Shown here piece by piece: positions 1 to 64,000 of a DNA stretch of 64,000 bases (within the stretch, counting starts at the first letter, position 1; each line of letters opens with the position of its first letter). The notes below the pieces were generated by a model. That model worked only from the letters and a program-made list of their open reading frames with translations. It did no database searches and was not told where the DNA came from. The translations under genes and the position numbers were made by a program. Origin of the DNA: Zancudomyces culisetae HAW-14-8 (lineage: Eukaryota > Fungi > Kickxellomycota); NCBI GenBank assembly GCA_052426225.1, contig JBNJNM010000021.1, positions 2,480,001 to 2,544,000 on the forward strand, in the 5' to 3' direction.

Positions 1-1
1 C

Positions 2-631
2 AAGCATTACTACAATGTCTTTGAAACCGACGAAATTAAACTCGACAACAAGTGGGTAGTTGTAGTACAACACATGGTTGTTTATGCAATCTTGGCCTCA
101 TACTCTAATGAACAAGTAGATCTGCTCAATCGCATCAAACAACTGTCCTCTGAACTGGAGAAGCTTCCTATATATTCCAACCTCCTCAAACTTTTTACCA
201 CCCAAAAACTCATTTCATGGGACAAATTTTCTACCGACTTCTTGCATACTCTAGTCCAATCCGACGTATTCTCCGAGCAAACCGAGGGTGGAAAAATCAG
301 ATCAACCAGACTACACAACTGCGTTGTCGAGCACAACATCAGAGTCATTGCCTCCTACTACTCAAAAATCACTCTCACTAGGCTTTCTCAGCTCATTGGT
401 TTGGATATAGATCAGGCTGAGGAAAAAGTCTGTCATTTGGTTGTAACCAAGGTCATTTATGCTAGAATCGACCGTCCAAGCAAGATAGTCTCCTTTTTGC
501 AACCCAAATCCGTTGACCAGGAGCTTAATGAATGGGTTTCCGATGTCAACTCCCTACTTATGTTGGTGGAAAAGACTTCCCATCTAATTGATAAAGAGGG
601 GATCGTCACATCCATCACTCGTACCCTTTAG
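2..631 (+). CDS. RPN5: 26S proteasome lid subunit Rpn5/PSMD12, 3' part (PCI domain); 5' end lies outside the window
   Basis: Frame is open from base 2. Contains VVEHNIRVIASYYSKITLTRLSQL and YARIDRPSKIVSF, and ends LNEW...LVEKTSHLIDKE, typical of Rpn5. Confidence 0.95.
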   Translation, partial: KHYYNVFETDEIKLDNKWVVVVQHMVVYAILASYSNEQVDLLNRIKQLSSELEKLPIYSNLLKLFTTQKLISWDKFSTDFLHTLVQSDVFSEQTEGGKIRSTRLHNCVVEHNIRVIASYYSKITLTRLSQLIGLDIDQAEEKVCHLVVTKVIYARIDRPSKIVSFLQPKSVDQELNEWVSDVNSLLMLVEKTSHLIDKEGIVTSITRTL

Positions 632-1069
632 CTTAATATTTTATTTTACCATTCTCTTTTCCATTTTTCTACATTTTTATGTTGTAACTATTTCTTTCTA
701 ATAAATGCAATTTTATACTTCTTGTTAAAATGATTACTGGAACTCAAAGTCAAGCAGTCTAATGTTCCCATACTCTCCCTCTTCCCTCCTTATTCTCTAA
801 CTCTGTAATCCCCCGCCGCCACTTTCACACCCACAATTTTACTTATTTCATCATAATATTTACCCAATCTTTTTTTTTAAATCCATACTTAGTAGTAAAT
901 ATATGATTAGATTCATTATTAATATTTGATATTCATCTATACATCTTTACATTTATTCATTTATTTTAAAAACTATACTATATGTCATTTATGTCGTATT
1001 TACAATAAACAAAATATGGAATAAAATAATCCATTTTTAAACAATATCTTCTATCATTTACAACAAGCT

Positions 1070-4000
1070 TTAGCTGATTGTCTGTACTATTACACTTTGC
1101 GCAAACAGAACTGTCGAGACTGTAGTAGATAATGTGCCTATTTTTCACGAATGTTAGTCTTGTTAATATTTTAGCTCATTTTACCATTTTAATTTAAATG
1201 TCTTCCAACAACACCTGTGTTTACTGATATATCAAGTAAAAAAAACATTAGTGGTTCTATATATTACCTGTAACCGTGGCAATTAATATCGCTGATAGCT
1301 CGGTGCTATTTTTCGTACAAGTCGTGGTCATCTGTGTTGTCATCACTGTGTTGGTCATTGTATTAGTTGCTGTGTAGCTGGTTACTGTAGATGTAAACTT
1401 GACACTGGATATCGACACTGATACTGAGGTGAGAGTTGTGGTTTCCACCACTGTTTGAGTTGTTGTAGATGTTTCTGTTGGTATTTCATCAGTGATTTCG
1501 TTACCTACAATTGAATCATTACTACTTGTACATGTGAACACAAAATTTGTTGATATTACTGTAGATGTAATAAAAGTAGTTGGTGCTTTGACAGAAAGTA
1601 TATCTGTAATTATAGTTATTGGAGCTGGTGGCTGGATAGTTACAGGCGGTCTCTGCGTGATTATATTATTTACCACATAGCTCACCTGTGGCTGCAATTG
1701 AGGAACGGTTTGTACCTGTGTTGGAAGAGCCACAGGAAACGTTCCAGAATTGGCTGCCTGCGCTATAACAGGCGAAATCGTTTGCGTTATCAGTACTGGT
1801 GTTAGAGTCTGCGTTACCAGTACTGGTGTCAGCGATTGTGTCAAATACATAGGCGTAATCGTTTGCGTCAACAAGATTGGTATAACAGGAAGTGGTCCAT
1901 TTTGTTGTTGTATATTCTGTACAGTATTCTGGTTAACAACTTGAATTACAGGTTGTACAGTAATAGGCTGCACTGCAGGTTGTACGGTAATAGGCTCTAC
2001 AGGAATAGGCTGTACAGAAATGGGCTGTAAAAGTGGGTCGAGACTGGCACCTTGGGTGTTTTCTTGATTTATTACTTGTGTTGGTCCGAGTCCTGCAGGG
2101 AAAGTCTGGTATACTTGAGATTTTATCGATATGAAATTGGTAACTGTTACAAGAGGAGGTGGTTGTGGTTGTGGTTGTGGTTGTGGCTGTGGCTGTGGCT
2201 GTGGCTGTGGTTGCGGTTGTGGCTGTGGTTGTAGTTGTGGTTGTGGCTGTGGTTGCGGTTGTGGTTGTGGCTGTGGTTGCGGTTGTGGTTGTGGCTGTGG
2301 TTGCGGTTGTGGCTGTGGTTGTACTACTGTAAATATCGGCGTTTGTATAGCACCACTGAATGGCATGCTTTGTTGATACATAGGCAGTTGTGTTTGTACA
2401 AAAACACTCTCCGGAAGTTCCAAACTCTGTGCTGCTGACGTATTTCCCACCACAACGATTGTACTGGTGATCTGGGATGGTTGGTTAGCAGTTGCCACAT
2501 TTACGGCATAACCATTTGCATAGTTTACACGCTTTTCCAAATTTCCTTCCTGTGGAAATGCCATATTCCTACCACCCGTTAATGCCTCGCCAATTCGCAA
2601 TGCCCTATTATTGAGCTTGTTTACCTGAAATCCACAATAAACCGCCCCGTTTTCAGAGTCAAAACAAACTGTGTTGTCGCCGCATGTGAATCGCACCACC
2701 ACCTTGTTCACACACTGTGTGTAGCCCCCAGTAACTCCAGCCTGCTCACATTTGAACTTTCCCTCATTAGTGCATGACTCTGGTAATACTTGATCTCTAT
2801 CACTCTTTTTTTGGCTGAGAACACTTTTTTCATCAGCACTCCCATTTACCTGCTGTTGTAAATCTGTTTCCCTATCCCCCTTTTTTGCGCAGCTAATGTC
2901 TTTTCCTCTTTGATAGCATGCATTATCTTCGCCACAACTATACACAATGGCTTTGCTGTCCACGCACTGTACATAAAATTGCGCCCTCCCATCCGCTTCA
3001 ATACAAGAATATCGCTTTTCTCCGCTGCAAACATCGCTACTTACTTTGATTACAGAATTTTCCCCATTGCTTATATCCTTGGTATTCTTTGAGACGCTAG
3101 TTATACTCTGATTAGTATCCTGTGCCTTACCAAGGCTAGTATTCTGCGATGCTGTCGTGTCCCTGACATCCCTTACCTCTACAGTTTTGGTAGTAACAAT
3201 TGCGTTTTGACCAACTTGTGATTGGGGCCCACCACCATCAACAATACCTAGAAAGCTGTTTGGTGAGATCTTATCACTAAACATAATGTCTTGACATGTT
3301 GCTTTTCCACCTCTATAGTAGCACCTTTGGTTTGTCAGACAATATGCGTACTCAATTTTATTATTTTTGCACGTATAATATGTTCTATCCAAGCCATCTT
3401 CGTACAAACACCTGTTTGCATCCTCATCTGTCACATTACATTCAATTCCAGGTAATTTTACAGCTCTGGTTACGTTTGATTTGTCATTTCTCTTTGCAAT
3501 CCTCACTCTCATATCCTTTCCATCACCACTAAGACCATATAGTCTATCCAAGTAGCTGCTGTTTTCAGGAACTAACCCCACTTTTGGCTTGCATTTTACT
3601 TCACCTGTTGTACCATCACAATAATACCCACCAGGACACATGTTCAATGTTTTTTTATTATTCTCGCATTGAATATAATACTTTGACTCGACCCCTATCT
3701 CAAGGCATTTTTCATCTTTGCTCTTCATGCAGTATGCTGGGTTCAAGTTAGTTTCAAGGCCTCCACTCTTCACAATATTGGTTAAAGTATTTGATTCAAT
3801 CGAAACACTTTCTATACACTTTATACTTCCATCCGTATTTTCGCACTGTTGATTTTTAGAACAAGAAAAGTACTCTTTTACATTATCCAAACACAAGTAA
3901 TACATACTTTTATTATTGGCACCATCTACACACCCCCCTGAATTTGCACAATATTCTTTGGCACTTTTACCTGCATTTATTTCCTGTTTTATACCACTTT

Positions 4001-4106
4001 TATTGTATTCCTCTAAAAAATCATCTATAATTCCTCCAGATACTGTAACACTCCCACTTGCTAATATTAAAACCTTTAATTTTTTTAGTATCCTTTGTAT
4101 TTTCAT
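1070..4106 (-). CDS. Secreted protein with Cys-rich (CBM19/chitin-binding-like) repeats, a PQ tract and a Thr/Val-rich C-terminus; exons 4106-1268 and 1137-1070
   Basis: 949-aa ORF with a hydrophobic N-terminus and about 6 repeats of type C..YYxCxNN..xxxC.xxxxC...C. Donor AG|GTAATA at 1267, branch ACTAAC and acceptor TAG at 1138 give an in-frame last exon (GTLSTTVSTVLFAQSVIVQTIS*). The CBM19 label is from Cys spacing only. Confidence 0.7.
2158..2322 (-). repeat. Hexanucleotide coding repeat (CARCCN)n encoding about 27 Pro-Gln dipeptides
   Basis: ggttgt/ggctgt/ggttgc tandem array on the + strand. Confidence 0.95.
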
Positions 4107-6830
4107 CTTGTTTTTATATATCCTATGTTACATTCAAGTCAAAATTTAGACTCTCGTTTTAATTCCGCTCTATACTAACGTATTCTAATATAATTTCGTT
4201 AGTTTTTTTAGTAGCACTCTACTCAACATATTCGATCTATTATGTGATCAAAAAATATAAACTCTAAGAATTTATATATACAGCTTGTATTTTAAATTCT
4301 GCTTCGATGTAATACTATAGCTTCCTACAAATATATGATTCAAAAATTGCTCTTGTATTAGTAAGAGTACGTTGAGAATTAATACTAATTAATGGAAATA
4401 GGAAAGCAGTTGAGTGTAGCTAGTCTAAGTATCTAGTTTTTATTCTTTCTGCATCAGCCATCTGACACTAATTACTAAAAAATAACGAGTATCGGTTTAC
4501 TATATATTCGTCACTTGTCACTTGTCTCTCGCCACTCGACTATTTATTTTTTGGATGCTTTTCTTGTAATGGAAAAATATAACAAAAACAGACGACGTCA
4601 CTACTGATATTTTCCTATTTGACGCTTTTGAAATTTCAAACAAGGTGCTAGACTGTTCATCATCTCCGAAAACGGAATATCACAAAGCACCGCCTGGCAG
4701 TTTATTACCTTTACGAGCCAATGCACTATTTTTAATTTAATTTAATCTTTATTTGGTTTTGTTGACTGCAAGTAAATCGCAAGTACATAAACCACAATGT
4801 AGATACAAACTTATGACGCGTTACACTTCTAAACATTGGTTCGGACTTAGATATATGGCTCGCAACCATACATATTCCTTCCTCCCTTTGCTAGCTTCAT
4901 CTCGCTACAGCACTTTTATTAATTTTTTTTTTTGGTTGGAGGCTTTTTTATTCTTTCAACTCTATGTAGATATTAAATCGGTTATTCAGTCCACAAAATG
5001 ATCTGTAAGCACCTTATTATTCACAATCTAGCCCTTTCTTTACGTATGTCAACTCAAAACTAACAAACGCTAGACCTATAGAATCACCTTAGTATTGTGT
5101 TTTTATGCTCGTATCAAAGTAATGCAAGTTTGATACAGAAAGTTAAAATAATGACCAATTTAAAGAACGCGGAAGCACAATTATGATTTGCCTTTCAGTA
5201 TCCAAATCTAAGCCAAGGGTATACATATTGTGTTGTTTACAATTGGAATGGGGTAAATATATCAATATTGTCTATTGTTAAAAAACTTTGCCCGTAAAGC
5301 CAGACTACCTAGGACTATATTACAAATTTACCAACAAGAGTGAAAGCACCCTTTCTAAACTTGTAAAATTGTTGCAATATAATTGATCATGTTTACCCAT
5401 CACTCCTACTGTGAATTTTTACCAATTGCAGGGCATTTGCCTCGCAGTTTAGTAAGTATACTATGACGCTGTTTTTTTGTTGGATGTAGACCGCCAACTA
5501 GACAATCAACACATGTATCTACTCATTTGTGTTGAGGATGGTTTTCATTACTTCAAACGCAGTAGAGTATTTCTGGTGTATATAACCTTTTTTCACTCCT
5601 CCCCTTGTACTCGAACTAGATACGATAGGGATGTTTCATGTATATACAGAATAACAGAACAGAATGTGCGGCTCAGCTATACACTCGCTGTTTCTATAAA
5701 GACCATTGGAGTACAAAACCTTAATATAATACCCTAGTGTGGTGGTGGTGGGGGTGGATATTGCTATTATAGAATACAAGCACACTCTTTTTTGATGGAA
5801 GACACACTGTAGAAATATAAAAAACAAGATATATCCTCCTCAACCAACGCATCCCTTGTAAATTTTTGGTATTTGGTATTTGGAAATACTGTACTTTCTA
5901 ATTCTCAGCCTAAAAGATGGAATTACTTGAAAATTATGAGCCTCACATTAAAAAATAGCCCTACATCTCCCCTCTCACCTGTAAAACAAACACTTTATTT
6001 TTCCATGTGCTATTGCCGGCATCACGTCCATTTTTTTGCCTTCATATTATGTAGACCCACAATATCCGCTTGTCAAAATAAGTGATTTCCCCACATCTTC
6101 TACCTCGTGTCTAAAATGAAAATTGCATTTAATTGAGTATAGGCGAAATTAACAGATATTGACTTTGTATTAGAATTTATTTTTTGGCTGTGCAATTCTT
6201 GTGAGAAAATAAAGTATCGTCGCATTTGAGTATACGTAAAAGACAAACATATGTAGATTGGGGAAGGGCGGGAAGAGGGAGTATTTGACTGAGTTGGGTG
6301 ATGCAATTGAGCAAGACCAAATACCACATGCCTTTTAGTACATTGAGGACAGGTGTCAAAAAGTTAAAGCAATGAGTTGTGGTGTTCTTTGCTCACCGTG
6401 GTTTAAAACAACTGGCTTTAGGGTTGTGTTGGCCTAAATTCCAAAAGTTCCAAGCAAAAAGTCTATTAGCTTAAAAGTAAATAATTATTAAAAAGAAAAG
6501 AAAAAGAAAAATAAATGAAAAGGCTTGGCGAATTAATGGCATCTTTGCGATTTATTGGAAAACTTGGTGCTAAAAATTGGTGAGTTATGCAGGTGTGTAA
6601 CTTGTAACCCCAGAAATCGGGTCTATGTTTAGACGTAATTTATTGTCTCATTCTAATTACAGTATTCCCTAAAATACAGTGCTTTTTTTCTTCTCAACTA
6701 TTTCGAGATACTCTCTGGTCATCATTTAATACAATGAGGCATACAGAATCTGAAAACATGAAATAAGTAATATCAGTAACAGCCTGACAGCAACACATTT
6801 ATTTCAATATAAAAGCAAGAAAAAGACATA

Positions 6831-9389
6831 ATGGTGGAAATAAAAAGAAAAACGGTAAGCCAATTTTTGGTACTAATAGTGCCAATTATTGTTGCATGGT
6901 GTGTAGGATACCAAAAGTACAAGGCGGCAAAAAGTGTGTTTACGAAGGATGCCAGTTTAAGTACGATTATAAGCAATGAAATGACAATAAGCACTAACCC
7001 AAATTTTGTAGAAAATGGGGACAATAGCAGCATAATGGCCGATAGTAATGAACGAACTATTAAAGAGGAAAAGATTTTGATATTTGTTCAGATAACAGAT
7101 CTGCATATAAGCAAGTTTAATAAGAAGGGAGGGTACACACATCTTTTATACTTTCTGGAGAATGGGCACAAATTAATAACACCAGAATTACTGGTGATAA
7201 CAGGCGATTTAACAGATGGAAAAAACAAAAACAACCTAAGTAGCAAGCAGCACGAAGAAGAATGGGAAGCATATAAGAGGATAATTGCTCGGTACGGATT
7301 GAATTCTAGAAAAGAGGGAAAATATGTCATTGATCAGCGTGGTAACCATGATTGCTTCAATGTGAATGGCTGGGAGTCAGATGCAAACTATTATAGGACA
7401 CATAGCGTGTCGAAAAAAAAGGGGCATGGTATGGTATTAAATAAAGAGTACGGAAAATACTGCTTTATTGCGACTGATGGATGCCCAAGGAGAGGGCTTG
7501 CAAGACCCCTAAACTTTTTTGGGTACCTAGAGGGAGAGGAAATGGATATGCTGCGGGAACAACTAGCCGAATGTAAAGATAGTAACCACACAATTATGTT
7601 GAATCATTATCCAGTGAGTGTGATGAAGTATGGAAGCAGTATAATTAGAGCTGGAGAAGAGGCAGAAAAGTTTGGGATAAAAGAGTTGGAGGAAGGAATC
7701 AGTGTTTTTCTTACTGGACATCTACACCAGCTCATAGGTGGAATGGGAAAAAGCCTTAAAGGATATAAACAAACACCTAAAAACAAAGGATATTTGGAAC
7801 TAGAGCTTGGGGATATGAAGGACCATGCGATTTACAGGGTAGTTGCGATTGACAATGATATTATCTCTTTTGTTGATGTTGTACACACTTTACCACAAGG
7901 AAGAATACCGGCAATTTCACCCAACCCAGACAATCCATTGTCAATAGACCAGGTGGAAAAAGTTAAACAGCCACCCGTGGTCCTGGTAACAAACCCCAAG
8001 GACTCGCGGTATAATATTCCTGGGCATGAGCCACTGGAGCGGATAATGGAGAGTACTGAAATCAGAATTTTGGTTTGGGCAGACACTGGCGTCCGAAATG
8101 TACACGTAGAACTTGATGGAGTGAGCCTCGGATACGCCCAACCAAAGACAAAAATCGCATCCACCTTGGATAATATCGAGAAAAGGTACGAAAACCACAA
8201 AGATGGAAGCTTGGGAAATTATGTCCCGTTGTACACTTTGAAGTGGGACCCAGAGCATATTTATGGTAAATATCAGGAGAAAATCCATACTTTGAGAGTA
8301 AAAGTTCTAGATAATGATGGGGCTGAAACGACTAGCGAGACGGTGTTTAGGTTATCTAAAACCAAAAGCGATCCGTTGCCAATCAATAACTTTTGGAGTG
8401 GAGGGTGGATAATAATGTCCAATTTTGAAAAGTTTTTGGAACGTACAGCTTTGATGTCCTACTTTGGAGCAGTAATATTGGTGTTGTTAATACCCAAATT
8501 GATTGCCGTATATCATACACAATCATTGATTGGGGAAAGGGTATGGACATCTTCAAAACCTGACTATGTTCCGGAGGATAATAACATTGCAACACTAGTG
8601 AGATTGAAGCTGAAGCTAGGGTTATTGGTAGCGCAAAATAATAGAAACTGGCTCACGGAAAAGCTTACAAATCTGGTTCTTGTCATGAACAATCCAGTTT
8701 TATTTTACTCGCTCTATGTGTATTCCATACTGATATGCGTGTTTCCGCTGTTTACAGGAAACATGATTAAATTATTTGATGGTGATCATAAAGCATATAC
8801 TGCGGTTAAAGGACACGTATATGGATACGGGGTTTTGATACAAGGAGAGTGGGTTCCTTTAACAGATACATGGATGTATGCCATCTCCTCGATTCTGTAT
8901 CCATTGATAATACTACCTCTATATTTGGCACTTTTCGCAGTAAAATGGGATGAAAATGACAACGACAACGGTACTATGATAGTTGTTGGGCATGAGGTAA
9001 TGGAAGGAGATGAAAGCGAGGAAGGTTTGGAAAGAGATGATAGTGGCAATGATGATGAAGTACAGAGGATAGAAGAAAAGAAAAGAGCCAAGCTGCTAAA
9101 AACACTCACAAGCTTAGCAATGACATTTATGTACTTGTACTTTTTGATAATCCCCATGATTATGACATGCAGTGTATATGGTATGTTCCTGACACTGGTC
9201 TCAGGAATAGGGCGATTTTATAACGTATTGTTTTGCGGATGGGTTTTGGCCAAGTATTCGTATGGAGTAGAGAGAAAAATCTACACCAAACTGCGAGGGG
9301 ACATCAAACCGACGGAGCATGAACCAGATAGTTTTATAAGCTGCAGTAGGGATAGCTCTGCTAGTTTGATGTCAAACAAGTCAAAATAA
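6831..9389 (+). CDS. TMEM62: TMEM62-like membrane-anchored calcineurin-like metallophosphoesterase
   Basis: Motifs QITDLH, TGDLTD, RGNHD, NHYP, GHLH, ELELGDMK and VLVTNPKD; N-terminal anchor and several C-terminal TM helices. Confidence 0.85.
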   Translation: MVEIKRKTVSQFLVLIVPIIVAWCVGYQKYKAAKSVFTKDASLSTIISNEMTISTNPNFVENGDNSSIMADSNERTIKEEKILIFVQITDLHISKFNKKGGYTHLLYFLENGHKLITPELLVITGDLTDGKNKNNLSSKQHEEEWEAYKRIIARYGLNSRKEGKYVIDQRGNHDCFNVNGWESDANYYRTHSVSKKKGHGMVLNKEYGKYCFIATDGCPRRGLARPLNFFGYLEGEEMDMLREQLAECKDSNHTIMLNHYPVSVMKYGSSIIRAGEEAEKFGIKELEEGISVFLTGHLHQLIGGMGKSLKGYKQTPKNKGYLELELGDMKDHAIYRVVAIDNDIISFVDVVHTLPQGRIPAISPNPDNPLSIDQVEKVKQPPVVLVTNPKDSRYNIPGHEPLERIMESTEIRILVWADTGVRNVHVELDGVSLGYAQPKTKIASTLDNIEKRYENHKDGSLGNYVPLYTLKWDPEHIYGKYQEKIHTLRVKVLDNDGAETTSETVFRLSKTKSDPLPINNFWSGGWIIMSNFEKFLERTALMSYFGAVILVLLIPKLIAVYHTQSLIGERVWTSSKPDYVPEDNNIATLVRLKLKLGLLVAQNNRNWLTEKLTNLVLVMNNPVLFYSLYVYSILICVFPLFTGNMIKLFDGDHKAYTAVKGHVYGYGVLIQGEWVPLTDTWMYAISSILYPLIILPLYLALFAVKWDENDNDNGTMIVVGHEVMEGDESEEGLERDDSGNDDEVQRIEEKKRAKLLKTLTSLAMTFMYLYFLIIPMIMTCSVYGMFLTLVSGIGRFYNVLFCGWVLAKYSYGVERKIYTKLRGDIKPTEHEPDSFISCSRDSSASLMSNKSK

Positions 9390-10823
9390 AACTTTTTTAA
9401 CTGAATTTAAATAAACACAACTCTGTACATCCGACACCTTATGATCAAATATTAAGAATGTTCTGGATTATTTGAGCTCATTAAATTTATCCGGTTTTTT
9501 ACATCCATATTTTTAGCCGATTAAATTAAATATTAGACCTGAGATTCTAAGTTTAGCAAAACATATAATTAAAGCAAAAAGAAAAATTTTTTTCCCGAAA
9601 AACTACTTGAAAAGATGTGGCAAGAAGAAAACTCGGAATCATTTGGATTAATGTCAAAAATCATCGAATAATGATCCATGTGCGAATATCCGCAAATCGG
9701 ATTACAGCTACCCAATAACTACTGTTAATAACAACTACTGGTTGATCTTTTTTAGGTTAAAATTTTGTTACATCATGGATTTTCGGAATGTAAATGCGTG
9801 AAAATAATATATATATTTATATATAACAACATTTTGCTGGTTGGTGAATACAGTTAAAAATAGTTAGAAAATTAACATGTATGCTCTTTTTAAATGGCTG
9901 AGTCGATTAAATATTAAAGATAAATAATAATAATTAGTATTGTTATTGTATTATATAAAGCCATAACAAAAAAAATTTTTTTTGACTTATATGTTAATCT
10001 TTTATAACATAGTCATGGCAGAGATAAATATAAAAAAGAAATAGAAGAAAGAAATAGAAAAAAGAATAGAAAAAATAACGGCCAACAAATTGGTATTTCA
10101 ACATGTCAAAACACCAAAAAAGTGTTATAAGTTGATATGGTACTGCAATTGGCTAATGAAAATAGGGAACTTTACCCTGATTAGCATGATTTCTTTGGAA
10201 TTTGATGAAAGCAAAACTACAAAAAATAGAGTAAGGAAAAGGATTGGGATAAAACTGAAAACAAGATAGGTCTGACCTAGTTTATTAAAGTGATTGTGAA
10301 AAGTGACCCAAAAAAAAAAAATCAACTTTACGCTGATAAACGGCTAGAAAACATTAAGAAGCGGGCTTGAATAGCTTGCTTTCGCCAAGTAAATTACAAG
10401 TGATGAAGCATCCTGTTTAAAGTATAAAACGGGAATAATTTTTCTTAGACGTTTTTAGCATCTACAGCTTAAGGAACACAATATTTTTGATTAACTCTAG
10501 AAAAGCAACTTTTTTGTATTTATTACAGGTAACACATAGTACACCAATATAACAAGCGTTGAATAACTTTAATTTATTCTTTTCCGGGTTTTTTTTGTTT
10601 TAAAGTCGCAAAGTAACAGTTGTAAATTTTCAGAACATAAAATAATTGCAACAATAATACAATATTTTCTAGCACGTGATTGAGCAAAGAATAACGCGAT
10701 ACCAGACTGAGAGTATCACAGACTAATTTATAATAAAAAAATAACAATAGCCAAGAGGGAAGGAAAGTAGGCAACAACTGTATATAGAATAAATAATACA
10801 GCAAAGGAGATATAGTTTCAAAA

Positions 10824-12515
10824 ATGGAAGCAACTGATACAGAAAGAAGCTTCGAAAAGGGAAGCGGTACGGCAGATATTCAAAATAGACAGCTGCAAGT
10901 CGAAGGAGATCATGGAGAAGTGCTTGAGAATACTGGAGAGAAGGCAGAGCAACCATCCTCAAAGTCATTGGCAGTAATTGTATTGGGATTGGGGACAGCA
11001 ATGTTTCTTGCGTCACTAGACAGCACAATTGTATCAACAGCCATGCCAACGATTGCACAGAACTTCAACTCTCTATCCATGATCACATGGGTAGCGACAT
11101 CGTATATGTTGACATCTACCGCATTACAGCCTTTATATGGAACACTGTCAGATATTTTCGGAAAAAAGACAATGTTGCTATTTTGTATAATAGTGTTTGA
11201 GCTTGCGTCTCTAGGCTGTGGGCTCTCCCAAAATATGATAATGCTAATTATATTTCGAGGAGTGGCAGGTGTTGGTGGTGCAGGCATTTTTGTGATGGTA
11301 ACGCTTTGTATCTCGCAACTGGTTCCAATAAGAGAGCGTGGAAAGTATATGGGAATTTTGGGTGCAGTGTTTGGACTTAGTAGTGTGCTTGGGCCACTAC
11401 TGGGAGGATTGTTCACAGACAAAGTGTCGTGGAGATGGTGCTTCTACATCAACCTCCCCTTGGCTGCGTTGTGTATTCCCACAGTGATGTTTTTGATAAA
11501 AATGGAACGACCAAAGGGAGGAATTGTGTCAAAACTTAAGAGAATTGATTTGTTGGGTGCACTTGTATTTGTAGCTGGATGTATCATGATTTTGTTAGCA
11601 CTGACATGGGGAGGTACTACATATAGCTGGAGCTCAGGAATCATCCTCGGAATGTTACTTGGAGGGTTTGCTATATTGGTAGTGTTTGTGTTTATTGAGC
11701 TCAAAGTTTCGCGTGAACCAATGATCAAAATGGAACTATTTGTTATGCGCAACCCAGTGCTTCTCTTTTCCTCACAGTTTTGTGCAGGTGTGGGAATGTA
11801 CAGCCTTATCTACTACATTCCAATATACTATCACACAGTTTACAATGGATCAGCGACAAAACAGGGTCTTTTCCTACTACCAATGATGTTGTCACTCGTT
11901 GTAGGCTCTGTCGGGTCAGGATGGGTCAGCTCAAAGACAGGAAAATACCGGATACTCATCTGGATAGGTATGGCAATCTTTTCTGTGGGTGTTGGATTGT
12001 TTCTTACTCTTAAACTATCAACATCACGTGCCGTGCAGAATATTTTTATGATAATTGCTGGGTTTGGGCTTGGAATGGCAATGCAGCTTATGACTATTGC
12101 CATTCAGGCATGTGTACCTCTACGTCTGGTAACTGGCGCCACCACTCTAATTACATTCTGTCGTGTAATTGGTGGAACTATTGGCCTTGCTATTGCTTCT
12201 GCAGTCTATAACACAGTTGTTAAAAGTAAGCTGGCCGACTTTTCCGCAGCCAATCCAGATTATTCGAAACTTGCTTCAAGTGTTATGAACAACTCTTCGC
12301 TTGCATTCTCTTCGGGTGTACCTTTAGATATCCGTGAAAAGATCTCGCAGTGCTTCATGTCTGGTGTCCACTCTGTCTTTCTCGTATCTACACCTTTTGC
12401 TTGTATCGGGTTCTTTGCACTTCTCTTCCTTAAAAGTTATCCTATGTCTTTGGGTGTTCAAGATTCTCAAAAGACGACCCAGGAAGAGTCTGAAAAAACC
12501 GCACAAGAGGTTTAG
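10824..12515 (+). CDS. MFS drug:H+ antiporter, DHA2 (14-TM) family
   Basis: LASLDSTIVSTAMPTI, WVATSYML, YGTLSDIFGKK, GPLLGGLFTDKVSWRWCFYINLP. Confidence 0.95.
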   Translation: MEATDTERSFEKGSGTADIQNRQLQVEGDHGEVLENTGEKAEQPSSKSLAVIVLGLGTAMFLASLDSTIVSTAMPTIAQNFNSLSMITWVATSYMLTSTALQPLYGTLSDIFGKKTMLLFCIIVFELASLGCGLSQNMIMLIIFRGVAGVGGAGIFVMVTLCISQLVPIRERGKYMGILGAVFGLSSVLGPLLGGLFTDKVSWRWCFYINLPLAALCIPTVMFLIKMERPKGGIVSKLKRIDLLGALVFVAGCIMILLALTWGGTTYSWSSGIILGMLLGGFAILVVFVFIELKVSREPMIKMELFVMRNPVLLFSSQFCAGVGMYSLIYYIPIYYHTVYNGSATKQGLFLLPMMLSLVVGSVGSGWVSSKTGKYRILIWIGMAIFSVGVGLFLTLKLSTSRAVQNIFMIIAGFGLGMAMQLMTIAIQACVPLRLVTGATTLITFCRVIGGTIGLAIASAVYNTVVKSKLADFSAANPDYSKLASSVMNNSSLAFSSGVPLDIREKISQCFMSGVHSVFLVSTPFACIGFFALLFLKSYPMSLGVQDSQKTTQEESEKTAQEV

Positions 12516-12813
12516 CAAGTCTGCAACACCTGATTGTGCAAGGAAAACTCTTTCTCTTTTTTTTGGAATGTTTCCAAGGCCAAACAGAATAAGGCAAAAA
12601 CATGGAAACCTTAGACTATTTTTCCCACTCACCAAGCATTTGGTTTATATATTTGTGTACAGATATGTTATTGTTTAGACAACATTTCTTTTTCCAATAA
12701 CAAAACATTAAAAAAAACTTCTAAAATAGTTTATTCTATACTTTAAAAACGTAAAACTAGGGGGGATGGGGTAGTACATTGAGCCTGTTTTACTCAGGTG
12801 ATCATTTTACCCA

Positions 12814-13779
12814 TTATTTTTTCTTCCTTCTCCGGCTTTTCTCACCAGCAGCGGCCTTTTTCCTGGTATTCCCACGCACGTCATCATCCCCCTCGTTTTC
12901 ACCAGCATTGCCATTACCATTGCCATTCCCATTCCCGCTGTTACCATCTACCAACAACCCCTTTGAATTGTAGTTTTGATTCATTTCCACTAATGCCAAC
13001 TGGTCTCCAGAAAACACGCCTCCTCCACTATTCATTACCGCCACCGCACCACTGCCCTCAACTATAGAATACGGATTACCATTACCATTAGCAGTAGCGC
13101 CGCCGTTGCTATGATTGGGCTCCGCCATTGGCCCAGGACCTACTCCACCACCCATGGGTGACAATACTGAGGGCGAGGCTCCATTGTTTTTCAAAATTAT
13201 CCCACCTGGGTATGACCCTCCTCTGTTTACCAGTAAAGGCTCGTAGCTGTTGGCTCCACTACTGTTGTATTCAGTTCTTCGTAAATCGTTTTCGTATAAA
13301 AAATCCGAGTAAGACAGTGTGTGCTGAAACTCACCTGTTGAATTGTTTCGCTGTTGCATTTGCTGAGCTTGGTGATTGTAGTACTGATACCCGTTGTTAT
13401 AGTATGGAATCTGGTTACCATCTACCATTCGGGACGCCATTGTGGAGGAGGATGTCAGCATGGTTGCTGCGCCTGCTGTAGGTAGTGGAGGAAGTTGCGG
13501 CACCGTTCCTCCGAGCTGCGTCAAATGCTGTATCATCGCCTCCACCCTCATTCTTAATCCTTGATTTTCCTCCAGTATTATATGGTATTCTTGTAGCAAG
13601 TTCTCCAACTGTGCTGACCTCCATTCTAGCTCTTTTACATATTGTTCACGCCTTTGTCTAAACGCTCGTTGGGCACTTCTGTTCCTTTCTGCTCTCGCTG
13701 CTGCCTCCTCTGGCGTTTGGTTTGCCTTTACTGTTGCTTTGGAGTTGTTTTTAGTTAATTTTATTGTGGCTTGTTCCAT
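12814..13779 (-). CDS. Yap/AP-1-like bZIP transcription factor
   Basis: Basic region RNRSAQRAFRQRREQYVKELE followed by a leucine zipper; G/N-rich tail; C-terminal basic RRRKKK. Confidence 0.9.
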   Translation of the reverse strand: MEQATIKLTKNNSKATVKANQTPEEAAARAERNRSAQRAFRQRREQYVKELEWRSAQLENLLQEYHIILEENQGLRMRVEAMIQHLTQLGGTVPQLPPLPTAGAATMLTSSSTMASRMVDGNQIPYYNNGYQYYNHQAQQMQQRNNSTGEFQHTLSYSDFLYENDLRRTEYNSSGANSYEPLLVNRGGSYPGGIILKNNGASPSVLSPMGGGVGPGPMAEPNHSNGGATANGNGNPYSIVEGSGAVAVMNSGGGVFSGDQLALVEMNQNYNSKGLLVDGNSGNGNGNGNGNAGENEGDDDVRGNTRKKAAAGEKSRRRKKK

Positions 13780-16415
13780 ATTTTCATTTTATTTTATGCC
13801 GTAATTTCCTCAAGTTTAGTTAAATACCAGACATAGATAATTAATAACCACTCATCATCACACTGACTGTTTTGTCTATAAATAATATTACAAGGCTTAA
13901 AGTTCTTGAAGCGTTTTGGTTTTGGTTTTGGTTTTGTTCTTTTTCTCTTGTTTTAGATATCAAGTCTTAAGGCAGAATAATATATACTACAAAAAAAAAT
14001 TTTCTATCTAATAACCCATTGAGATATATGTTCCAAAATGAATCTTCTTCGATCCTAATTTATAATAATTACAAAAAAAAAATTTTCAATTCCATAGTAC
14101 TTTTCTATTACTTTTATGTCATGGGTAACACGCTTGAAAACACATCAGAAATTATTAGCTTGTTCTTTTAATAAAACTGCCCTGATTTAGCAGCAAATTA
14201 ATTGGGGGAAGGAGTTAACTCCTTTTAGTGCAATTCCCAATTTAGTTGCATTCCTTTTAGATGAAATAGCTATAAAAAAAACCTTTGATTCATCAGATTT
14301 TTGTCGCCAACTTGCCTGTAAAAAATAGATATATCCGTTACATTTTTTTATCCGTTAATACCCGTTCTATATTTCCAAAACAACCATGCCTTTAATCTTT
14401 ACTGTTCTTTCTTTCCATCTTCTGTTGTTAGCTGCCAAACCGCAATTTAGATTATATTTTCTTTTTAAAAAAATGTATATACATAGCTATTAGTGCCGGA
14501 TCTCCAAATTGTTGGGTACTGGCAAACTTATTTTTGCTTATAGTTTAGTTTATTCTGGTGCCGTGTAATTGTTTTACTTTAAAAAAGCTAATCGCCTCGC
14601 AGGTTTTTGACCGTGATCAAGCAGCGTTTTTATTAAACTGTTTGTATTTACGTTATTCCAAAACATTACTATACATTTGGCATCACACAAGAACATTTTT
14701 GGAGTGCTGCTATTTGCATACGAATTATGGTGAACTTGAAAACTTTACCCACCCAATCTTTCTATCTATTCATAAATTGCCGTATTTGGTTAATGTTTGC
14801 ATCTTTAATTGAAAGCAACCTTGCTTAATTGGCTTGTTTGATTTTTGCGCTTTGTTATTACATAAATGAATACCATTACCTTATTTTTCTCCTAAGCAAT
14901 GCCTAAAGAGATGGGTGGGGGTTTCTTTTTTTTTAATCACAACATATCCTGGCCAATAATTTATTTGTTTTTTAGTTAATTTCCAAAAACAAAGAGTGGG
15001 CGCTACGCATTTTTTTTGTTGTTTTGCATATTCAAGCTGATCTATTGTTATTTAATGTACCAATTTTCATTTTAAAAAAAAGAGTGCTTGGAGTTCTTTT
15101 CTTTCAAACAGAGTAGCCTAAATTTCCGAAACTTTGCCTAGTAACGCCGTAAAGTTTACCAACTCTGGTCTGCAAGTAAGCAAATTAGATTGAAATTATA
15201 CCACTGGTTATGGTTTTACAGCAACCCCGGCACAAACTATATTTCGAGTACATTTTACGCTCATTACAACGTGTTTTTTTTTCTAACAATTTTAAAGAGT
15301 AGTGTAACAATACAATATTTCTGTTATACCTTATATACGTGATACATATTGACCATCTATTTGTGCCAAACTAATCAACAAAGATGGAAATGGCCAGTCA
15401 CAAGGCTCCTATGTATGCACAAATGTGTATTTTCATCATTCCACTCTTTCTAACGAACACCAAACCCCTTTTTGAACTAGCATGATTGTGTTGATATTTT
15501 CTTTGCGCAGGGTTTTTTTTACCAGTAGCTGTTTTTCGTATACTGAGCGTTTTTCACATTTTACTGTAACTAATTGTAATTTTCAATTTATATAGCTGAA
15601 AGATTGAGTTTGAGTGCTTAAAACTATTTTTCATCTACTCCTAGCTTTGGCGTCAAATTCTGGCATTTACGTACGAACAAACAGATGGCTTTTTTTTGTC
15701 TTTTTTCTTAACATTCCTTTAAACTATTTTTTTTAATTTTTTTTATAACTACCCTTTAAATTGTTTTTTTTATAGGTCTTTTAAAGCTATTTTTTAGTAA
15801 ACATTTTTTTAGCTTGGTTTTTATAGATTTCAAAACAAAAGTGTCTAAACACCAATAAAATGTGTTTTCCACCAATTTATAACTCCGCCATACTCGGAAA
15901 ATATTCATCAATTCCCTCCTTTTCCTAATATGTTTGGATTTAAAACTTGGGCAAGTATCTTGATGCATAAAATTTACGTTAAATTGTGATTATAATTACC
16001 TATTCTCAAGATATTACCCCTTGTCATATTCTTGTTGTATTAAGATAACACGCACGCAAAATAACAAGAAAAAGCCCACCTTAAAGCTCTATTAATATCT
16101 AAATTGATTAATGCACTGTTAAAAAAACTGTACTTTCACCTTATAAGCACTGCAACATCATGGGCAAGTCAAGATGGAGGCTATTTTGTATGTAAAGTTT
16201 CTTAATTTCCTTTTTACATTTTTATTTTCCTGGGGGTGTAACATTTACAAGAACTAATGGCCCTTTTATCTGAAGCCTTGGCAGCATAGCTAGATCAAAA
16301 AATTTTGGTATACGTTTCTTAGCTTGGGTGCACGACGAAAGACTTGCGAAGTTAAGATGACTGCAATGTTATAACTGCACCTTTCAAAGCACTGTTCTTG
16401 TAAAAGGTATATCAA

Positions 16416-16440
16416 TACACATACACATACACATACACAT
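16416..16440. repeat. (ATACAC)4 microsatellite
   Basis: atacacatacacatacacatacaca. Confidence 0.8.
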
Positions 16441-17074
16441 CCTTCTAGCTGATCCAGGATATATATTACGGCCTTCTTTACAGTAGTGTTACGTTTGGAT
16501 ATATGCTATTTTCTAGTTTCTGGTGAATTTTTTATGGTTGTTTTTAAACAAGACAGCCGTTAAAAGATAAGAGTCTGCCCCAAGTAAACAATCAAGAAAC
16601 TTATAGGAATAAAACCATCTAAACGATCAAAGTAGCAACTAAAAAAACATTGCTCAAAATTTACATTTCAGTACTTTATAGGAATGACGGAATTTTGATT
16701 AAAATAAACCACATCATGTATTAATACAACTCAGTATATAACACAGTAGGCTTATAAGCAACGAATGTAATCTTGTTCATATATTATCATGCACACTATG
16801 ACTCCCCTATTGCTCATAGACAAACCAAGCATCTAAAAAAATGGATCATAATAGAAATACCATTTATTTAATCTAATTAAGCACCCGTTTATAACAAGTA
16901 AAAAATGAAAAGCCCTAAACAAAGAGTTACCTTGTGTAAAAAATAAAAAAATTAGTGATAAAAAATGTGTATGGTAGTTTTCATAGTTTGGCTGAATAAT
17001 AAATGTAGTTGACCACAAAAGTTATTAAAAGTACATTCTGTCAAGTAAAAATAAAAGGATATGGTGTGTAGAAT

Positions 17075-17825
17075 CTAGACCAGCTTCAAACTGAGCATAT
17101 CCACAAGTACTTGAGCGGCCTATCCACATATGCGCAAATAGTTTAACAAAAAATAGTCTTTTTTATTATAAAAATACATGAATGCAGAAATAAGGACTCT
17201 CACCTCCATCATTTGAACCTGCTGGTGTTTTGTTAAATTATATTTCAAACAGGTCTCCCATGAATCGTGGTGCTCCCAAAGGTGCTAGTTTTTTATATAT
17301 AATTTCAAGGAGTTAAAATAATGTTTATCGCTTTAGAAATAAAAAGAGTAAATTCACTTTGCATGATATCCTAGAGAAAGTAAGATAATGAGAAAAGTAC
17401 CTTATATAAACAGCTGCGATGTTTATATTTTTTTCCACACACTCCGCATTGACAAGGGCTACGATTAGGCAGGCCTTCGAATGGATCGTAGCTGCCTGTG
17501 TAGAATGGTCCTGAGCTATCAGAATCAGCGGAACTTTCTCGTTGATACTCAGGATATGGGTGACTAGTGAGAACCCTCTGGTGTTCCCAAAACTCGACTA
17601 TTATATCAATAATCTATCAGTTTTTTGCTCGTAATTACATATTGTCATTTATTAATAACCCAATTCCCTTAATCGTGCATTACCACCTCACCCACCACTT
17701 TTGGTATTGGATACTCTGGATAACACACATCTTTGAAGGGAAGAAATGTGTAAAAAAGTAGTGAAATATAAAATTTTAGCTTTACCATTCTTCGAGCTCA
17801 TTGGTTTTACGTCAACTCGTGTCAT
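17075..17825 (-). CDS. Small fungal C2H2 zinc-finger protein (about 133 aa), 5 exons: 17825-17786, 17730-17692, 17597-17401, 17284-17204, 17119-17075
   Basis: Manual splicing over GT-AG introns gives CGVCGKKYKHRSCLYK|HLWEHHDSWETCLKYNLTKHQQVQMME|AAQVLVDM, matching the fungal family motif YKHxxCLxKHxWEH...KHQQVQLLEAAxxL. All phases are consistent; the two 5' exons are less certain. Confidence 0.85.
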
Positions 17826-20800
17826 GGTATTCTCCTTGTGTATGTATGTATGTATGTTTACTCGTTTTTCTAAAGACTTTGGCTTTTGCGCTTACTTATT
17901 TATTTTTGTTTGCCTAATCTCCTATTGTTCCTCCCAAGATAAATTAATACAGTATAAGCTTCTAAAACTACAATGAACGCACGGTTGAAATTGAAACACG
18001 TCAAAGCACCAGAAATGTATACTTGTACCCTGGCCGGACGAATGAAGTACTGGTTATATTTACTTCGAGTATTATTTTTGAGCCCACTTGGCTGGTTGTT
18101 TGAGCTATGACTCGACAGTAACTCGGTTCTGTATTTTAAAAGTTTTGATGTTTTAACCACAGATTCCAGAATCTCCAATATTGATTCCAAAAGCAGTTGC
18201 AAATCTATAGCTTGATCCTATGTTTTTAATCTTTTACCCTCCTTATATTTTAACTAAACTTTTAGTCTTGAGTTATGTTTCAAGATTGCTTTCTTTTAGC
18301 AAAAAGTCACTATAATGACTAGTTTTTCTATGGTATACCCAAAAACTTTACTTCCCATTAGATGTTTTTATAAAGTTTAAAAAGCTGCCTCTGTGAAAAT
18401 ATGAATGAAATAATCCCTGTTATAAAATTTCCGTTTTAAATTAAAATTTTATTTGGTCTTTTATTCGAAAAGTTTCTGTTTGATGAACAGAGCGTATTTT
18501 ATTTCCTTGTTCTTCTTTTTGCCGTTTTGTTATCAACAATAATTTTTAACCCTGAAGTCTACCTATAACTTTCTGCACTAGTGCCTTTTTTCACCTTTCC
18601 CAAACTTTGTGTTTTTTTTTTTCGATTCAAACAAAAAATTAATAAAACAAAAAAACGCACATTTTTTTTTTGGAAATGGGATGTAAATGCAAATACAGTA
18701 ATAACAAGACAGGAGATATATCCCACCTCACTTTCCATGAGCTGTTTAATCTGTGACTGTAATGTATCAAACATCTATCTAAATACCAAATTCTCAACCT
18801 CATCAATACCCAATGTATTCAGATACCGAGATACAGTTGGGAGATTGTGAAAATATTCGCATGACCTTACCAGAACCATTGTTTTAATTTGCCCACTAAC
18901 CATCCAGAAATTTTATTCAAGTACATTCATCACTTGATCCAATCAAAGCTATAAAACCCCTTATAACCTCTAATTTATTTATTTTTCCCTTAAGCACCTC
19001 CAACAAATTGAAACAACAAAAGCCAGAAATTATTGCTACATAGCTTGCATTAATTGCATTTTTATCCTCAAAATGCATTTCGAATGAAAAAGTAGAAGCA
19101 CATTTCAATTTCAAATAGAACCTTGTGATTTGAACTATCCAATAAACAACAAAATTGCTTGTGTGGTAATTTCTGCGTGAAATATAACATTCGGCTTCCC
19201 AAAATACAATTTCTATCTGACTTTCTGTAAATATAGCTCACTAATACCTAACAAAAATCGGCGCAAAATATTTAGCACTAGTCTGATTACCACAAAATGA
19301 GCTGATATGATGTTGCAATCCTTTTCATTTTGAATTGTGTGAATCCATGAATCATGGGTTAAGCTTTTTTTTCCGATTCTCTACAATACAGGTTCTTTTG
19401 TGTGTGTTGTAACAGGGAAAAAGTTGACAAAATTTAGGTTTAAGATGTGAACATAATGAGTGTTGTTTTACTTCAGGTTTACATTTAGCTAAACATAGAT
19501 TTTCTTTTTGCTTTCTCACTCAATACGTGAGTCTCATTATCATCATCGTCGCCATCATCTAGCTGAACAAATAATTTGAAAAAATACTGGAAATACCTAA
19601 TAGCACATTTAGGTTTTCAATAGTATTTGGCAATGTTTCAGATAAATTTCTATAATCGAGGGAATTAAACAAAATTGAGGGAATTAGTAATTAGTAATTG
19701 GTCTATTTGAAAATTAAAACGTTTTGTCAGAAAACAACAAATGGTTGAAAATGTTGTGAAAGTTTAAATAATGGATGGGAAAGCATAGAATAAAAAATAA
19801 CAGTCAATATGTATTATTATTTTTGGATTTACAAAAACCTTAATTCCTGCAGCCAAAATATTGCAGCAACATCTCCAAAAACCCGTAAGAGCTGCTCAAC
19901 TCCCAGCCTCAGATGATGCTTGTTTAAACAATAGTTGTATCACTATTACTCTTTTTACTAACAACTCGTATATTTTGTATAATGGCGAGATAATTAAATA
20001 ATAAATGTGAATCTAATTGCAGGAAGCCACAACAACAGAAAAAGATAAAAAATTATTATGTATTTGTGTCTCGAAGTATTACACGGGCTAAACAAGGCAG
20101 CAGTTTTTCAACATGCTACTGAACTAGTTATCCTAAATTCAAACATATATGACCTACTTTTTGTTTTATTTATTACTCAAGCATGCTAAAGTGTTTCTGA
20201 TATCACGTTCCCCCTTCATACACAAGAGCAGTGGTGTAATCGGCTACATGGATAAATCGCCAAGGGATGTACCACAAATGTAAACTGCAACCTCAATTTC
20301 TCGTAATTTACAGAACCTAGAACATAAATTCGAAATACAAATACAAGTTTTATATTGAGAATTAGCTAATGGATAGGCATCACCAAAACCATCTAGCTTT
20401 TTTTAAAAAGGCTTTTAGGAATTCCACAGGAGTATGTTATCCATGGGTTCTGAGCATGAGTTGTGGGCATTTCACGTTTAATGATTTTTCTTGATAATTG
20501 GGATAAATTCATTCATTTTAACAAATTATCTCGTATGTTTTAATGCAATTTTCCTAATTAATGTCAAATTGGAATAAAAATAGTAACGAAAAAAGGTTGG
20601 CAATAATAAATAATATTGTTCTCAGTATATAGAACATGTGTGTGTAGATGCTATAGCCTTAAAAGCTACTAATAGAGAAAAATAATCTCATTGTATAGTA
20701 AAATATTCACAAGCTGAGTTGATGTAACATCAAAATTCATTAAAGCCGTGCTCAAACAGAGTATGTAGTCCAAGTGAATTTTCCTGAATGTCTGTACTAA

Positions 20801-21699
20801 TTCAATCTGAAAGGCTAATACCATATCTCCAGATATTTTTATCATAGCTACTATAATTATTTTTGAAATGGGTGGTTTTTTTCCCTGATAATTAGGAGAT
20901 TGGAATGAAAAGGTTAAAAAGTGCGTAGCTGTGAGTTGAAAGTTATGGAGCAAGAGTGATGAGTTGTTATGTATCACACATGATATCGATAGCGCCATGA
21001 ACAGACCTGGTATACTGTAGCGATGAACATGAAACAGCCTTAACTCTGAAAAAATTATTTTGTTTTATTCAAAACTGTCAAAAAAAATTAAACGAAATTA
21101 CACTAAAGAACCAGCTCCCCCAACTTTGGTCAGATAGCGTTTCCATTTATCATACGCATATTACCTTACATACAGCCGAAAACGTATCCCTCAGGGAATA
21201 TAGCAACCCTCGTTGTGGTATTCTACGTTGCTCGTTTCTTCTTTTGATAATAGGATAAACCTAAGAGCAAGCTTTGTCGGCTATTAGGTGGAGGGGGAGA
21301 TTCCCCAACGATATTCATACGCATAAAATATTGCGCAAATGTATAAAGTACTATAAAATATTGGATGCTATGTGCTACAGCTGAGTATGTGTAATATAAA
21401 GCGACTGTCCTCCTGTCTCATAATTCTGATAAAAATTCGTTAGCACAAAGCTGGCAAGATTGTATTAACATACATGTGGGCACATGTTATACCAACCTTA
21501 TGATCTTTGTCGCACTGATATTGTTTGTGTAATGATTTGTAAATTGTGTTGAATAATTAAAACCAGAGAGGGTCTTGATAGATGTGATTAATAAGGTGAA
21601 TAAATTGTGGTAAATACCCAAAGGGCTTCTATAGTTGAATTTGAATTTAACAAGTGAAATATAAAAGTACTATTATGTCAACTATGTAAAAAAGATAGA

Positions 21700-22432
21700 T
21701 CAAGTTCGTTCTCGGTAAAAGGAAGAGTACTTTAGAGCGTACACTGAACCGATGGTGAAAATTGAACCAAACAAGGTAATCGGGCCAAAATTTCGAGACT
21801 TAAGAGCCTTTTTTGAATTGAAAACTAGCCACATCCCACTCCAAGCTACATTGATGTAATTTGCAACAAAGTCACAGAAAATTTAGCTATCCAAGTGTGT
21901 ACAGTGTAAAGAAATAGTAAATGTATTTAAAAAAACTATATTATTACCTGTGCAAATCCCCGAGCCGTTGTAATCATCTCCATTTTTCAAGGCATAGCTA
22001 TAAATTAAACAAGATTTAAAGTGTTACTTTTATATCATTTTCTTTGATTATTTTATCTGCTCGGAAAAAAGAATCATTTAATGCCAAGTTTAAGATAAGA
22101 ATAAATCTAGAAACAAATTAAATTAGTATTAATTGTGTAAACCTACCCAGCAAAGAAATATGCAGCCGCAAAGCCCACCGATTGAATGTAAGGAGGGTAT
22201 CCTCTATTGATAAAGTTTTGAGGAAAGATAGCAGAAAAACCTAGTATAACCGCCACAAAAAAAATTCAAAAAAAATTCAGCAATAAACCCAAGAATAACA
22301 AATTCCGCATTCACAAGGACATATGTATTAGGAATCGAGCTTACTCATTAAAGAAAGTCCAAATGCAGGATAAGGTGAAGAACCGAGCTTATTAGCGAAT
22401 TTGAATAATGAGTTCGTTTTGCTTTCGTCCAT
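21700..22432 (-). CDS. AIM19: AIM19-like small mitochondrial membrane protein (125 aa), exons 22432-22345, 22240-22147, 21997-21948, 21845-21700
   Basis: Spliced product MDESKT...SSPYPAFGLSLM...GFAAAYFFAGYALKNGDDYNGSGICTAWSGMWL...VYALKY. SPYPA and GYxxxxGDxxNGSGxxxAWS are Aim19-family motifs. All three introns are GT-AG and phase-consistent. Confidence 0.8.
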
Positions 22433-22726
22433 GTTTGTATTAATATTTCAATTTGTTTAAAACGAGCGTGCAATATATTCTACAGCGGCTAGAGAATTTT
22501 CACACAATTTGATGAAATGGCAAAAAAATATATGATAATGTGATTAATTTTTTTTCACAGTAAATAATTCGATGCGATTTTTGATGAAAAAAGTATCCAA
22601 AATCATTTAATCATAAGAACAAATATTCTGGCAGCTATTGATACACAAATCAAACTGAATTTGAAGAATGATGTTCCACTGAGAAAAATCCTCGCATTCA
22701 GATTATGAGGTAAAATAATAGCAAGC

Positions 22727-24758
22727 ATGGAAGAAAAAAAAGAAAGATTAGAGTTTTATAGGCTGTTTCCGCATATTGTAGAGGTGAAAACCGCAAAGGA
22801 AAGGGATGTAGAATGCGAAAAGGCAAATGCTGGTGGCAACAATAACACAACAGGTGATGTTAGTAGTGAGAGCAGCATAAGATACAAAGGCTATATCACA
22901 ACAAAGGTAATTCACAGCAACATAATAAACCATGATTTTTTAAAAAGTAGCTGCTAAAGGATTCAGATATGTAAAGGAATCGCATGGCTCATACATTTAT
23001 CTATTGAACGAGTAGTACAACAATGATGTTTATGTGGAATATGCCGAAAATAAGCCGGAAATAGCAGTTGACGACATGGAAAAAAAAATTATATGTAAAA
23101 GGAGGAGGGAAAATGATGATATATGTGATATACAACTAATACTTGGAAATGGAGGGAAATCACACCAAAATGTACCAGAATCAGAGGTTGAGAGGATGAC
23201 AAAAAGGCTCAAGCAGTGCGAGAAACCAAAGCACAAATTTATGGAAATTAAACAGTTTGTGGTAATCATATGACTAATTAATGATATTAAAGGTGGTTGG
23301 TAGTAGTAAGCAAATGGTATCAGCATGTTATTCTAAGCACCATATAACACCTCTTTTTACATTTGATAGGAGCGTATTCAAAAGCAAGAGAGGCGGAATT
23401 ATTATAATTTTTGTGGAATTTTGCGCCAAAGGCAGTTATTAAAGGTTATTCGAGCATTTTTAGATAATGCAAGAATACTGGGAGCGAAATATAAGTTAAT
23501 TAAGCAAAACGAAGATGATGATACACAAGATTCAAGTACGGGTAAGACCGTAGGAAATTCAAAAAATATGGCGAACGAAGAGCTAAGCAGGGGGTGTAAA
23601 AATAAGGATGAGGATATCAATCGCGAGTGCTGTGGGGTTTCGGGAATAGAAATGGAAATAAAAAACGCTTATGGACGAAAAATTCACGTACAGATGCTTG
23701 ATAAAGGAGGGGAAAATATGGATGCTTCGTTAATAATACAGCTGAAAGGATTAAACATGACCGGAGAAGGCAATGAGAATGCGAGAGCAGGTGTGGATGC
23801 AGAGATAAAATTAGATACAAAACTTCAGTGCGATGATGCTCATTATGAAGACACTTCTGAATGCAGTAGGGAAGTGTCAGAGATTTTTGTATGGCTCAAT
23901 AATATTCTTAAGAGCAGCGAGGAAAGCGAAGAACTGATAGAAAAGCTTGTAGAGTTTGACGATAACATGGGAAGCCCCGAAAAAGAAAACAAATCAGGTT
24001 CAATCAACGAATATTTGGTTGCTAATGCTAAGAGCGGGATGATAAAAAGGCAGCTCATTGTGGTGATACCCGTAGTGAGCAAAGTAAATCGACAAGAAAA
24101 TGTGAATGTAATGAAAGTGGGGGAGGGGGTTCTAGAAAATGGAGAGGAAGATAAAAACGAAAATGAGAAGGAGATGGTGGGTATAGAGATTATCTACAAG
24201 CCTGCTGCAGCCAGTAGCAGGGGTATGAGTGATAGTGGTAGCAAATCTTGTAGTTTTCCAAAAGAGATCAAGATAAAAAAAGTCATATCTTATTATAACA
24301 ACACAGAAACAGAAAAACAGAAGGAGGAAAGCACTATCTATAATCAATTGAAGCGAGAATTTGCAGATTTCGAAAAGAAATGGAGTTCCAAAAGAAGCAT
24401 AGTCGAAAATGTTAGGACAATAATTGGTAGCTTAGAGGGACAGGACGTGATTGGAGAAGAAGTAGCGATACTAAGTAATAATCTCAACGAGAGTAGGCAG
24501 AATATTATGAAAAATGCATTTAGCTGTGGAATATGCTTTAGTTTGGTCATAACTGAGGTACTAACAGCCGAGCAAACATTTCAGAGCGGAGAGCCAGGAG
24601 AGGGTCCAGGTGTGGTAGAGTGCGAGTCATGTCGGAAAAAGTATCATCTGGACTGCTTGAAAACATGGATGCTAAAAAGCAACAAGGCGCTGTTACAGGC
24701 GTTTAGAGTTTTGGTCGGAAAATGTTTGTACTGTCAGAAAGAGATATCTATTTTTTGA
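22727..24758 (+). CDS. FANCL: FANCL-like E3 ubiquitin ligase (about 604 aa), exons 22727-22906, 23016-23261, 23370-24758
   Basis: C-terminal RING variant CGICFS...CESCRKKYHLDCLKTW...QAFRVLVGKCLYCQKEI matches FANCL (CGICY...FHxxCLYEW...QSFNIIFGECPYC). N-terminal FPxx...YKGYIT resembles the ELF domain. Introns are phase 0. Confidence 0.8.
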
Positions 24759-24881
24759 ATCTGCCACTATACCTAAACTTGAAGCCAAACGTAAGAATAA
24801 AAATAAAGAGAAAATAAAGAGAAAAAGAAAAAGAAAAACAAACAGCGGCAACAAAGAGAAAGGGAATATATGGTAATATGA

Positions 24882-26926
24882 TCATTGAGAAAAAATTTGA
24901 CATGCGTATTCAATTGGGCTAGACTGGGTGGTATCAGGATCGGCGTCCATTTTTTGGGAAAGGTCTTCGCCTTGGTGTCGCAAATTAATAGAGGCAAAGA
25001 AGCCAAGTTTTGAGCCCAGTGACAATCTGCCTGGATTTAGGAATAAGGTGCGACCATCAACCAAGGTTGAACAGAAAGGCTTTAGGGCAGAAGGAGTGAT
25101 GAGAATATTTGGGAGTTGCTCATCAATTAGATTGAAGTTGAATCCAGAGGCCAAAAGAGAGTTGGCCAGAGAGTATGAGATATTGCTGCTAGAAACAGGA
25201 AATAGAGAGCCCTGCTCAAGTATAAAAGAGGCTAGTCGATCTAACCTGCTTCCAGCACAGTTTTTGCTAACTTCGGTGGCGCTCAAATTCATAAGAACAT
25301 CGTTGCTACATACAGTCACTAGAACTGAGTCGTTGATAAGTATATGTGCTGGGTTTGGAGCAACCAGTACATCATTTGGAATCTTTAGACCTGCAGAATC
25401 AAGCGGGGGCTGTGGGAAACAGAAATATGGACTGACCAGATCGTCTACAGAAGGCACAAGTATGACCTTGCGGGACTCGCACAGGCGGTGCAACAGTGGG
25501 CTGATTATGGTGGTGAAACACTCAGATGGTGAAATGGGCGCCGAAGCAATCAATGGGTGAGACTGACTGACAAACGGACCAACAAGAACGACAACTGCGG
25601 GGTTTTTTTCCAGTGCTACATCCACGAACTCGACCAGTGGACCAAAAGACAGGTCAGAATTAAGAGTAAACGGACCGCAGCCGACCATTATCTCGGTATC
25701 AAATGCTGCAACCGCTCCATTTTTACCCGGTGTAATAGAGGTCGGAATAGGAGGAGGTAGTAGTTTCTGGGCAGTGAACATCGACCCATTAAGATTGGTT
25801 CCCAGTACACACACGTTCATCCCAGGAAAGACTGAGTAGGAATCTAAATTGGACAAATCCAGTGGGATGGATTTACCATTTCCCAATCGTCGTGATGAAA
25901 CAAGCTCAACCGCCTTTCCACCTGACACGTGAATACGCCCAACAATATAAACGGGTTCTTGGTGAGGGTATGATGGGTTTGAAAGAGTTGTAATTAGCTC
26001 TGAATAGCGTGCCTTTGTCATTACCGCAAAGTTGTCAGTGTAATGGTCCAGAACAGCAAGTTTGTCAGCAATATTTTCCATCATATATCGATAGGCGGCG
26101 TTGTTGGCACTATTTGAAGAAAGTGAGAGTATAACAGCTTTTATATCGGTAGTTTTGGCTTTTCTTTTCGTATTTCCAGCGTTTTCGATAGTGTTATCAC
26201 CACTCCCATTTACTCTACTATCACCAGCACCGTCGCCATCGCCAATACTCTGTGTTTTGCTTTCTGTAAAACTTTCGACATTGTAGCTTGTAAATACCTT
26301 GAACTCAACTTTCCTAAGGAAGGAATAGATAAATTTTTTATACATGATGTTATCCCTTTTGCTCAAATAAACGGCTCACATGGCCATACACATAAATAAA
26401 GTGAAATAAATTAGTTTGTACCAAATTAAACCAAACAAAATGACTTACCCTCCCTTGCGCTCATACTGAGTATTAAATAAATTGGTAGGGATCGGTAGTG
26501 ACGAAGGTAGGTTATCACCAAGTATAGATTTGACTATTTGACCACGTCTTCTACTGCCAAAACTAGAATTACTGTTATTGTTGCCATATTTCCTACCACC
26601 AAAATCACTATAATTTGACATGCTGTTTCCCACAGTCGCCTGGTTAAAATTGATACTATTCAAAAGCATTGCAACTAGCTCACTATCATCTTTATTACTC
26701 TCATTTTGTTGGGGCTTTGACTGTACATACGCGTATTTAACTTTTTCTGTTATGTCTTTAGGTTTAACACAGAGCGAACTTGACAGGTTTAAGACTATTC
26801 GACATACAAAATAGTTGTAGTTATAAACTCATCGCCAGCTAAACTAAATAACTCACCCTTTTTTGCAGTAGTTTCATTGATTTTCAATGGCAAAAACAGT
26901 TCCTGGATTGATTTTTCTGTATTCAT
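24882..26926 (-). CDS. POL12: DNA polymerase alpha subunit B (3 exons; ATG at 26926)
   Basis: YRYMME, VGRI, SRRLGNG, YSVFPG, GPFT, LVGPFV..HP, FPQPP, ILITPSALKPF, LNPGRL. Donors GTGAGT (26856) and GTAAGT (about 26448) join in frame. Confidence 0.95.
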
Positions 26927-27322
26927 TTTAATTGTCCTGTTACTTTCGTCAAGATGTTGTATTACGATCTACACCCTTGTATCTGAATTAGCATTAATAA
27001 AATATATCATATAATAAATGCGAAATGACCTAGGATATACACTGTCTGTTGGTGCTGCTTGAACAGGATTTGATCCAGTTTGGAAAAAATAAAGGACAAC
27101 TAAATACTTGACAAAAATCTTTTTTTTTTTTGCACAGTAAACAAAAGGTTTGTATCTACATAAACTTTATTGGCCAATAATTGCTAGCGTAAACAAATAA
27201 ATAAGTGTAATGTTTGGAGAGAAAAAGCTCCAAACTTGGCAAGAGTTTTGATTGAAAAAAAAAACTATAAACAATCCAAACGACAAAATAACAAAGAGGT
27301 TAAAGGAACAGAGTAGCGGGAG

Positions 27323-30142
27323 TTAGTTGTGCTGGTTATAGTTTTTGGGGTAATCATTAGGATATGGGCTTGGAGCATGCTCAGAATAGGGGTTATTGTT
27401 GTTAGCATACCCATTAAAGCCGTTAGTGCTGCTGGTGTGGATAGCGTTGCTTTTATTATATCTATTGGTGCTATCATTGTTGTTGTAATAGTTATTGTGG
27501 TGATTGTAATCGTTGTTGTGCAAATTTTGGTAGGTATTACTGGGGTTATCATATGATGTGCTGTTGTAATCGGCGTTATGCTCGTTATAGTTGTTATAAT
27601 AGCCGTTATTGTGGTTGGAATGTGTAGGAGAGCAGTTTAGGGGAGGAGAGTTGCGATGTACCTGGTTGGGAGGATAGGTAGAAGAGAATTCGAGTTCAGA
27701 ACCTGCATACTCCGACACATTGTCATTAAAGGGGTTAGCAAACAGGTTATGATGGTAACGATTTTGATCCGCAGCGGGGGTGTAAGCAGAATATAGTAAA
27801 TTGTCGTTTGATTGTGTATAGGAATGTGAATGATTCATGATTGATAGTTTGATAGGTTCGTTTTCAGTCATATTAGCGTCCTCGTTAACAGACTTTCCAT
27901 AGAAATACTGGATTTTTCCAGAGTATACAAGGGGCAAAAGGGACTCAAACTTCGAGGAAACAACGGGGATGAGCAAAGAGGAAGATAAAATGGGGTGTAA
28001 ATACCTGGTCTGGTCAGTTTTGGGGTCAATGCGTAAAGAAGAGGCCTCGGGTTGAGATACCATAGAATATCTCTTGGAGGAGAATACATAGCTATAAATA
28101 GCACGAACAATCAAGGTAATGAAAGGTAGCGGTGCGGTAAAAAAAGCAGGAGTTCGAGTCATTCCAAACTCGCCATATCGAATGTACATAGCCAAGGTTA
28201 TGTAAATCTGGGAAAAGATAAGAGCAAAGAACATTCGGTTTATGGCAAGAATAAACATTGAGGGTGCGTTCATTTGGCGGCAGTAGTTTACATACAAAAA
28301 GTTGTATTTGTAAACTGCGTAGCCAAAGTAGAAAAGAATGACACCAATTATTGAAATCAGAGGACTGTATACACAATACAACATACAAAGCGTAAACAGC
28401 CAGGTGTAGAAGGCATAAATCGGCGCCAACTGTTGCTCTTGAGGAAAAGTCAAATCGTATAATTCTCGTGGAGTCAGCGTGCGAAGGTATCTGTGAAAGT
28501 AAATTTTGAGAATCGAGACGGGATGAATGACTGCAAAGGCTGTTGAAATCGCTTTGAGCACAATATATGTTGCCCAGAACTGGCTATTAGTGTTGATGAT
28601 GCTTATCAAGGTCATTGGCATTGACAAAACCGCTGTCTGTGGAGTTTCTCCGTTTTTGACCATCTTCATAACAGTGTTTGTCAGGGTAAAAACAATGATG
28701 TTACTCAATATATAGAACACATATAGCTTCTTAAAGACTGATCTCTCTATTCCCGATTTCGTAATTATACCTTGCTTTCTACCCAACCAGCGAAGTATTA
28801 TAGGAACTATCAGTGCGTATGCAATCAGTAACCACGGAGTTACCACATACTGCCACAGATATGCAAATGCTTGGCTATTGTACAATTTTAAATTCGGGAA
28901 AAACTTGCTCAAGTTGTCTACGCTTGATATTGATGCTATAGTTGTTGTTGGTATAAAACTCAGCAATATCAACACAAAGCTTACAGCCCGATAAAACCAA
29001 CGTCGTCTGAAGCGATCACCTGGGCTCATCATTGCATTCTCCCACTGCACATCCTTTGGTGCTGGTGCCTCATAAAAGTACATCCCTCTTCTTATCGACG
29101 AGCCTGTTCGCTTCAATATCCTTCTTGCCTCCCGTGCCTCTTGTGGAGAGCCATAAACCAAAAATCCCATGTTTGTCTCCTTAAACTCTTCAACTTTTTC
29201 TCGGCCCACTGTTATTGCCAGCTCCAACGCCCTTAACTCTCTTTCATATTTTTCTATTTTGTCTACCTTTACTCCTTTTTCGCTAACCATTGGTCTTTTC
29301 GCTGTATTGTCCACTTTTCGTTTTAACATATACTTCTGCAATGCCTTTTCCAGTTCGCGTACGCCCTGTTCTTGCTCTTTCACCATCTGTGGTAGCATTC
29401 CAAGATTTCTCACCACATTTACTCCTACCAGCTCCACATTCTGCTTGGTGTGCATCATGATATATTCTCTTAGCTTCCTATCACTTTGAAGCTCTTCTGG
29501 TATGTTTGTGATCATTAAGCTTCGGCTGCTAACTTTTTTTTGATTTTGAATGCTGCCATAATACTCAAGTTCCATTTCTTTGTATTCTTTCATCCCCCTG
29601 TATACCAAGAAAAAAAAGACTAGTGTGAATACATAGGTAAATCCTATGTGCACAAGGTACCAGTCCAGGTTTATTATATGATACATTGTAAAATACAGGC
29701 ACCTAAACCCAGAAAACCCATCCTTTGCCACATTCACATTGTTTCCCTGAGTATAATTTATCGGAATTATCACAAATGCTCCAAAAAACGCTGTAAATCC
29801 TATAAACACTGCGCATAGCTTCATGAATCTCAGAAACATGTACCCCTCAAACCCTATTACCTCTCGCATCTCCCTTTTATTAATACCATAAACGGTTTTT
29901 ACAAACTCCAAGCCACCTTTTTTTAGTCGCGGTGCTCTTTTTTCTCCCATACTATTTTTATACTTTCTTGCGTAGATGGAGCCGTTATTTGGTCTCAAGA
30001 TCACAAATAATATTACTGTCACCAGGATAAAGGCTAGAATAACCCCTGACTGCTTAAGAAACGATAGTACAGACAACATGTTTCTGGTGCTCTGCTGAGC
30101 ATCAGAGAATATATCATCTATTATATTGTCGTTGTTTGCCAT
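27323..30142 (-). CDS. CSC1/OSCA/TMEM63 (RSN1-like) calcium-permeable mechanosensitive channel with an N/Y-rich low-complexity tail
   Basis: ILRPNNGSIYA, GFEGYMFLRF, IIPIN, SRSLMITNIP, APAPKDVQWEN, TPRE, YSPLI, VYKYNFLYV; about 11 TM segments. Confidence 0.92.
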   Translation of the reverse strand: MANNDNIIDDIFSDAQQSTRNMLSVLSFLKQSGVILAFILVTVILFVILRPNNGSIYARKYKNSMGEKRAPRLKKGGLEFVKTVYGINKREMREVIGFEGYMFLRFMKLCAVFIGFTAFFGAFVIIPINYTQGNNVNVAKDGFSGFRCLYFTMYHIINLDWYLVHIGFTYVFTLVFFFLVYRGMKEYKEMELEYYGSIQNQKKVSSRSLMITNIPEELQSDRKLREYIMMHTKQNVELVGVNVVRNLGMLPQMVKEQEQGVRELEKALQKYMLKRKVDNTAKRPMVSEKGVKVDKIEKYERELRALELAITVGREKVEEFKETNMGFLVYGSPQEAREARRILKRTGSSIRRGMYFYEAPAPKDVQWENAMMSPGDRFRRRWFYRAVSFVLILLSFIPTTTIASISSVDNLSKFFPNLKLYNSQAFAYLWQYVVTPWLLIAYALIVPIILRWLGRKQGIITKSGIERSVFKKLYVFYILSNIIVFTLTNTVMKMVKNGETPQTAVLSMPMTLISIINTNSQFWATYIVLKAISTAFAVIHPVSILKIYFHRYLRTLTPRELYDLTFPQEQQLAPIYAFYTWLFTLCMLYCVYSPLISIIGVILFYFGYAVYKYNFLYVNYCRQMNAPSMFILAINRMFFALIFSQIYITLAMYIRYGEFGMTRTPAFFTAPLPFITLIVRAIYSYVFSSKRYSMVSQPEASSLRIDPKTDQTRYLHPILSSSLLIPVVSSKFESLLPLVYSGKIQYFYGKSVNEDANMTENEPIKLSIMNHSHSYTQSNDNLLYSAYTPAADQNRYHHNLFANPFNDNVSEYAGSELEFSSTYPPNQVHRNSPPLNCSPTHSNHNNGYYNNYNEHNADYNSTSYDNPSNTYQNLHNNDYNHHNNYYNNNDSTNRYNKSNAIHTSSTNGFNGYANNNNPYSEHAPSPYPNDYPKNYNQHN

Positions 30143-32200
30143 TTTCCTTCTTTATTTTTTTTTTCTATATTTTTATGAGTTTAAATGTTTGTAAAGCTGA
30201 TGCTTTTTATAAATTCAAAACGCTTTATATCACCAAATGAGCCCCAATGATTCGATTTGCTATTTATGTCAAGCTCTTTTCGAATATCCTTCACTCAGTG
30301 TTTATTTCTTTTCCTATTTTCGAGTTCCGGAATATTCTATCAATTCAAGATATCCTTTATTGAGCTTAAAAAATTAAAAGCGCGTGTCTTTATTTAGCAT
30401 CGAACTCTTCAATAGATTCAGAACCCTCTTCTTTTTATATGTCTAAATCCCATAAGAATTCCCTCTTATATTGTGCGTATGCCCTATTTCGAGTTGCTAA
30501 TAATGAAATAATATGTATATCAGGTAGAAAGCGTTTTTTTAAAGTAGGTATTATCTGAGTTATTGTAGTTCTATGCTTTTCAATTCTGAATGAAAAGAAA
30601 ATCGTTTCAACCATACTTTATTTTTCCTTTCCAAGAATTTGCAACACTAGTTTTCCAGAATTCTCGGCTTTTATTTTTTGCGCCATTACTTAATCATTAC
30701 CTCTGAGTATTTTTGATCCTGTAAGCTTGCAGAATGATTCTATAATCAGTTTTGGGATTTATTACGAGATAACAAGCCAGATGGTAAATTGCCATTTATT
30801 TAGCTGGCTCTTAGTCACTTAATCCTGACCCAACCCTCCTAATCTTACCTAACTTGTTTTGATTGGCTTTTGATGGTTTTTGGGAATTGAATTGCAGAAG
30901 ATTTCGGATTCTTGAGAAAGCTCTTTAATTCTTTTTTTTTCAAACCAATACATAGTTGCATCAAACCCAGACTTGTTTCTAAGAATAATAAATACACAAT
31001 TGACTATAAATGCGTTTTTTTTCTTTTTGAATTAGTATTTTTTCATTACCAATGAATGAACAGAAAAAGGAAATTTTGACCACCTCCCCTTTGTCCACAA
31101 TACATTGACCATCAGCATCCTACATGTAAACATGCCTATTCCTATGAAAGAAGTTTAGCAAATTAATAGTGCCTACCAGCACTTGTGGTTATTATTGTAT
31201 TTTACAAATACATTTATTTATATGGTGACATTTATTTGGTAATTTTTCTGGGCAACAGAGGGAGTTATGGTGTACAATTGTTGGTTGTTTTGGGGCACTA
31301 GTTTGGACAATAATGAGCATTGTAAAATTTGGGAGCAAGTGTAGATGCGGGGACGGGAACAGAAACAGGAATATGGAAGAATAATATATTACCTCCAAAT
31401 GTAGGACCAATAAACAGCTGTTATACCAACAATGGTTGGTTGTTATTGAAACAGAACAAGAGGTTTTTTGCTTTATTTATTTTACTGATTTACACTTGAT
31501 GATTTACGCTATAAAGTTTTGGTTATTTGCCACACAAGTTTTATCACACCCACAAGAACAAGATTTAACCATAAGATTTCATCACATTTGGTATTGCATT
31601 ATGGAAAAGGGATTCGAGAAAAGTATATGGGCAATTTAAAAAAAATTGCTAAAACTATTAACCTGAGCTTAAAAAACTATAAAGATACGCACTATTAATG
31701 AATGTGCACTTACATCTAAGGACGCTCTTAGTGGTTTTTTTTTTGACTGCCCTTCTCAGTGCTAATAAAATGCGTCTACTCTGTCATTCCGACAAAAAAA
31801 TGCTCTCTTTATTATAAACCCATTAACAACGTCCACACCACAAATACATTTGTACAACTGTCAAATAGTGGGCAATGTAGGGTACACAAAGGTCTGGGAC
31901 CTTTAACGTTTCATGTATTGATTACATAAGATCTAAACCATTGTGCTGAAAAAACAAAAAAACGGGATCAACCCTCCCTCTCGCTCTGTAGTTGGTTAAT
32001 GCATTAGAATTGCAACATAAAAGTTATAATTACAGTTTGTTGAAAAAAATATATTGGGATTTCAAACACATTTCCTCTAAGTATGGCTCTTCTGTACCGA
32101 CGGCCCCGTTGAAGACAGAAACGCCATAAAAGCGGCGTTCAATAAAAAAAATATGAAAAAGAAATACAAATATGTTACAAGAAAAGGAGATAAAAATAGC

Positions 32201-33545
32201 CTAATGGTGGTGGTTTAAAGTAATCAAGGCAGGTAGAAACACACCAACACATAAACAGACAACCTGTGATGTGCTAAGTTTATGACTATGACCATGGCTA
32301 TGACTATAGCTATGGTTTTGATGTGTCTGGAGATTGTTACTATGGTGGTTATGAAAATCTCTAGAGCCAAATGTATTGTTTTTACTATTAAGATGGGTTT
32401 CGACACCATAGCCAATTTCATTTATATCAACTCTCGGTTGACTTGAAACAAAATAATTATCGGGCTGAACACAGCCTGATGCTACGGTGTGTGGAGAGGC
32501 AAGCGTGTCGTCAGATTGATGCGTCTCGTACTGTTTAATCCCAGACATGGCAATATCGATGTTATTACTATCACAACTGGCAGAAAGCATAGAGGCTTGT
32601 TCCATAGCCTCTGGAAATGCGTGGCAGAGAGCAACGTTCAGTAACATTCCTCCAGAAACCAGTAACATATATCCAGCGACTGCAGCTAGATTGATGCTCT
32701 CTCCTTTATTAGACCCCGATGAACTCAGTAGAAATAATGCTCTGAGTACAAAATTTGTTAACAAGGCACCTAATGGTGCAGCTATCGCGTAGACTAAAAG
32801 ATACCTTCTAATCCTTCTCCTGCTGTATCTAAGCTGAAGCAATGTTGTTACAAGCCCAAATGACTCCGGTGCTTTATGTAATATAAGCGCAAGGAAAATT
32901 ACCATTCCTACACTCGAATCCACCTTGTCCATAAGTGCAGCACCCATAGCGAATCCATCCGCCGAAGCGTGTGCCATTATTCCCACAAAAATGCTCGGAA
33001 ACTTTTCGTTCTCTGACTTATAAACTTTGTTCATAACCGAGTCTTCGTCCCTTAAATCGTGTTGAGAATGTGCATGGTTGTGGATGTGCGAACCATGGAA
33101 CATTTGATTTAGTAAAAACATAATCGCAAATCCGCCAAGTAGGCAAATGCTTATGAGAAAATCCTTGTGATCATTATCTAATGAGTTTGTAATAAGAAAA
33201 TATACATTAAAGAGCCATGAATTTATCTCTACTTTCTTGCCTTTAATGGTTTTTTTAAATATAAATATATATGAGTAAAAATGTATATCGAGAAGTGTGT
33301 AAAAGCAACAAAATAAATAACCCCTTACGTTCACCAGCGTGTCTTGCCCCCATGTTAGAAATCGACTGTATCCCCTCAGGTATAATTACACCCAAAGCGG
33401 TACCAGTAAGCATCCCAATCCCAAGCAATGTTACATAAATGAGATTTTTCTCCGTCAGGTGAAAAAATAGTGGGATACTTCCCGATACAAAGGAGCCCAC
33501 AAACATTGCCAGCGAGCATAGTAACAGTACAGATACACCATCCAT
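32201..33545 (-). CDS. ZIP-family zinc transporter, ZIP9/ATX2-like; exons 33545-33329 and 33177-32201
   Basis: GxGMLTGTALGVIIPEG, GIMAHASADGFAMG, ALILHKAPESFGL and His-rich loops. Intron 33328-33178 (GTAAGG...TAG) joins in frame. Confidence 0.92.
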
Positions 33546-34646
33546 GAGTTTTATGTGCTTTCTTTGTTTCTTTTACCCGTCTAATCTGGATTTTACACAA
33601 CTTATAGATATTAGAATACAGAAGTCTGTTTAATAATTTCTTGTCTTGTTTGTTGCTATGGGTTGATTAAGTTACTACTTTATTATGTATGTGATTTATT
33701 GAATGAGTGATGTTTAGATTTTTCTTATTGTTTTTAGCTGAGCCCTAAATGCAATTAATATCTCGTTTCATCAAAATCCATGGAAATTAGTGCCAAAAGA
33801 AATAACGATAAAAACATTCGGAAATTCTTGAACAATTGTCCGTTTTTTGTAACCTAATAGGGTTTTTCGCTACTTTTTTGCTGATTATGTAATTTCATTG
33901 TGCTCGCTGTTGTTTCATCAACTGACCTTTCTACTTCTAACTTTGTGTTCAATTTGGTTGGTAAAATCAAAATGGTATTGGGCTGTGACACACTGGATAA
34001 TTTTTGCGTGGTGTGTGGATGTAATTACTTTCAGAGCCCAGCATTGAGCCATTCATAAACAATGGTATGAATTGATGGCAAAAAATCATGCCTTTGTTTT
34101 GTCAATTGATTTGCAACTAATTTGATCATTTTTTATTGTAAATCATCTAGTGTGAAAATGAGCATCATTGTATTCTAAGTACTTTGTACAGACCATTTAA
34201 GTAGCAATTAGGTACGTTTTATAGTACACGCAAGAAAATGTTGTTATATAGGCATTCTAATAACTATACTGCAGAATCCAGAAAAAAAAAGTGAAAACAC
34301 ATGTGTTCTACGTTATAATTGTGCAAACTGAATTATTTTGCCTCGAACACCAATACTTTAATAACCATCCCCTCCTCTACCTATTCTCTACCTTTAGCCA
34401 TCAGTAAAATGATCAACATAGTGGAATATACTTTGATCTGTAGAAATTATTTTCAAAGTTAAGCCAAGATACTTATGAACGTGAGTAAAATTAGAAAAAT
34501 GTGTCGCATAGACCTACTGATCTTATGTTTTTGGAAATGGTGGTCTCTACAAGTTTTTTAGTAGTTGAAATTGTAATAATGGCTTTAATCGAAATCTTAA
34601 ACTGATAATCAGCTAGTAGATAAAATCAACCTATGTATTATTTAGT

Positions 34647-35220
34647 TCAGCACTCCAAGTAATGCTCAACGTGCGCTTCCCAGTTTCCAGAATACTCTAG
34701 ACACTTTGGGCACTGAGTCACATATGATAAATAGCTATAATCAATATGCTGTTGTAAACCATTTTCCCATCCCGTGCTTTTCCCACCTTTGATCGCCTCC
34801 TTTCTTCTTTTCTCTCTTCTATGTTGAAGTGATTAATCGTTATAGACTATTAAAGATAGACCAATATATCGATGTTGTGGTGCGTACTATCTGTGTAAAT
34901 AACCACGCAAAACAGGTTTGTTGAACAGCTTACATTTCGCTTACATCGAATCTAATAATCTGTGCGTTCCTTTTAACCACTCTTTGACTTTTTTTTAACT
35001 TTCCTAAGCCTGTAATTGTAAATGTGTGAGTGGGTATGTACCGGTGCATCACTGAGTCGATTCGATTAATATTGTACACAAGCTCCTTTCGCAATATCTC
35101 GAGGTACGCTCTACTGCCTGTAAAATTCTTGTAGCTACGTGTACAGCACTCCTGGCAGCTCGAAAGCAGTATATATCCAGCCGTTTCTCTCAACACCTGA
35201 TGAGTACACAGTTCAACCAT
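34647..35220 (-). CDS. Small hypothetical protein (about 116-121 aa) with a C-terminal CCHC zinc finger; exons 35220-35042, optional 34959-34945, 34818-34647
   Basis: The phase-2 donor after VMHR (GTACAT) joins the TAG acceptor at 34819 to give REKRRKEAIKGG...TQCPKCLEYSGNWEAHVEHYLEC*, i.e. C-x2-C-x12-H-x3-C. Confidence 0.65.
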
Positions 35221-36298
35221 TGTGTTTTTTTATAATACTATATGTATCTTGGTATAACGAGGAGGGAATGGTTATAGTCTGTGTAAAACAGATATATTAA
35301 GCTACATATGAAAACTGGAATCATATGAATGTAAATTTTTGTTTTTTTTGGGAGGAAAGGGGGTAGCTGGATATATGCATCCAATTGTTTATCAATTATA
35401 CAATGAGAAAGTAATGTAATATATGTAGTAGGTGAAAATAACAATTTAGACATGTTTTGGGGTAACTGAATTCAAAAGGAACTTTGATAAATGCCACCGT
35501 TTTCTACTTATTGAACACTGGCATCTTGCTCAGTAAAGACGCACTATTGTATTATCCACATTACACTAGAATGCACAAAAGGGAAGACCAAAACTAGTTG
35601 CGCCAATACACATAATTAATTCGGTAACGTATAATTGGAATCATTAGACTTATGTTATTGATATCTTTGTACTCGACAGAAATCTTGTAGCTTTGCATTA
35701 CGATGATTTTAACGTCTAGTAAAGAATATACATATCCCCATTCTACAATCATCCTTAACCTTGGGTGTGTGTTTTGACTAAAAACAAGAAAAAAACAAAA
35801 CAAAACAACGGCTTCCTCTATTATTATATCTTTTGTGGAATTCATTAGCAACAAGATACGAATTGTACAAGGCAGCACGTCTAAATGTGCTGCTAAATAC
35901 AGTCATATTCTCGCTAGAGTTGCTACACATCCCACTTTTTTACATTAAAACATAAAAAGTATAATAAAATTGTAAAACAAAAGGAATACACACTCTATTC
36001 CCAATACAGTCCACGTCAAAACAAGAAAAATACAAAGGTGATTAGAGCCGCGCATTATCCGACAAATGCTCAGCTTTCTATAAGGCTATAAAGTGGTGTA
36101 TTAATGTATTTCAATATGACAAGCGCGAGTATTCACAGCAAATGGGGGCTCGACTACAACAGTTGAGACTTTTTGCGTTTCCTTTTTGTGTAGATGGTTA
36201 AATGGCTAAAGAAAAGTTTGACAACCAAATAAATTTATATCATATAATCATTGGAAAAAAATTATTTATATAACCGTGAGCATTAAAAAGTGAAAAAA

Positions 36299-37221
36299 CT
36301 ACAAAATTGAGCAACCTCTCTTCTTTTTGGTCTTTGAAAGTAAAGCAGCGCGAGTAGCAGCCTCAAAAACTTCACGAACACCATCATTGGTTTTTGCTGA
36401 ACACTCGAGGTATTTAAAGGCACCAATTTTTTGTGCAACGGACATGCCCTATGATACAAATATGTTGTTAATGTATATTTCGTTTTAACAGATGGCTTCG
36501 AATATCGTAAATTATACAGAAACATACCTCTTCTGTAGTTACTGGATGCAATCCATTGCGTCTAAGATCCTCGATTGTGCGTGGGTCGTTACGTAAATCT
36601 TTTTTGCAGCCCACCAGGATTATTGGGAGACCAGCACAGAAATGTAGCACCTCCGCAATCCACTATTTATACAAATGATACGTGTACATTCGTTATTTCT
36701 GCCCACATATGGGTGCGCATGTGTGTATGCGAGTTCATGTGTGTTCATTAGTGAATTATAACAGAAATATACTTGGGCTAGAAAATAGTACATACCTTCT
36801 CTTGTACGTTATCTAAAGAATCTGGCGAATCTATTGAAAAACATATAAGAATGACATGGGAGTCGGGGTATGAAAGAGGGCGTAGACGATCGTAATCTTC
36901 CTGTCCTGCTGTGTCCCACAGTGTCAATTCAACATGACGGCCATCAGCCTCGACATCTGCAACATAGTTTTCGAATACTGTTGGAACATATACCTATTTT
37001 TTCAAAAAATTCTCGCCGTTTTTAGATTAGAGATACTTTTACCCAATTTTTAAATCATTAATATGCCGGAAGTTCGAATTTTAATACAAACAAATTAAAA
37101 AAACAACAATAAATCGATTTACCTCAGGGAATGTACCATTTGAAAACACAATCAAGAGACACGTTTTTCCACAAGCACCATCACCCACAATTACTAGCTT
37201 TCGACGAATTTCTGCGGCCAT
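36299..37221 (-). CDS. RHO1: Rho1 small GTPase (4 coding exons)
   Basis: [53 protein letters not shown], polybasic tail plus CAAX (KKKRGCSIL*). Confidence 0.98.
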
Positions 37222-37542
37222 CTATTTCAGTAATTATAACGTCAGCAACTATTTCCTTAAGCCCTTGTTCGTAGTTCTAAACGAATGTAAAAAAAAATAT
37301 TAAGAAAAGAATATCTGCTCTGCCCCCGCGGGTATTGTTGTCAAATATTCAGTCTTAGCAAAATGTAGAATTAAAGTCTGAAATTCAGAACCAGCCAAGA
37401 AAAAAATTGTTTAAAGAGTCAAACTCAGCAAAGTTGTGGATTAATTTTAGACTGTTGGATTTAATGTAGAATCAGTAATGACTAGCGATAAGGTCACCAC
37501 AGCAAAAATAAAATGTTTCAGGAATGTGTAATCCGGACTTAC
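37222..37542 (-). other. Probable 5'-UTR intron of RHO1 ending immediately before the ATG
   Basis: AG|GTAAGT donor at 37542, GCTGAC branch-like site, acceptor AAATAG|ATG. Confidence 0.6.
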
Positions 37543-39284
37543 CTTAACTAATGAAAACTATATATTCTCTTTTTTAGCCAAATATATTAGCAGTTTTTTT
37601 TGTATTTCCTAAAAAAACAAAAGCTAAAATGCTTCATATTATTGCAAGAATTTGGTCTTTTGCAATTTTTGGATTATCGCAAAAATAAAACGGGAAAATG
37701 GTTCGCATGTACAAACAAGCTAATCAGCACATACTATTCGAAGAAATAAAACGCTTTTTTTTTTCATTCCAGAGCTACATTTCCGCTTTATTTGCAAGGT
37801 AAATTTGCTGAGCTAGTAAAAACCTACCAAGTAAATTTAGGTTTCCTTACATTGCATAATGCAGGATTCAATAAGCCATTTTATTTTCAATTTCACACGA
37901 AGTTGGTTTCTAATCTCTGCCCAAAAAAAATCTAAAAAATTTTTTTTCTCGGTAAAAAAAACAGAGATTAGTTGCTTTTAACGCTTTACAAAGCAACCAT
38001 AACGTCATTTGATTGGCATAAAACCGAATTGCCAGAAATGAAAACACTTTGTTTTGTAACGGAGTTCATTATTCCGCTTTGCATTTCAGTTGCATTTTTT
38101 TTTGTTGTTCCGTTTTTTACAAAAACCCGATAAAAATGCTCAAATATATTGACTTGACACGCATTTTCTTACAAAGTATAGATGCGTTTTGTATTAAAAA
38201 GTACAAGAAAAAAAGCTGTATTAGTATATTGGGTTGAGATTTAGCTCAGGCAACTTAACCCGCCTGAATATGTCCACAGCTGCAAAGCGTTTTTTTTTTC
38301 TACTTGGAAGAAATAGAGAACACAAATTACTGAGCCACTTAACCAGGGAAGAATTCATCATATACATTTGCTAACAACAGGAAAGTGTATGTAAATATAC
38401 GCTTCGAATCACCCTATAATTGCAAGACCCTTATTATTATTTCTCTTGAACGAGGTGCTGGTAACCAGTCTTTTTAATAAAAAAAGTTGTAGTAAGCCAC
38501 AAAATAGAGCTTAAAACCTTGTTTGCAAACATTGGGTACGTTCTTATAATAACCATTTCAAAAGAAAATTCAAAGTGGCAAAGGTCATATCACTAACAAA
38601 CAGCGCTATTTTTTATTTAGTGCTCTCTGTTATGTAAAAAAAAAAGGGAGGGAAGGGTAGAGAGAGAAGATTCAGAAGCTGAATCAACTTGAAACAGAAA
38701 CATTGATGCTTGTCTTTGAACATTCGCATCTTGTTGGCACTAAAAAGGAGAGCCAAAACGGGGGTCGAGTAGATAACCAAGTGGATACTCAAGTAGATAT
38801 GTGATGATTATGCTTATATTGCTGCAAGATGCTCTTTTTGCACTTGATGAGTACAGTCTAGCATTCCTTCCGCTTTGTAAATGTCATAAATGACATTCTA
38901 CAAAAAATTTTCATAACATAGCTAGACTTTGATGGCAAGAAATACGCCATAATAACTAATCTAACTTCGAAGATTCCAAGTGTACATTGTAACAAAAACA
39001 AACAAAATATTAAATTAGCTTTCAATATACTTTGACTGATTTCTACTCATTCATATAAGCACAAACAAGGAAATTATGTGATATACGCGAAAAAAATATC
39101 AAGTAAAATATACGGTTTGAGGGGGGGGGGGGGTGATATTAGGATGTGATACGAAGGTTATTTTAAGCAAAGGATGTATTTTATTGAAGATACATCAGTT
39201 AATGGCCCATGTAGCATATAACGCAGTTATAAGTAAAAGTCTTTACATGAACAAACAAGGTTAAGCAGAATACAACATACAAAA

Positions 39285-42157
39285 CTAAAAGTTAAGTTCT
39301 TTGTCAATTTGCAAAAATTGCCATGTCCAATCAGAGTTATATAAGATGGGACGTAGGTCAGAACAGTTATCCCCAGAGGAGTTTAATCCAGAGTGAAAAA
39401 TGGGGGTGGAGACAGCGGATTTGTGGCGATTGATTGAGTAGTAATGGAAAAAGGTTTTAACTTTGACAGCAATATCGTATGGAGAATAATCATGGGACCA
39501 GAGATTACACAATTTTTTAAACAAAAAATAAGGACCCAGTCTGAAGAGAGTGCGAAGGCGGGTATACATAAATAAATCGTCATAAGACATGCCCATTTCT
39601 ACCTCATCGCATTGAACAAAGGGTGTGTGGGTGGGAACAAGCTCAGCAGAGGGTGTTGAGTCCAAAAACAGATTAAGTACGCTTAGCTGATAATACTTGC
39701 ATGAAAAGGCAATAAAGTTACGTAGCTCCATTTTGCTGTAAGAACCAATGGGGTTCAGATCGCCGCTGCTATTATCATACTTGGTTAAATAACCACGGAC
39801 AATCTCGTCAGAGTTTGCTGTACTAAGTGTGAGAAGCAGTTTTTTTCTTCCGCGAACCCAAAGTATCAATGACGCTACAAAATAAGAAAGTACCATTCGA
39901 ATACGTGCCTGAATGTTTTGCAAAGCAAGGTTTTCTGTAACCGAGCCGCCGTGTGCTGTGAATTTGGGCGTTTTATTCATAATCATCACAAACAGTGCCA
40001 GTACGGTTGTGATTACCTGATCAATCCCAAAGTCCATGTGGTAACTATCAATAAATGTTATGAAAAAGTATATAAGTAACTGGGTATTGGCAATACGTAT
40101 TCAACAAAAATATTTACCACCCAACTTCGGCAGCCACCATACATGCTCTATTCCTGCTCTGGGTAGTTGAATTTTCCGTACTCATATACGCTGTATGTAT
40201 TAAATAGCTATTTTTAATACATTATTATACACTTTTTAAAACAACATCATTTAAAAAACACCCTCATTTCTAGTTAAAGCGTTGACAAAGGTGATTGAAT
40301 AGGGATCAAATCAAATAAATCAAATAAATTTATGCTATAGTTACTTTGATATCTCTCTTGGGCTTTCAGGAAAATAGGCATCATTCCCTATTATCTCTCT
40401 AAGGTCTCCCAACACGGCTTCGTCTATCAGAAATATACTCATGTTGTAGTCACACTTTATTTAAATCCCTGGCACGGCATTACGAAAAAAAATCATAAGT
40501 TTGCACATCTTGTCATAGAATTACACTTACCTCCATCTTTTATCGCATTGTAAACCAATCTGCACATGGAGTACGTCATCATCAAAACAGAACAGCTATC
40601 TATTCCTCCGCTAAGTGCTATAAAATACCCTCCTTGTCTGCTGCGCCTCAAATAGTCCCACATCCAACATGCCGAGGCCAAGTTCATTTCCTCCTCCGCC
40701 GTTAAAAACACCACTTGAATAGGGTCTGTACATGGATCATACGATTGTTTTATGTTGAATTTTACCCGAACCTTTGGATATTCTAAATCACCTTGGTTTT
40801 CAGGGGGTACACTCGAAAAGTTATCTTTAATTATCGTGCGTTGTGATCTGTATGAGGTCACTTCATTCAAGTCTAGGTTTGCAACAACAACTTCATACTC
40901 ACTTAATGAAAATTGCTTTCCTATTGCCATCACCTCACCATTATACACTACCATTGGGGCACCATCAAAATAAGTATTTCCTGAGCTACACCCTCTCTGA
41001 TTCGAATATAGATATGCTCCTCCAAACTATTTTTTGTTTGGTATTCCTCTTTATTACTGCTATACATATATACTCGGTTGATAGTATATTTAAAATATAA
41101 TAATGACGACTTACGCATGTGGTAATTTGAACTATACTATTAACTCTTTTTTCGAGCTTTCCGATTTCATGATAGTTCCCACTAGCATTTACAATTATCT
41201 CTGCACCATTTATATACATCTCACTGTGTGGACTTCGAGGTGCATTCATTTCCTCTCCAATTTCAATTCCAATTGTTGTATCATTAAGCTCTAGCAATGC
41301 ATCTCCTATTACCGTTTCCTTCTGCCCTTTAACACTTTTTATAGTATCTGGTAGTGTATAATTCTCCACTTTCATGTTGTCCGCCCATGTTGAAAACCAT
41401 CTAGGATGTTCTGATCTTCCCTCTACTGAAAGCCATTTTTTTGGCCTAATCAGTAAAATCTCACCATTCATCATTACCGTTACTCCTGAATACCGATGTC
41501 CTTTAAATAAAACCGGCCTATAGTTTTTTTCAAGGGTTGTGAGTAAGAGTTTTAATACTGCATTTTTCCATTATTATCATTATTGTTTACTATTTTTCGT
41601 TATTATCATCACGAATAACAAAATAATAAATCTGTACTATTGTAAAAACATACATTCCGAGAAATATCAGAATCCCGTACAGCTCTGTATCACCTAAAAG
41701 TTTGGCTACAATCTCCCATGAGTGAGTGTATGTGTCAACTATATTTGTTTTGAAATTATTGTCAGTCTTTCAAATTAGTTAAAGTTTTTAAAATAACTCT
41801 GGTTTCGTCTGGGTACTTACTTTCATAAAAATGATCTCTACAGCCATATCCACTATTTCATTACATATTTTACAGGATTTTGGTAGGATGTTGTTTAAAA
41901 AACAGAAAAAAAGTAGATGCTCTCTCGTATCGGTGGTATCCATATTATTTCTGTAGCATGTCGACGCTTTTCAACTACAAAAATAAAAGAATCATCAATG
42001 TCAACACTTACGTTACTTCAAGCTCCGAACCAAGTCTAATTTTAGCATTTCTAGCCTTAGCATCGATTATACTCCTTCGAATCCTTTCATAATTTCCGTC
42101 GAAATCAAGGACCCATTGATTCAAGCAACAGGCTGAGACCAGGCTCCCCAATTCCAT
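39285..42157 (-). CDS. QNS1: Two-domain NAD+ synthetase (QNS1/NADSYN1 family), 8 exons, with a degenerate glutaminase active site
   Basis: [85 protein letters not shown]. All seven introns are GT-AG and phase-consistent. Confidence 0.95.
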
Positions 42158-44497
42158 GCTCAGCTATTTTCCCTCTTTTTTTTTAGTACACCTTCAAAAG
42201 TTATGAAAAACGTTATTTGAGAAAGCCTTAAAATACAGAATATTTTTTTTCCAAATGTATTTATCTACTACTTGCTAAACCTAAATAGTTCTTGTGGAAT
42301 GTGGATATAGTTTATGCTTATAAACCAAAAATAGAAAGAAAAAAAATATTTCGCTCAAGTAATGCAGCATCAGAATAACGACAATACTTGCTCGTTTTTT
42401 GACGAACTCGTGCCATAATTTCTTCTTGTTTTTTGTTTTGAATCAATTAATCGAGAATTTTAAATCCTAGCCTTGCCGAATCGGCGTAATCCCAATAACT
42501 TATTTGAGATTGGCAGGATTATAAAATCGCATTCCTATTTGCTTGTATCTAAAGCATAAAGCTTGTTTGTTGTCCAATTATATATTAATACAAAGGGCAG
42601 ACAATTAACTGTAGAAATAACAATTAAATCCCCCTTCACCTCAATTATTTCAATCTGGCTTTAGCACATAGTAGTTTTTTTTTTGTATTTAGTGTCGAGC
42701 TAGAGATCACCAAGCTAACAGAAATTCATTTACATTACTACTCGAATGTTATTTCTTTTTACTAAGTTAGCTGGTAAACACTACACAAAAAGTGTAAAAA
42801 AAGTAACAATCATATAATCAATATTTCTTTATCCCCTTCCAGATATTACATATCTATTCACTTTGATTCAGCGAGACACTTTTAACTCCAGGTTGACCCC
42901 ATATGACCATAAAGTTGAATTAAATTACCTGGTATAATTATTGAAGTGTTTTTAAATACTTGTAGCCACGGTTTGGCTAAAATGTGTCTCAAAAGAAATG
43001 CAATCCATTTCAGCACTTGGCTACGTGCCCAGATCATACTTTAGTGACGAGCGTGTGATAAGTGACCCGTTTTATACCACCTAGGCCTCTAGAGGAATTG
43101 AAACACTTGATCCACCATTCGGAACAAAGGGATGTGTGCTGGTGTTTGAAAAAGGCAAAAAACAAAGACAAGCACACCCCCCCAATTTGTGCTCGACAAC
43201 ATTTCTGATGATGGGTGTTCTTTTTCTTAGCTAATTTTTTTCCGTTACTGCGAAAAACACATCAAATGGGTAGGTTAGGAACACCAAAAGGTGACTTTGT
43301 GATTTTGACAATATGAAGATTTAATAACGTAACACCAGCTATACATTATTAAACCATTCAATTTTAATACATGTGCTAGGAATATGACTTTTCTGGCATT
43401 TACAATAACTACGACAAACAGCGTTTATTCTGCTGACCACTTGTGTGTGTTTACACAACTTTTCAAATCAATTCATACATGCTGTTTTTGTTTTGCTTTG
43501 GTTTTCCTGGTTTTGGAAAACTTGGCTGAACACTTGGTGTAAATATAGTATTTTATTAGTTAAAGTATATCCAACTCTGTTTATCTGTGCACTTAATATT
43601 GTTACATAAAACTAAAAACTTCTGCATCAATGAAAGAATTATAAATGAGAAAGTACTATTTAACTGAAAAGTTACAGAAACTGTAATTCGAGATGCTTTA
43701 TCATTAGGCATTGCATCTTTTTAAATTTGCGGACCATAACAATCAGTTATGTATCAATAATAGTTTATACAAAGGGCTAAATGTATAAATATGCATATGA
43801 GATACAATACCTTTTGTGTTCGGTGAACTAGTGTAGTTCAAAATGCTTTATCCTAAAAAGAAATAGTATGCGCACACTTTCTATTATCACTCATTCTTTT
43901 TGGACCGAACAAATATGTAGGATACCTGGATGTTACTATGATTTGATAGAGCAAACACGTGAGTGTAAGGTCTGGGGCTATTTTGCCATTTCCCCTCCCT
44001 AATAAAGGCTAAACACCGATTTTGTTTGAGCGAAGTTTGATTCTAGCCAATAAAAGCAAAGCTCTGCGAGCTTTTGCAGCTAAAAAAGTTTAGCCAATGT
44101 CTGTGGTTGTTTATTTGTTAAAAAAACTTCCTAGGTCAAATAAAATCTCTTGGAATTACCAGCTTTAAAATGCTTTTGGCCACGAAGGATGGTAAATGGG
44201 CATTAAAAAAAGCTGTACTTTGAAGAGTGTTGTTTAAACAAATAGTCGTCACACCAAAAGCCGATTCTAATACTGATATTGTCTCAATAATCTATACACA
44301 TATGTTTATTTATTGACAAAGAATACTCGAGTGTTGCAAAAAGTGTAAACGAAAAGTTCGATATTGAGAATTTCAATTTAAAACCGACCCCAACTTATCC
44401 ACCGCTAAAATTGGAAAGAGAAAACACAAAAGCATAAGGGTAAACAGTATATACAACAAAAAAAGAAGAAATAATAGAAGATATTCAATAAGAAAAA

Positions 44498-46335
44498 ATG
44501 GCAGAAACAATCCAGCAACAACTACAGCAGTTGGTTTTGCTTCCTGAGACTCAATCGACAAGCTCAAGCGCTGCAGCAGTGGAGGGTTGGCACGCAGGGG
44601 GTTTTGGAGCAAATAAGGGGCATAATGACGAAATAATGGAGCAATTGGGACCGATAATTCTATCCGTATATCGAGCAAAGAAAGAGGAACTTTTTAAAAA
44701 GCAAGTGGAGATTTTTGTGGCTAAAAAAGATGCGGAAATTATGAAGCTATGTGGTGATCATCACAAGCAATTTGCAGTGGCTTTGGAACAGCTATTAAAA
44801 ATTAAACAAAACACATCGACTTTGCGAGAAAAAATAGTGGAGTTAAATACTGATCTTCAGAATTCGGGTAAGGATCTGGTATCAACGAAGAAAGAACTGC
44901 TAGTGCTGAAAAATAAGCATCGAAATGTTGAACTAGCTTTAGCAGCAACCAAAAAATGTACCGAGGTTTTCCATATGGTGGCAAATTTTGAGCAACAGGT
45001 TCAAAATAAAACATACTACGAGGCAATTAAAACGTTGGAGGATCTGCAACAAGCTTATATTCAAAAAGTCAAAAATTACAAGATTGGAAGGGTTTTATGT
45101 AAGTTTTATGAATGTGCATGGTGCTACTATCGATACTAGTATTTGTGTTAGAGGATAATGGCCACGTGTATTGATATTGATGTGGTAGATCTAATAAGTT
45201 TGCTCAAAATACATTTAAATATAGCTGATTCATTTGGGGTAATGAGTGCTGAGCTAAAGGATGCGGCTCTGAGTGATATGCGAGAGTGGCTGTATGGGCT
45301 TAAAAAAACAATGAGGCAAATTGGTGCACAGTATGACGACCGAATGAATAGGAAACAGTTAAACTGGGTTGGCAGGATCAAAGGGGATAAAGATAAGTAT
45401 GTTAGCCCGGCAGTTCATTTTGTATTAGACGAAGAATTTGAAGGTAATATCATTGTATTTTTTTGTATTTTTTCTTTTTTGGTATTGTATTTATGTTTTT
45501 AAAAATAAATTTCAGCGAGGGGGGGAGTTAGAGTTAGAGTTGGAATTGGAGTGGGTATGGGGAGGGAGGAAGAGAGATGGGGATGAGGAAATAACTAGAA
45601 ACTTCAAGGAAAATCACGAAAAAAAATAATCATCATAGTTCTTAATAAATATTATGTGTATCAAAATATAGAACCCGAGCAATCAAAAATAGATCTTAAG
45701 CCATTATATCTGTGCCTTTATGTTCACATAAAGCTTGGATACAAGGCTGAATTTGTAAAGAGCTACTCGAAAGATCGCAAGGCACAAATTGACTTGATTA
45801 TGAATTCGACAGGAAACGTAGTTACGCAAGACTTGACTTCATTTGATAATTTGATATATGATGTTATTGGGTTTTTTATAATTGAGAACAATGTAGTAAC
45901 ATCATCACCAGATTTCAGAGCCAAAACAGATGTATGTTACTACTTACTCTATATATGTGTGTGCTATATAATGATTAACTCATCTTGAATGTGGCGTGGA
46001 TCTGATACATTAACCATACAATGTACCACATAGGTTGATTTACTTTGGGACTCTGTAGTGAACAGTTTTTCGACCATCATTGCCAAAAACATCCAGGCGA
46101 TATTATCAAACGAAAAAACTGCATCTTCAATTAAAAAAAAGCTGGAAACATTCACCTTTGTAATGGAGGTAAGGGTCATTTGACTTGTGTTTGAAATTAA
46201 ATGTGTTTGCGTTTATTATACTAGAAGTCAGCCAGAGTAACGATATATTTGTACTTAAAAATCATATAAATATAGGAATATTCATACGACGTGCAGAAAC
46301 TTCGAGAGCTTATTGTTGCCATTTTCAACACATAA
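44498..46335 (+). CDS. SEC15: Exocyst subunit Sec15/EXOC6, N-terminal half only (about 424 aa); exons 44498-45098, 45225-45443, about 45672-45931, 46034-46168, 46276-46335
   Basis: EQLGPII, KDAEIMKLCGDHHKQF, YYEAIKTLEDLQ, MREWL, IDLKPLYLCLYVH..LG, YSKDRKAQ, IGFFIIE, VDLLWD. Ends FNT-TAA. Confidence 0.85.
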
Positions 46336-47034
46336 CGTTTACTTGAGCGATAATGTTTTGCCTCATTTATTTACATTTTATTAAGTTTTCATACGTTTTT
46401 CTTTGGTAAATGTTTTTGTAGGGTGGTGCTATGCCTATTTATTTTCTAAAATATGATAAAATAATGGAATATTTTGTGATTTTATTGGGTTTCCTCCGCC
46501 TAAGTTCCAAGTTGGTCTGTTTTTTTTGTGCTCTCTAATTTTAATTAAAGATTACTCTGTTTCGAGTGTATGGTGGCAGCACCTCTATTTAAAAAACTAG
46601 GTATGGAATAAGCTAAAAGGGGCGTCACGTCTTTATACTGTTTTTGTTACTGTTGCACTCAAAAAAGCAGACTTTCAAGGCTAATGCTCAAAAGAAATGG
46701 ATATTTTATCATGGTGAAAGGAAAAAGTGCATAATAATGTAGTAAGGTTTATTTACCATTTTTTTTAATACTCTTTTTTTCTATACTTTCCTGTTGACCA
46801 ATTAACAATGCAGCCACACTAAGCTCGAATTAATATTCGCCTCTCCCAATAACCCACAATTAATTTTCGAAAACCGAAAATAAGCTTTTAGAATAAGCGA
46901 AAATTCACAGTCAACTTAAAAAAAGCCTCAGCCGTTTACTAAGATTAGCGCATTTTTATAACAATATTGAAGATACCTTGATTTCATTGAAAGAATAATA
47001 TTGAAAAAACCAAAAGAACGTTAATATAGACAGA

Positions 47035-48339
47035 ATGGCACTGAATCGCCCACTAAATGACGAAGAAGTCTACAGCGAAATGCGAAAAATGGTCGCTTTC
47101 ATTAGGCAGGAAGCGCTGGAGAAAGCCAGAGAGATTAAAGCAAAGGTGAGTACCATTACGAGTTTCATAGGGCCTGGAATTATCTTATGCATTTTTTATA
47201 TATAATAATTCATTATTAGCTTATAAGTAGAATAAAAAATTATGCCTAAATTTTGAAACTAAAATCTTGATAAAATAGGCTGACGAAGAATTTAACATTG
47301 AAAAGGTAGGGTATAAATATTGAAAAGAAGAAAGTCGGTTCAAGAAGGGGGGGGGGATCAAGTGTGTGATTTTAATCGAAAAGTTTTTTGACAAAAAAAA
47401 TTATTCATGTATTTTGTAGGCTAAAATAGTAAGACAGGAATCGGTAGCGTTAGATAGGAACTACGAGCGAAAAATGAAGCTGGTGGAGACACAGAAGCGC
47501 ATAACCATGTCCAATATGATTAACAAGAGCCGGATTCAAGTGTTACTGAAGCGTCAGCAACTCCTCGATGATTTACTGAGTGATTTTGAAAAGAAATTCG
47601 TGGAATTGAGGGCAGACTCCGAGCAATACGAAAAGCTGATGGTGACTTTGCTTTATCAGGTAGGTTTTTACTTGTGTGTTTTTTATTATTAAATTGTCTG
47701 GGCTAGAGGGGAGGTGGTGGCAATTTTATCTTATTTAATTACTTTTCAAGAAAGAAAAAAGCGTTTGGATTGGTGTAGTGGAGCTGTAGAATGCTAGTGG
47801 GTGTGCGGAGAGTTTAGGTTAATATGTATGTAGTTTATGTGGTTCAAAAGAATACACAGTTTTGATTTAGTTATGCATAAAACCATGTCTATTTAAAACA
47901 AAATAGTGCTTCCAGAAGATGTACGAGAAAAATGTGATTATTTATATTGTTGAAGACGATAAAACGATAATTGAGAAGGTCATAAAAGATGCGGTAGAGA
48001 AGTTCAAGAACGATACCGGAGTAGAGGTGAATGCCAAAGTGGATGACAAAAAGTATCTCTTAAAGAACAGGTACGTATTATGACAGTATACGTTTTTATT
48101 TATTTTGAGTTATGTATATGTATGTGTGTATATTGATGGGAGTATATGGCATACTAACTTATGGAATGGCGGAATGGATAATATATAGATATGGTGGAGT
48201 CTTGGTATCAACGCCGGATGATCGTATCAAAGTAGATAATACATTATCCGAGCGCTTACATATAAGCTTTAAGGAGACATTGCCGCAGATAAGGGTTACA
48301 TTGTTTGGGCACTCACCCAACCGTAAATTTTTCAGTTAG
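47035..48339 (+). CDS. VMA4: V-type ATPase subunit E (5 exons)
   Basis: KMVAFIRQEALEKAREIKAK|ADEEFNIEK|AKIVRQE...GGV...IKVDNTLSERL...LPQIRVTLFGHSPNRKF. Confidence 0.97.
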
Positions 48340-49027
48340 TTACATTTGTCTTTAATTGCTTGGTCTGGATTAAATAAAAAAGTAGTTTTTGATTAAACTA
48401 AGGCAGTTGGTGTGGTTAGGCGGGGGTGAAGTGAGGTGGGAAAAAGAATATAAATGTGTATCATGATGCTATTGGAATGCGTGGATTGAAGAGGGTGGTT
48501 TGGGTTGTGTTGAAGGGGTAGGGGGGTGGGGTGGATTTATTTGAGTGGTTTGGTAAAAGAGAATGGTATAATCTAGACTACTTTGGTGTTTGTGGTTTAT
48601 TCGAGCCTTTTCAAGGTTAAAACATTAAAGAATGGCAAGAGAAAAGTCAAGTGAACAAAAAAAAAAGAATACAAGGAGTGAGTGAGTATTTGATGGTGGG
48701 CGATTGGAAATGTGTTGGCACAAGTAAATGCCAATGAAAGGAACACAAAAATTCCAAAAATCTCAAAAATTATATATAAAAAAAAGTAGCAAATAGTAGG
48801 CCAGAAACAGAGGAGAGAAGGGAGGGATTGAAAAAATGATGTTTACCTTTTAGAAAATGAACAAATGGATCTTGGGGTATTTGTAGCTTGGTTTGAAAAA
48901 CAGTTTTCAACATTAAAGCTATAAAAAAAAACGGTTGATAGTACTATATAAACTTTAAAAGGAGGAGAAGATTTCGAAAGAATAAAAGTACAAACAAGGA
49001 TTAAAGATTAATACAAAACAAACAAAG

Positions 49028-51694
49028 ATGCAAAGAGCAGTGGTAAAGGGAGTGCTATCAGGCGATTCTATTGTGGTGCGCTCAGTGGTAGCACGCGAAA
49101 ATCCAGCACAGCCACCAGCAGAGAAAGTCTTTGGGTTGGCATATGTCCAGGTTCCACGACTGGGGTCCGGCAGAAAGGTGGAGGACGACGAGCCCTTTTC
49201 AGTGGAGGCACGAGAGCTGATGCGAAAAATGCTTGTGGGTGTGGTGGTACGGATGGAGGTCAAATACAGTACAAACAGTGGGCGCGAGTATGGAAGAGTA
49301 TTTGTCGAACAAGGAATGGTGGATGTCACCAAAGCGTTGGTGGAGAAAGGGTATGCAAAGGTGAGTGAACAAGCCAGGAGTCGAATAAGCAGGAGTAGTG
49401 GTGGGGGAGATGCTGAAGAGGCAGAGAACGAGTATGTAAAGGAATTGATCAAGATTGAGGCAGAGGCAGAGCGGAAAAAAGAAGGTTTATGGAACGAAAA
49501 GGGCAGATATATCAAACGAGAGATTGGAATAGAAGGAAAAGAAGAAGAATATTTAAAGAAGAATAAGGGGGCAGAAAAGGAGGCGGTGATTGAACAGGTA
49601 CGAGATGGGTCAACATTACGCGTAAATTTAAAAGACGGATACAAATGGCACCTTGTAACGCTGCAGATATCTGGAATTAAGGCACCTGTGGTTCGAGTCA
49701 ACATTCCCGGGCAGACAGATTTGGTGGAGGAGTACGGAGAGGAAGCCAAGGCATTTGTGGATTTGCGGCTGCATCAACGTGATATAAAAGTGGTTCTTGA
49801 GGGCAAGACAGCAGGGGGTAATGGAGTGTTTATAGGCAGTGTGTACCACCCCGCAGGAAATATCGCAGAGGTACTTGTTGCAAGTGGGCTTGCAAAGGTG
49901 GTTGACTGGACAGCGGCAATGGTGACAGGTGGGCCACAGCGGCTGCGTGAGGCTGAACGGGGAGCAAAAAAAAATAAGCGGCGGTTATGGAAGAACTATG
50001 ATGGTCCTGCAGAAGGTGAAGGTACAGCGAACAAGTTTGAGGGAGTAGTGACACGAATAGTGAGTGGTGATACAATCGAAGTGGCTGATGCTGCAGGAAA
50101 GGAGCGAGAGGTTCAATTGGCATCGCTGCGACAGCCAAAGGCATCCGAAGCCAAGACAGCTGGGTATGCAAACGAGGCAAAGGAATACCTACGCAAAAAG
50201 CTGATTGGACAGAAGGTTGAGGTGCGGATTGACTACGCTAAGCCGGCTACTGAGGGATTCAGAGCACGTGAGTGTGCAACAGTTATCCGTGAAGGTCGCA
50301 ATGTCGCTGCATTGTTGCTTAGACGAGGGCTTGGACATGTGATTCGTCACCGCCAGGACGACGAACAGCGATCAAGTGCATACGACGAACTGATGGCGGC
50401 CGAAATGGAGGGTATCGAAAAAAAACAGGGGATACATTCGGGTAAGGAGATGGCAGCCAAAGAACTGCGCGACTCCTCCGAATCAGCGGCACGAGCCAAA
50501 GCAGTCCTGCCACATCTGAAGCGCGGTGGTAAGATTTCAGGAGTGGTAGAGTATGTGTCACAGGGGTCGCGAATGAAGATAGTGCTGCCCAAGGAGCTGA
50601 CCAAAATTACATTTGTCGTGGCAGGAATCAGATGTCCACGAGTTACCAAGGATAAGGACAGCGAGCCGTTTGGTGATGATGCTTTGTTGTTCACACGACG
50701 TCGAGTGATGCAGCGAGACGTTGAAATTGAAATAGAAGCAGTAGACAACACTGGTGCATTTATTGGTATGTTGACATATAATAAAAATAAGAATCTGGGC
50801 ATAGAGCTTTTAGAGGCAGGATTGGCTACTATTCATGAGTACAGCGCGGATGCTTTGAAAAACTCCAATCTTTATTATACAGCAGAAAAAAAGGCTCAGG
50901 CTGCCAAAAGAGGACTATGGAAAACCCAAGTTTCTAACCAACAGGAACAACAACAGCAACAACAGCAACAACAATCACAACAACAGCACAAGTCCCAGCC
51001 AGTCAAAGTTATGGTTTCGGAAGTCGTGTCAGCTGACAATTTCTATGTCCAAATCATCAAGTCGGATTCTACTGTATCTGATCTTGAAGCTCTAATGCAG
51101 AAGCTAACTATAACTCCTCCTTCCGCCACCTCTGCTTCTCAAAAGGCCTTCAAACAAAACGACTTGGTCATCGCAAAATTCCCCTCTGATGACACTTGCT
51201 ACCGCGCTCGCATCAAAAAGGTCATTCCTTCCTCCAAAAATCTTCCTCTGTACGAGTGCCAAGCCATCGACTATGGTCATTGCGAAACTACTTCCATCAT
51301 AGCTGCTTTGCCCCAAAACCTCAACACTTTGCCACCACAGGCTGTTGAAGCCCACCTCTCCTTTGTAAAATCCGCTGTTTCTGATTACAAGGACGATGCC
51401 ACCTCATACTTGATCTCCTTCCTAAACAAGAACTCTGTTATCAACGCCTCTCTAGACCTTTCGCTTCCTACCTCTGTCTATCTAACCTTGTTTAGTTCCC
51501 CAACATCATCATCCCTCTCGTCAAGTTTCAACGCTGCTTTGCTTTCTGCTGGATATGCCGTTGTTGATAATTCTAGTCCTGTCTCCAAACGCAACCCCTC
51601 TGCCATTTCCTCCTTATCACCCCTTGTTGATGCCGCGAGAAAGGCTAGACGTGGTATGTGGGAGTATGGTGATGTCATGCCTGATGATTTCTAA
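49028..51694 (+). CDS. SND1: Tudor staphylococcal nuclease (Tudor-SN/p100)
   Basis: Four SN repeats (VKGVLSGDS, VRDGST, IVSGDT, VEYVSQGSR), a Tudor domain, SN5 and the terminal RRGMWEYGD. Confidence 0.97.
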   Translation: MQRAVVKGVLSGDSIVVRSVVARENPAQPPAEKVFGLAYVQVPRLGSGRKVEDDEPFSVEARELMRKMLVGVVVRMEVKYSTNSGREYGRVFVEQGMVDVTKALVEKGYAKVSEQARSRISRSSGGGDAEEAENEYVKELIKIEAEAERKKEGLWNEKGRYIKREIGIEGKEEEYLKKNKGAEKEAVIEQVRDGSTLRVNLKDGYKWHLVTLQISGIKAPVVRVNIPGQTDLVEEYGEEAKAFVDLRLHQRDIKVVLEGKTAGGNGVFIGSVYHPAGNIAEVLVASGLAKVVDWTAAMVTGGPQRLREAERGAKKNKRRLWKNYDGPAEGEGTANKFEGVVTRIVSGDTIEVADAAGKEREVQLASLRQPKASEAKTAGYANEAKEYLRKKLIGQKVEVRIDYAKPATEGFRARECATVIREGRNVAALLLRRGLGHVIRHRQDDEQRSSAYDELMAAEMEGIEKKQGIHSGKEMAAKELRDSSESAARAKAVLPHLKRGGKISGVVEYVSQGSRMKIVLPKELTKITFVVAGIRCPRVTKDKDSEPFGDDALLFTRRRVMQRDVEIEIEAVDNTGAFIGMLTYNKNKNLGIELLEAGLATIHEYSADALKNSNLYYTAEKKAQAAKRGLWKTQVSNQQEQQQQQQQQQSQQQHKSQPVKVMVSEVVSADNFYVQIIKSDSTVSDLEALMQKLTITPPSATSASQKAFKQNDLVIAKFPSDDTCYRARIKKVIPSSKNLPLYECQAIDYGHCETTSIIAALPQNLNTLPPQAVEAHLSFVKSAVSDYKDDATSYLISFLNKNSVINASLDLSLPTSVYLTLFSSPTSSSLSSSFNAALLSAGYAVVDNSSPVSKRNPSAISSLSPLVDAARKARRGMWEYGDVMPDDF

Positions 51695-51824
51695 TCTTTG
51701 TTTTTATCTTTTATCTCCTGGATCATTTCCCTTAGCTTTTCCATTGCTATTTCTTCTTCTTCATCATCCGATTCAAAACCACCTATTGTGACTTTCTCCA
51801 CTCCCATTTCCACTTCGTCACTAT

Positions 51825-51857
<33 letters not shown>

Positions 51858-53470
51858 TGTTTTCATTTTCATTTTCACTCTCATTCTCATTCTGATCTTC
51901 ACTTTTAATATATTTATTATTAACTTCTAATACTATTTTTTGTCTCTTTTTCTCTATGCTCTCATTCCCTTGCTCTTCTTGATTCTTATACTCATTTTGA
52001 TCCAAATACGGGTATAGATGTGGATACTCGGGTGAATATTCAAGTGGGTATTGGAATGGATACTCATATTGATGCTTATGTTGATGTAAACTTTGCTCCA
52101 CAGTTCTCTCTTCCCCTTCCCCTCCCCCCTCTCCGCCACCACCACCACCATCGCTGTCGCTATCTGATACTGGTGGTGTATACCCAATAATCATTTCCCG
52201 ATACATCATTTGCTCCACCCGTAGCCGCCCTACAATTTCTTGCATTTGTCTCTTACCCTCCTCCATATTTTCTATACACTGATCCAAGTATTTTTGCAAA
52301 TATCCGATTATATCCTCCCGTTTTCTTTTCCTTTTTTTAATTCTCCTCTTTCTCAACACTTTTGATACTTCCAAGCCATGTTTACCTATTTTGCTCCCTT
52401 TCTTACTCACACCCATTGATGTACTTTTTCCCTTCCGCTTTTGTACTCGCGCTTGTATTTGCTCCTTTTGTATTTCTTCGACTCCATCGTGCTGATGTTG
52501 TTCGTTCGTTTCACATTCTAAAGGTTTATCCGTCTCTGTGCTCACACTTATATTTGTACTTGGTAGATATAATCTTGGTTGTACGTTTTCGCTTTCCTTT
52601 TCCTTTTCCTCTTCCCTTTCCCTATTACATTATAATAGTATTCACCGCCTCTTAAACTGTGATCTTTGTTTCTCCTCATTTTCTCCTCCATAAAAGCTTA
52701 AATAAGAGTGTAAAACAAGATGGAAAGAACTTACTCTTCTAGCAAACCATGCAGTGAATTCGTTTTGTAGTACTTTTCCACCCAGTCCAATATTTCGTTG
52801 ATCTCTATTACAGTTATGTATTTATTTACTATGTTAATCATTCTCCCTATAGTAAGGGAAAAGGTGAGAGAGCAAAGGTATTTTTCAATAATAATACAGA
52901 TGCTTGTATTTATTCAGCGTCGCTCCCCCTTTGCCCCCCTCCCCCTCGCATAAATAATTAAATAAAAAAAGTAAAGTGGTTCAAAGCTTCTGAACTATAC
53001 CTCTTTTATCGTATCGCTCTGCCTCTTTCTCTTCTTCTCCTTCCTCTCTGCCGTCGCCTTTGCCTTCATTCTTCGCTCCATCTTCACCTCCGCCTCTTTT
53101 TTCTTCCATTTTTCCCTTTGTCCTCTCTTCGTGTTCAAGTTTCACCACCTGCTTTGTAGATATGTCACTGTCAGATTCGAAATATCCCAGAGTATCATCG
53201 ACAGTTTCTGTATCTCTCAAGTTCACGAAATTCTTCACGTATTCCTCCAATTCGCCCTTTTTCAACCCGTACCCATCCCCTTCGTCCTCACCCTCGATTT
53301 CGCTATCCTGCCCACGTCCTTCAAAGTATTCATCCTTTTCTTCGTCGTTTTCTTCCTCTTTATATATTTTTTAATGTTTATACTTGTTAATACCGTTCCA
53401 ATTCAATGGATATACTGTATACCTTACCTGAAAATAGATACTTTAACTCGTCGTATTCATCGGATTCCAT
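51691..53470 (-). CDS. Acidic low-complexity hypothetical protein (about 466 aa); exons 53470-53428, 53357-53001, 52804-52735, 52621-51691
   Basis: Three GT-AG introns join the two tracked ORFs plus two small exons in consistent phase. E/K-rich with a basic NLS-like RKRRIKKRKRKR; no family recognised. Confidence 0.65.
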
Positions 53471-53780
53471 TTTTGTCTTTTTTCACTTTGTTTTTCTAGT
53501 ACTCGTTTTTTATGTCACTTTCTATTTATTATCCACTGCTTTCCACCCTAAATTACAATTATATTATTACCATGTTCATTTATACGCTCTACTATATTTC
53601 AGTATTTCATTTTGAAATGTTTGTATTGCTTGTGCGGTTTAATTTAAAGTATTTACAATTTATTTACAAATCAATTGATGTCTCCCATTTCTTTTTCATG
53701 TAAAAATATTTATAAACAAAGCTTGGTTTCTAAATTATTTAAAAAAAGTAAAATACTACGCTTCTATAATACTTCAGGAT

Positions 53781-56056
53781 TTAAATCAAAATATCACCCA
53801 AAATCGAAGAGACATTATCTGACAACCCTTTATCTTTTAGTTTATCATTTATTATTGCTTTTATATACTCAACTTGCACTTGCTTTGGTTGTTCTACCTT
53901 TCCTATCCCCCTAGTGCCATCATCACTATTACTATTACTACCACCGTCATCACGTGTATGTGATACATCCTCTGTGTTGACCCTTATCGAAATAACGTTA
54001 CTTGTCTTTGTCACTACAACAGTTGTAGGACTTGCTGGACCCTGGCTCTCACCAGTATCATTAATACTCTTGGCCAAAGCTCGTTGAACATTACTGCCAT
54101 CATCATCATTGCTACTATTGCTATCAGCGGCTATACCCATTCGTGTCTTTCCTATGTTATGCATAATGCTGCTCAGCAAACTGTTATTTGCTTTTAGTAG
54201 GTCCACCACATTGCTTGTAGTGCTCTTTTTGTGTAGTGTCGAAGAGAGTACAACTGCTCGCGATGTTTTTGTTGGTATTACCTTTGTAGTTGTTTTGGTG
54301 GTTATTTTTGTACTTTTATTAATATTGGCTGCACGCATAGATGCCTGCACCACGCTTACGTGCGTACTAGTAAAGAGCGTGAACTCACTTATCATTTTTG
54401 TAAGCGTTATGGATTGAATAACAGGAAGTGCTACGCTTCTGGGCGTTGCCTGTGTGGATTTATTGGTGGTTTTCTTACTGGTAGTTTTTTTTGTCGAGCC
54501 ACTTGTTTTGGATGTTATACTTAGAGCTCTAGACGTTACGTTGGTGTCAGTAGTATCATTAGTGTCAGTAGTATTAGTGGCCTCGGCAGAGGTAGTATCT
54601 GTTGCTTCCAAATTTGGCACAGTGGTGGTTGAAAGTATTGGTTCGCTGACCAGCTCTGCACTAAGCCCAAGCACAAAGGAGCACGAGTTTATTGTGCTAA
54701 TAACTGTGCTAGTGAAATCAACGGTGGTGGTTGTTTCCCCGAGCACGGTTACATATTCAACATTTGGCTCTGATTTTGATTCGCTGGTTGACTCGCTGGC
54801 TGATTCTCCATTTGATTCTTCGGTTGACTCGCTATTTGATTCTCCATTTGATTCTTCAGTTGACTCGCTATTTGATTCTCCATTTGATTCACTGGTTGTA
54901 TCTGTAGCCAATTGATCTATTTAATTGATTATTTTATGTAAAGTTAGCTCTGGAATACTACCAGCACATTCACCACTCTTTTTCTAAGCCATACATTTTA
55001 ATAAAAACCTCAGCTACATTTAAGATGTAAAACAATACAAATGTAAGAGTAAATTTTACCTGACGATTCTGAAGAAAGCTGGCGGTTTTTGGAGTTGTTA
55101 CTCTTGGATAAAGACAGACTTCGATCACCATCTCTACCTCCCCTTTCTGAACCCACAAACACTTGACCTGAATCAGCACCCACTCGCTTTTGCACAAAAT
55201 CAGTATACATACCAAGCCTTGAATAGTAGGCAGCACCAGCCTGCGATTTGCAGTTGGGCTTTGATGAATGCTCTGGGTTGTCACCAAATGCTGAAATTCC
55301 CAGCAAAATATATTTTCCATCGCTATCCTTTGTCACCAGCAATGCACCAGCGTCATTATAGCACGAGTTTCCGGCGTCGGGATAAATCTTTGTACAATAG
55401 TTATCCGATATAGTGCTGTTCTTCTTAGGCCCGGTTATCTCTATCGCGCTGTTTATGTTGCGCTGACAGAACTCTCGGCTTTGCAATTTGGTACCTTTAA
55501 CCACCAATTCAGGTGATGCTACAGGGTTTGCAAGCGTGTTGATATTTTCCCATCCCAAAAGAAGTACCTCGTTTGACGTATCATTTGTACCGTTTGCGTA
55601 TATCCTGAGACTTTCAGTATCGCCATCAAAATCAAGCTTTTTTTCGAGCTTGAGTAATGCTATGTTGTTTGGTGGGTATAGACTTTGATCATTAAAGTTG
55701 GGATATGGCAGGACTTGTGACACTTTTACGTATTGTTGTTTTCTCCTATCAGTACTTCCTACACCTACTCTGAAATTTCTTGGTTTAGTCTTGTACTCAC
55801 CATACTCTACGCATATGGCTGATGTGATAATCCACTGAGGATCAATTATTGCTGCTGCACAGGTTCTAAATTGAGAGCCATCAAGTGAAAGTACCGAGGC
55901 TGCAAATGGAAACTCTCGCTTATTTGCGTTTCTTCCTAGTATTACTCTGTTTACTTTACTTTGCTTGGAATTAAATGTTGTTTTGCTCGGTTGGTATGTA
56001 TAGCATGCTATAATTCTAGCGTATATTAGAGCGAATATTGTAGCTTTAATTTTCAT
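53781..56056 (-). CDS. Secreted trypsin-fold (S1) pseudo-protease with a Ser/Thr-rich C-terminal region (about 710 aa); exons 56056-55060 and 54916-53781
   Basis: Signal peptide, RVILG, EFPFAAS, CAAAIIDPQWIITSAIC, NNIALLKL, LLGW, SCYNDAGA, LLGISAFG, YYSRL. Phase-1 intron 55059-54917. Confidence 0.88.
54775..54892 (-). repeat. About 3 copies of a 36-nt coding repeat (ESNGESNSESTE)
   Basis: gattctccatttgattc occurs three times at 36-nt spacing. Confidence 0.85.
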
Positions 56057-57384
56057 CTTTTTATCATTTACTCTTATTTTTTATCATGCTCCTTTATTGT
56101 TTACGCTTTTTGCCTTTTGCTTTTTGCTTTATTATGGCATAAACAATATTTCAGTTACAAACTTGATAATATATTAACAAAAAAAAAACTCCTAAAAAAA
56201 AGGAAAAGTAAAATTTAGACCTGTGTGCCTGGTTTTTATGGTATATTTTATCAGGTTTATCCGTCGTGGTATGTTATTATAATGCTATAATATCGTGTTA
56301 TTGTTGCTTTAGCTACTCGATTTTAGTATTAACAGGATAAAGTGTGAGGTCTTCAATAATAGGGTGAACATAGTGACTATATCAGGGTCTTTATTACTAT
56401 TCTTTTTTCTATTTTCAACATCAAATGAGAGTAATGTTCAAAGATCAAGAATATCTTTGTGTCATGTACTAGGAACGATTTGTATAGTTCCTGGATCCCT
56501 CTTCACCACTTCCCCCTTTTAGCACTTGAAATTAAAACTGTTTTCAAAAGACAAATCAAATACAATCAATCAGGTAGTTGAGCTTTTTTTTTTTTGCTTT
56601 ATTTTTTGTCATCATATAACACTTTAAGCCTAGACAGTACCAAATTGGCTAATCATCCTTTCATGTTAAAAAAAGGCACGACAAAGTGACATTTCTATTT
56701 GAAGTTCTGATGTCTTTGTTTTTCCCACAACTATCCTTGTCCGTGGTAGGAATCATAGAAAACAAAAATGAGATGATAGCACGCTTTCTCAAAATCTATT
56801 GGTTGAATATATTAAATTCATAATAAGCCTGGACAAAATCAGGAGTACTCTACAATTTTTATATACAGCAACAAAATCTGAGTATTGCAAATAAGCACAA
56901 CTATCGGTGTGTATGTGTGTGGGGGAGGTGGGGGGAGGGGGGATGAAAAAAACAAAAAAACAAATGGAGATTGGTGCAAAGAATGCAAACTTCAATAGGC
57001 ATCCAGTTTATCTGGACTAATCAAGCAGCGCCATTCTCGTAATCCAGAACGTCAAGTCTGAATGAGTAGTATTTTTCATTTAACACTAACGCTATACAGC
57101 TACCTATGTCCAAAGTGCACCGGTATTGTTTTTATCCAACATACCAATATTATTCTTCTTCACTTATTCTCGACATTGTAAAATAAAAAAAACTGTGTAC
57201 ATTGTTTGGAGACGGATATGGACAATCGTTATGTTAAGGTAAAGAATTATTTTTTCACAGTAGGGCTTGTTCAATCTTTTTACTCAACTTGTAAAAAAAA
57301 GAATAATAATCCACCCTTAGTGAATAAGTGAAGACACAAGTGCAAAAAGGAACATTTAGGAATCTTGTTTGCTTTTTTTTTTTC

Positions 57385-57414
57385 GTGTATGTGTATGTGT
57401 ATGTGTATGTGTAT
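57385..57414. repeat. (GTGTAT)5 microsatellite
   Basis: Same unit as the 16.4 kb repeat, in the opposite orientation. Confidence 0.85.
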
Positions 57415-60400
57415 GGATGCATAAAAGCCTGGTACACATTGATGAAAGAATTAAAAGTGGCTAGCCTTTGAAGAAAAAAGGAACTGCCGGCTATTATAAT
57501 GTTTTATAACACAAATGTATTCCGGGTTTTATTTTGGGGGGAGTGTAGCATTTATGAATGTATTCGTGTCTACATAGTAACAATTTAAGGCAAATGACAA
57601 ATGCAAAACACAAGCGTGCATTTCTACCCAACGAGAAAACAGGTGACACTAATATACCTGTGGTGGTGTTCATATTGATTTGTTCTATTTTCCTGTTAAT
57701 AACCGCCCTTTATATTCACTATAACACCAAAAACTGTATTTTTGGGATGGTAAGAAATACAAGTACTTTTTTGTCCTTTTGTCTTTTCTTTTTAGGCAAA
57801 ATGAGTTCCAAGTTTATAACATTAGTCACCAAAGGAAACCTTTTTGGCAAACGAACAGGTTTTGATACAATAAAAATGTTAATATGGTAGTAGTCTTTTG
57901 GATGCGTGGTGTGTAAAACAGTTTAAAAAATAAATAGTACTAGCAAATCAAGGTAGGACAATGTAATATTACCTGAAATCTAAGCGCCTTGCGACACTAT
58001 TTATCTATCTATGATGCAGGTGTGAAGAGTTAAAAAGATAAATTAAACAAAGCATATAAGGACAAAGACACAAAAAATATAATTCAAAAATGATCCGATG
58101 CTTAACAGCTCGTTTTCGCCTAGATAAGAATCCCAACCTCGCGAAAAAAACATTATTAAATATAAAGATACGCATGTTTGTTGAGGAGCGCGTCTCGTAA
58201 TGAAACATGATCCCTCTACAGGTAACTTTTTTTTTTGTCAAACAAGCCACTACAGAATTACCAAAAAGAGATGTTCTTACTATGTTTATTTTTAGCCGGT
58301 ATGCATCGTTTTTACATTTAATTTTTTAGTTTTGGGCATTTATTTTTTAAGCCTATTTTGATACTCGTTTGGAGGAGTTTGGTCTAGAAATATGAGAACC
58401 TTTACAGATAAAAAAAACATTTAAATAGTCTAAAGAAACTTCCACATTGTGATGGATGTAAAACCAAAATACTTTATATATTTCTCAAGTGTTCGGATTT
58501 TACAGGTACGTAAACAATATCAATTGTTTAGTGATAAAATGCAGTGAGTGCTCTTTGTGGTAGATATCACCATAGTTGCTTTTTGAGTGACAATCGCAGT
58601 ATGAGAGACTAATTCATTTTAATTACGCTACTTTTCACTTTGTGGTGGGAGGGGAATAGAAAGAGGAGAAAACTTTCTGATCTTTTTTATTGTATTTTCA
58701 GGAAATGAGGAATGTAAATGTTCTTGTATGTACATGATGTGTTTTTTGATGACCAAAAGGATCTTATACTTTAATTGCATACTCGTGTTTTACAAAACTT
58801 AAATAAGCAAACTTTGATTTAAGGGCGATTTGATGTTGCATTTTACAACAATATTAAGCAAGAAGCCCACCAAAACCATATCAATAAGGTAAACAACGCC
58901 AGTAGCAGAAATATATTTTGTAATTTCAGTTGCTAAACACACATCAGGAAAGGCAGATGAGCCAAAGATCCCAAATCCAAGCTAAGACTATCTGAGTGGA
59001 TTTGTAATGACTCTGGGGGAGGGGGTGTGTGGATATAAAAATAGAAGAAATTAGCAAAAAGTTAATGTAAAAATGCTATTACAAAGTCGGCGGATTTGTA
59101 ATAAACCAAAAAAACATTGAAATTGTAACGAGCTTTTTTTTTAAAAATGCTTGTAACCAAAATGTATAATGCTAGAATTTCTAGAAAAAAAAAATAGAGG
59201 AAATTAGAAAAAAGAAAAAAATGTGGTCATATTATTTGAATGATTGATTCACTAAACTAGATCCATTAAACTTGTGTAATGTTTTGCTTTTTTTTAAAAA
59301 TTGAAGATTGATGTAATTGTATTGGGTCATTGGATATCAATGTTACTACTATTTGTTATCACCACTCTATTTCATTGCGTTTATTTTTTACTTTTATTTT
59401 TTTTTAGCCAAAATATGGGATGTAACAAGTGTTCAGTTGCATTTATACTTGGAGTTGGGTTCAAGAAAGAGCTAAAGTCTCAATATCTTTACACTAATAT
59501 TAATTTTCTTTATTTCACTCCTAGACTTTTATTAGTATATGTACTAAAATTTGTGGTAAAAACAAAAAAAATTATGATAGGACCAAGATAGTCGAACGAA
59601 AACTGGCCTTGTAATAACACACATAAGAGTAAGCGACATAGACTTTGATATTTTTATATATTAGAGTTCTTACTATTTTGCGCTCCAGTTTCTTTACTGT
59701 AGCGCTACTAGCGTTACTCAAGAGGACGAAGAACGTGTTCCTCATAACTCACATATAATGCTCAGTTGTTCTTAATATACCCGAGACAAAAGTCCAAGCA
59801 GAAGGGCTGCTTCAGTGTCTTACGTCCTTTAAATAGCTGAATACCAAAATATGTGTTCTTATTATAGTTGAAGGATTATTTTCAAAGATGTTTTAAAGTA
59901 GGAGGGATGATGTAAGGTTGAGTGGGATGGGAGGAGATCAGATAAAGGGTCTGGTTATTTTTGAACAACCCTTGAGTGTCGCTTGGCCAGTTCCATATAT
60001 TCAACGCCTCGGACACAAACACGTTTCATTCTTTTTTACACCTACTTTTACTATAAAAATCCTAGTTACTTCAATCTTATTACTATATGAACGAGCAAGA
60101 GAGAGAAAATACTACAGTTGGCATATATTTTGAAATTATGCCTAATATAAGCACATGTAGTTTGAATAGGATGGACTTTATGTTGCTAAAAAAGCATACT
60201 AGCGATGATAATTTGTTTTTGTACAAGAATAACACACTAACTCTCCCCTCTCACCCCTCTAATTTGTAAAAATAGACAGAGAAATAACGGCAGTTTTAGT
60301 AAACGAAAAAAAGCACACTTTATTCATCAGAAACAGTAGAAGAAATATAAAGATCTGTGCTGAGTCTTTAAACCAGCGGAACTATTGAGAGGGATTTTGC

Positions 60401-60434
60401 AAACAGCGATACTAAGAGTCAAACGTTAATAAAG

Positions 60435-60524
60435 GTGAGTAAATATCTCTTGTATAAGTATCAATATGTATTATACATATTAAATGTAGCTATTTTTAAT
60501 CTAAATATTTGCTTTTAAATCTAG
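60435..60524 (+). other. Probable 5'-UTR intron of the kinesin gene
   Basis: AAG|GTGAGT ... CTAAA ... TTTTAAATCTAG; 90 nt, ending 75 nt before the ATG. Confidence 0.55.
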
Positions 60525-60599
60525 AATATCCAAGGAGAAAGCAGGAAAGAAAAGAAAAAGCAATCAAAAGTAGTTTTTTTTTGTTTTTCAAAAATTTCG

Positions 60600-63500
60600 A
60601 TGGATAACAGCTATCGTGAAACTTTGGAAAAAATGGAACCATTGCAATTAACAAATGGTGCGGCTACAAAACGGATAACTTCGAGAGAGGGATTGGATAA
60701 ACAGTTTAATTATGAGGAGAACAATAGTAACAGTATCAAAGTCAAGGTAGCTGTCAGAGTTAGACCAAGCCTGGCCTCACCAGGAGAGTACCAGGCTGGT
60801 GATAGTTTCATTCCAGGTAGTGAAGCTTTGGAACTAGACAGAGAAGCAGGGGAAGTTCGCATGTTAGGAAGCAATGGAGTTGTAGCGGGAGTTCCACGGC
60901 TATTCAAATACGATCATGTGTTTGGTCCAGAGAGCACCCAGGAGGAGGTCTATAGCAACACTGTGGAGGATTTGGTAGGCAAATATATGGATGGGTTTAA
61001 TGTGACTGTGCTTGCGTATGGGCAGACTTCTTCAGGAAAAACATATACAATGGGGACACATGGTGAGTCGGGAGAAAAGGGAATAGTGGGATTTGCACTT
61101 GAACAGCTATTCAATAGAGTAAGCGAAGAAAACGAAAAAGAAAATGGGCAGACTATAAGGCGGGAGTTTAGGGCATCTTATCTCGAATTACACAATGAGG
61201 AGCTGAATGATTTGATAGCGGGCAGAAATGGTGGGTACAAGCCGCCGATTGCGATCAGAGAGGATACAAATGGGAAAATTATATGGAGTGGGGCTGTTGA
61301 GTATACGATTACTAGTGCAGACCAGGCGTTGATGTTGCTACAAGAGGGATCGATTGTAAGACACACAGGAGAGACCAAAATGAACAAAACATCGTCGAGA
61401 TCACATGCGATTTTCCTGATAACGCAAATCCAGACAAAAGTTGTCGACGGTGTAGAGATGAGGTCGTTATCGAAGCTAAACTTTGTCGATTTGGCAGGTT
61501 CTGAGAGGTTGAAAAAGACAATGGCAAGCGGAGAGAGAGCAAAAGAGGGTATATCCATTAATACGGGGTTGCTTGTACTAGGAAAGGTCATTTCTGCGTT
61601 GAGTCTAGCTAGTGAGAAAAGTTTTACTCAAAGTGGAGGAAGTCTTCATATACCGTACAGAGACAGCAAGTTGACTCGACTTCTTCAGGATTCTTTGGGA
61701 GGAACAGCGTATACAGTGATGATAGCATGTGTGTCAGGTTCATTGAGCGATGTTGGAGAGACAATAAATACGTTAAAGTATGCTTCAAGAGCCAGGGAGA
61801 TCAAGAACATGAGTATAGCTAGTTGGCAATCAGTGGACAAGGGGTTGCAGGCACAGATAATTTTGTTGAAACGAGAGGTGCTCCGGTTGCAACAAGAGCT
61901 AGAAAGGGCAGGTGTAGAGGGCAATCTCTTGGGAAATAACTCTAGTATGGAGAGTTTGAAAGGCTCAAAGTATGAAGAGGAGAACCTTCTCTTGATTAAA
62001 CAGTATGAGACCAATCAGGAGCGGCTAGAAATGATTATCGAAGAGTTGGAGTCTGAAAATTACACCACCAAGAAAGCGTATAGTGAGCTGCTGGGCGAAT
62101 TTGATGACGTTTGTTCACAACTACAAGATATGCACAACCGTCGAACCGCATCTGGGTCGTTTGTACGAGATGAAAGTACCGCAAACAGGTTGAACAGGGC
62201 AGCTAGCAATGAGCTTTTGAATTCCAGCTTACCAATTAACCAGATGTTTTCAGATGTTGAATATGACAACAACGGTTTGGAAGCTTCCATTTCCAATAAA
62301 CAAAAAAGATTGAGTGGCGGAAACCTCGAGGTTGGAAATAGAAACTCTGGCTATTTTGAATCAACTTTTTCGAGTCTGCGTTCGTTGGGTGCCAAATCTC
62401 TGCTAAATAGGAGGCTGTCATTAAACCAGAATGGACGTGTTAATGGTGACACCGGGTTGGTTAACGAGAACGGAGCTTCTTTAGATGGTCTAGATAGAGG
62501 TGACGATAACCACGAAAGCGACAATGAATGCGATTTTGAAGCTGGAGGTCTCAAGTCAGTAGTGGCGGAGTACGAGCAGCTTATAAAAGAACTCGAACAG
62601 GAGCTGACCAAGAAGAACGAGGAGCTTCAATCAAAGGATTTGATGCTTTCAGTCAAAAACACGACGGCTTCGTATTCAGCTTCACTAGCGAACTCACAAA
62701 AAGAGCAGCTGAGTGTTTTGAAAGAACAGGTTGAACATTTTATGCAGAAGGCCAAACTTGAAGAGGAGAAGCGTATCACATTAGAAACTGAACTTAAAGT
62801 GATGGCAGAGGCTAAAGAGGCTTCTGCTAAAAGCGTAGAACTTCGGTCTATTCAGGTTTCTGATGACATAAAGAAAGAAACAGAAAGACTTGTTTCTGAG
62901 AAAGAGGCGGCTATTCAAAAAGTAGTTGCCGATTTTACCATGCAGTTGGAGGATAAAGACCAAAGCCACACTAAAACATTGGCAGAGGTCAAGGAAAAAT
63001 TAGTGCACGACGTTCAGGAACTTCAAACATCAAACGAAAAAGTAATCAGCGAGATGGCTAACGAGTATCAACAAAGAATCGACGTATTGGAGGAGGAGCT
63101 GCAAGATTCACTAGAAAAGATTAAGGACCTAGAGATGGAAGTTTGTAAGCTTGAGGATACGGGCAAACAGCAACAGGTGGAGCTTGATGAATACTCTGAT
63201 TTGCTTACTCTAAAGGTAGATGAGCTCACTAAAACACGACGAGAATTGGAACAAAGGACTGCCGAATTAAGCGCCAAGGTTGAAATTCTAAAAGACATTG
63301 AAAAAAGGTCGGTGATTCTTGAAGAGTCGTTGACAAATAAAATGGTTTATATAGAAGAACTTGAGCGAGAATTGAAAGAAAAGGGCGACCAGTTTACGAG
63401 GTCTACAGGTTCGCTTGAACAAACCGAACAAAACTATAGCAAGCTTCTTTCAGAACTTGCAGATAAAAATGCACAGCTCAGCTATATGGAATCACAAATA

Positions 63501-64000
63501 GCTATTTCCGAGAATTTTGCCAGTAGCCGAGGAAAACTTGTTGATGAAACAACAGAAAGTTTGAAAAACTTGGTTCAGATGTTTGAAAGACCAGTCAATC
63601 AGGGTGAACTTGCTGCTATCGGTAATTCTGGCACGACAGAATCGCGTGACATCACAAACATTGTGAACGGAAGTGGAGATGGAGATGGATATGGATATGG
63701 ATATGTGGCGAATAACTCGATTGAACATTTGAAACTCCGGGCAAGCAATGTCAGTCAATTGGCCTCCAGTCCCGTTCAGAATTCATTTGATAGCCACACA
63801 CAGAACCTCAAGGACCTCGTTGAATCGTTGGTGTTGAGGATTAACCATAATGAAAAAGTTAAACGTGAGTTGTTAGTCGTGAATGAAAACCTGTTATCTG
63901 CAGTTGAAGAACTAGAGGCGCAGGTTACAGGCCCCAAACTTCTTGATGCTATCCAAGAAAAGAAGGAGATGGAGGTTCAAACCGAAATAGAAGCTGTTGA
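60600..64000 (+). CDS. Kinesin-4 family (KIF4/KIF21/KIF27-like) motor with a long coiled coil; runs off the window end and is absent from the ORF track
   Basis: VKVAVRVRP, AYGQTSSGKTYTMG, MNKTSSRSHAIF, FVDLAGSERLKKT.A.GERAKEGISIN, HIPYRDSKLTRLLQDSLGG; frame still open at 64000. Confidence 0.93.
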   Translation, partial: MDNSYRETLEKMEPLQLTNGAATKRITSREGLDKQFNYEENNSNSIKVKVAVRVRPSLASPGEYQAGDSFIPGSEALELDREAGEVRMLGSNGVVAGVPRLFKYDHVFGPESTQEEVYSNTVEDLVGKYMDGFNVTVLAYGQTSSGKTYTMGTHGESGEKGIVGFALEQLFNRVSEENEKENGQTIRREFRASYLELHNEELNDLIAGRNGGYKPPIAIREDTNGKIIWSGAVEYTITSADQALMLLQEGSIVRHTGETKMNKTSSRSHAIFLITQIQTKVVDGVEMRSLSKLNFVDLAGSERLKKTMASGERAKEGISINTGLLVLGKVISALSLASEKSFTQSGGSLHIPYRDSKLTRLLQDSLGGTAYTVMIACVSGSLSDVGETINTLKYASRAREIKNMSIASWQSVDKGLQAQIILLKREVLRLQQELERAGVEGNLLGNNSSMESLKGSKYEEENLLLIKQYETNQERLEMIIEELESENYTTKKAYSELLGEFDDVCSQLQDMHNRRTASGSFVRDESTANRLNRAASNELLNSSLPINQMFSDVEYDNNGLEASISNKQKRLSGGNLEVGNRNSGYFESTFSSLRSLGAKSLLNRRLSLNQNGRVNGDTGLVNENGASLDGLDRGDDNHESDNECDFEAGGLKSVVAEYEQLIKELEQELTKKNEELQSKDLMLSVKNTTASYSASLANSQKEQLSVLKEQVEHFMQKAKLEEEKRITLETELKVMAEAKEASAKSVELRSIQVSDDIKKETERLVSEKEAAIQKVVADFTMQLEDKDQSHTKTLAEVKEKLVHDVQELQTSNEKVISEMANEYQQRIDVLEEELQDSLEKIKDLEMEVCKLEDTGKQQQVELDEYSDLLTLKVDELTKTRRELEQRTAELSAKVEILKDIEKRSVILEESLTNKMVYIEELERELKEKGDQFTRSTGSLEQTEQNYSKLLSELADKNAQLSYMESQIAISENFASSRGKLVDETTESLKNLVQMFERPVNQGELAAIGNSGTTESRDITNIVNGSGDGDGYGYGYVANNSIEHLKLRASNVSQLASSPVQNSFDSHTQNLKDLVESLVLRINHNEKVKRELLVVNENLLSAVEELEAQVTGPKLLDAIQEKKEMEVQTEIEAV

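What the first reader, a model, noticed from the sequence alone, without database searches (positions are those of the whole stretch)
39285..42157. Intact eukaryotic NAD+ synthetase with a dead glutaminase site: candidate ammonia-only enzyme
Seen: the glutaminase nucleophile motif reads IGIEIGEEM (GGA codon at 41258-41256) where the family has ExCEEL. Neighbouring site residues are also changed (RYN->RYS; NDGNYRE->VEGRSEH), while the triad Glu (ELE) and Lys (RPK), the full reading frame, 7 clean introns and the synthetase motifs ([19 protein letters not shown]) remain. Known: eukaryotic Qns1/NADSYN1 uses an E-K-C triad to release ammonia from Gln, and loss of the Cys leaves only NH3-dependent activity. 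Inference: this is an ammonia-dependent NAD synthetase or a regulatory subunit, which would suit an ammonia-rich insect hindgut. GGA differs from TGT/TGC at two positions, so a single base-call error is unlikely.
Basis: partly seen in the sequence, partly recalled or inferred. Interest (0 to 1): 0.78.

Follow-up and report, generated by a model that had tools for sequence, protein, structure and literature searches.

The report
Glutaminase-dead fungal NAD synthetase paralogue
A fungus that groups with the insect-gut Harpellales carries an intact extra NAD-synthetase gene that has lost the cysteine and most tunnel residues used to take nitrogen from glutamine but kept the synthetase-site residues, so it likely makes NAD from free ammonia alone, a mode not described for natural eukaryotic enzymes in the papers searched.

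Summary
Observation confirmed. The gene has 8 exons, 7 GT-AG introns and 696 aa with no stop. Gly (GGA) replaces Cys175, which 177 of 177 homologues keep. A second same-species assembly differs at 8 of 2402 bases but keeps GGA, so this is no base-call error. The loss is wider than one residue: 15 of 23 glutaminase and tunnel residues named in the human structure paper are unusual, against 0 of 10 synthetase-site residues. New context: the gene belongs to a second Harpellales paralogue ('B'; tree support 100/98), whose Furculomyces/Smittium angustum member keeps Cys but is already eroded. The same-species assembly holds another QNS1-like locus whose sequence I could not obtain. Selection still appears to act (4 of 5 coding differences between assemblies are synonymous). 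Human C175Y keeps near-wild-type ammonia activity, so an ammonia-only enzyme is the best reading (0.55). Against: the synthetase domain is also eroded, and there are no expression data. Cys-less relatives occur in 14 of 120 distant representatives and arose independently. New variant of a known kind; interest 0.55.

The parts
42012..42157 (-). Exon 1: ATG; triad Glu45 (GSELEV) kept
41821..41852 (-). Exon 2 (32 nt): [10 protein letters not shown], Tyr51 kept
   Evidence: weak tblastn support from paralogue B
41654..41738 (-). Exon 3: glutaminase-domain helix
41115..41517 (-). Exon 4: Lys114 kept; YRE loop changed (N122R, Y123S, R124E, E125H); C175G; position 179 Asn; S202N; H203Y
41256..41258 (-). 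GGA (Gly175) at the place of the glutaminase nucleophile Cys
   Evidence: also in assembly B1
40531..41026 (-). Exon 5: tunnel loop GCDGDR changed to GCSSGN (D236S, G237S, D238G, R239N, L240T); linker; PP-loop SGGIDS intact
40345..40423 (-). Exon 6: variable synthetase insert
   Evidence: splice signals and frame only; no tblastn hit
40118..40207 (-). Exon 7: [10 protein letters not shown] segment
39285..40044 (-). Exon 8: synthetase core ([14 protein letters not shown]2 loop, NRHK) kept; tunnel end C531N and C-tail R668C (human numbering) changed; TAG stop
   Evidence: (PF02540, 57.9 bits)

Best explanation
The gene is an intact, glutaminase-dead second paralogue (QNS1-B) of the eukaryotic NAD+ synthetase that likely amidates NaAD with free ammonia only, probably beside a normal glutamine-using copy elsewhere in the genome. 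Shown: an intact frame, loss of Cys175, Glu125 and most glutamine-site and tunnel residues, retention of the ATP, NaAD and P2-loop residues, and placement in a B clade from a duplication inside the Harpellales. Inferred: (1) the synthetase half still forms NaAD-AMP and takes NH3 from solvent; (2) the nitrilase half is kept as a structural scaffold, since glutaminase domains form the core of the human octamer; (3) erosion went stepwise, because Furculomyces/S. angustum B keeps Cys but has altered glutamine-site and tunnel residues, and this lineage then lost the nucleophile; (4) the gain would be sparing glutamine when ammonia is abundant in the larval gut.
For: C175G against 177 of 177 Cys, also present in a second assembly. 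Of the residues named in PMC6946656 (parts 1-4 of 7 read), 15 of 23 glutaminase, tunnel and YRE positions carry a residue found in under 5% of homologues (14 if E120, the human residue, is discounted). The figure is 0 of 10 for synthetase ligand positions (Fisher p=0.0005 for 15 of 23). Canonical copies score 0 of 23 and 1 of 23, paralogue B 8 of 23. D587 and A573, whose human variants lack ammonia activity, are kept, and human C175Y keeps near-wild-type ammonia activity while nearly losing glutamine activity (PMC10866660, passages). The human enzyme turns over at 20/s with NH3 and 3.7/s with Gln (PMC6946656, Table 1). Tree: window + B at 100/98, and window + A rejected with AU p=0.004; 26 rare residues are shared with B against 12-13 with A copies. 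Selection: random point mutation of 15% of codons leaves no stop in only 6 of 2000 runs. Changes rise from 18% (glutaminase) and 10% (synthetase) at invariant columns to 73% and 78% at variable ones. Between the two assemblies 4 of 5 coding differences are synonymous and the fifth is I69V (P=0.008, or 0.04 counting transitions only). Analogy: a Cys-less fused bacterial homologue pair has dN/dS 0.43 (glutaminase) and 0.26 (synthetase), and is the only strong PF02540 match in 2 of 2 such bins, whose completeness is unknown.
Against: Over all columns conserved at 95% or more, the two domains are not significantly different: 24 of 110 changed in the glutaminase domain and 19 of 122 in the synthetase domain (p=0.24). 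At 99% conserved synthetase columns 7 of 73 are changed, against 0 and 1 in the canonical copies. G518S next to the ATP site occurs in 1 of 178 homologues. The BLOSUM severity of changes does not differ (p=0.20). The end branch is very long (1.6 changes per site), which fits general relaxation. Human Km for NH3 is 42 mM, and yeast C175A is reported non-functional in vivo (bioRxiv 2020.10.27.357780, passages), so high cytosolic ammonia or a lower Km is needed and neither is shown. A canonical copy can also use NH3, so the advantage is unclear. The polymorphism test rests on 5 sites. The Cys status of the second locus is unknown.
Confidence: 0.55

Rival explanations
1. It is a largely non-catalytic or weakly active partner: it co-assembles with the canonical copy in mixed oligomers, binds NaAD or ATP and dampens or tunes glutamine use, or it is kept for a moonlighting role such as chaperoning.
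For: The fold and ligand sites are kept while both domains are eroded. The family is oligomeric (PMC6946656). Catalytically dead yeast Qns1 still acts as a chaperone (bioRxiv 2020.10.27.357780, passages). 5 of the 14 Cys-less representatives have also lost synthetase motifs, so doubly dead forms exist.
Against: All 14 synthetase motif residues scored and all 10 named ligand residues are intact, which fits catalysis better than binding alone.
Confidence: 0.17
2. It is a redundant duplicate under relaxed selection, drifting towards loss; the glutaminase site went first because the other copy covers it, and what remains has little function.
For: Very long branch. Erosion in both domains is statistically similar. 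No B copy of Smittium megazygosporum appeared among the hits listed, which is weak evidence. For the glutaminase domain alone, an open frame survives neutral change in 99 of 2000 runs.
Against: The whole frame survives neutral change in only 6 of 2000 runs, and all 7 splice sites are intact. 4 of 5 coding differences between assemblies are synonymous. B is also kept intact in Furculomyces/S. angustum at only 54% identity to this gene. Named synthetase residues are spared (0 of 10 changed).
Confidence: 0.15
3. The synthetase half has a changed specificity: it accepts another amine through a remodelled tunnel, or another acid such as NaMN, and makes an NAD analogue or NMN.
For: The tunnel end (C531N) and constrictions (Y123, H203, L240) were already changed in the Cys-bearing B copy, which suggests directional change rather than decay. 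Changes lie near the ATP site (G518S, V522S).
Against: The NaAD adenine-site His and the nicotinate-stacking Tyr named in PMC6946656 are kept. N at the C531 position also occurs in 5 of 178 background homologues and in 6 of the 84 Cys-bearing representatives that cover both sites.
Confidence: 0.1
4. The Gly codon is a sequencing, assembly or gene-model artefact.
For: No reads could be laid on the region.
Against: The same codon is in a second assembly that differs elsewhere. It needs two base changes from TGY. Concordant changes occur in exons 4, 5 and 8. The codon lies in the middle of an exon. GGA encodes conserved Gly elsewhere in the gene.
Confidence: 0.02

Closest known systems
Eukaryotic glutamine-dependent NAD+ synthetase (yeast Qns1, human NADSYN1, PDB 6OFB; fused type F, branch II of De Ingeniis et al. 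2012, PMC3376133)
   Same: Same two-domain layout and length; E45, K114, E176 and all named synthetase-site residues; matches 6OFB over the three long exons.
   Different: No nucleophile Cys, no second Glu (E125), and changed YRE loop, tunnel and C-tail; it is an extra paralogue.
Harpellales QNS1-B of Furculomyces boomerangus BB559_000170 and Smittium angustum BB558_004360 (annotated only as hypothetical or glutamine-dependent NAD synthetase)
   Same: Sister group (100/98); shares C531N, H203Y, L240T and Y660F among 26 rare residues; sits beside a canonical A copy in those genomes.
   Different: B there keeps the E-K-C triad and E125; it is only 54% identical to this protein.
Human NADSYN1 p.C175Y and yeast Qns1 C175A (patient and engineered variants)
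   Same: Glutaminase nucleophile removed, synthetase intact; C175Y retains near-wild-type ammonia activity (PMC10866660, passages).
   Different: Those are harmful single mutations; here the loss is fixed in both assemblies, old, and joined by many further site changes.
Single-domain NH3-dependent NadE of bacteria and archaea (type N)
   Same: Predicted nitrogen donor: free ammonia.
   Different: NadE has no glutaminase domain at all; this protein keeps a full dead one and is of eukaryotic descent.
Vertebrate carbamoyl-phosphate synthetase I (recalled; only a search listing, PMC9445089, was seen)
   Same: A paralogue with an inactive glutaminase domain that is kept, using free ammonia beside a glutamine-using paralogue.
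   Different: Unrelated enzyme family; CPS1 is mitochondrial and allosterically activated, and nothing of the kind is shown here.

Membership tests
Glutamine-dependent NAD+ synthetase (Qns1/NADSYN1) | N-terminal nitrilase-like domain fused to an NAD synthetase domain | tested here: met
   6OFB matches for exons 4, 5 and 8; PF02540. The exon 4 and 5 pieces alone gave no Pfam hit.
Glutamine-dependent NAD+ synthetase (Qns1/NADSYN1) | Glu-Lys-Cys triad | tested here: not met
   E45 and K114 kept, C175G.
Glutamine-dependent NAD+ synthetase (Qns1/NADSYN1) | YRE loop with second glutamate E125, and tunnel constriction residues | tested here: not met
   N122R, Y123S, R124E, E125H, S202N, R239N and R668C, each in 0 of 177-178 homologues.
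Glutamine-dependent NAD+ synthetase (Qns1/NADSYN1) | Synthetase site: PP-loop SGGxDS, nicotinate Tyr, P2-loop residues, NRHK | tested here: met
   0 of 10 named residues unusual; 0 of 14 motif residues missing.
Glutamine-dependent NAD+ synthetase (Qns1/NADSYN1) | Extended C-terminal loop, a signature of glutamine users (PMC3376133) | tested here: inconclusive
   Present in length, but 7 of 20 conserved columns are changed; canonical copies have 0 changed.
Glutamine-dependent NAD+ synthetase (Qns1/NADSYN1) | Glutamine-dependent NAD+ formation | not testable with these tools
   Needs an assay; predicted absent.
Glutamine-dependent NAD+ synthetase (Qns1/NADSYN1) | Octamer with a glutaminase core | not tested
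   No structure or complex was predicted.
Single-domain NH3-dependent NadE (type N) | Lacks the glutaminase domain | tested here: not met
   A full N-terminal domain of about 275 aa is present.
Single-domain NH3-dependent NadE (type N) | Uses ammonia but not glutamine | not testable with these tools
   Inferred from residues and from human C175Y.
Harpellales QNS1-B paralogue group (defined here) | Clade with Furculomyces/S. angustum B, apart from the canonical A copies | tested here: met
   98, 99, 100/98 with AU p=0.004 against grouping with A. The window's branch is long, so some caution applies.
Pseudogene | Stops, frameshifts or broken splice sites; neutral change | tested here: not met
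   None found; neutral simulation 6 of 2000; 4 of 5 coding differences synonymous.

The most novel reading that the evidence does not exclude
Ammonia-only NAD synthetases with a dead but retained nitrilase domain are a real class that has evolved repeatedly in eukaryotes, favoured in gut dwellers (Harpellales, whipworm and Soboliphyme, the gregarine Ancora). The Harpellales B paralogue shows the steps: duplication, tunnel remodelling with Cys kept, then loss of the nucleophile. This would break the rule that eukaryotic NAD synthesis depends on glutamine.
Probability: 0.3. Interest if true: 0.75.

Novelty: new variant of a known kind. Interest (0 to 1): 0.55.

Why it matters
Eukaryotic NAD synthetases are described as fused, glutamine-using enzymes (PMC3376133), and loss of Cys175 is pathogenic in humans (PMC10866660) and non-functional in yeast (bioRxiv 2020.10.27.357780). 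A natural, selected Cys-less version would show that a eukaryote can run this step on free ammonia. It would give a natural series (A canonical, B eroded, B dead) for studying how ammonia tunnels open or decay. It also warns that 'glutamine-dependent' annotations are wrong for several proteins, possibly including the whipworm one.

Tried and rejected
The sequence of the second QNS1-like locus in assembly B1 (contig C2, 25622-26139) was never obtained, so whether it keeps Cys is open. Its identity to exon 4 (42% and 46%) fits a Furculomyces A copy (42/46) but also B (43/49) and a Kickxellales protein (42/49), so it does not discriminate. No whole genome was held for the window. No sequencing run was listed, which is no evidence on expression. 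No second copy lies in the window. A metagenome scan gave no close relative over the whole query. No DNA of Harpellales orthologues was obtained, so there is no between-species dN/dS for this gene. An alternative genetic code for GGA was rejected. A domain-wide excess of glutaminase changes was not significant (p=0.24 and 0.20; severity p=0.20). A link between Cys loss and Asn at the tunnel end is weak: 3 of 11 Cys-less against 6 of 84 Cys-bearing representatives, not tested further. A single origin of the Cys-less proteins was rejected (AU p=2e-10, quick tree with long branches). Neighbouring genes are housekeeping, with no nitrogen cluster seen (labels recalled). A recalled Giardia CTP-synthase precedent was not confirmed in the passages read (PMC9138612) and is dropped. 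Bieganowski 2003 (PMID 12771147) was not held. The exon-piece alignment A1 was poor and was not used. No structure or complex was predicted. No supplements were read; the alignments and tables in those of PMC3376133 and PMC6946656 may bear on novelty.

Full report
1. Observation. The minus strand holds an eight-exon gene from 42157 to 39285 with seven GT-AG introns, giving 696 aa without a stop. Numbering in the N-terminal domain equals the human one. Bases 41258-41256 are GGA, so the nucleophile motif reads IGIEIGEEM where human NADSYN1 (6OFB) has IGSEICEELW. I aligned 180 homologues of 600-800 aa and set aside the two B paralogues. Of the remaining 178, 177 have Cys here and one has a gap. 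E45 and K114 are kept. The search of fungal genomes found a same-species assembly (B1). Its locus L001 differs from the window at 8 of 2402 bases and keeps GGA; whether B1 is another strain or another haplotype is unknown. Most of the gene's 21 GGA codons fall in columns whose consensus is Gly, including both PP-loop glycines, so a code change is rejected.

2. Extent of the damage. I took the residues named in the human structure paper (PMC6946656; parts 1-4 of 7 read) as a list fixed beforehand. Of 23 glutaminase, YRE-loop, tunnel and coupling positions, 15 carry a residue found in under 5% of homologues: W54R, E120 (rare in this set but the human residue, so 14 real changes), N122R, Y123S, R124E, E125H, C175G, W179N, S202N, H203Y, D238G, R239N, L240T, C531N and R668C. 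Of 10 synthetase ligand positions, none does (Fisher p=0.0005 for 15 of 23). Canonical Harpellales copies score 0 of 23 and 1 of 23. Against this, over all columns conserved at 95% or more the domains do not differ significantly (24 of 110 against 19 of 122, p=0.24). The synthetase domain has 7 of 73 invariant columns changed (canonical copies 0 and 1), and G518S by the ATP site occurs in 1 of 178 homologues. The protein is fast-evolving throughout, but the functional residues lost are those for glutamine and ammonia transfer.

3. It is a second paralogue. Furculomyces boomerangus and Smittium angustum each have two genes: a canonical A copy (P0009) and a diverged B copy (P0005/P0124). Their neighbouring locus tags suggest that they lie close together (inferred). 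B keeps E-K-C but has 8 of the 23 positions altered. The window gene joins B with 98, 99 and 100/98 support in three trees. Joining it to the A copies is rejected (AU p=0.004), and it shares 26 rare residues with B against 12 and 13 with A copies. Its branch is long (1.6), so some caution applies. The tree places the organism with the Harpellales. Assembly B1 has a second QNS1-like locus on another contig (two segments, 42% and 46% identity, apparently split by an intron). Its sequence was not obtained. That it is the canonical A copy is the simplest inference and is untested.

4. Selection. Random point mutation that changes 15% of codons (the share of invariant columns changed, 22 of 147) leaves the frame open in 6 of 2000 runs; for the glutaminase domain alone the figure is 99 of 2000; indels were not simulated. 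Change tracks conservation in both domains (18% and 10% at invariant columns, 73% and 78% at variable ones), so the dead domain is still structurally constrained. Between the window and B1, over 1331 coding bases, there are 4 synonymous differences and 1 conservative one, I69V. Under neutrality P=0.008, or 0.04 counting transitions only. Five sites are thin evidence. No sequencing run was listed, so expression is unknown.

5. Recurrence. A search of 1.84 billion representatives with the B protein listed 150 hits. 120 cover the motif, and 14 of these lack Cys. Scored on 14 synthetase motif residues of my own choice, 7 of the 14 keep all, 5 have lost some and 2 are truncated; among Cys-bearing ones with full cover, 52 of 71 keep all. 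Named Cys-less proteins with an intact synthetase are from Ancora sagittata, Trichuris trichiura, Soboliphyme baturini and Alternaria metachromatica; those from Paraphoma and Calocera have damaged synthetase motifs; 8 of the 14 are unnamed. Three of the four named intact ones are gut dwellers (habitats recalled). The two nematodes are sisters and probably one loss, and their gene models look incomplete. Eleven Cys-less proteins (the window's and 10 of the 14) do not form one clade (AU p=2e-10, quick tree with long branches). One is bacterial: loci L006 and L007 lack Cys and show dN/dS 0.43 in the glutaminase part and 0.26 in the synthetase part (simple counting, 75% GC). In both bins it is the only strong PF02540 match, with completeness unknown.

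6. Mechanism. Established: these enzymes adenylate NaAD and amidate it with ammonia from the glutaminase site or from solvent. The human enzyme has kcat 20/s and Km 42 mM with NH3, against 3.7/s with glutamine, and glutaminase domains form the octamer core (PMC6946656). Human C175Y nearly loses glutamine activity and keeps near-wild-type ammonia activity, while D587N and A573T lack activity; both those residues are kept here (PMC10866660, passages). Yeast C175A is non-functional in vivo (bioRxiv 2020.10.27.357780, passages). Inferred: this protein cannot hydrolyse glutamine, likely still makes NAD+ from free ammonia, and keeps the dead domain as a scaffold. Harpellales live in the midgut or hindgut of aquatic insect larvae (PMC5954228, passages). 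About 60 mM ammonia is cited for the rectal lumen of Manduca, while mosquito larvae excrete ammonia directly through the anal papillae (PMC6911005, passages). The ecological link is therefore plausible and unshown. Odds: ammonia-only extra enzyme 0.55; regulatory or moonlighting partner 0.17; decaying duplicate 0.15; changed substrate 0.10; artefact 0.02.

7. Known or new. It descends from Qns1/NADSYN1 but fails that family's triad and YRE tests. It likely works like single-domain NadE but fails that family's architecture. The best analogue is vertebrate CPS1 (recalled). De Ingeniis 2012 (PMC3376133; passages and Discussion read) treats eukaryotic enzymes as fused glutamine users and notes a bacterium with both forms. 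The paper searches aimed at this question listed no report of a natural Cys-less eukaryotic NAD synthetase; most listed papers were seen only as titles and abstract starts, and subscription journals are missing. Earlier notes of this scan describe glutaminase-dead CarA and GuaA in prokaryotes and a Ser-nucleophile NAD synthetase subunit. They are unchecked here and show that the theme recurs, which tempers the surprise.

8. Verdict. It is a new variant of a known kind. Interest 0.55; 0.75 if the recurrent ammonia-only class in gut eukaryotes holds (probability 0.3).

Noticed in passing
window 55010-56080 (-): Trypsin-like ORF in which the usual His and Ser motifs read TSAIC and NDAGAL, so it may be a catalytically dead protease homologue. 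The motifs are recalled; no family search was run.
   Followed up: no
window 1257-4127 (-): 956-aa open frame with repeated Cys-rich units, a long PQ run and a Thr-rich tail; it looks like a secreted or wall protein.
   Followed up: no
window 39288-40037 (-); protein P0326: The public protein collection holds a protein of only the last 250 aa of this gene (100% identical), and no full-length version appeared. The public gene model seems split, which would hide the dead glutaminase site.
   Followed up: partly
P0005 versus P0124: The Furculomyces B model has an unrelated N-terminus lacking E45, while the 99% identical S. angustum B is complete; probably a missed first exon.
   Followed up: partly
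P0246, P0263, P0295, P0251: Long Qns1-type proteins that have lost both glutaminase and synthetase motifs: candidate pseudoenzymes in unnamed metagenome sequences and in Paraphoma.
   Followed up: no
L006:4001-6139, L007:664-2826: Bacterial bins whose only strong NAD synthetase match is a eukaryote-type fused enzyme without Cys (L007 also lacks the triad Glu), under purifying selection.
   Followed up: partly
L008 and L044:4001-6117: Two identical copies about 20 kb apart on one contig of a eukaryote-type nadE with an apparent frameshift in the synthetase half; possibly an assembly artefact.
   Followed up: no
window 36468-37303 (-), 44492-46346 (+), 47005-48339 (+), 48986-51694 (+): Neighbours look like a Rho GTPase, exocyst Sec15, V-ATPase subunit E and Tudor-SN (labels recalled from the translations): housekeeping genes.
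   Followed up: no
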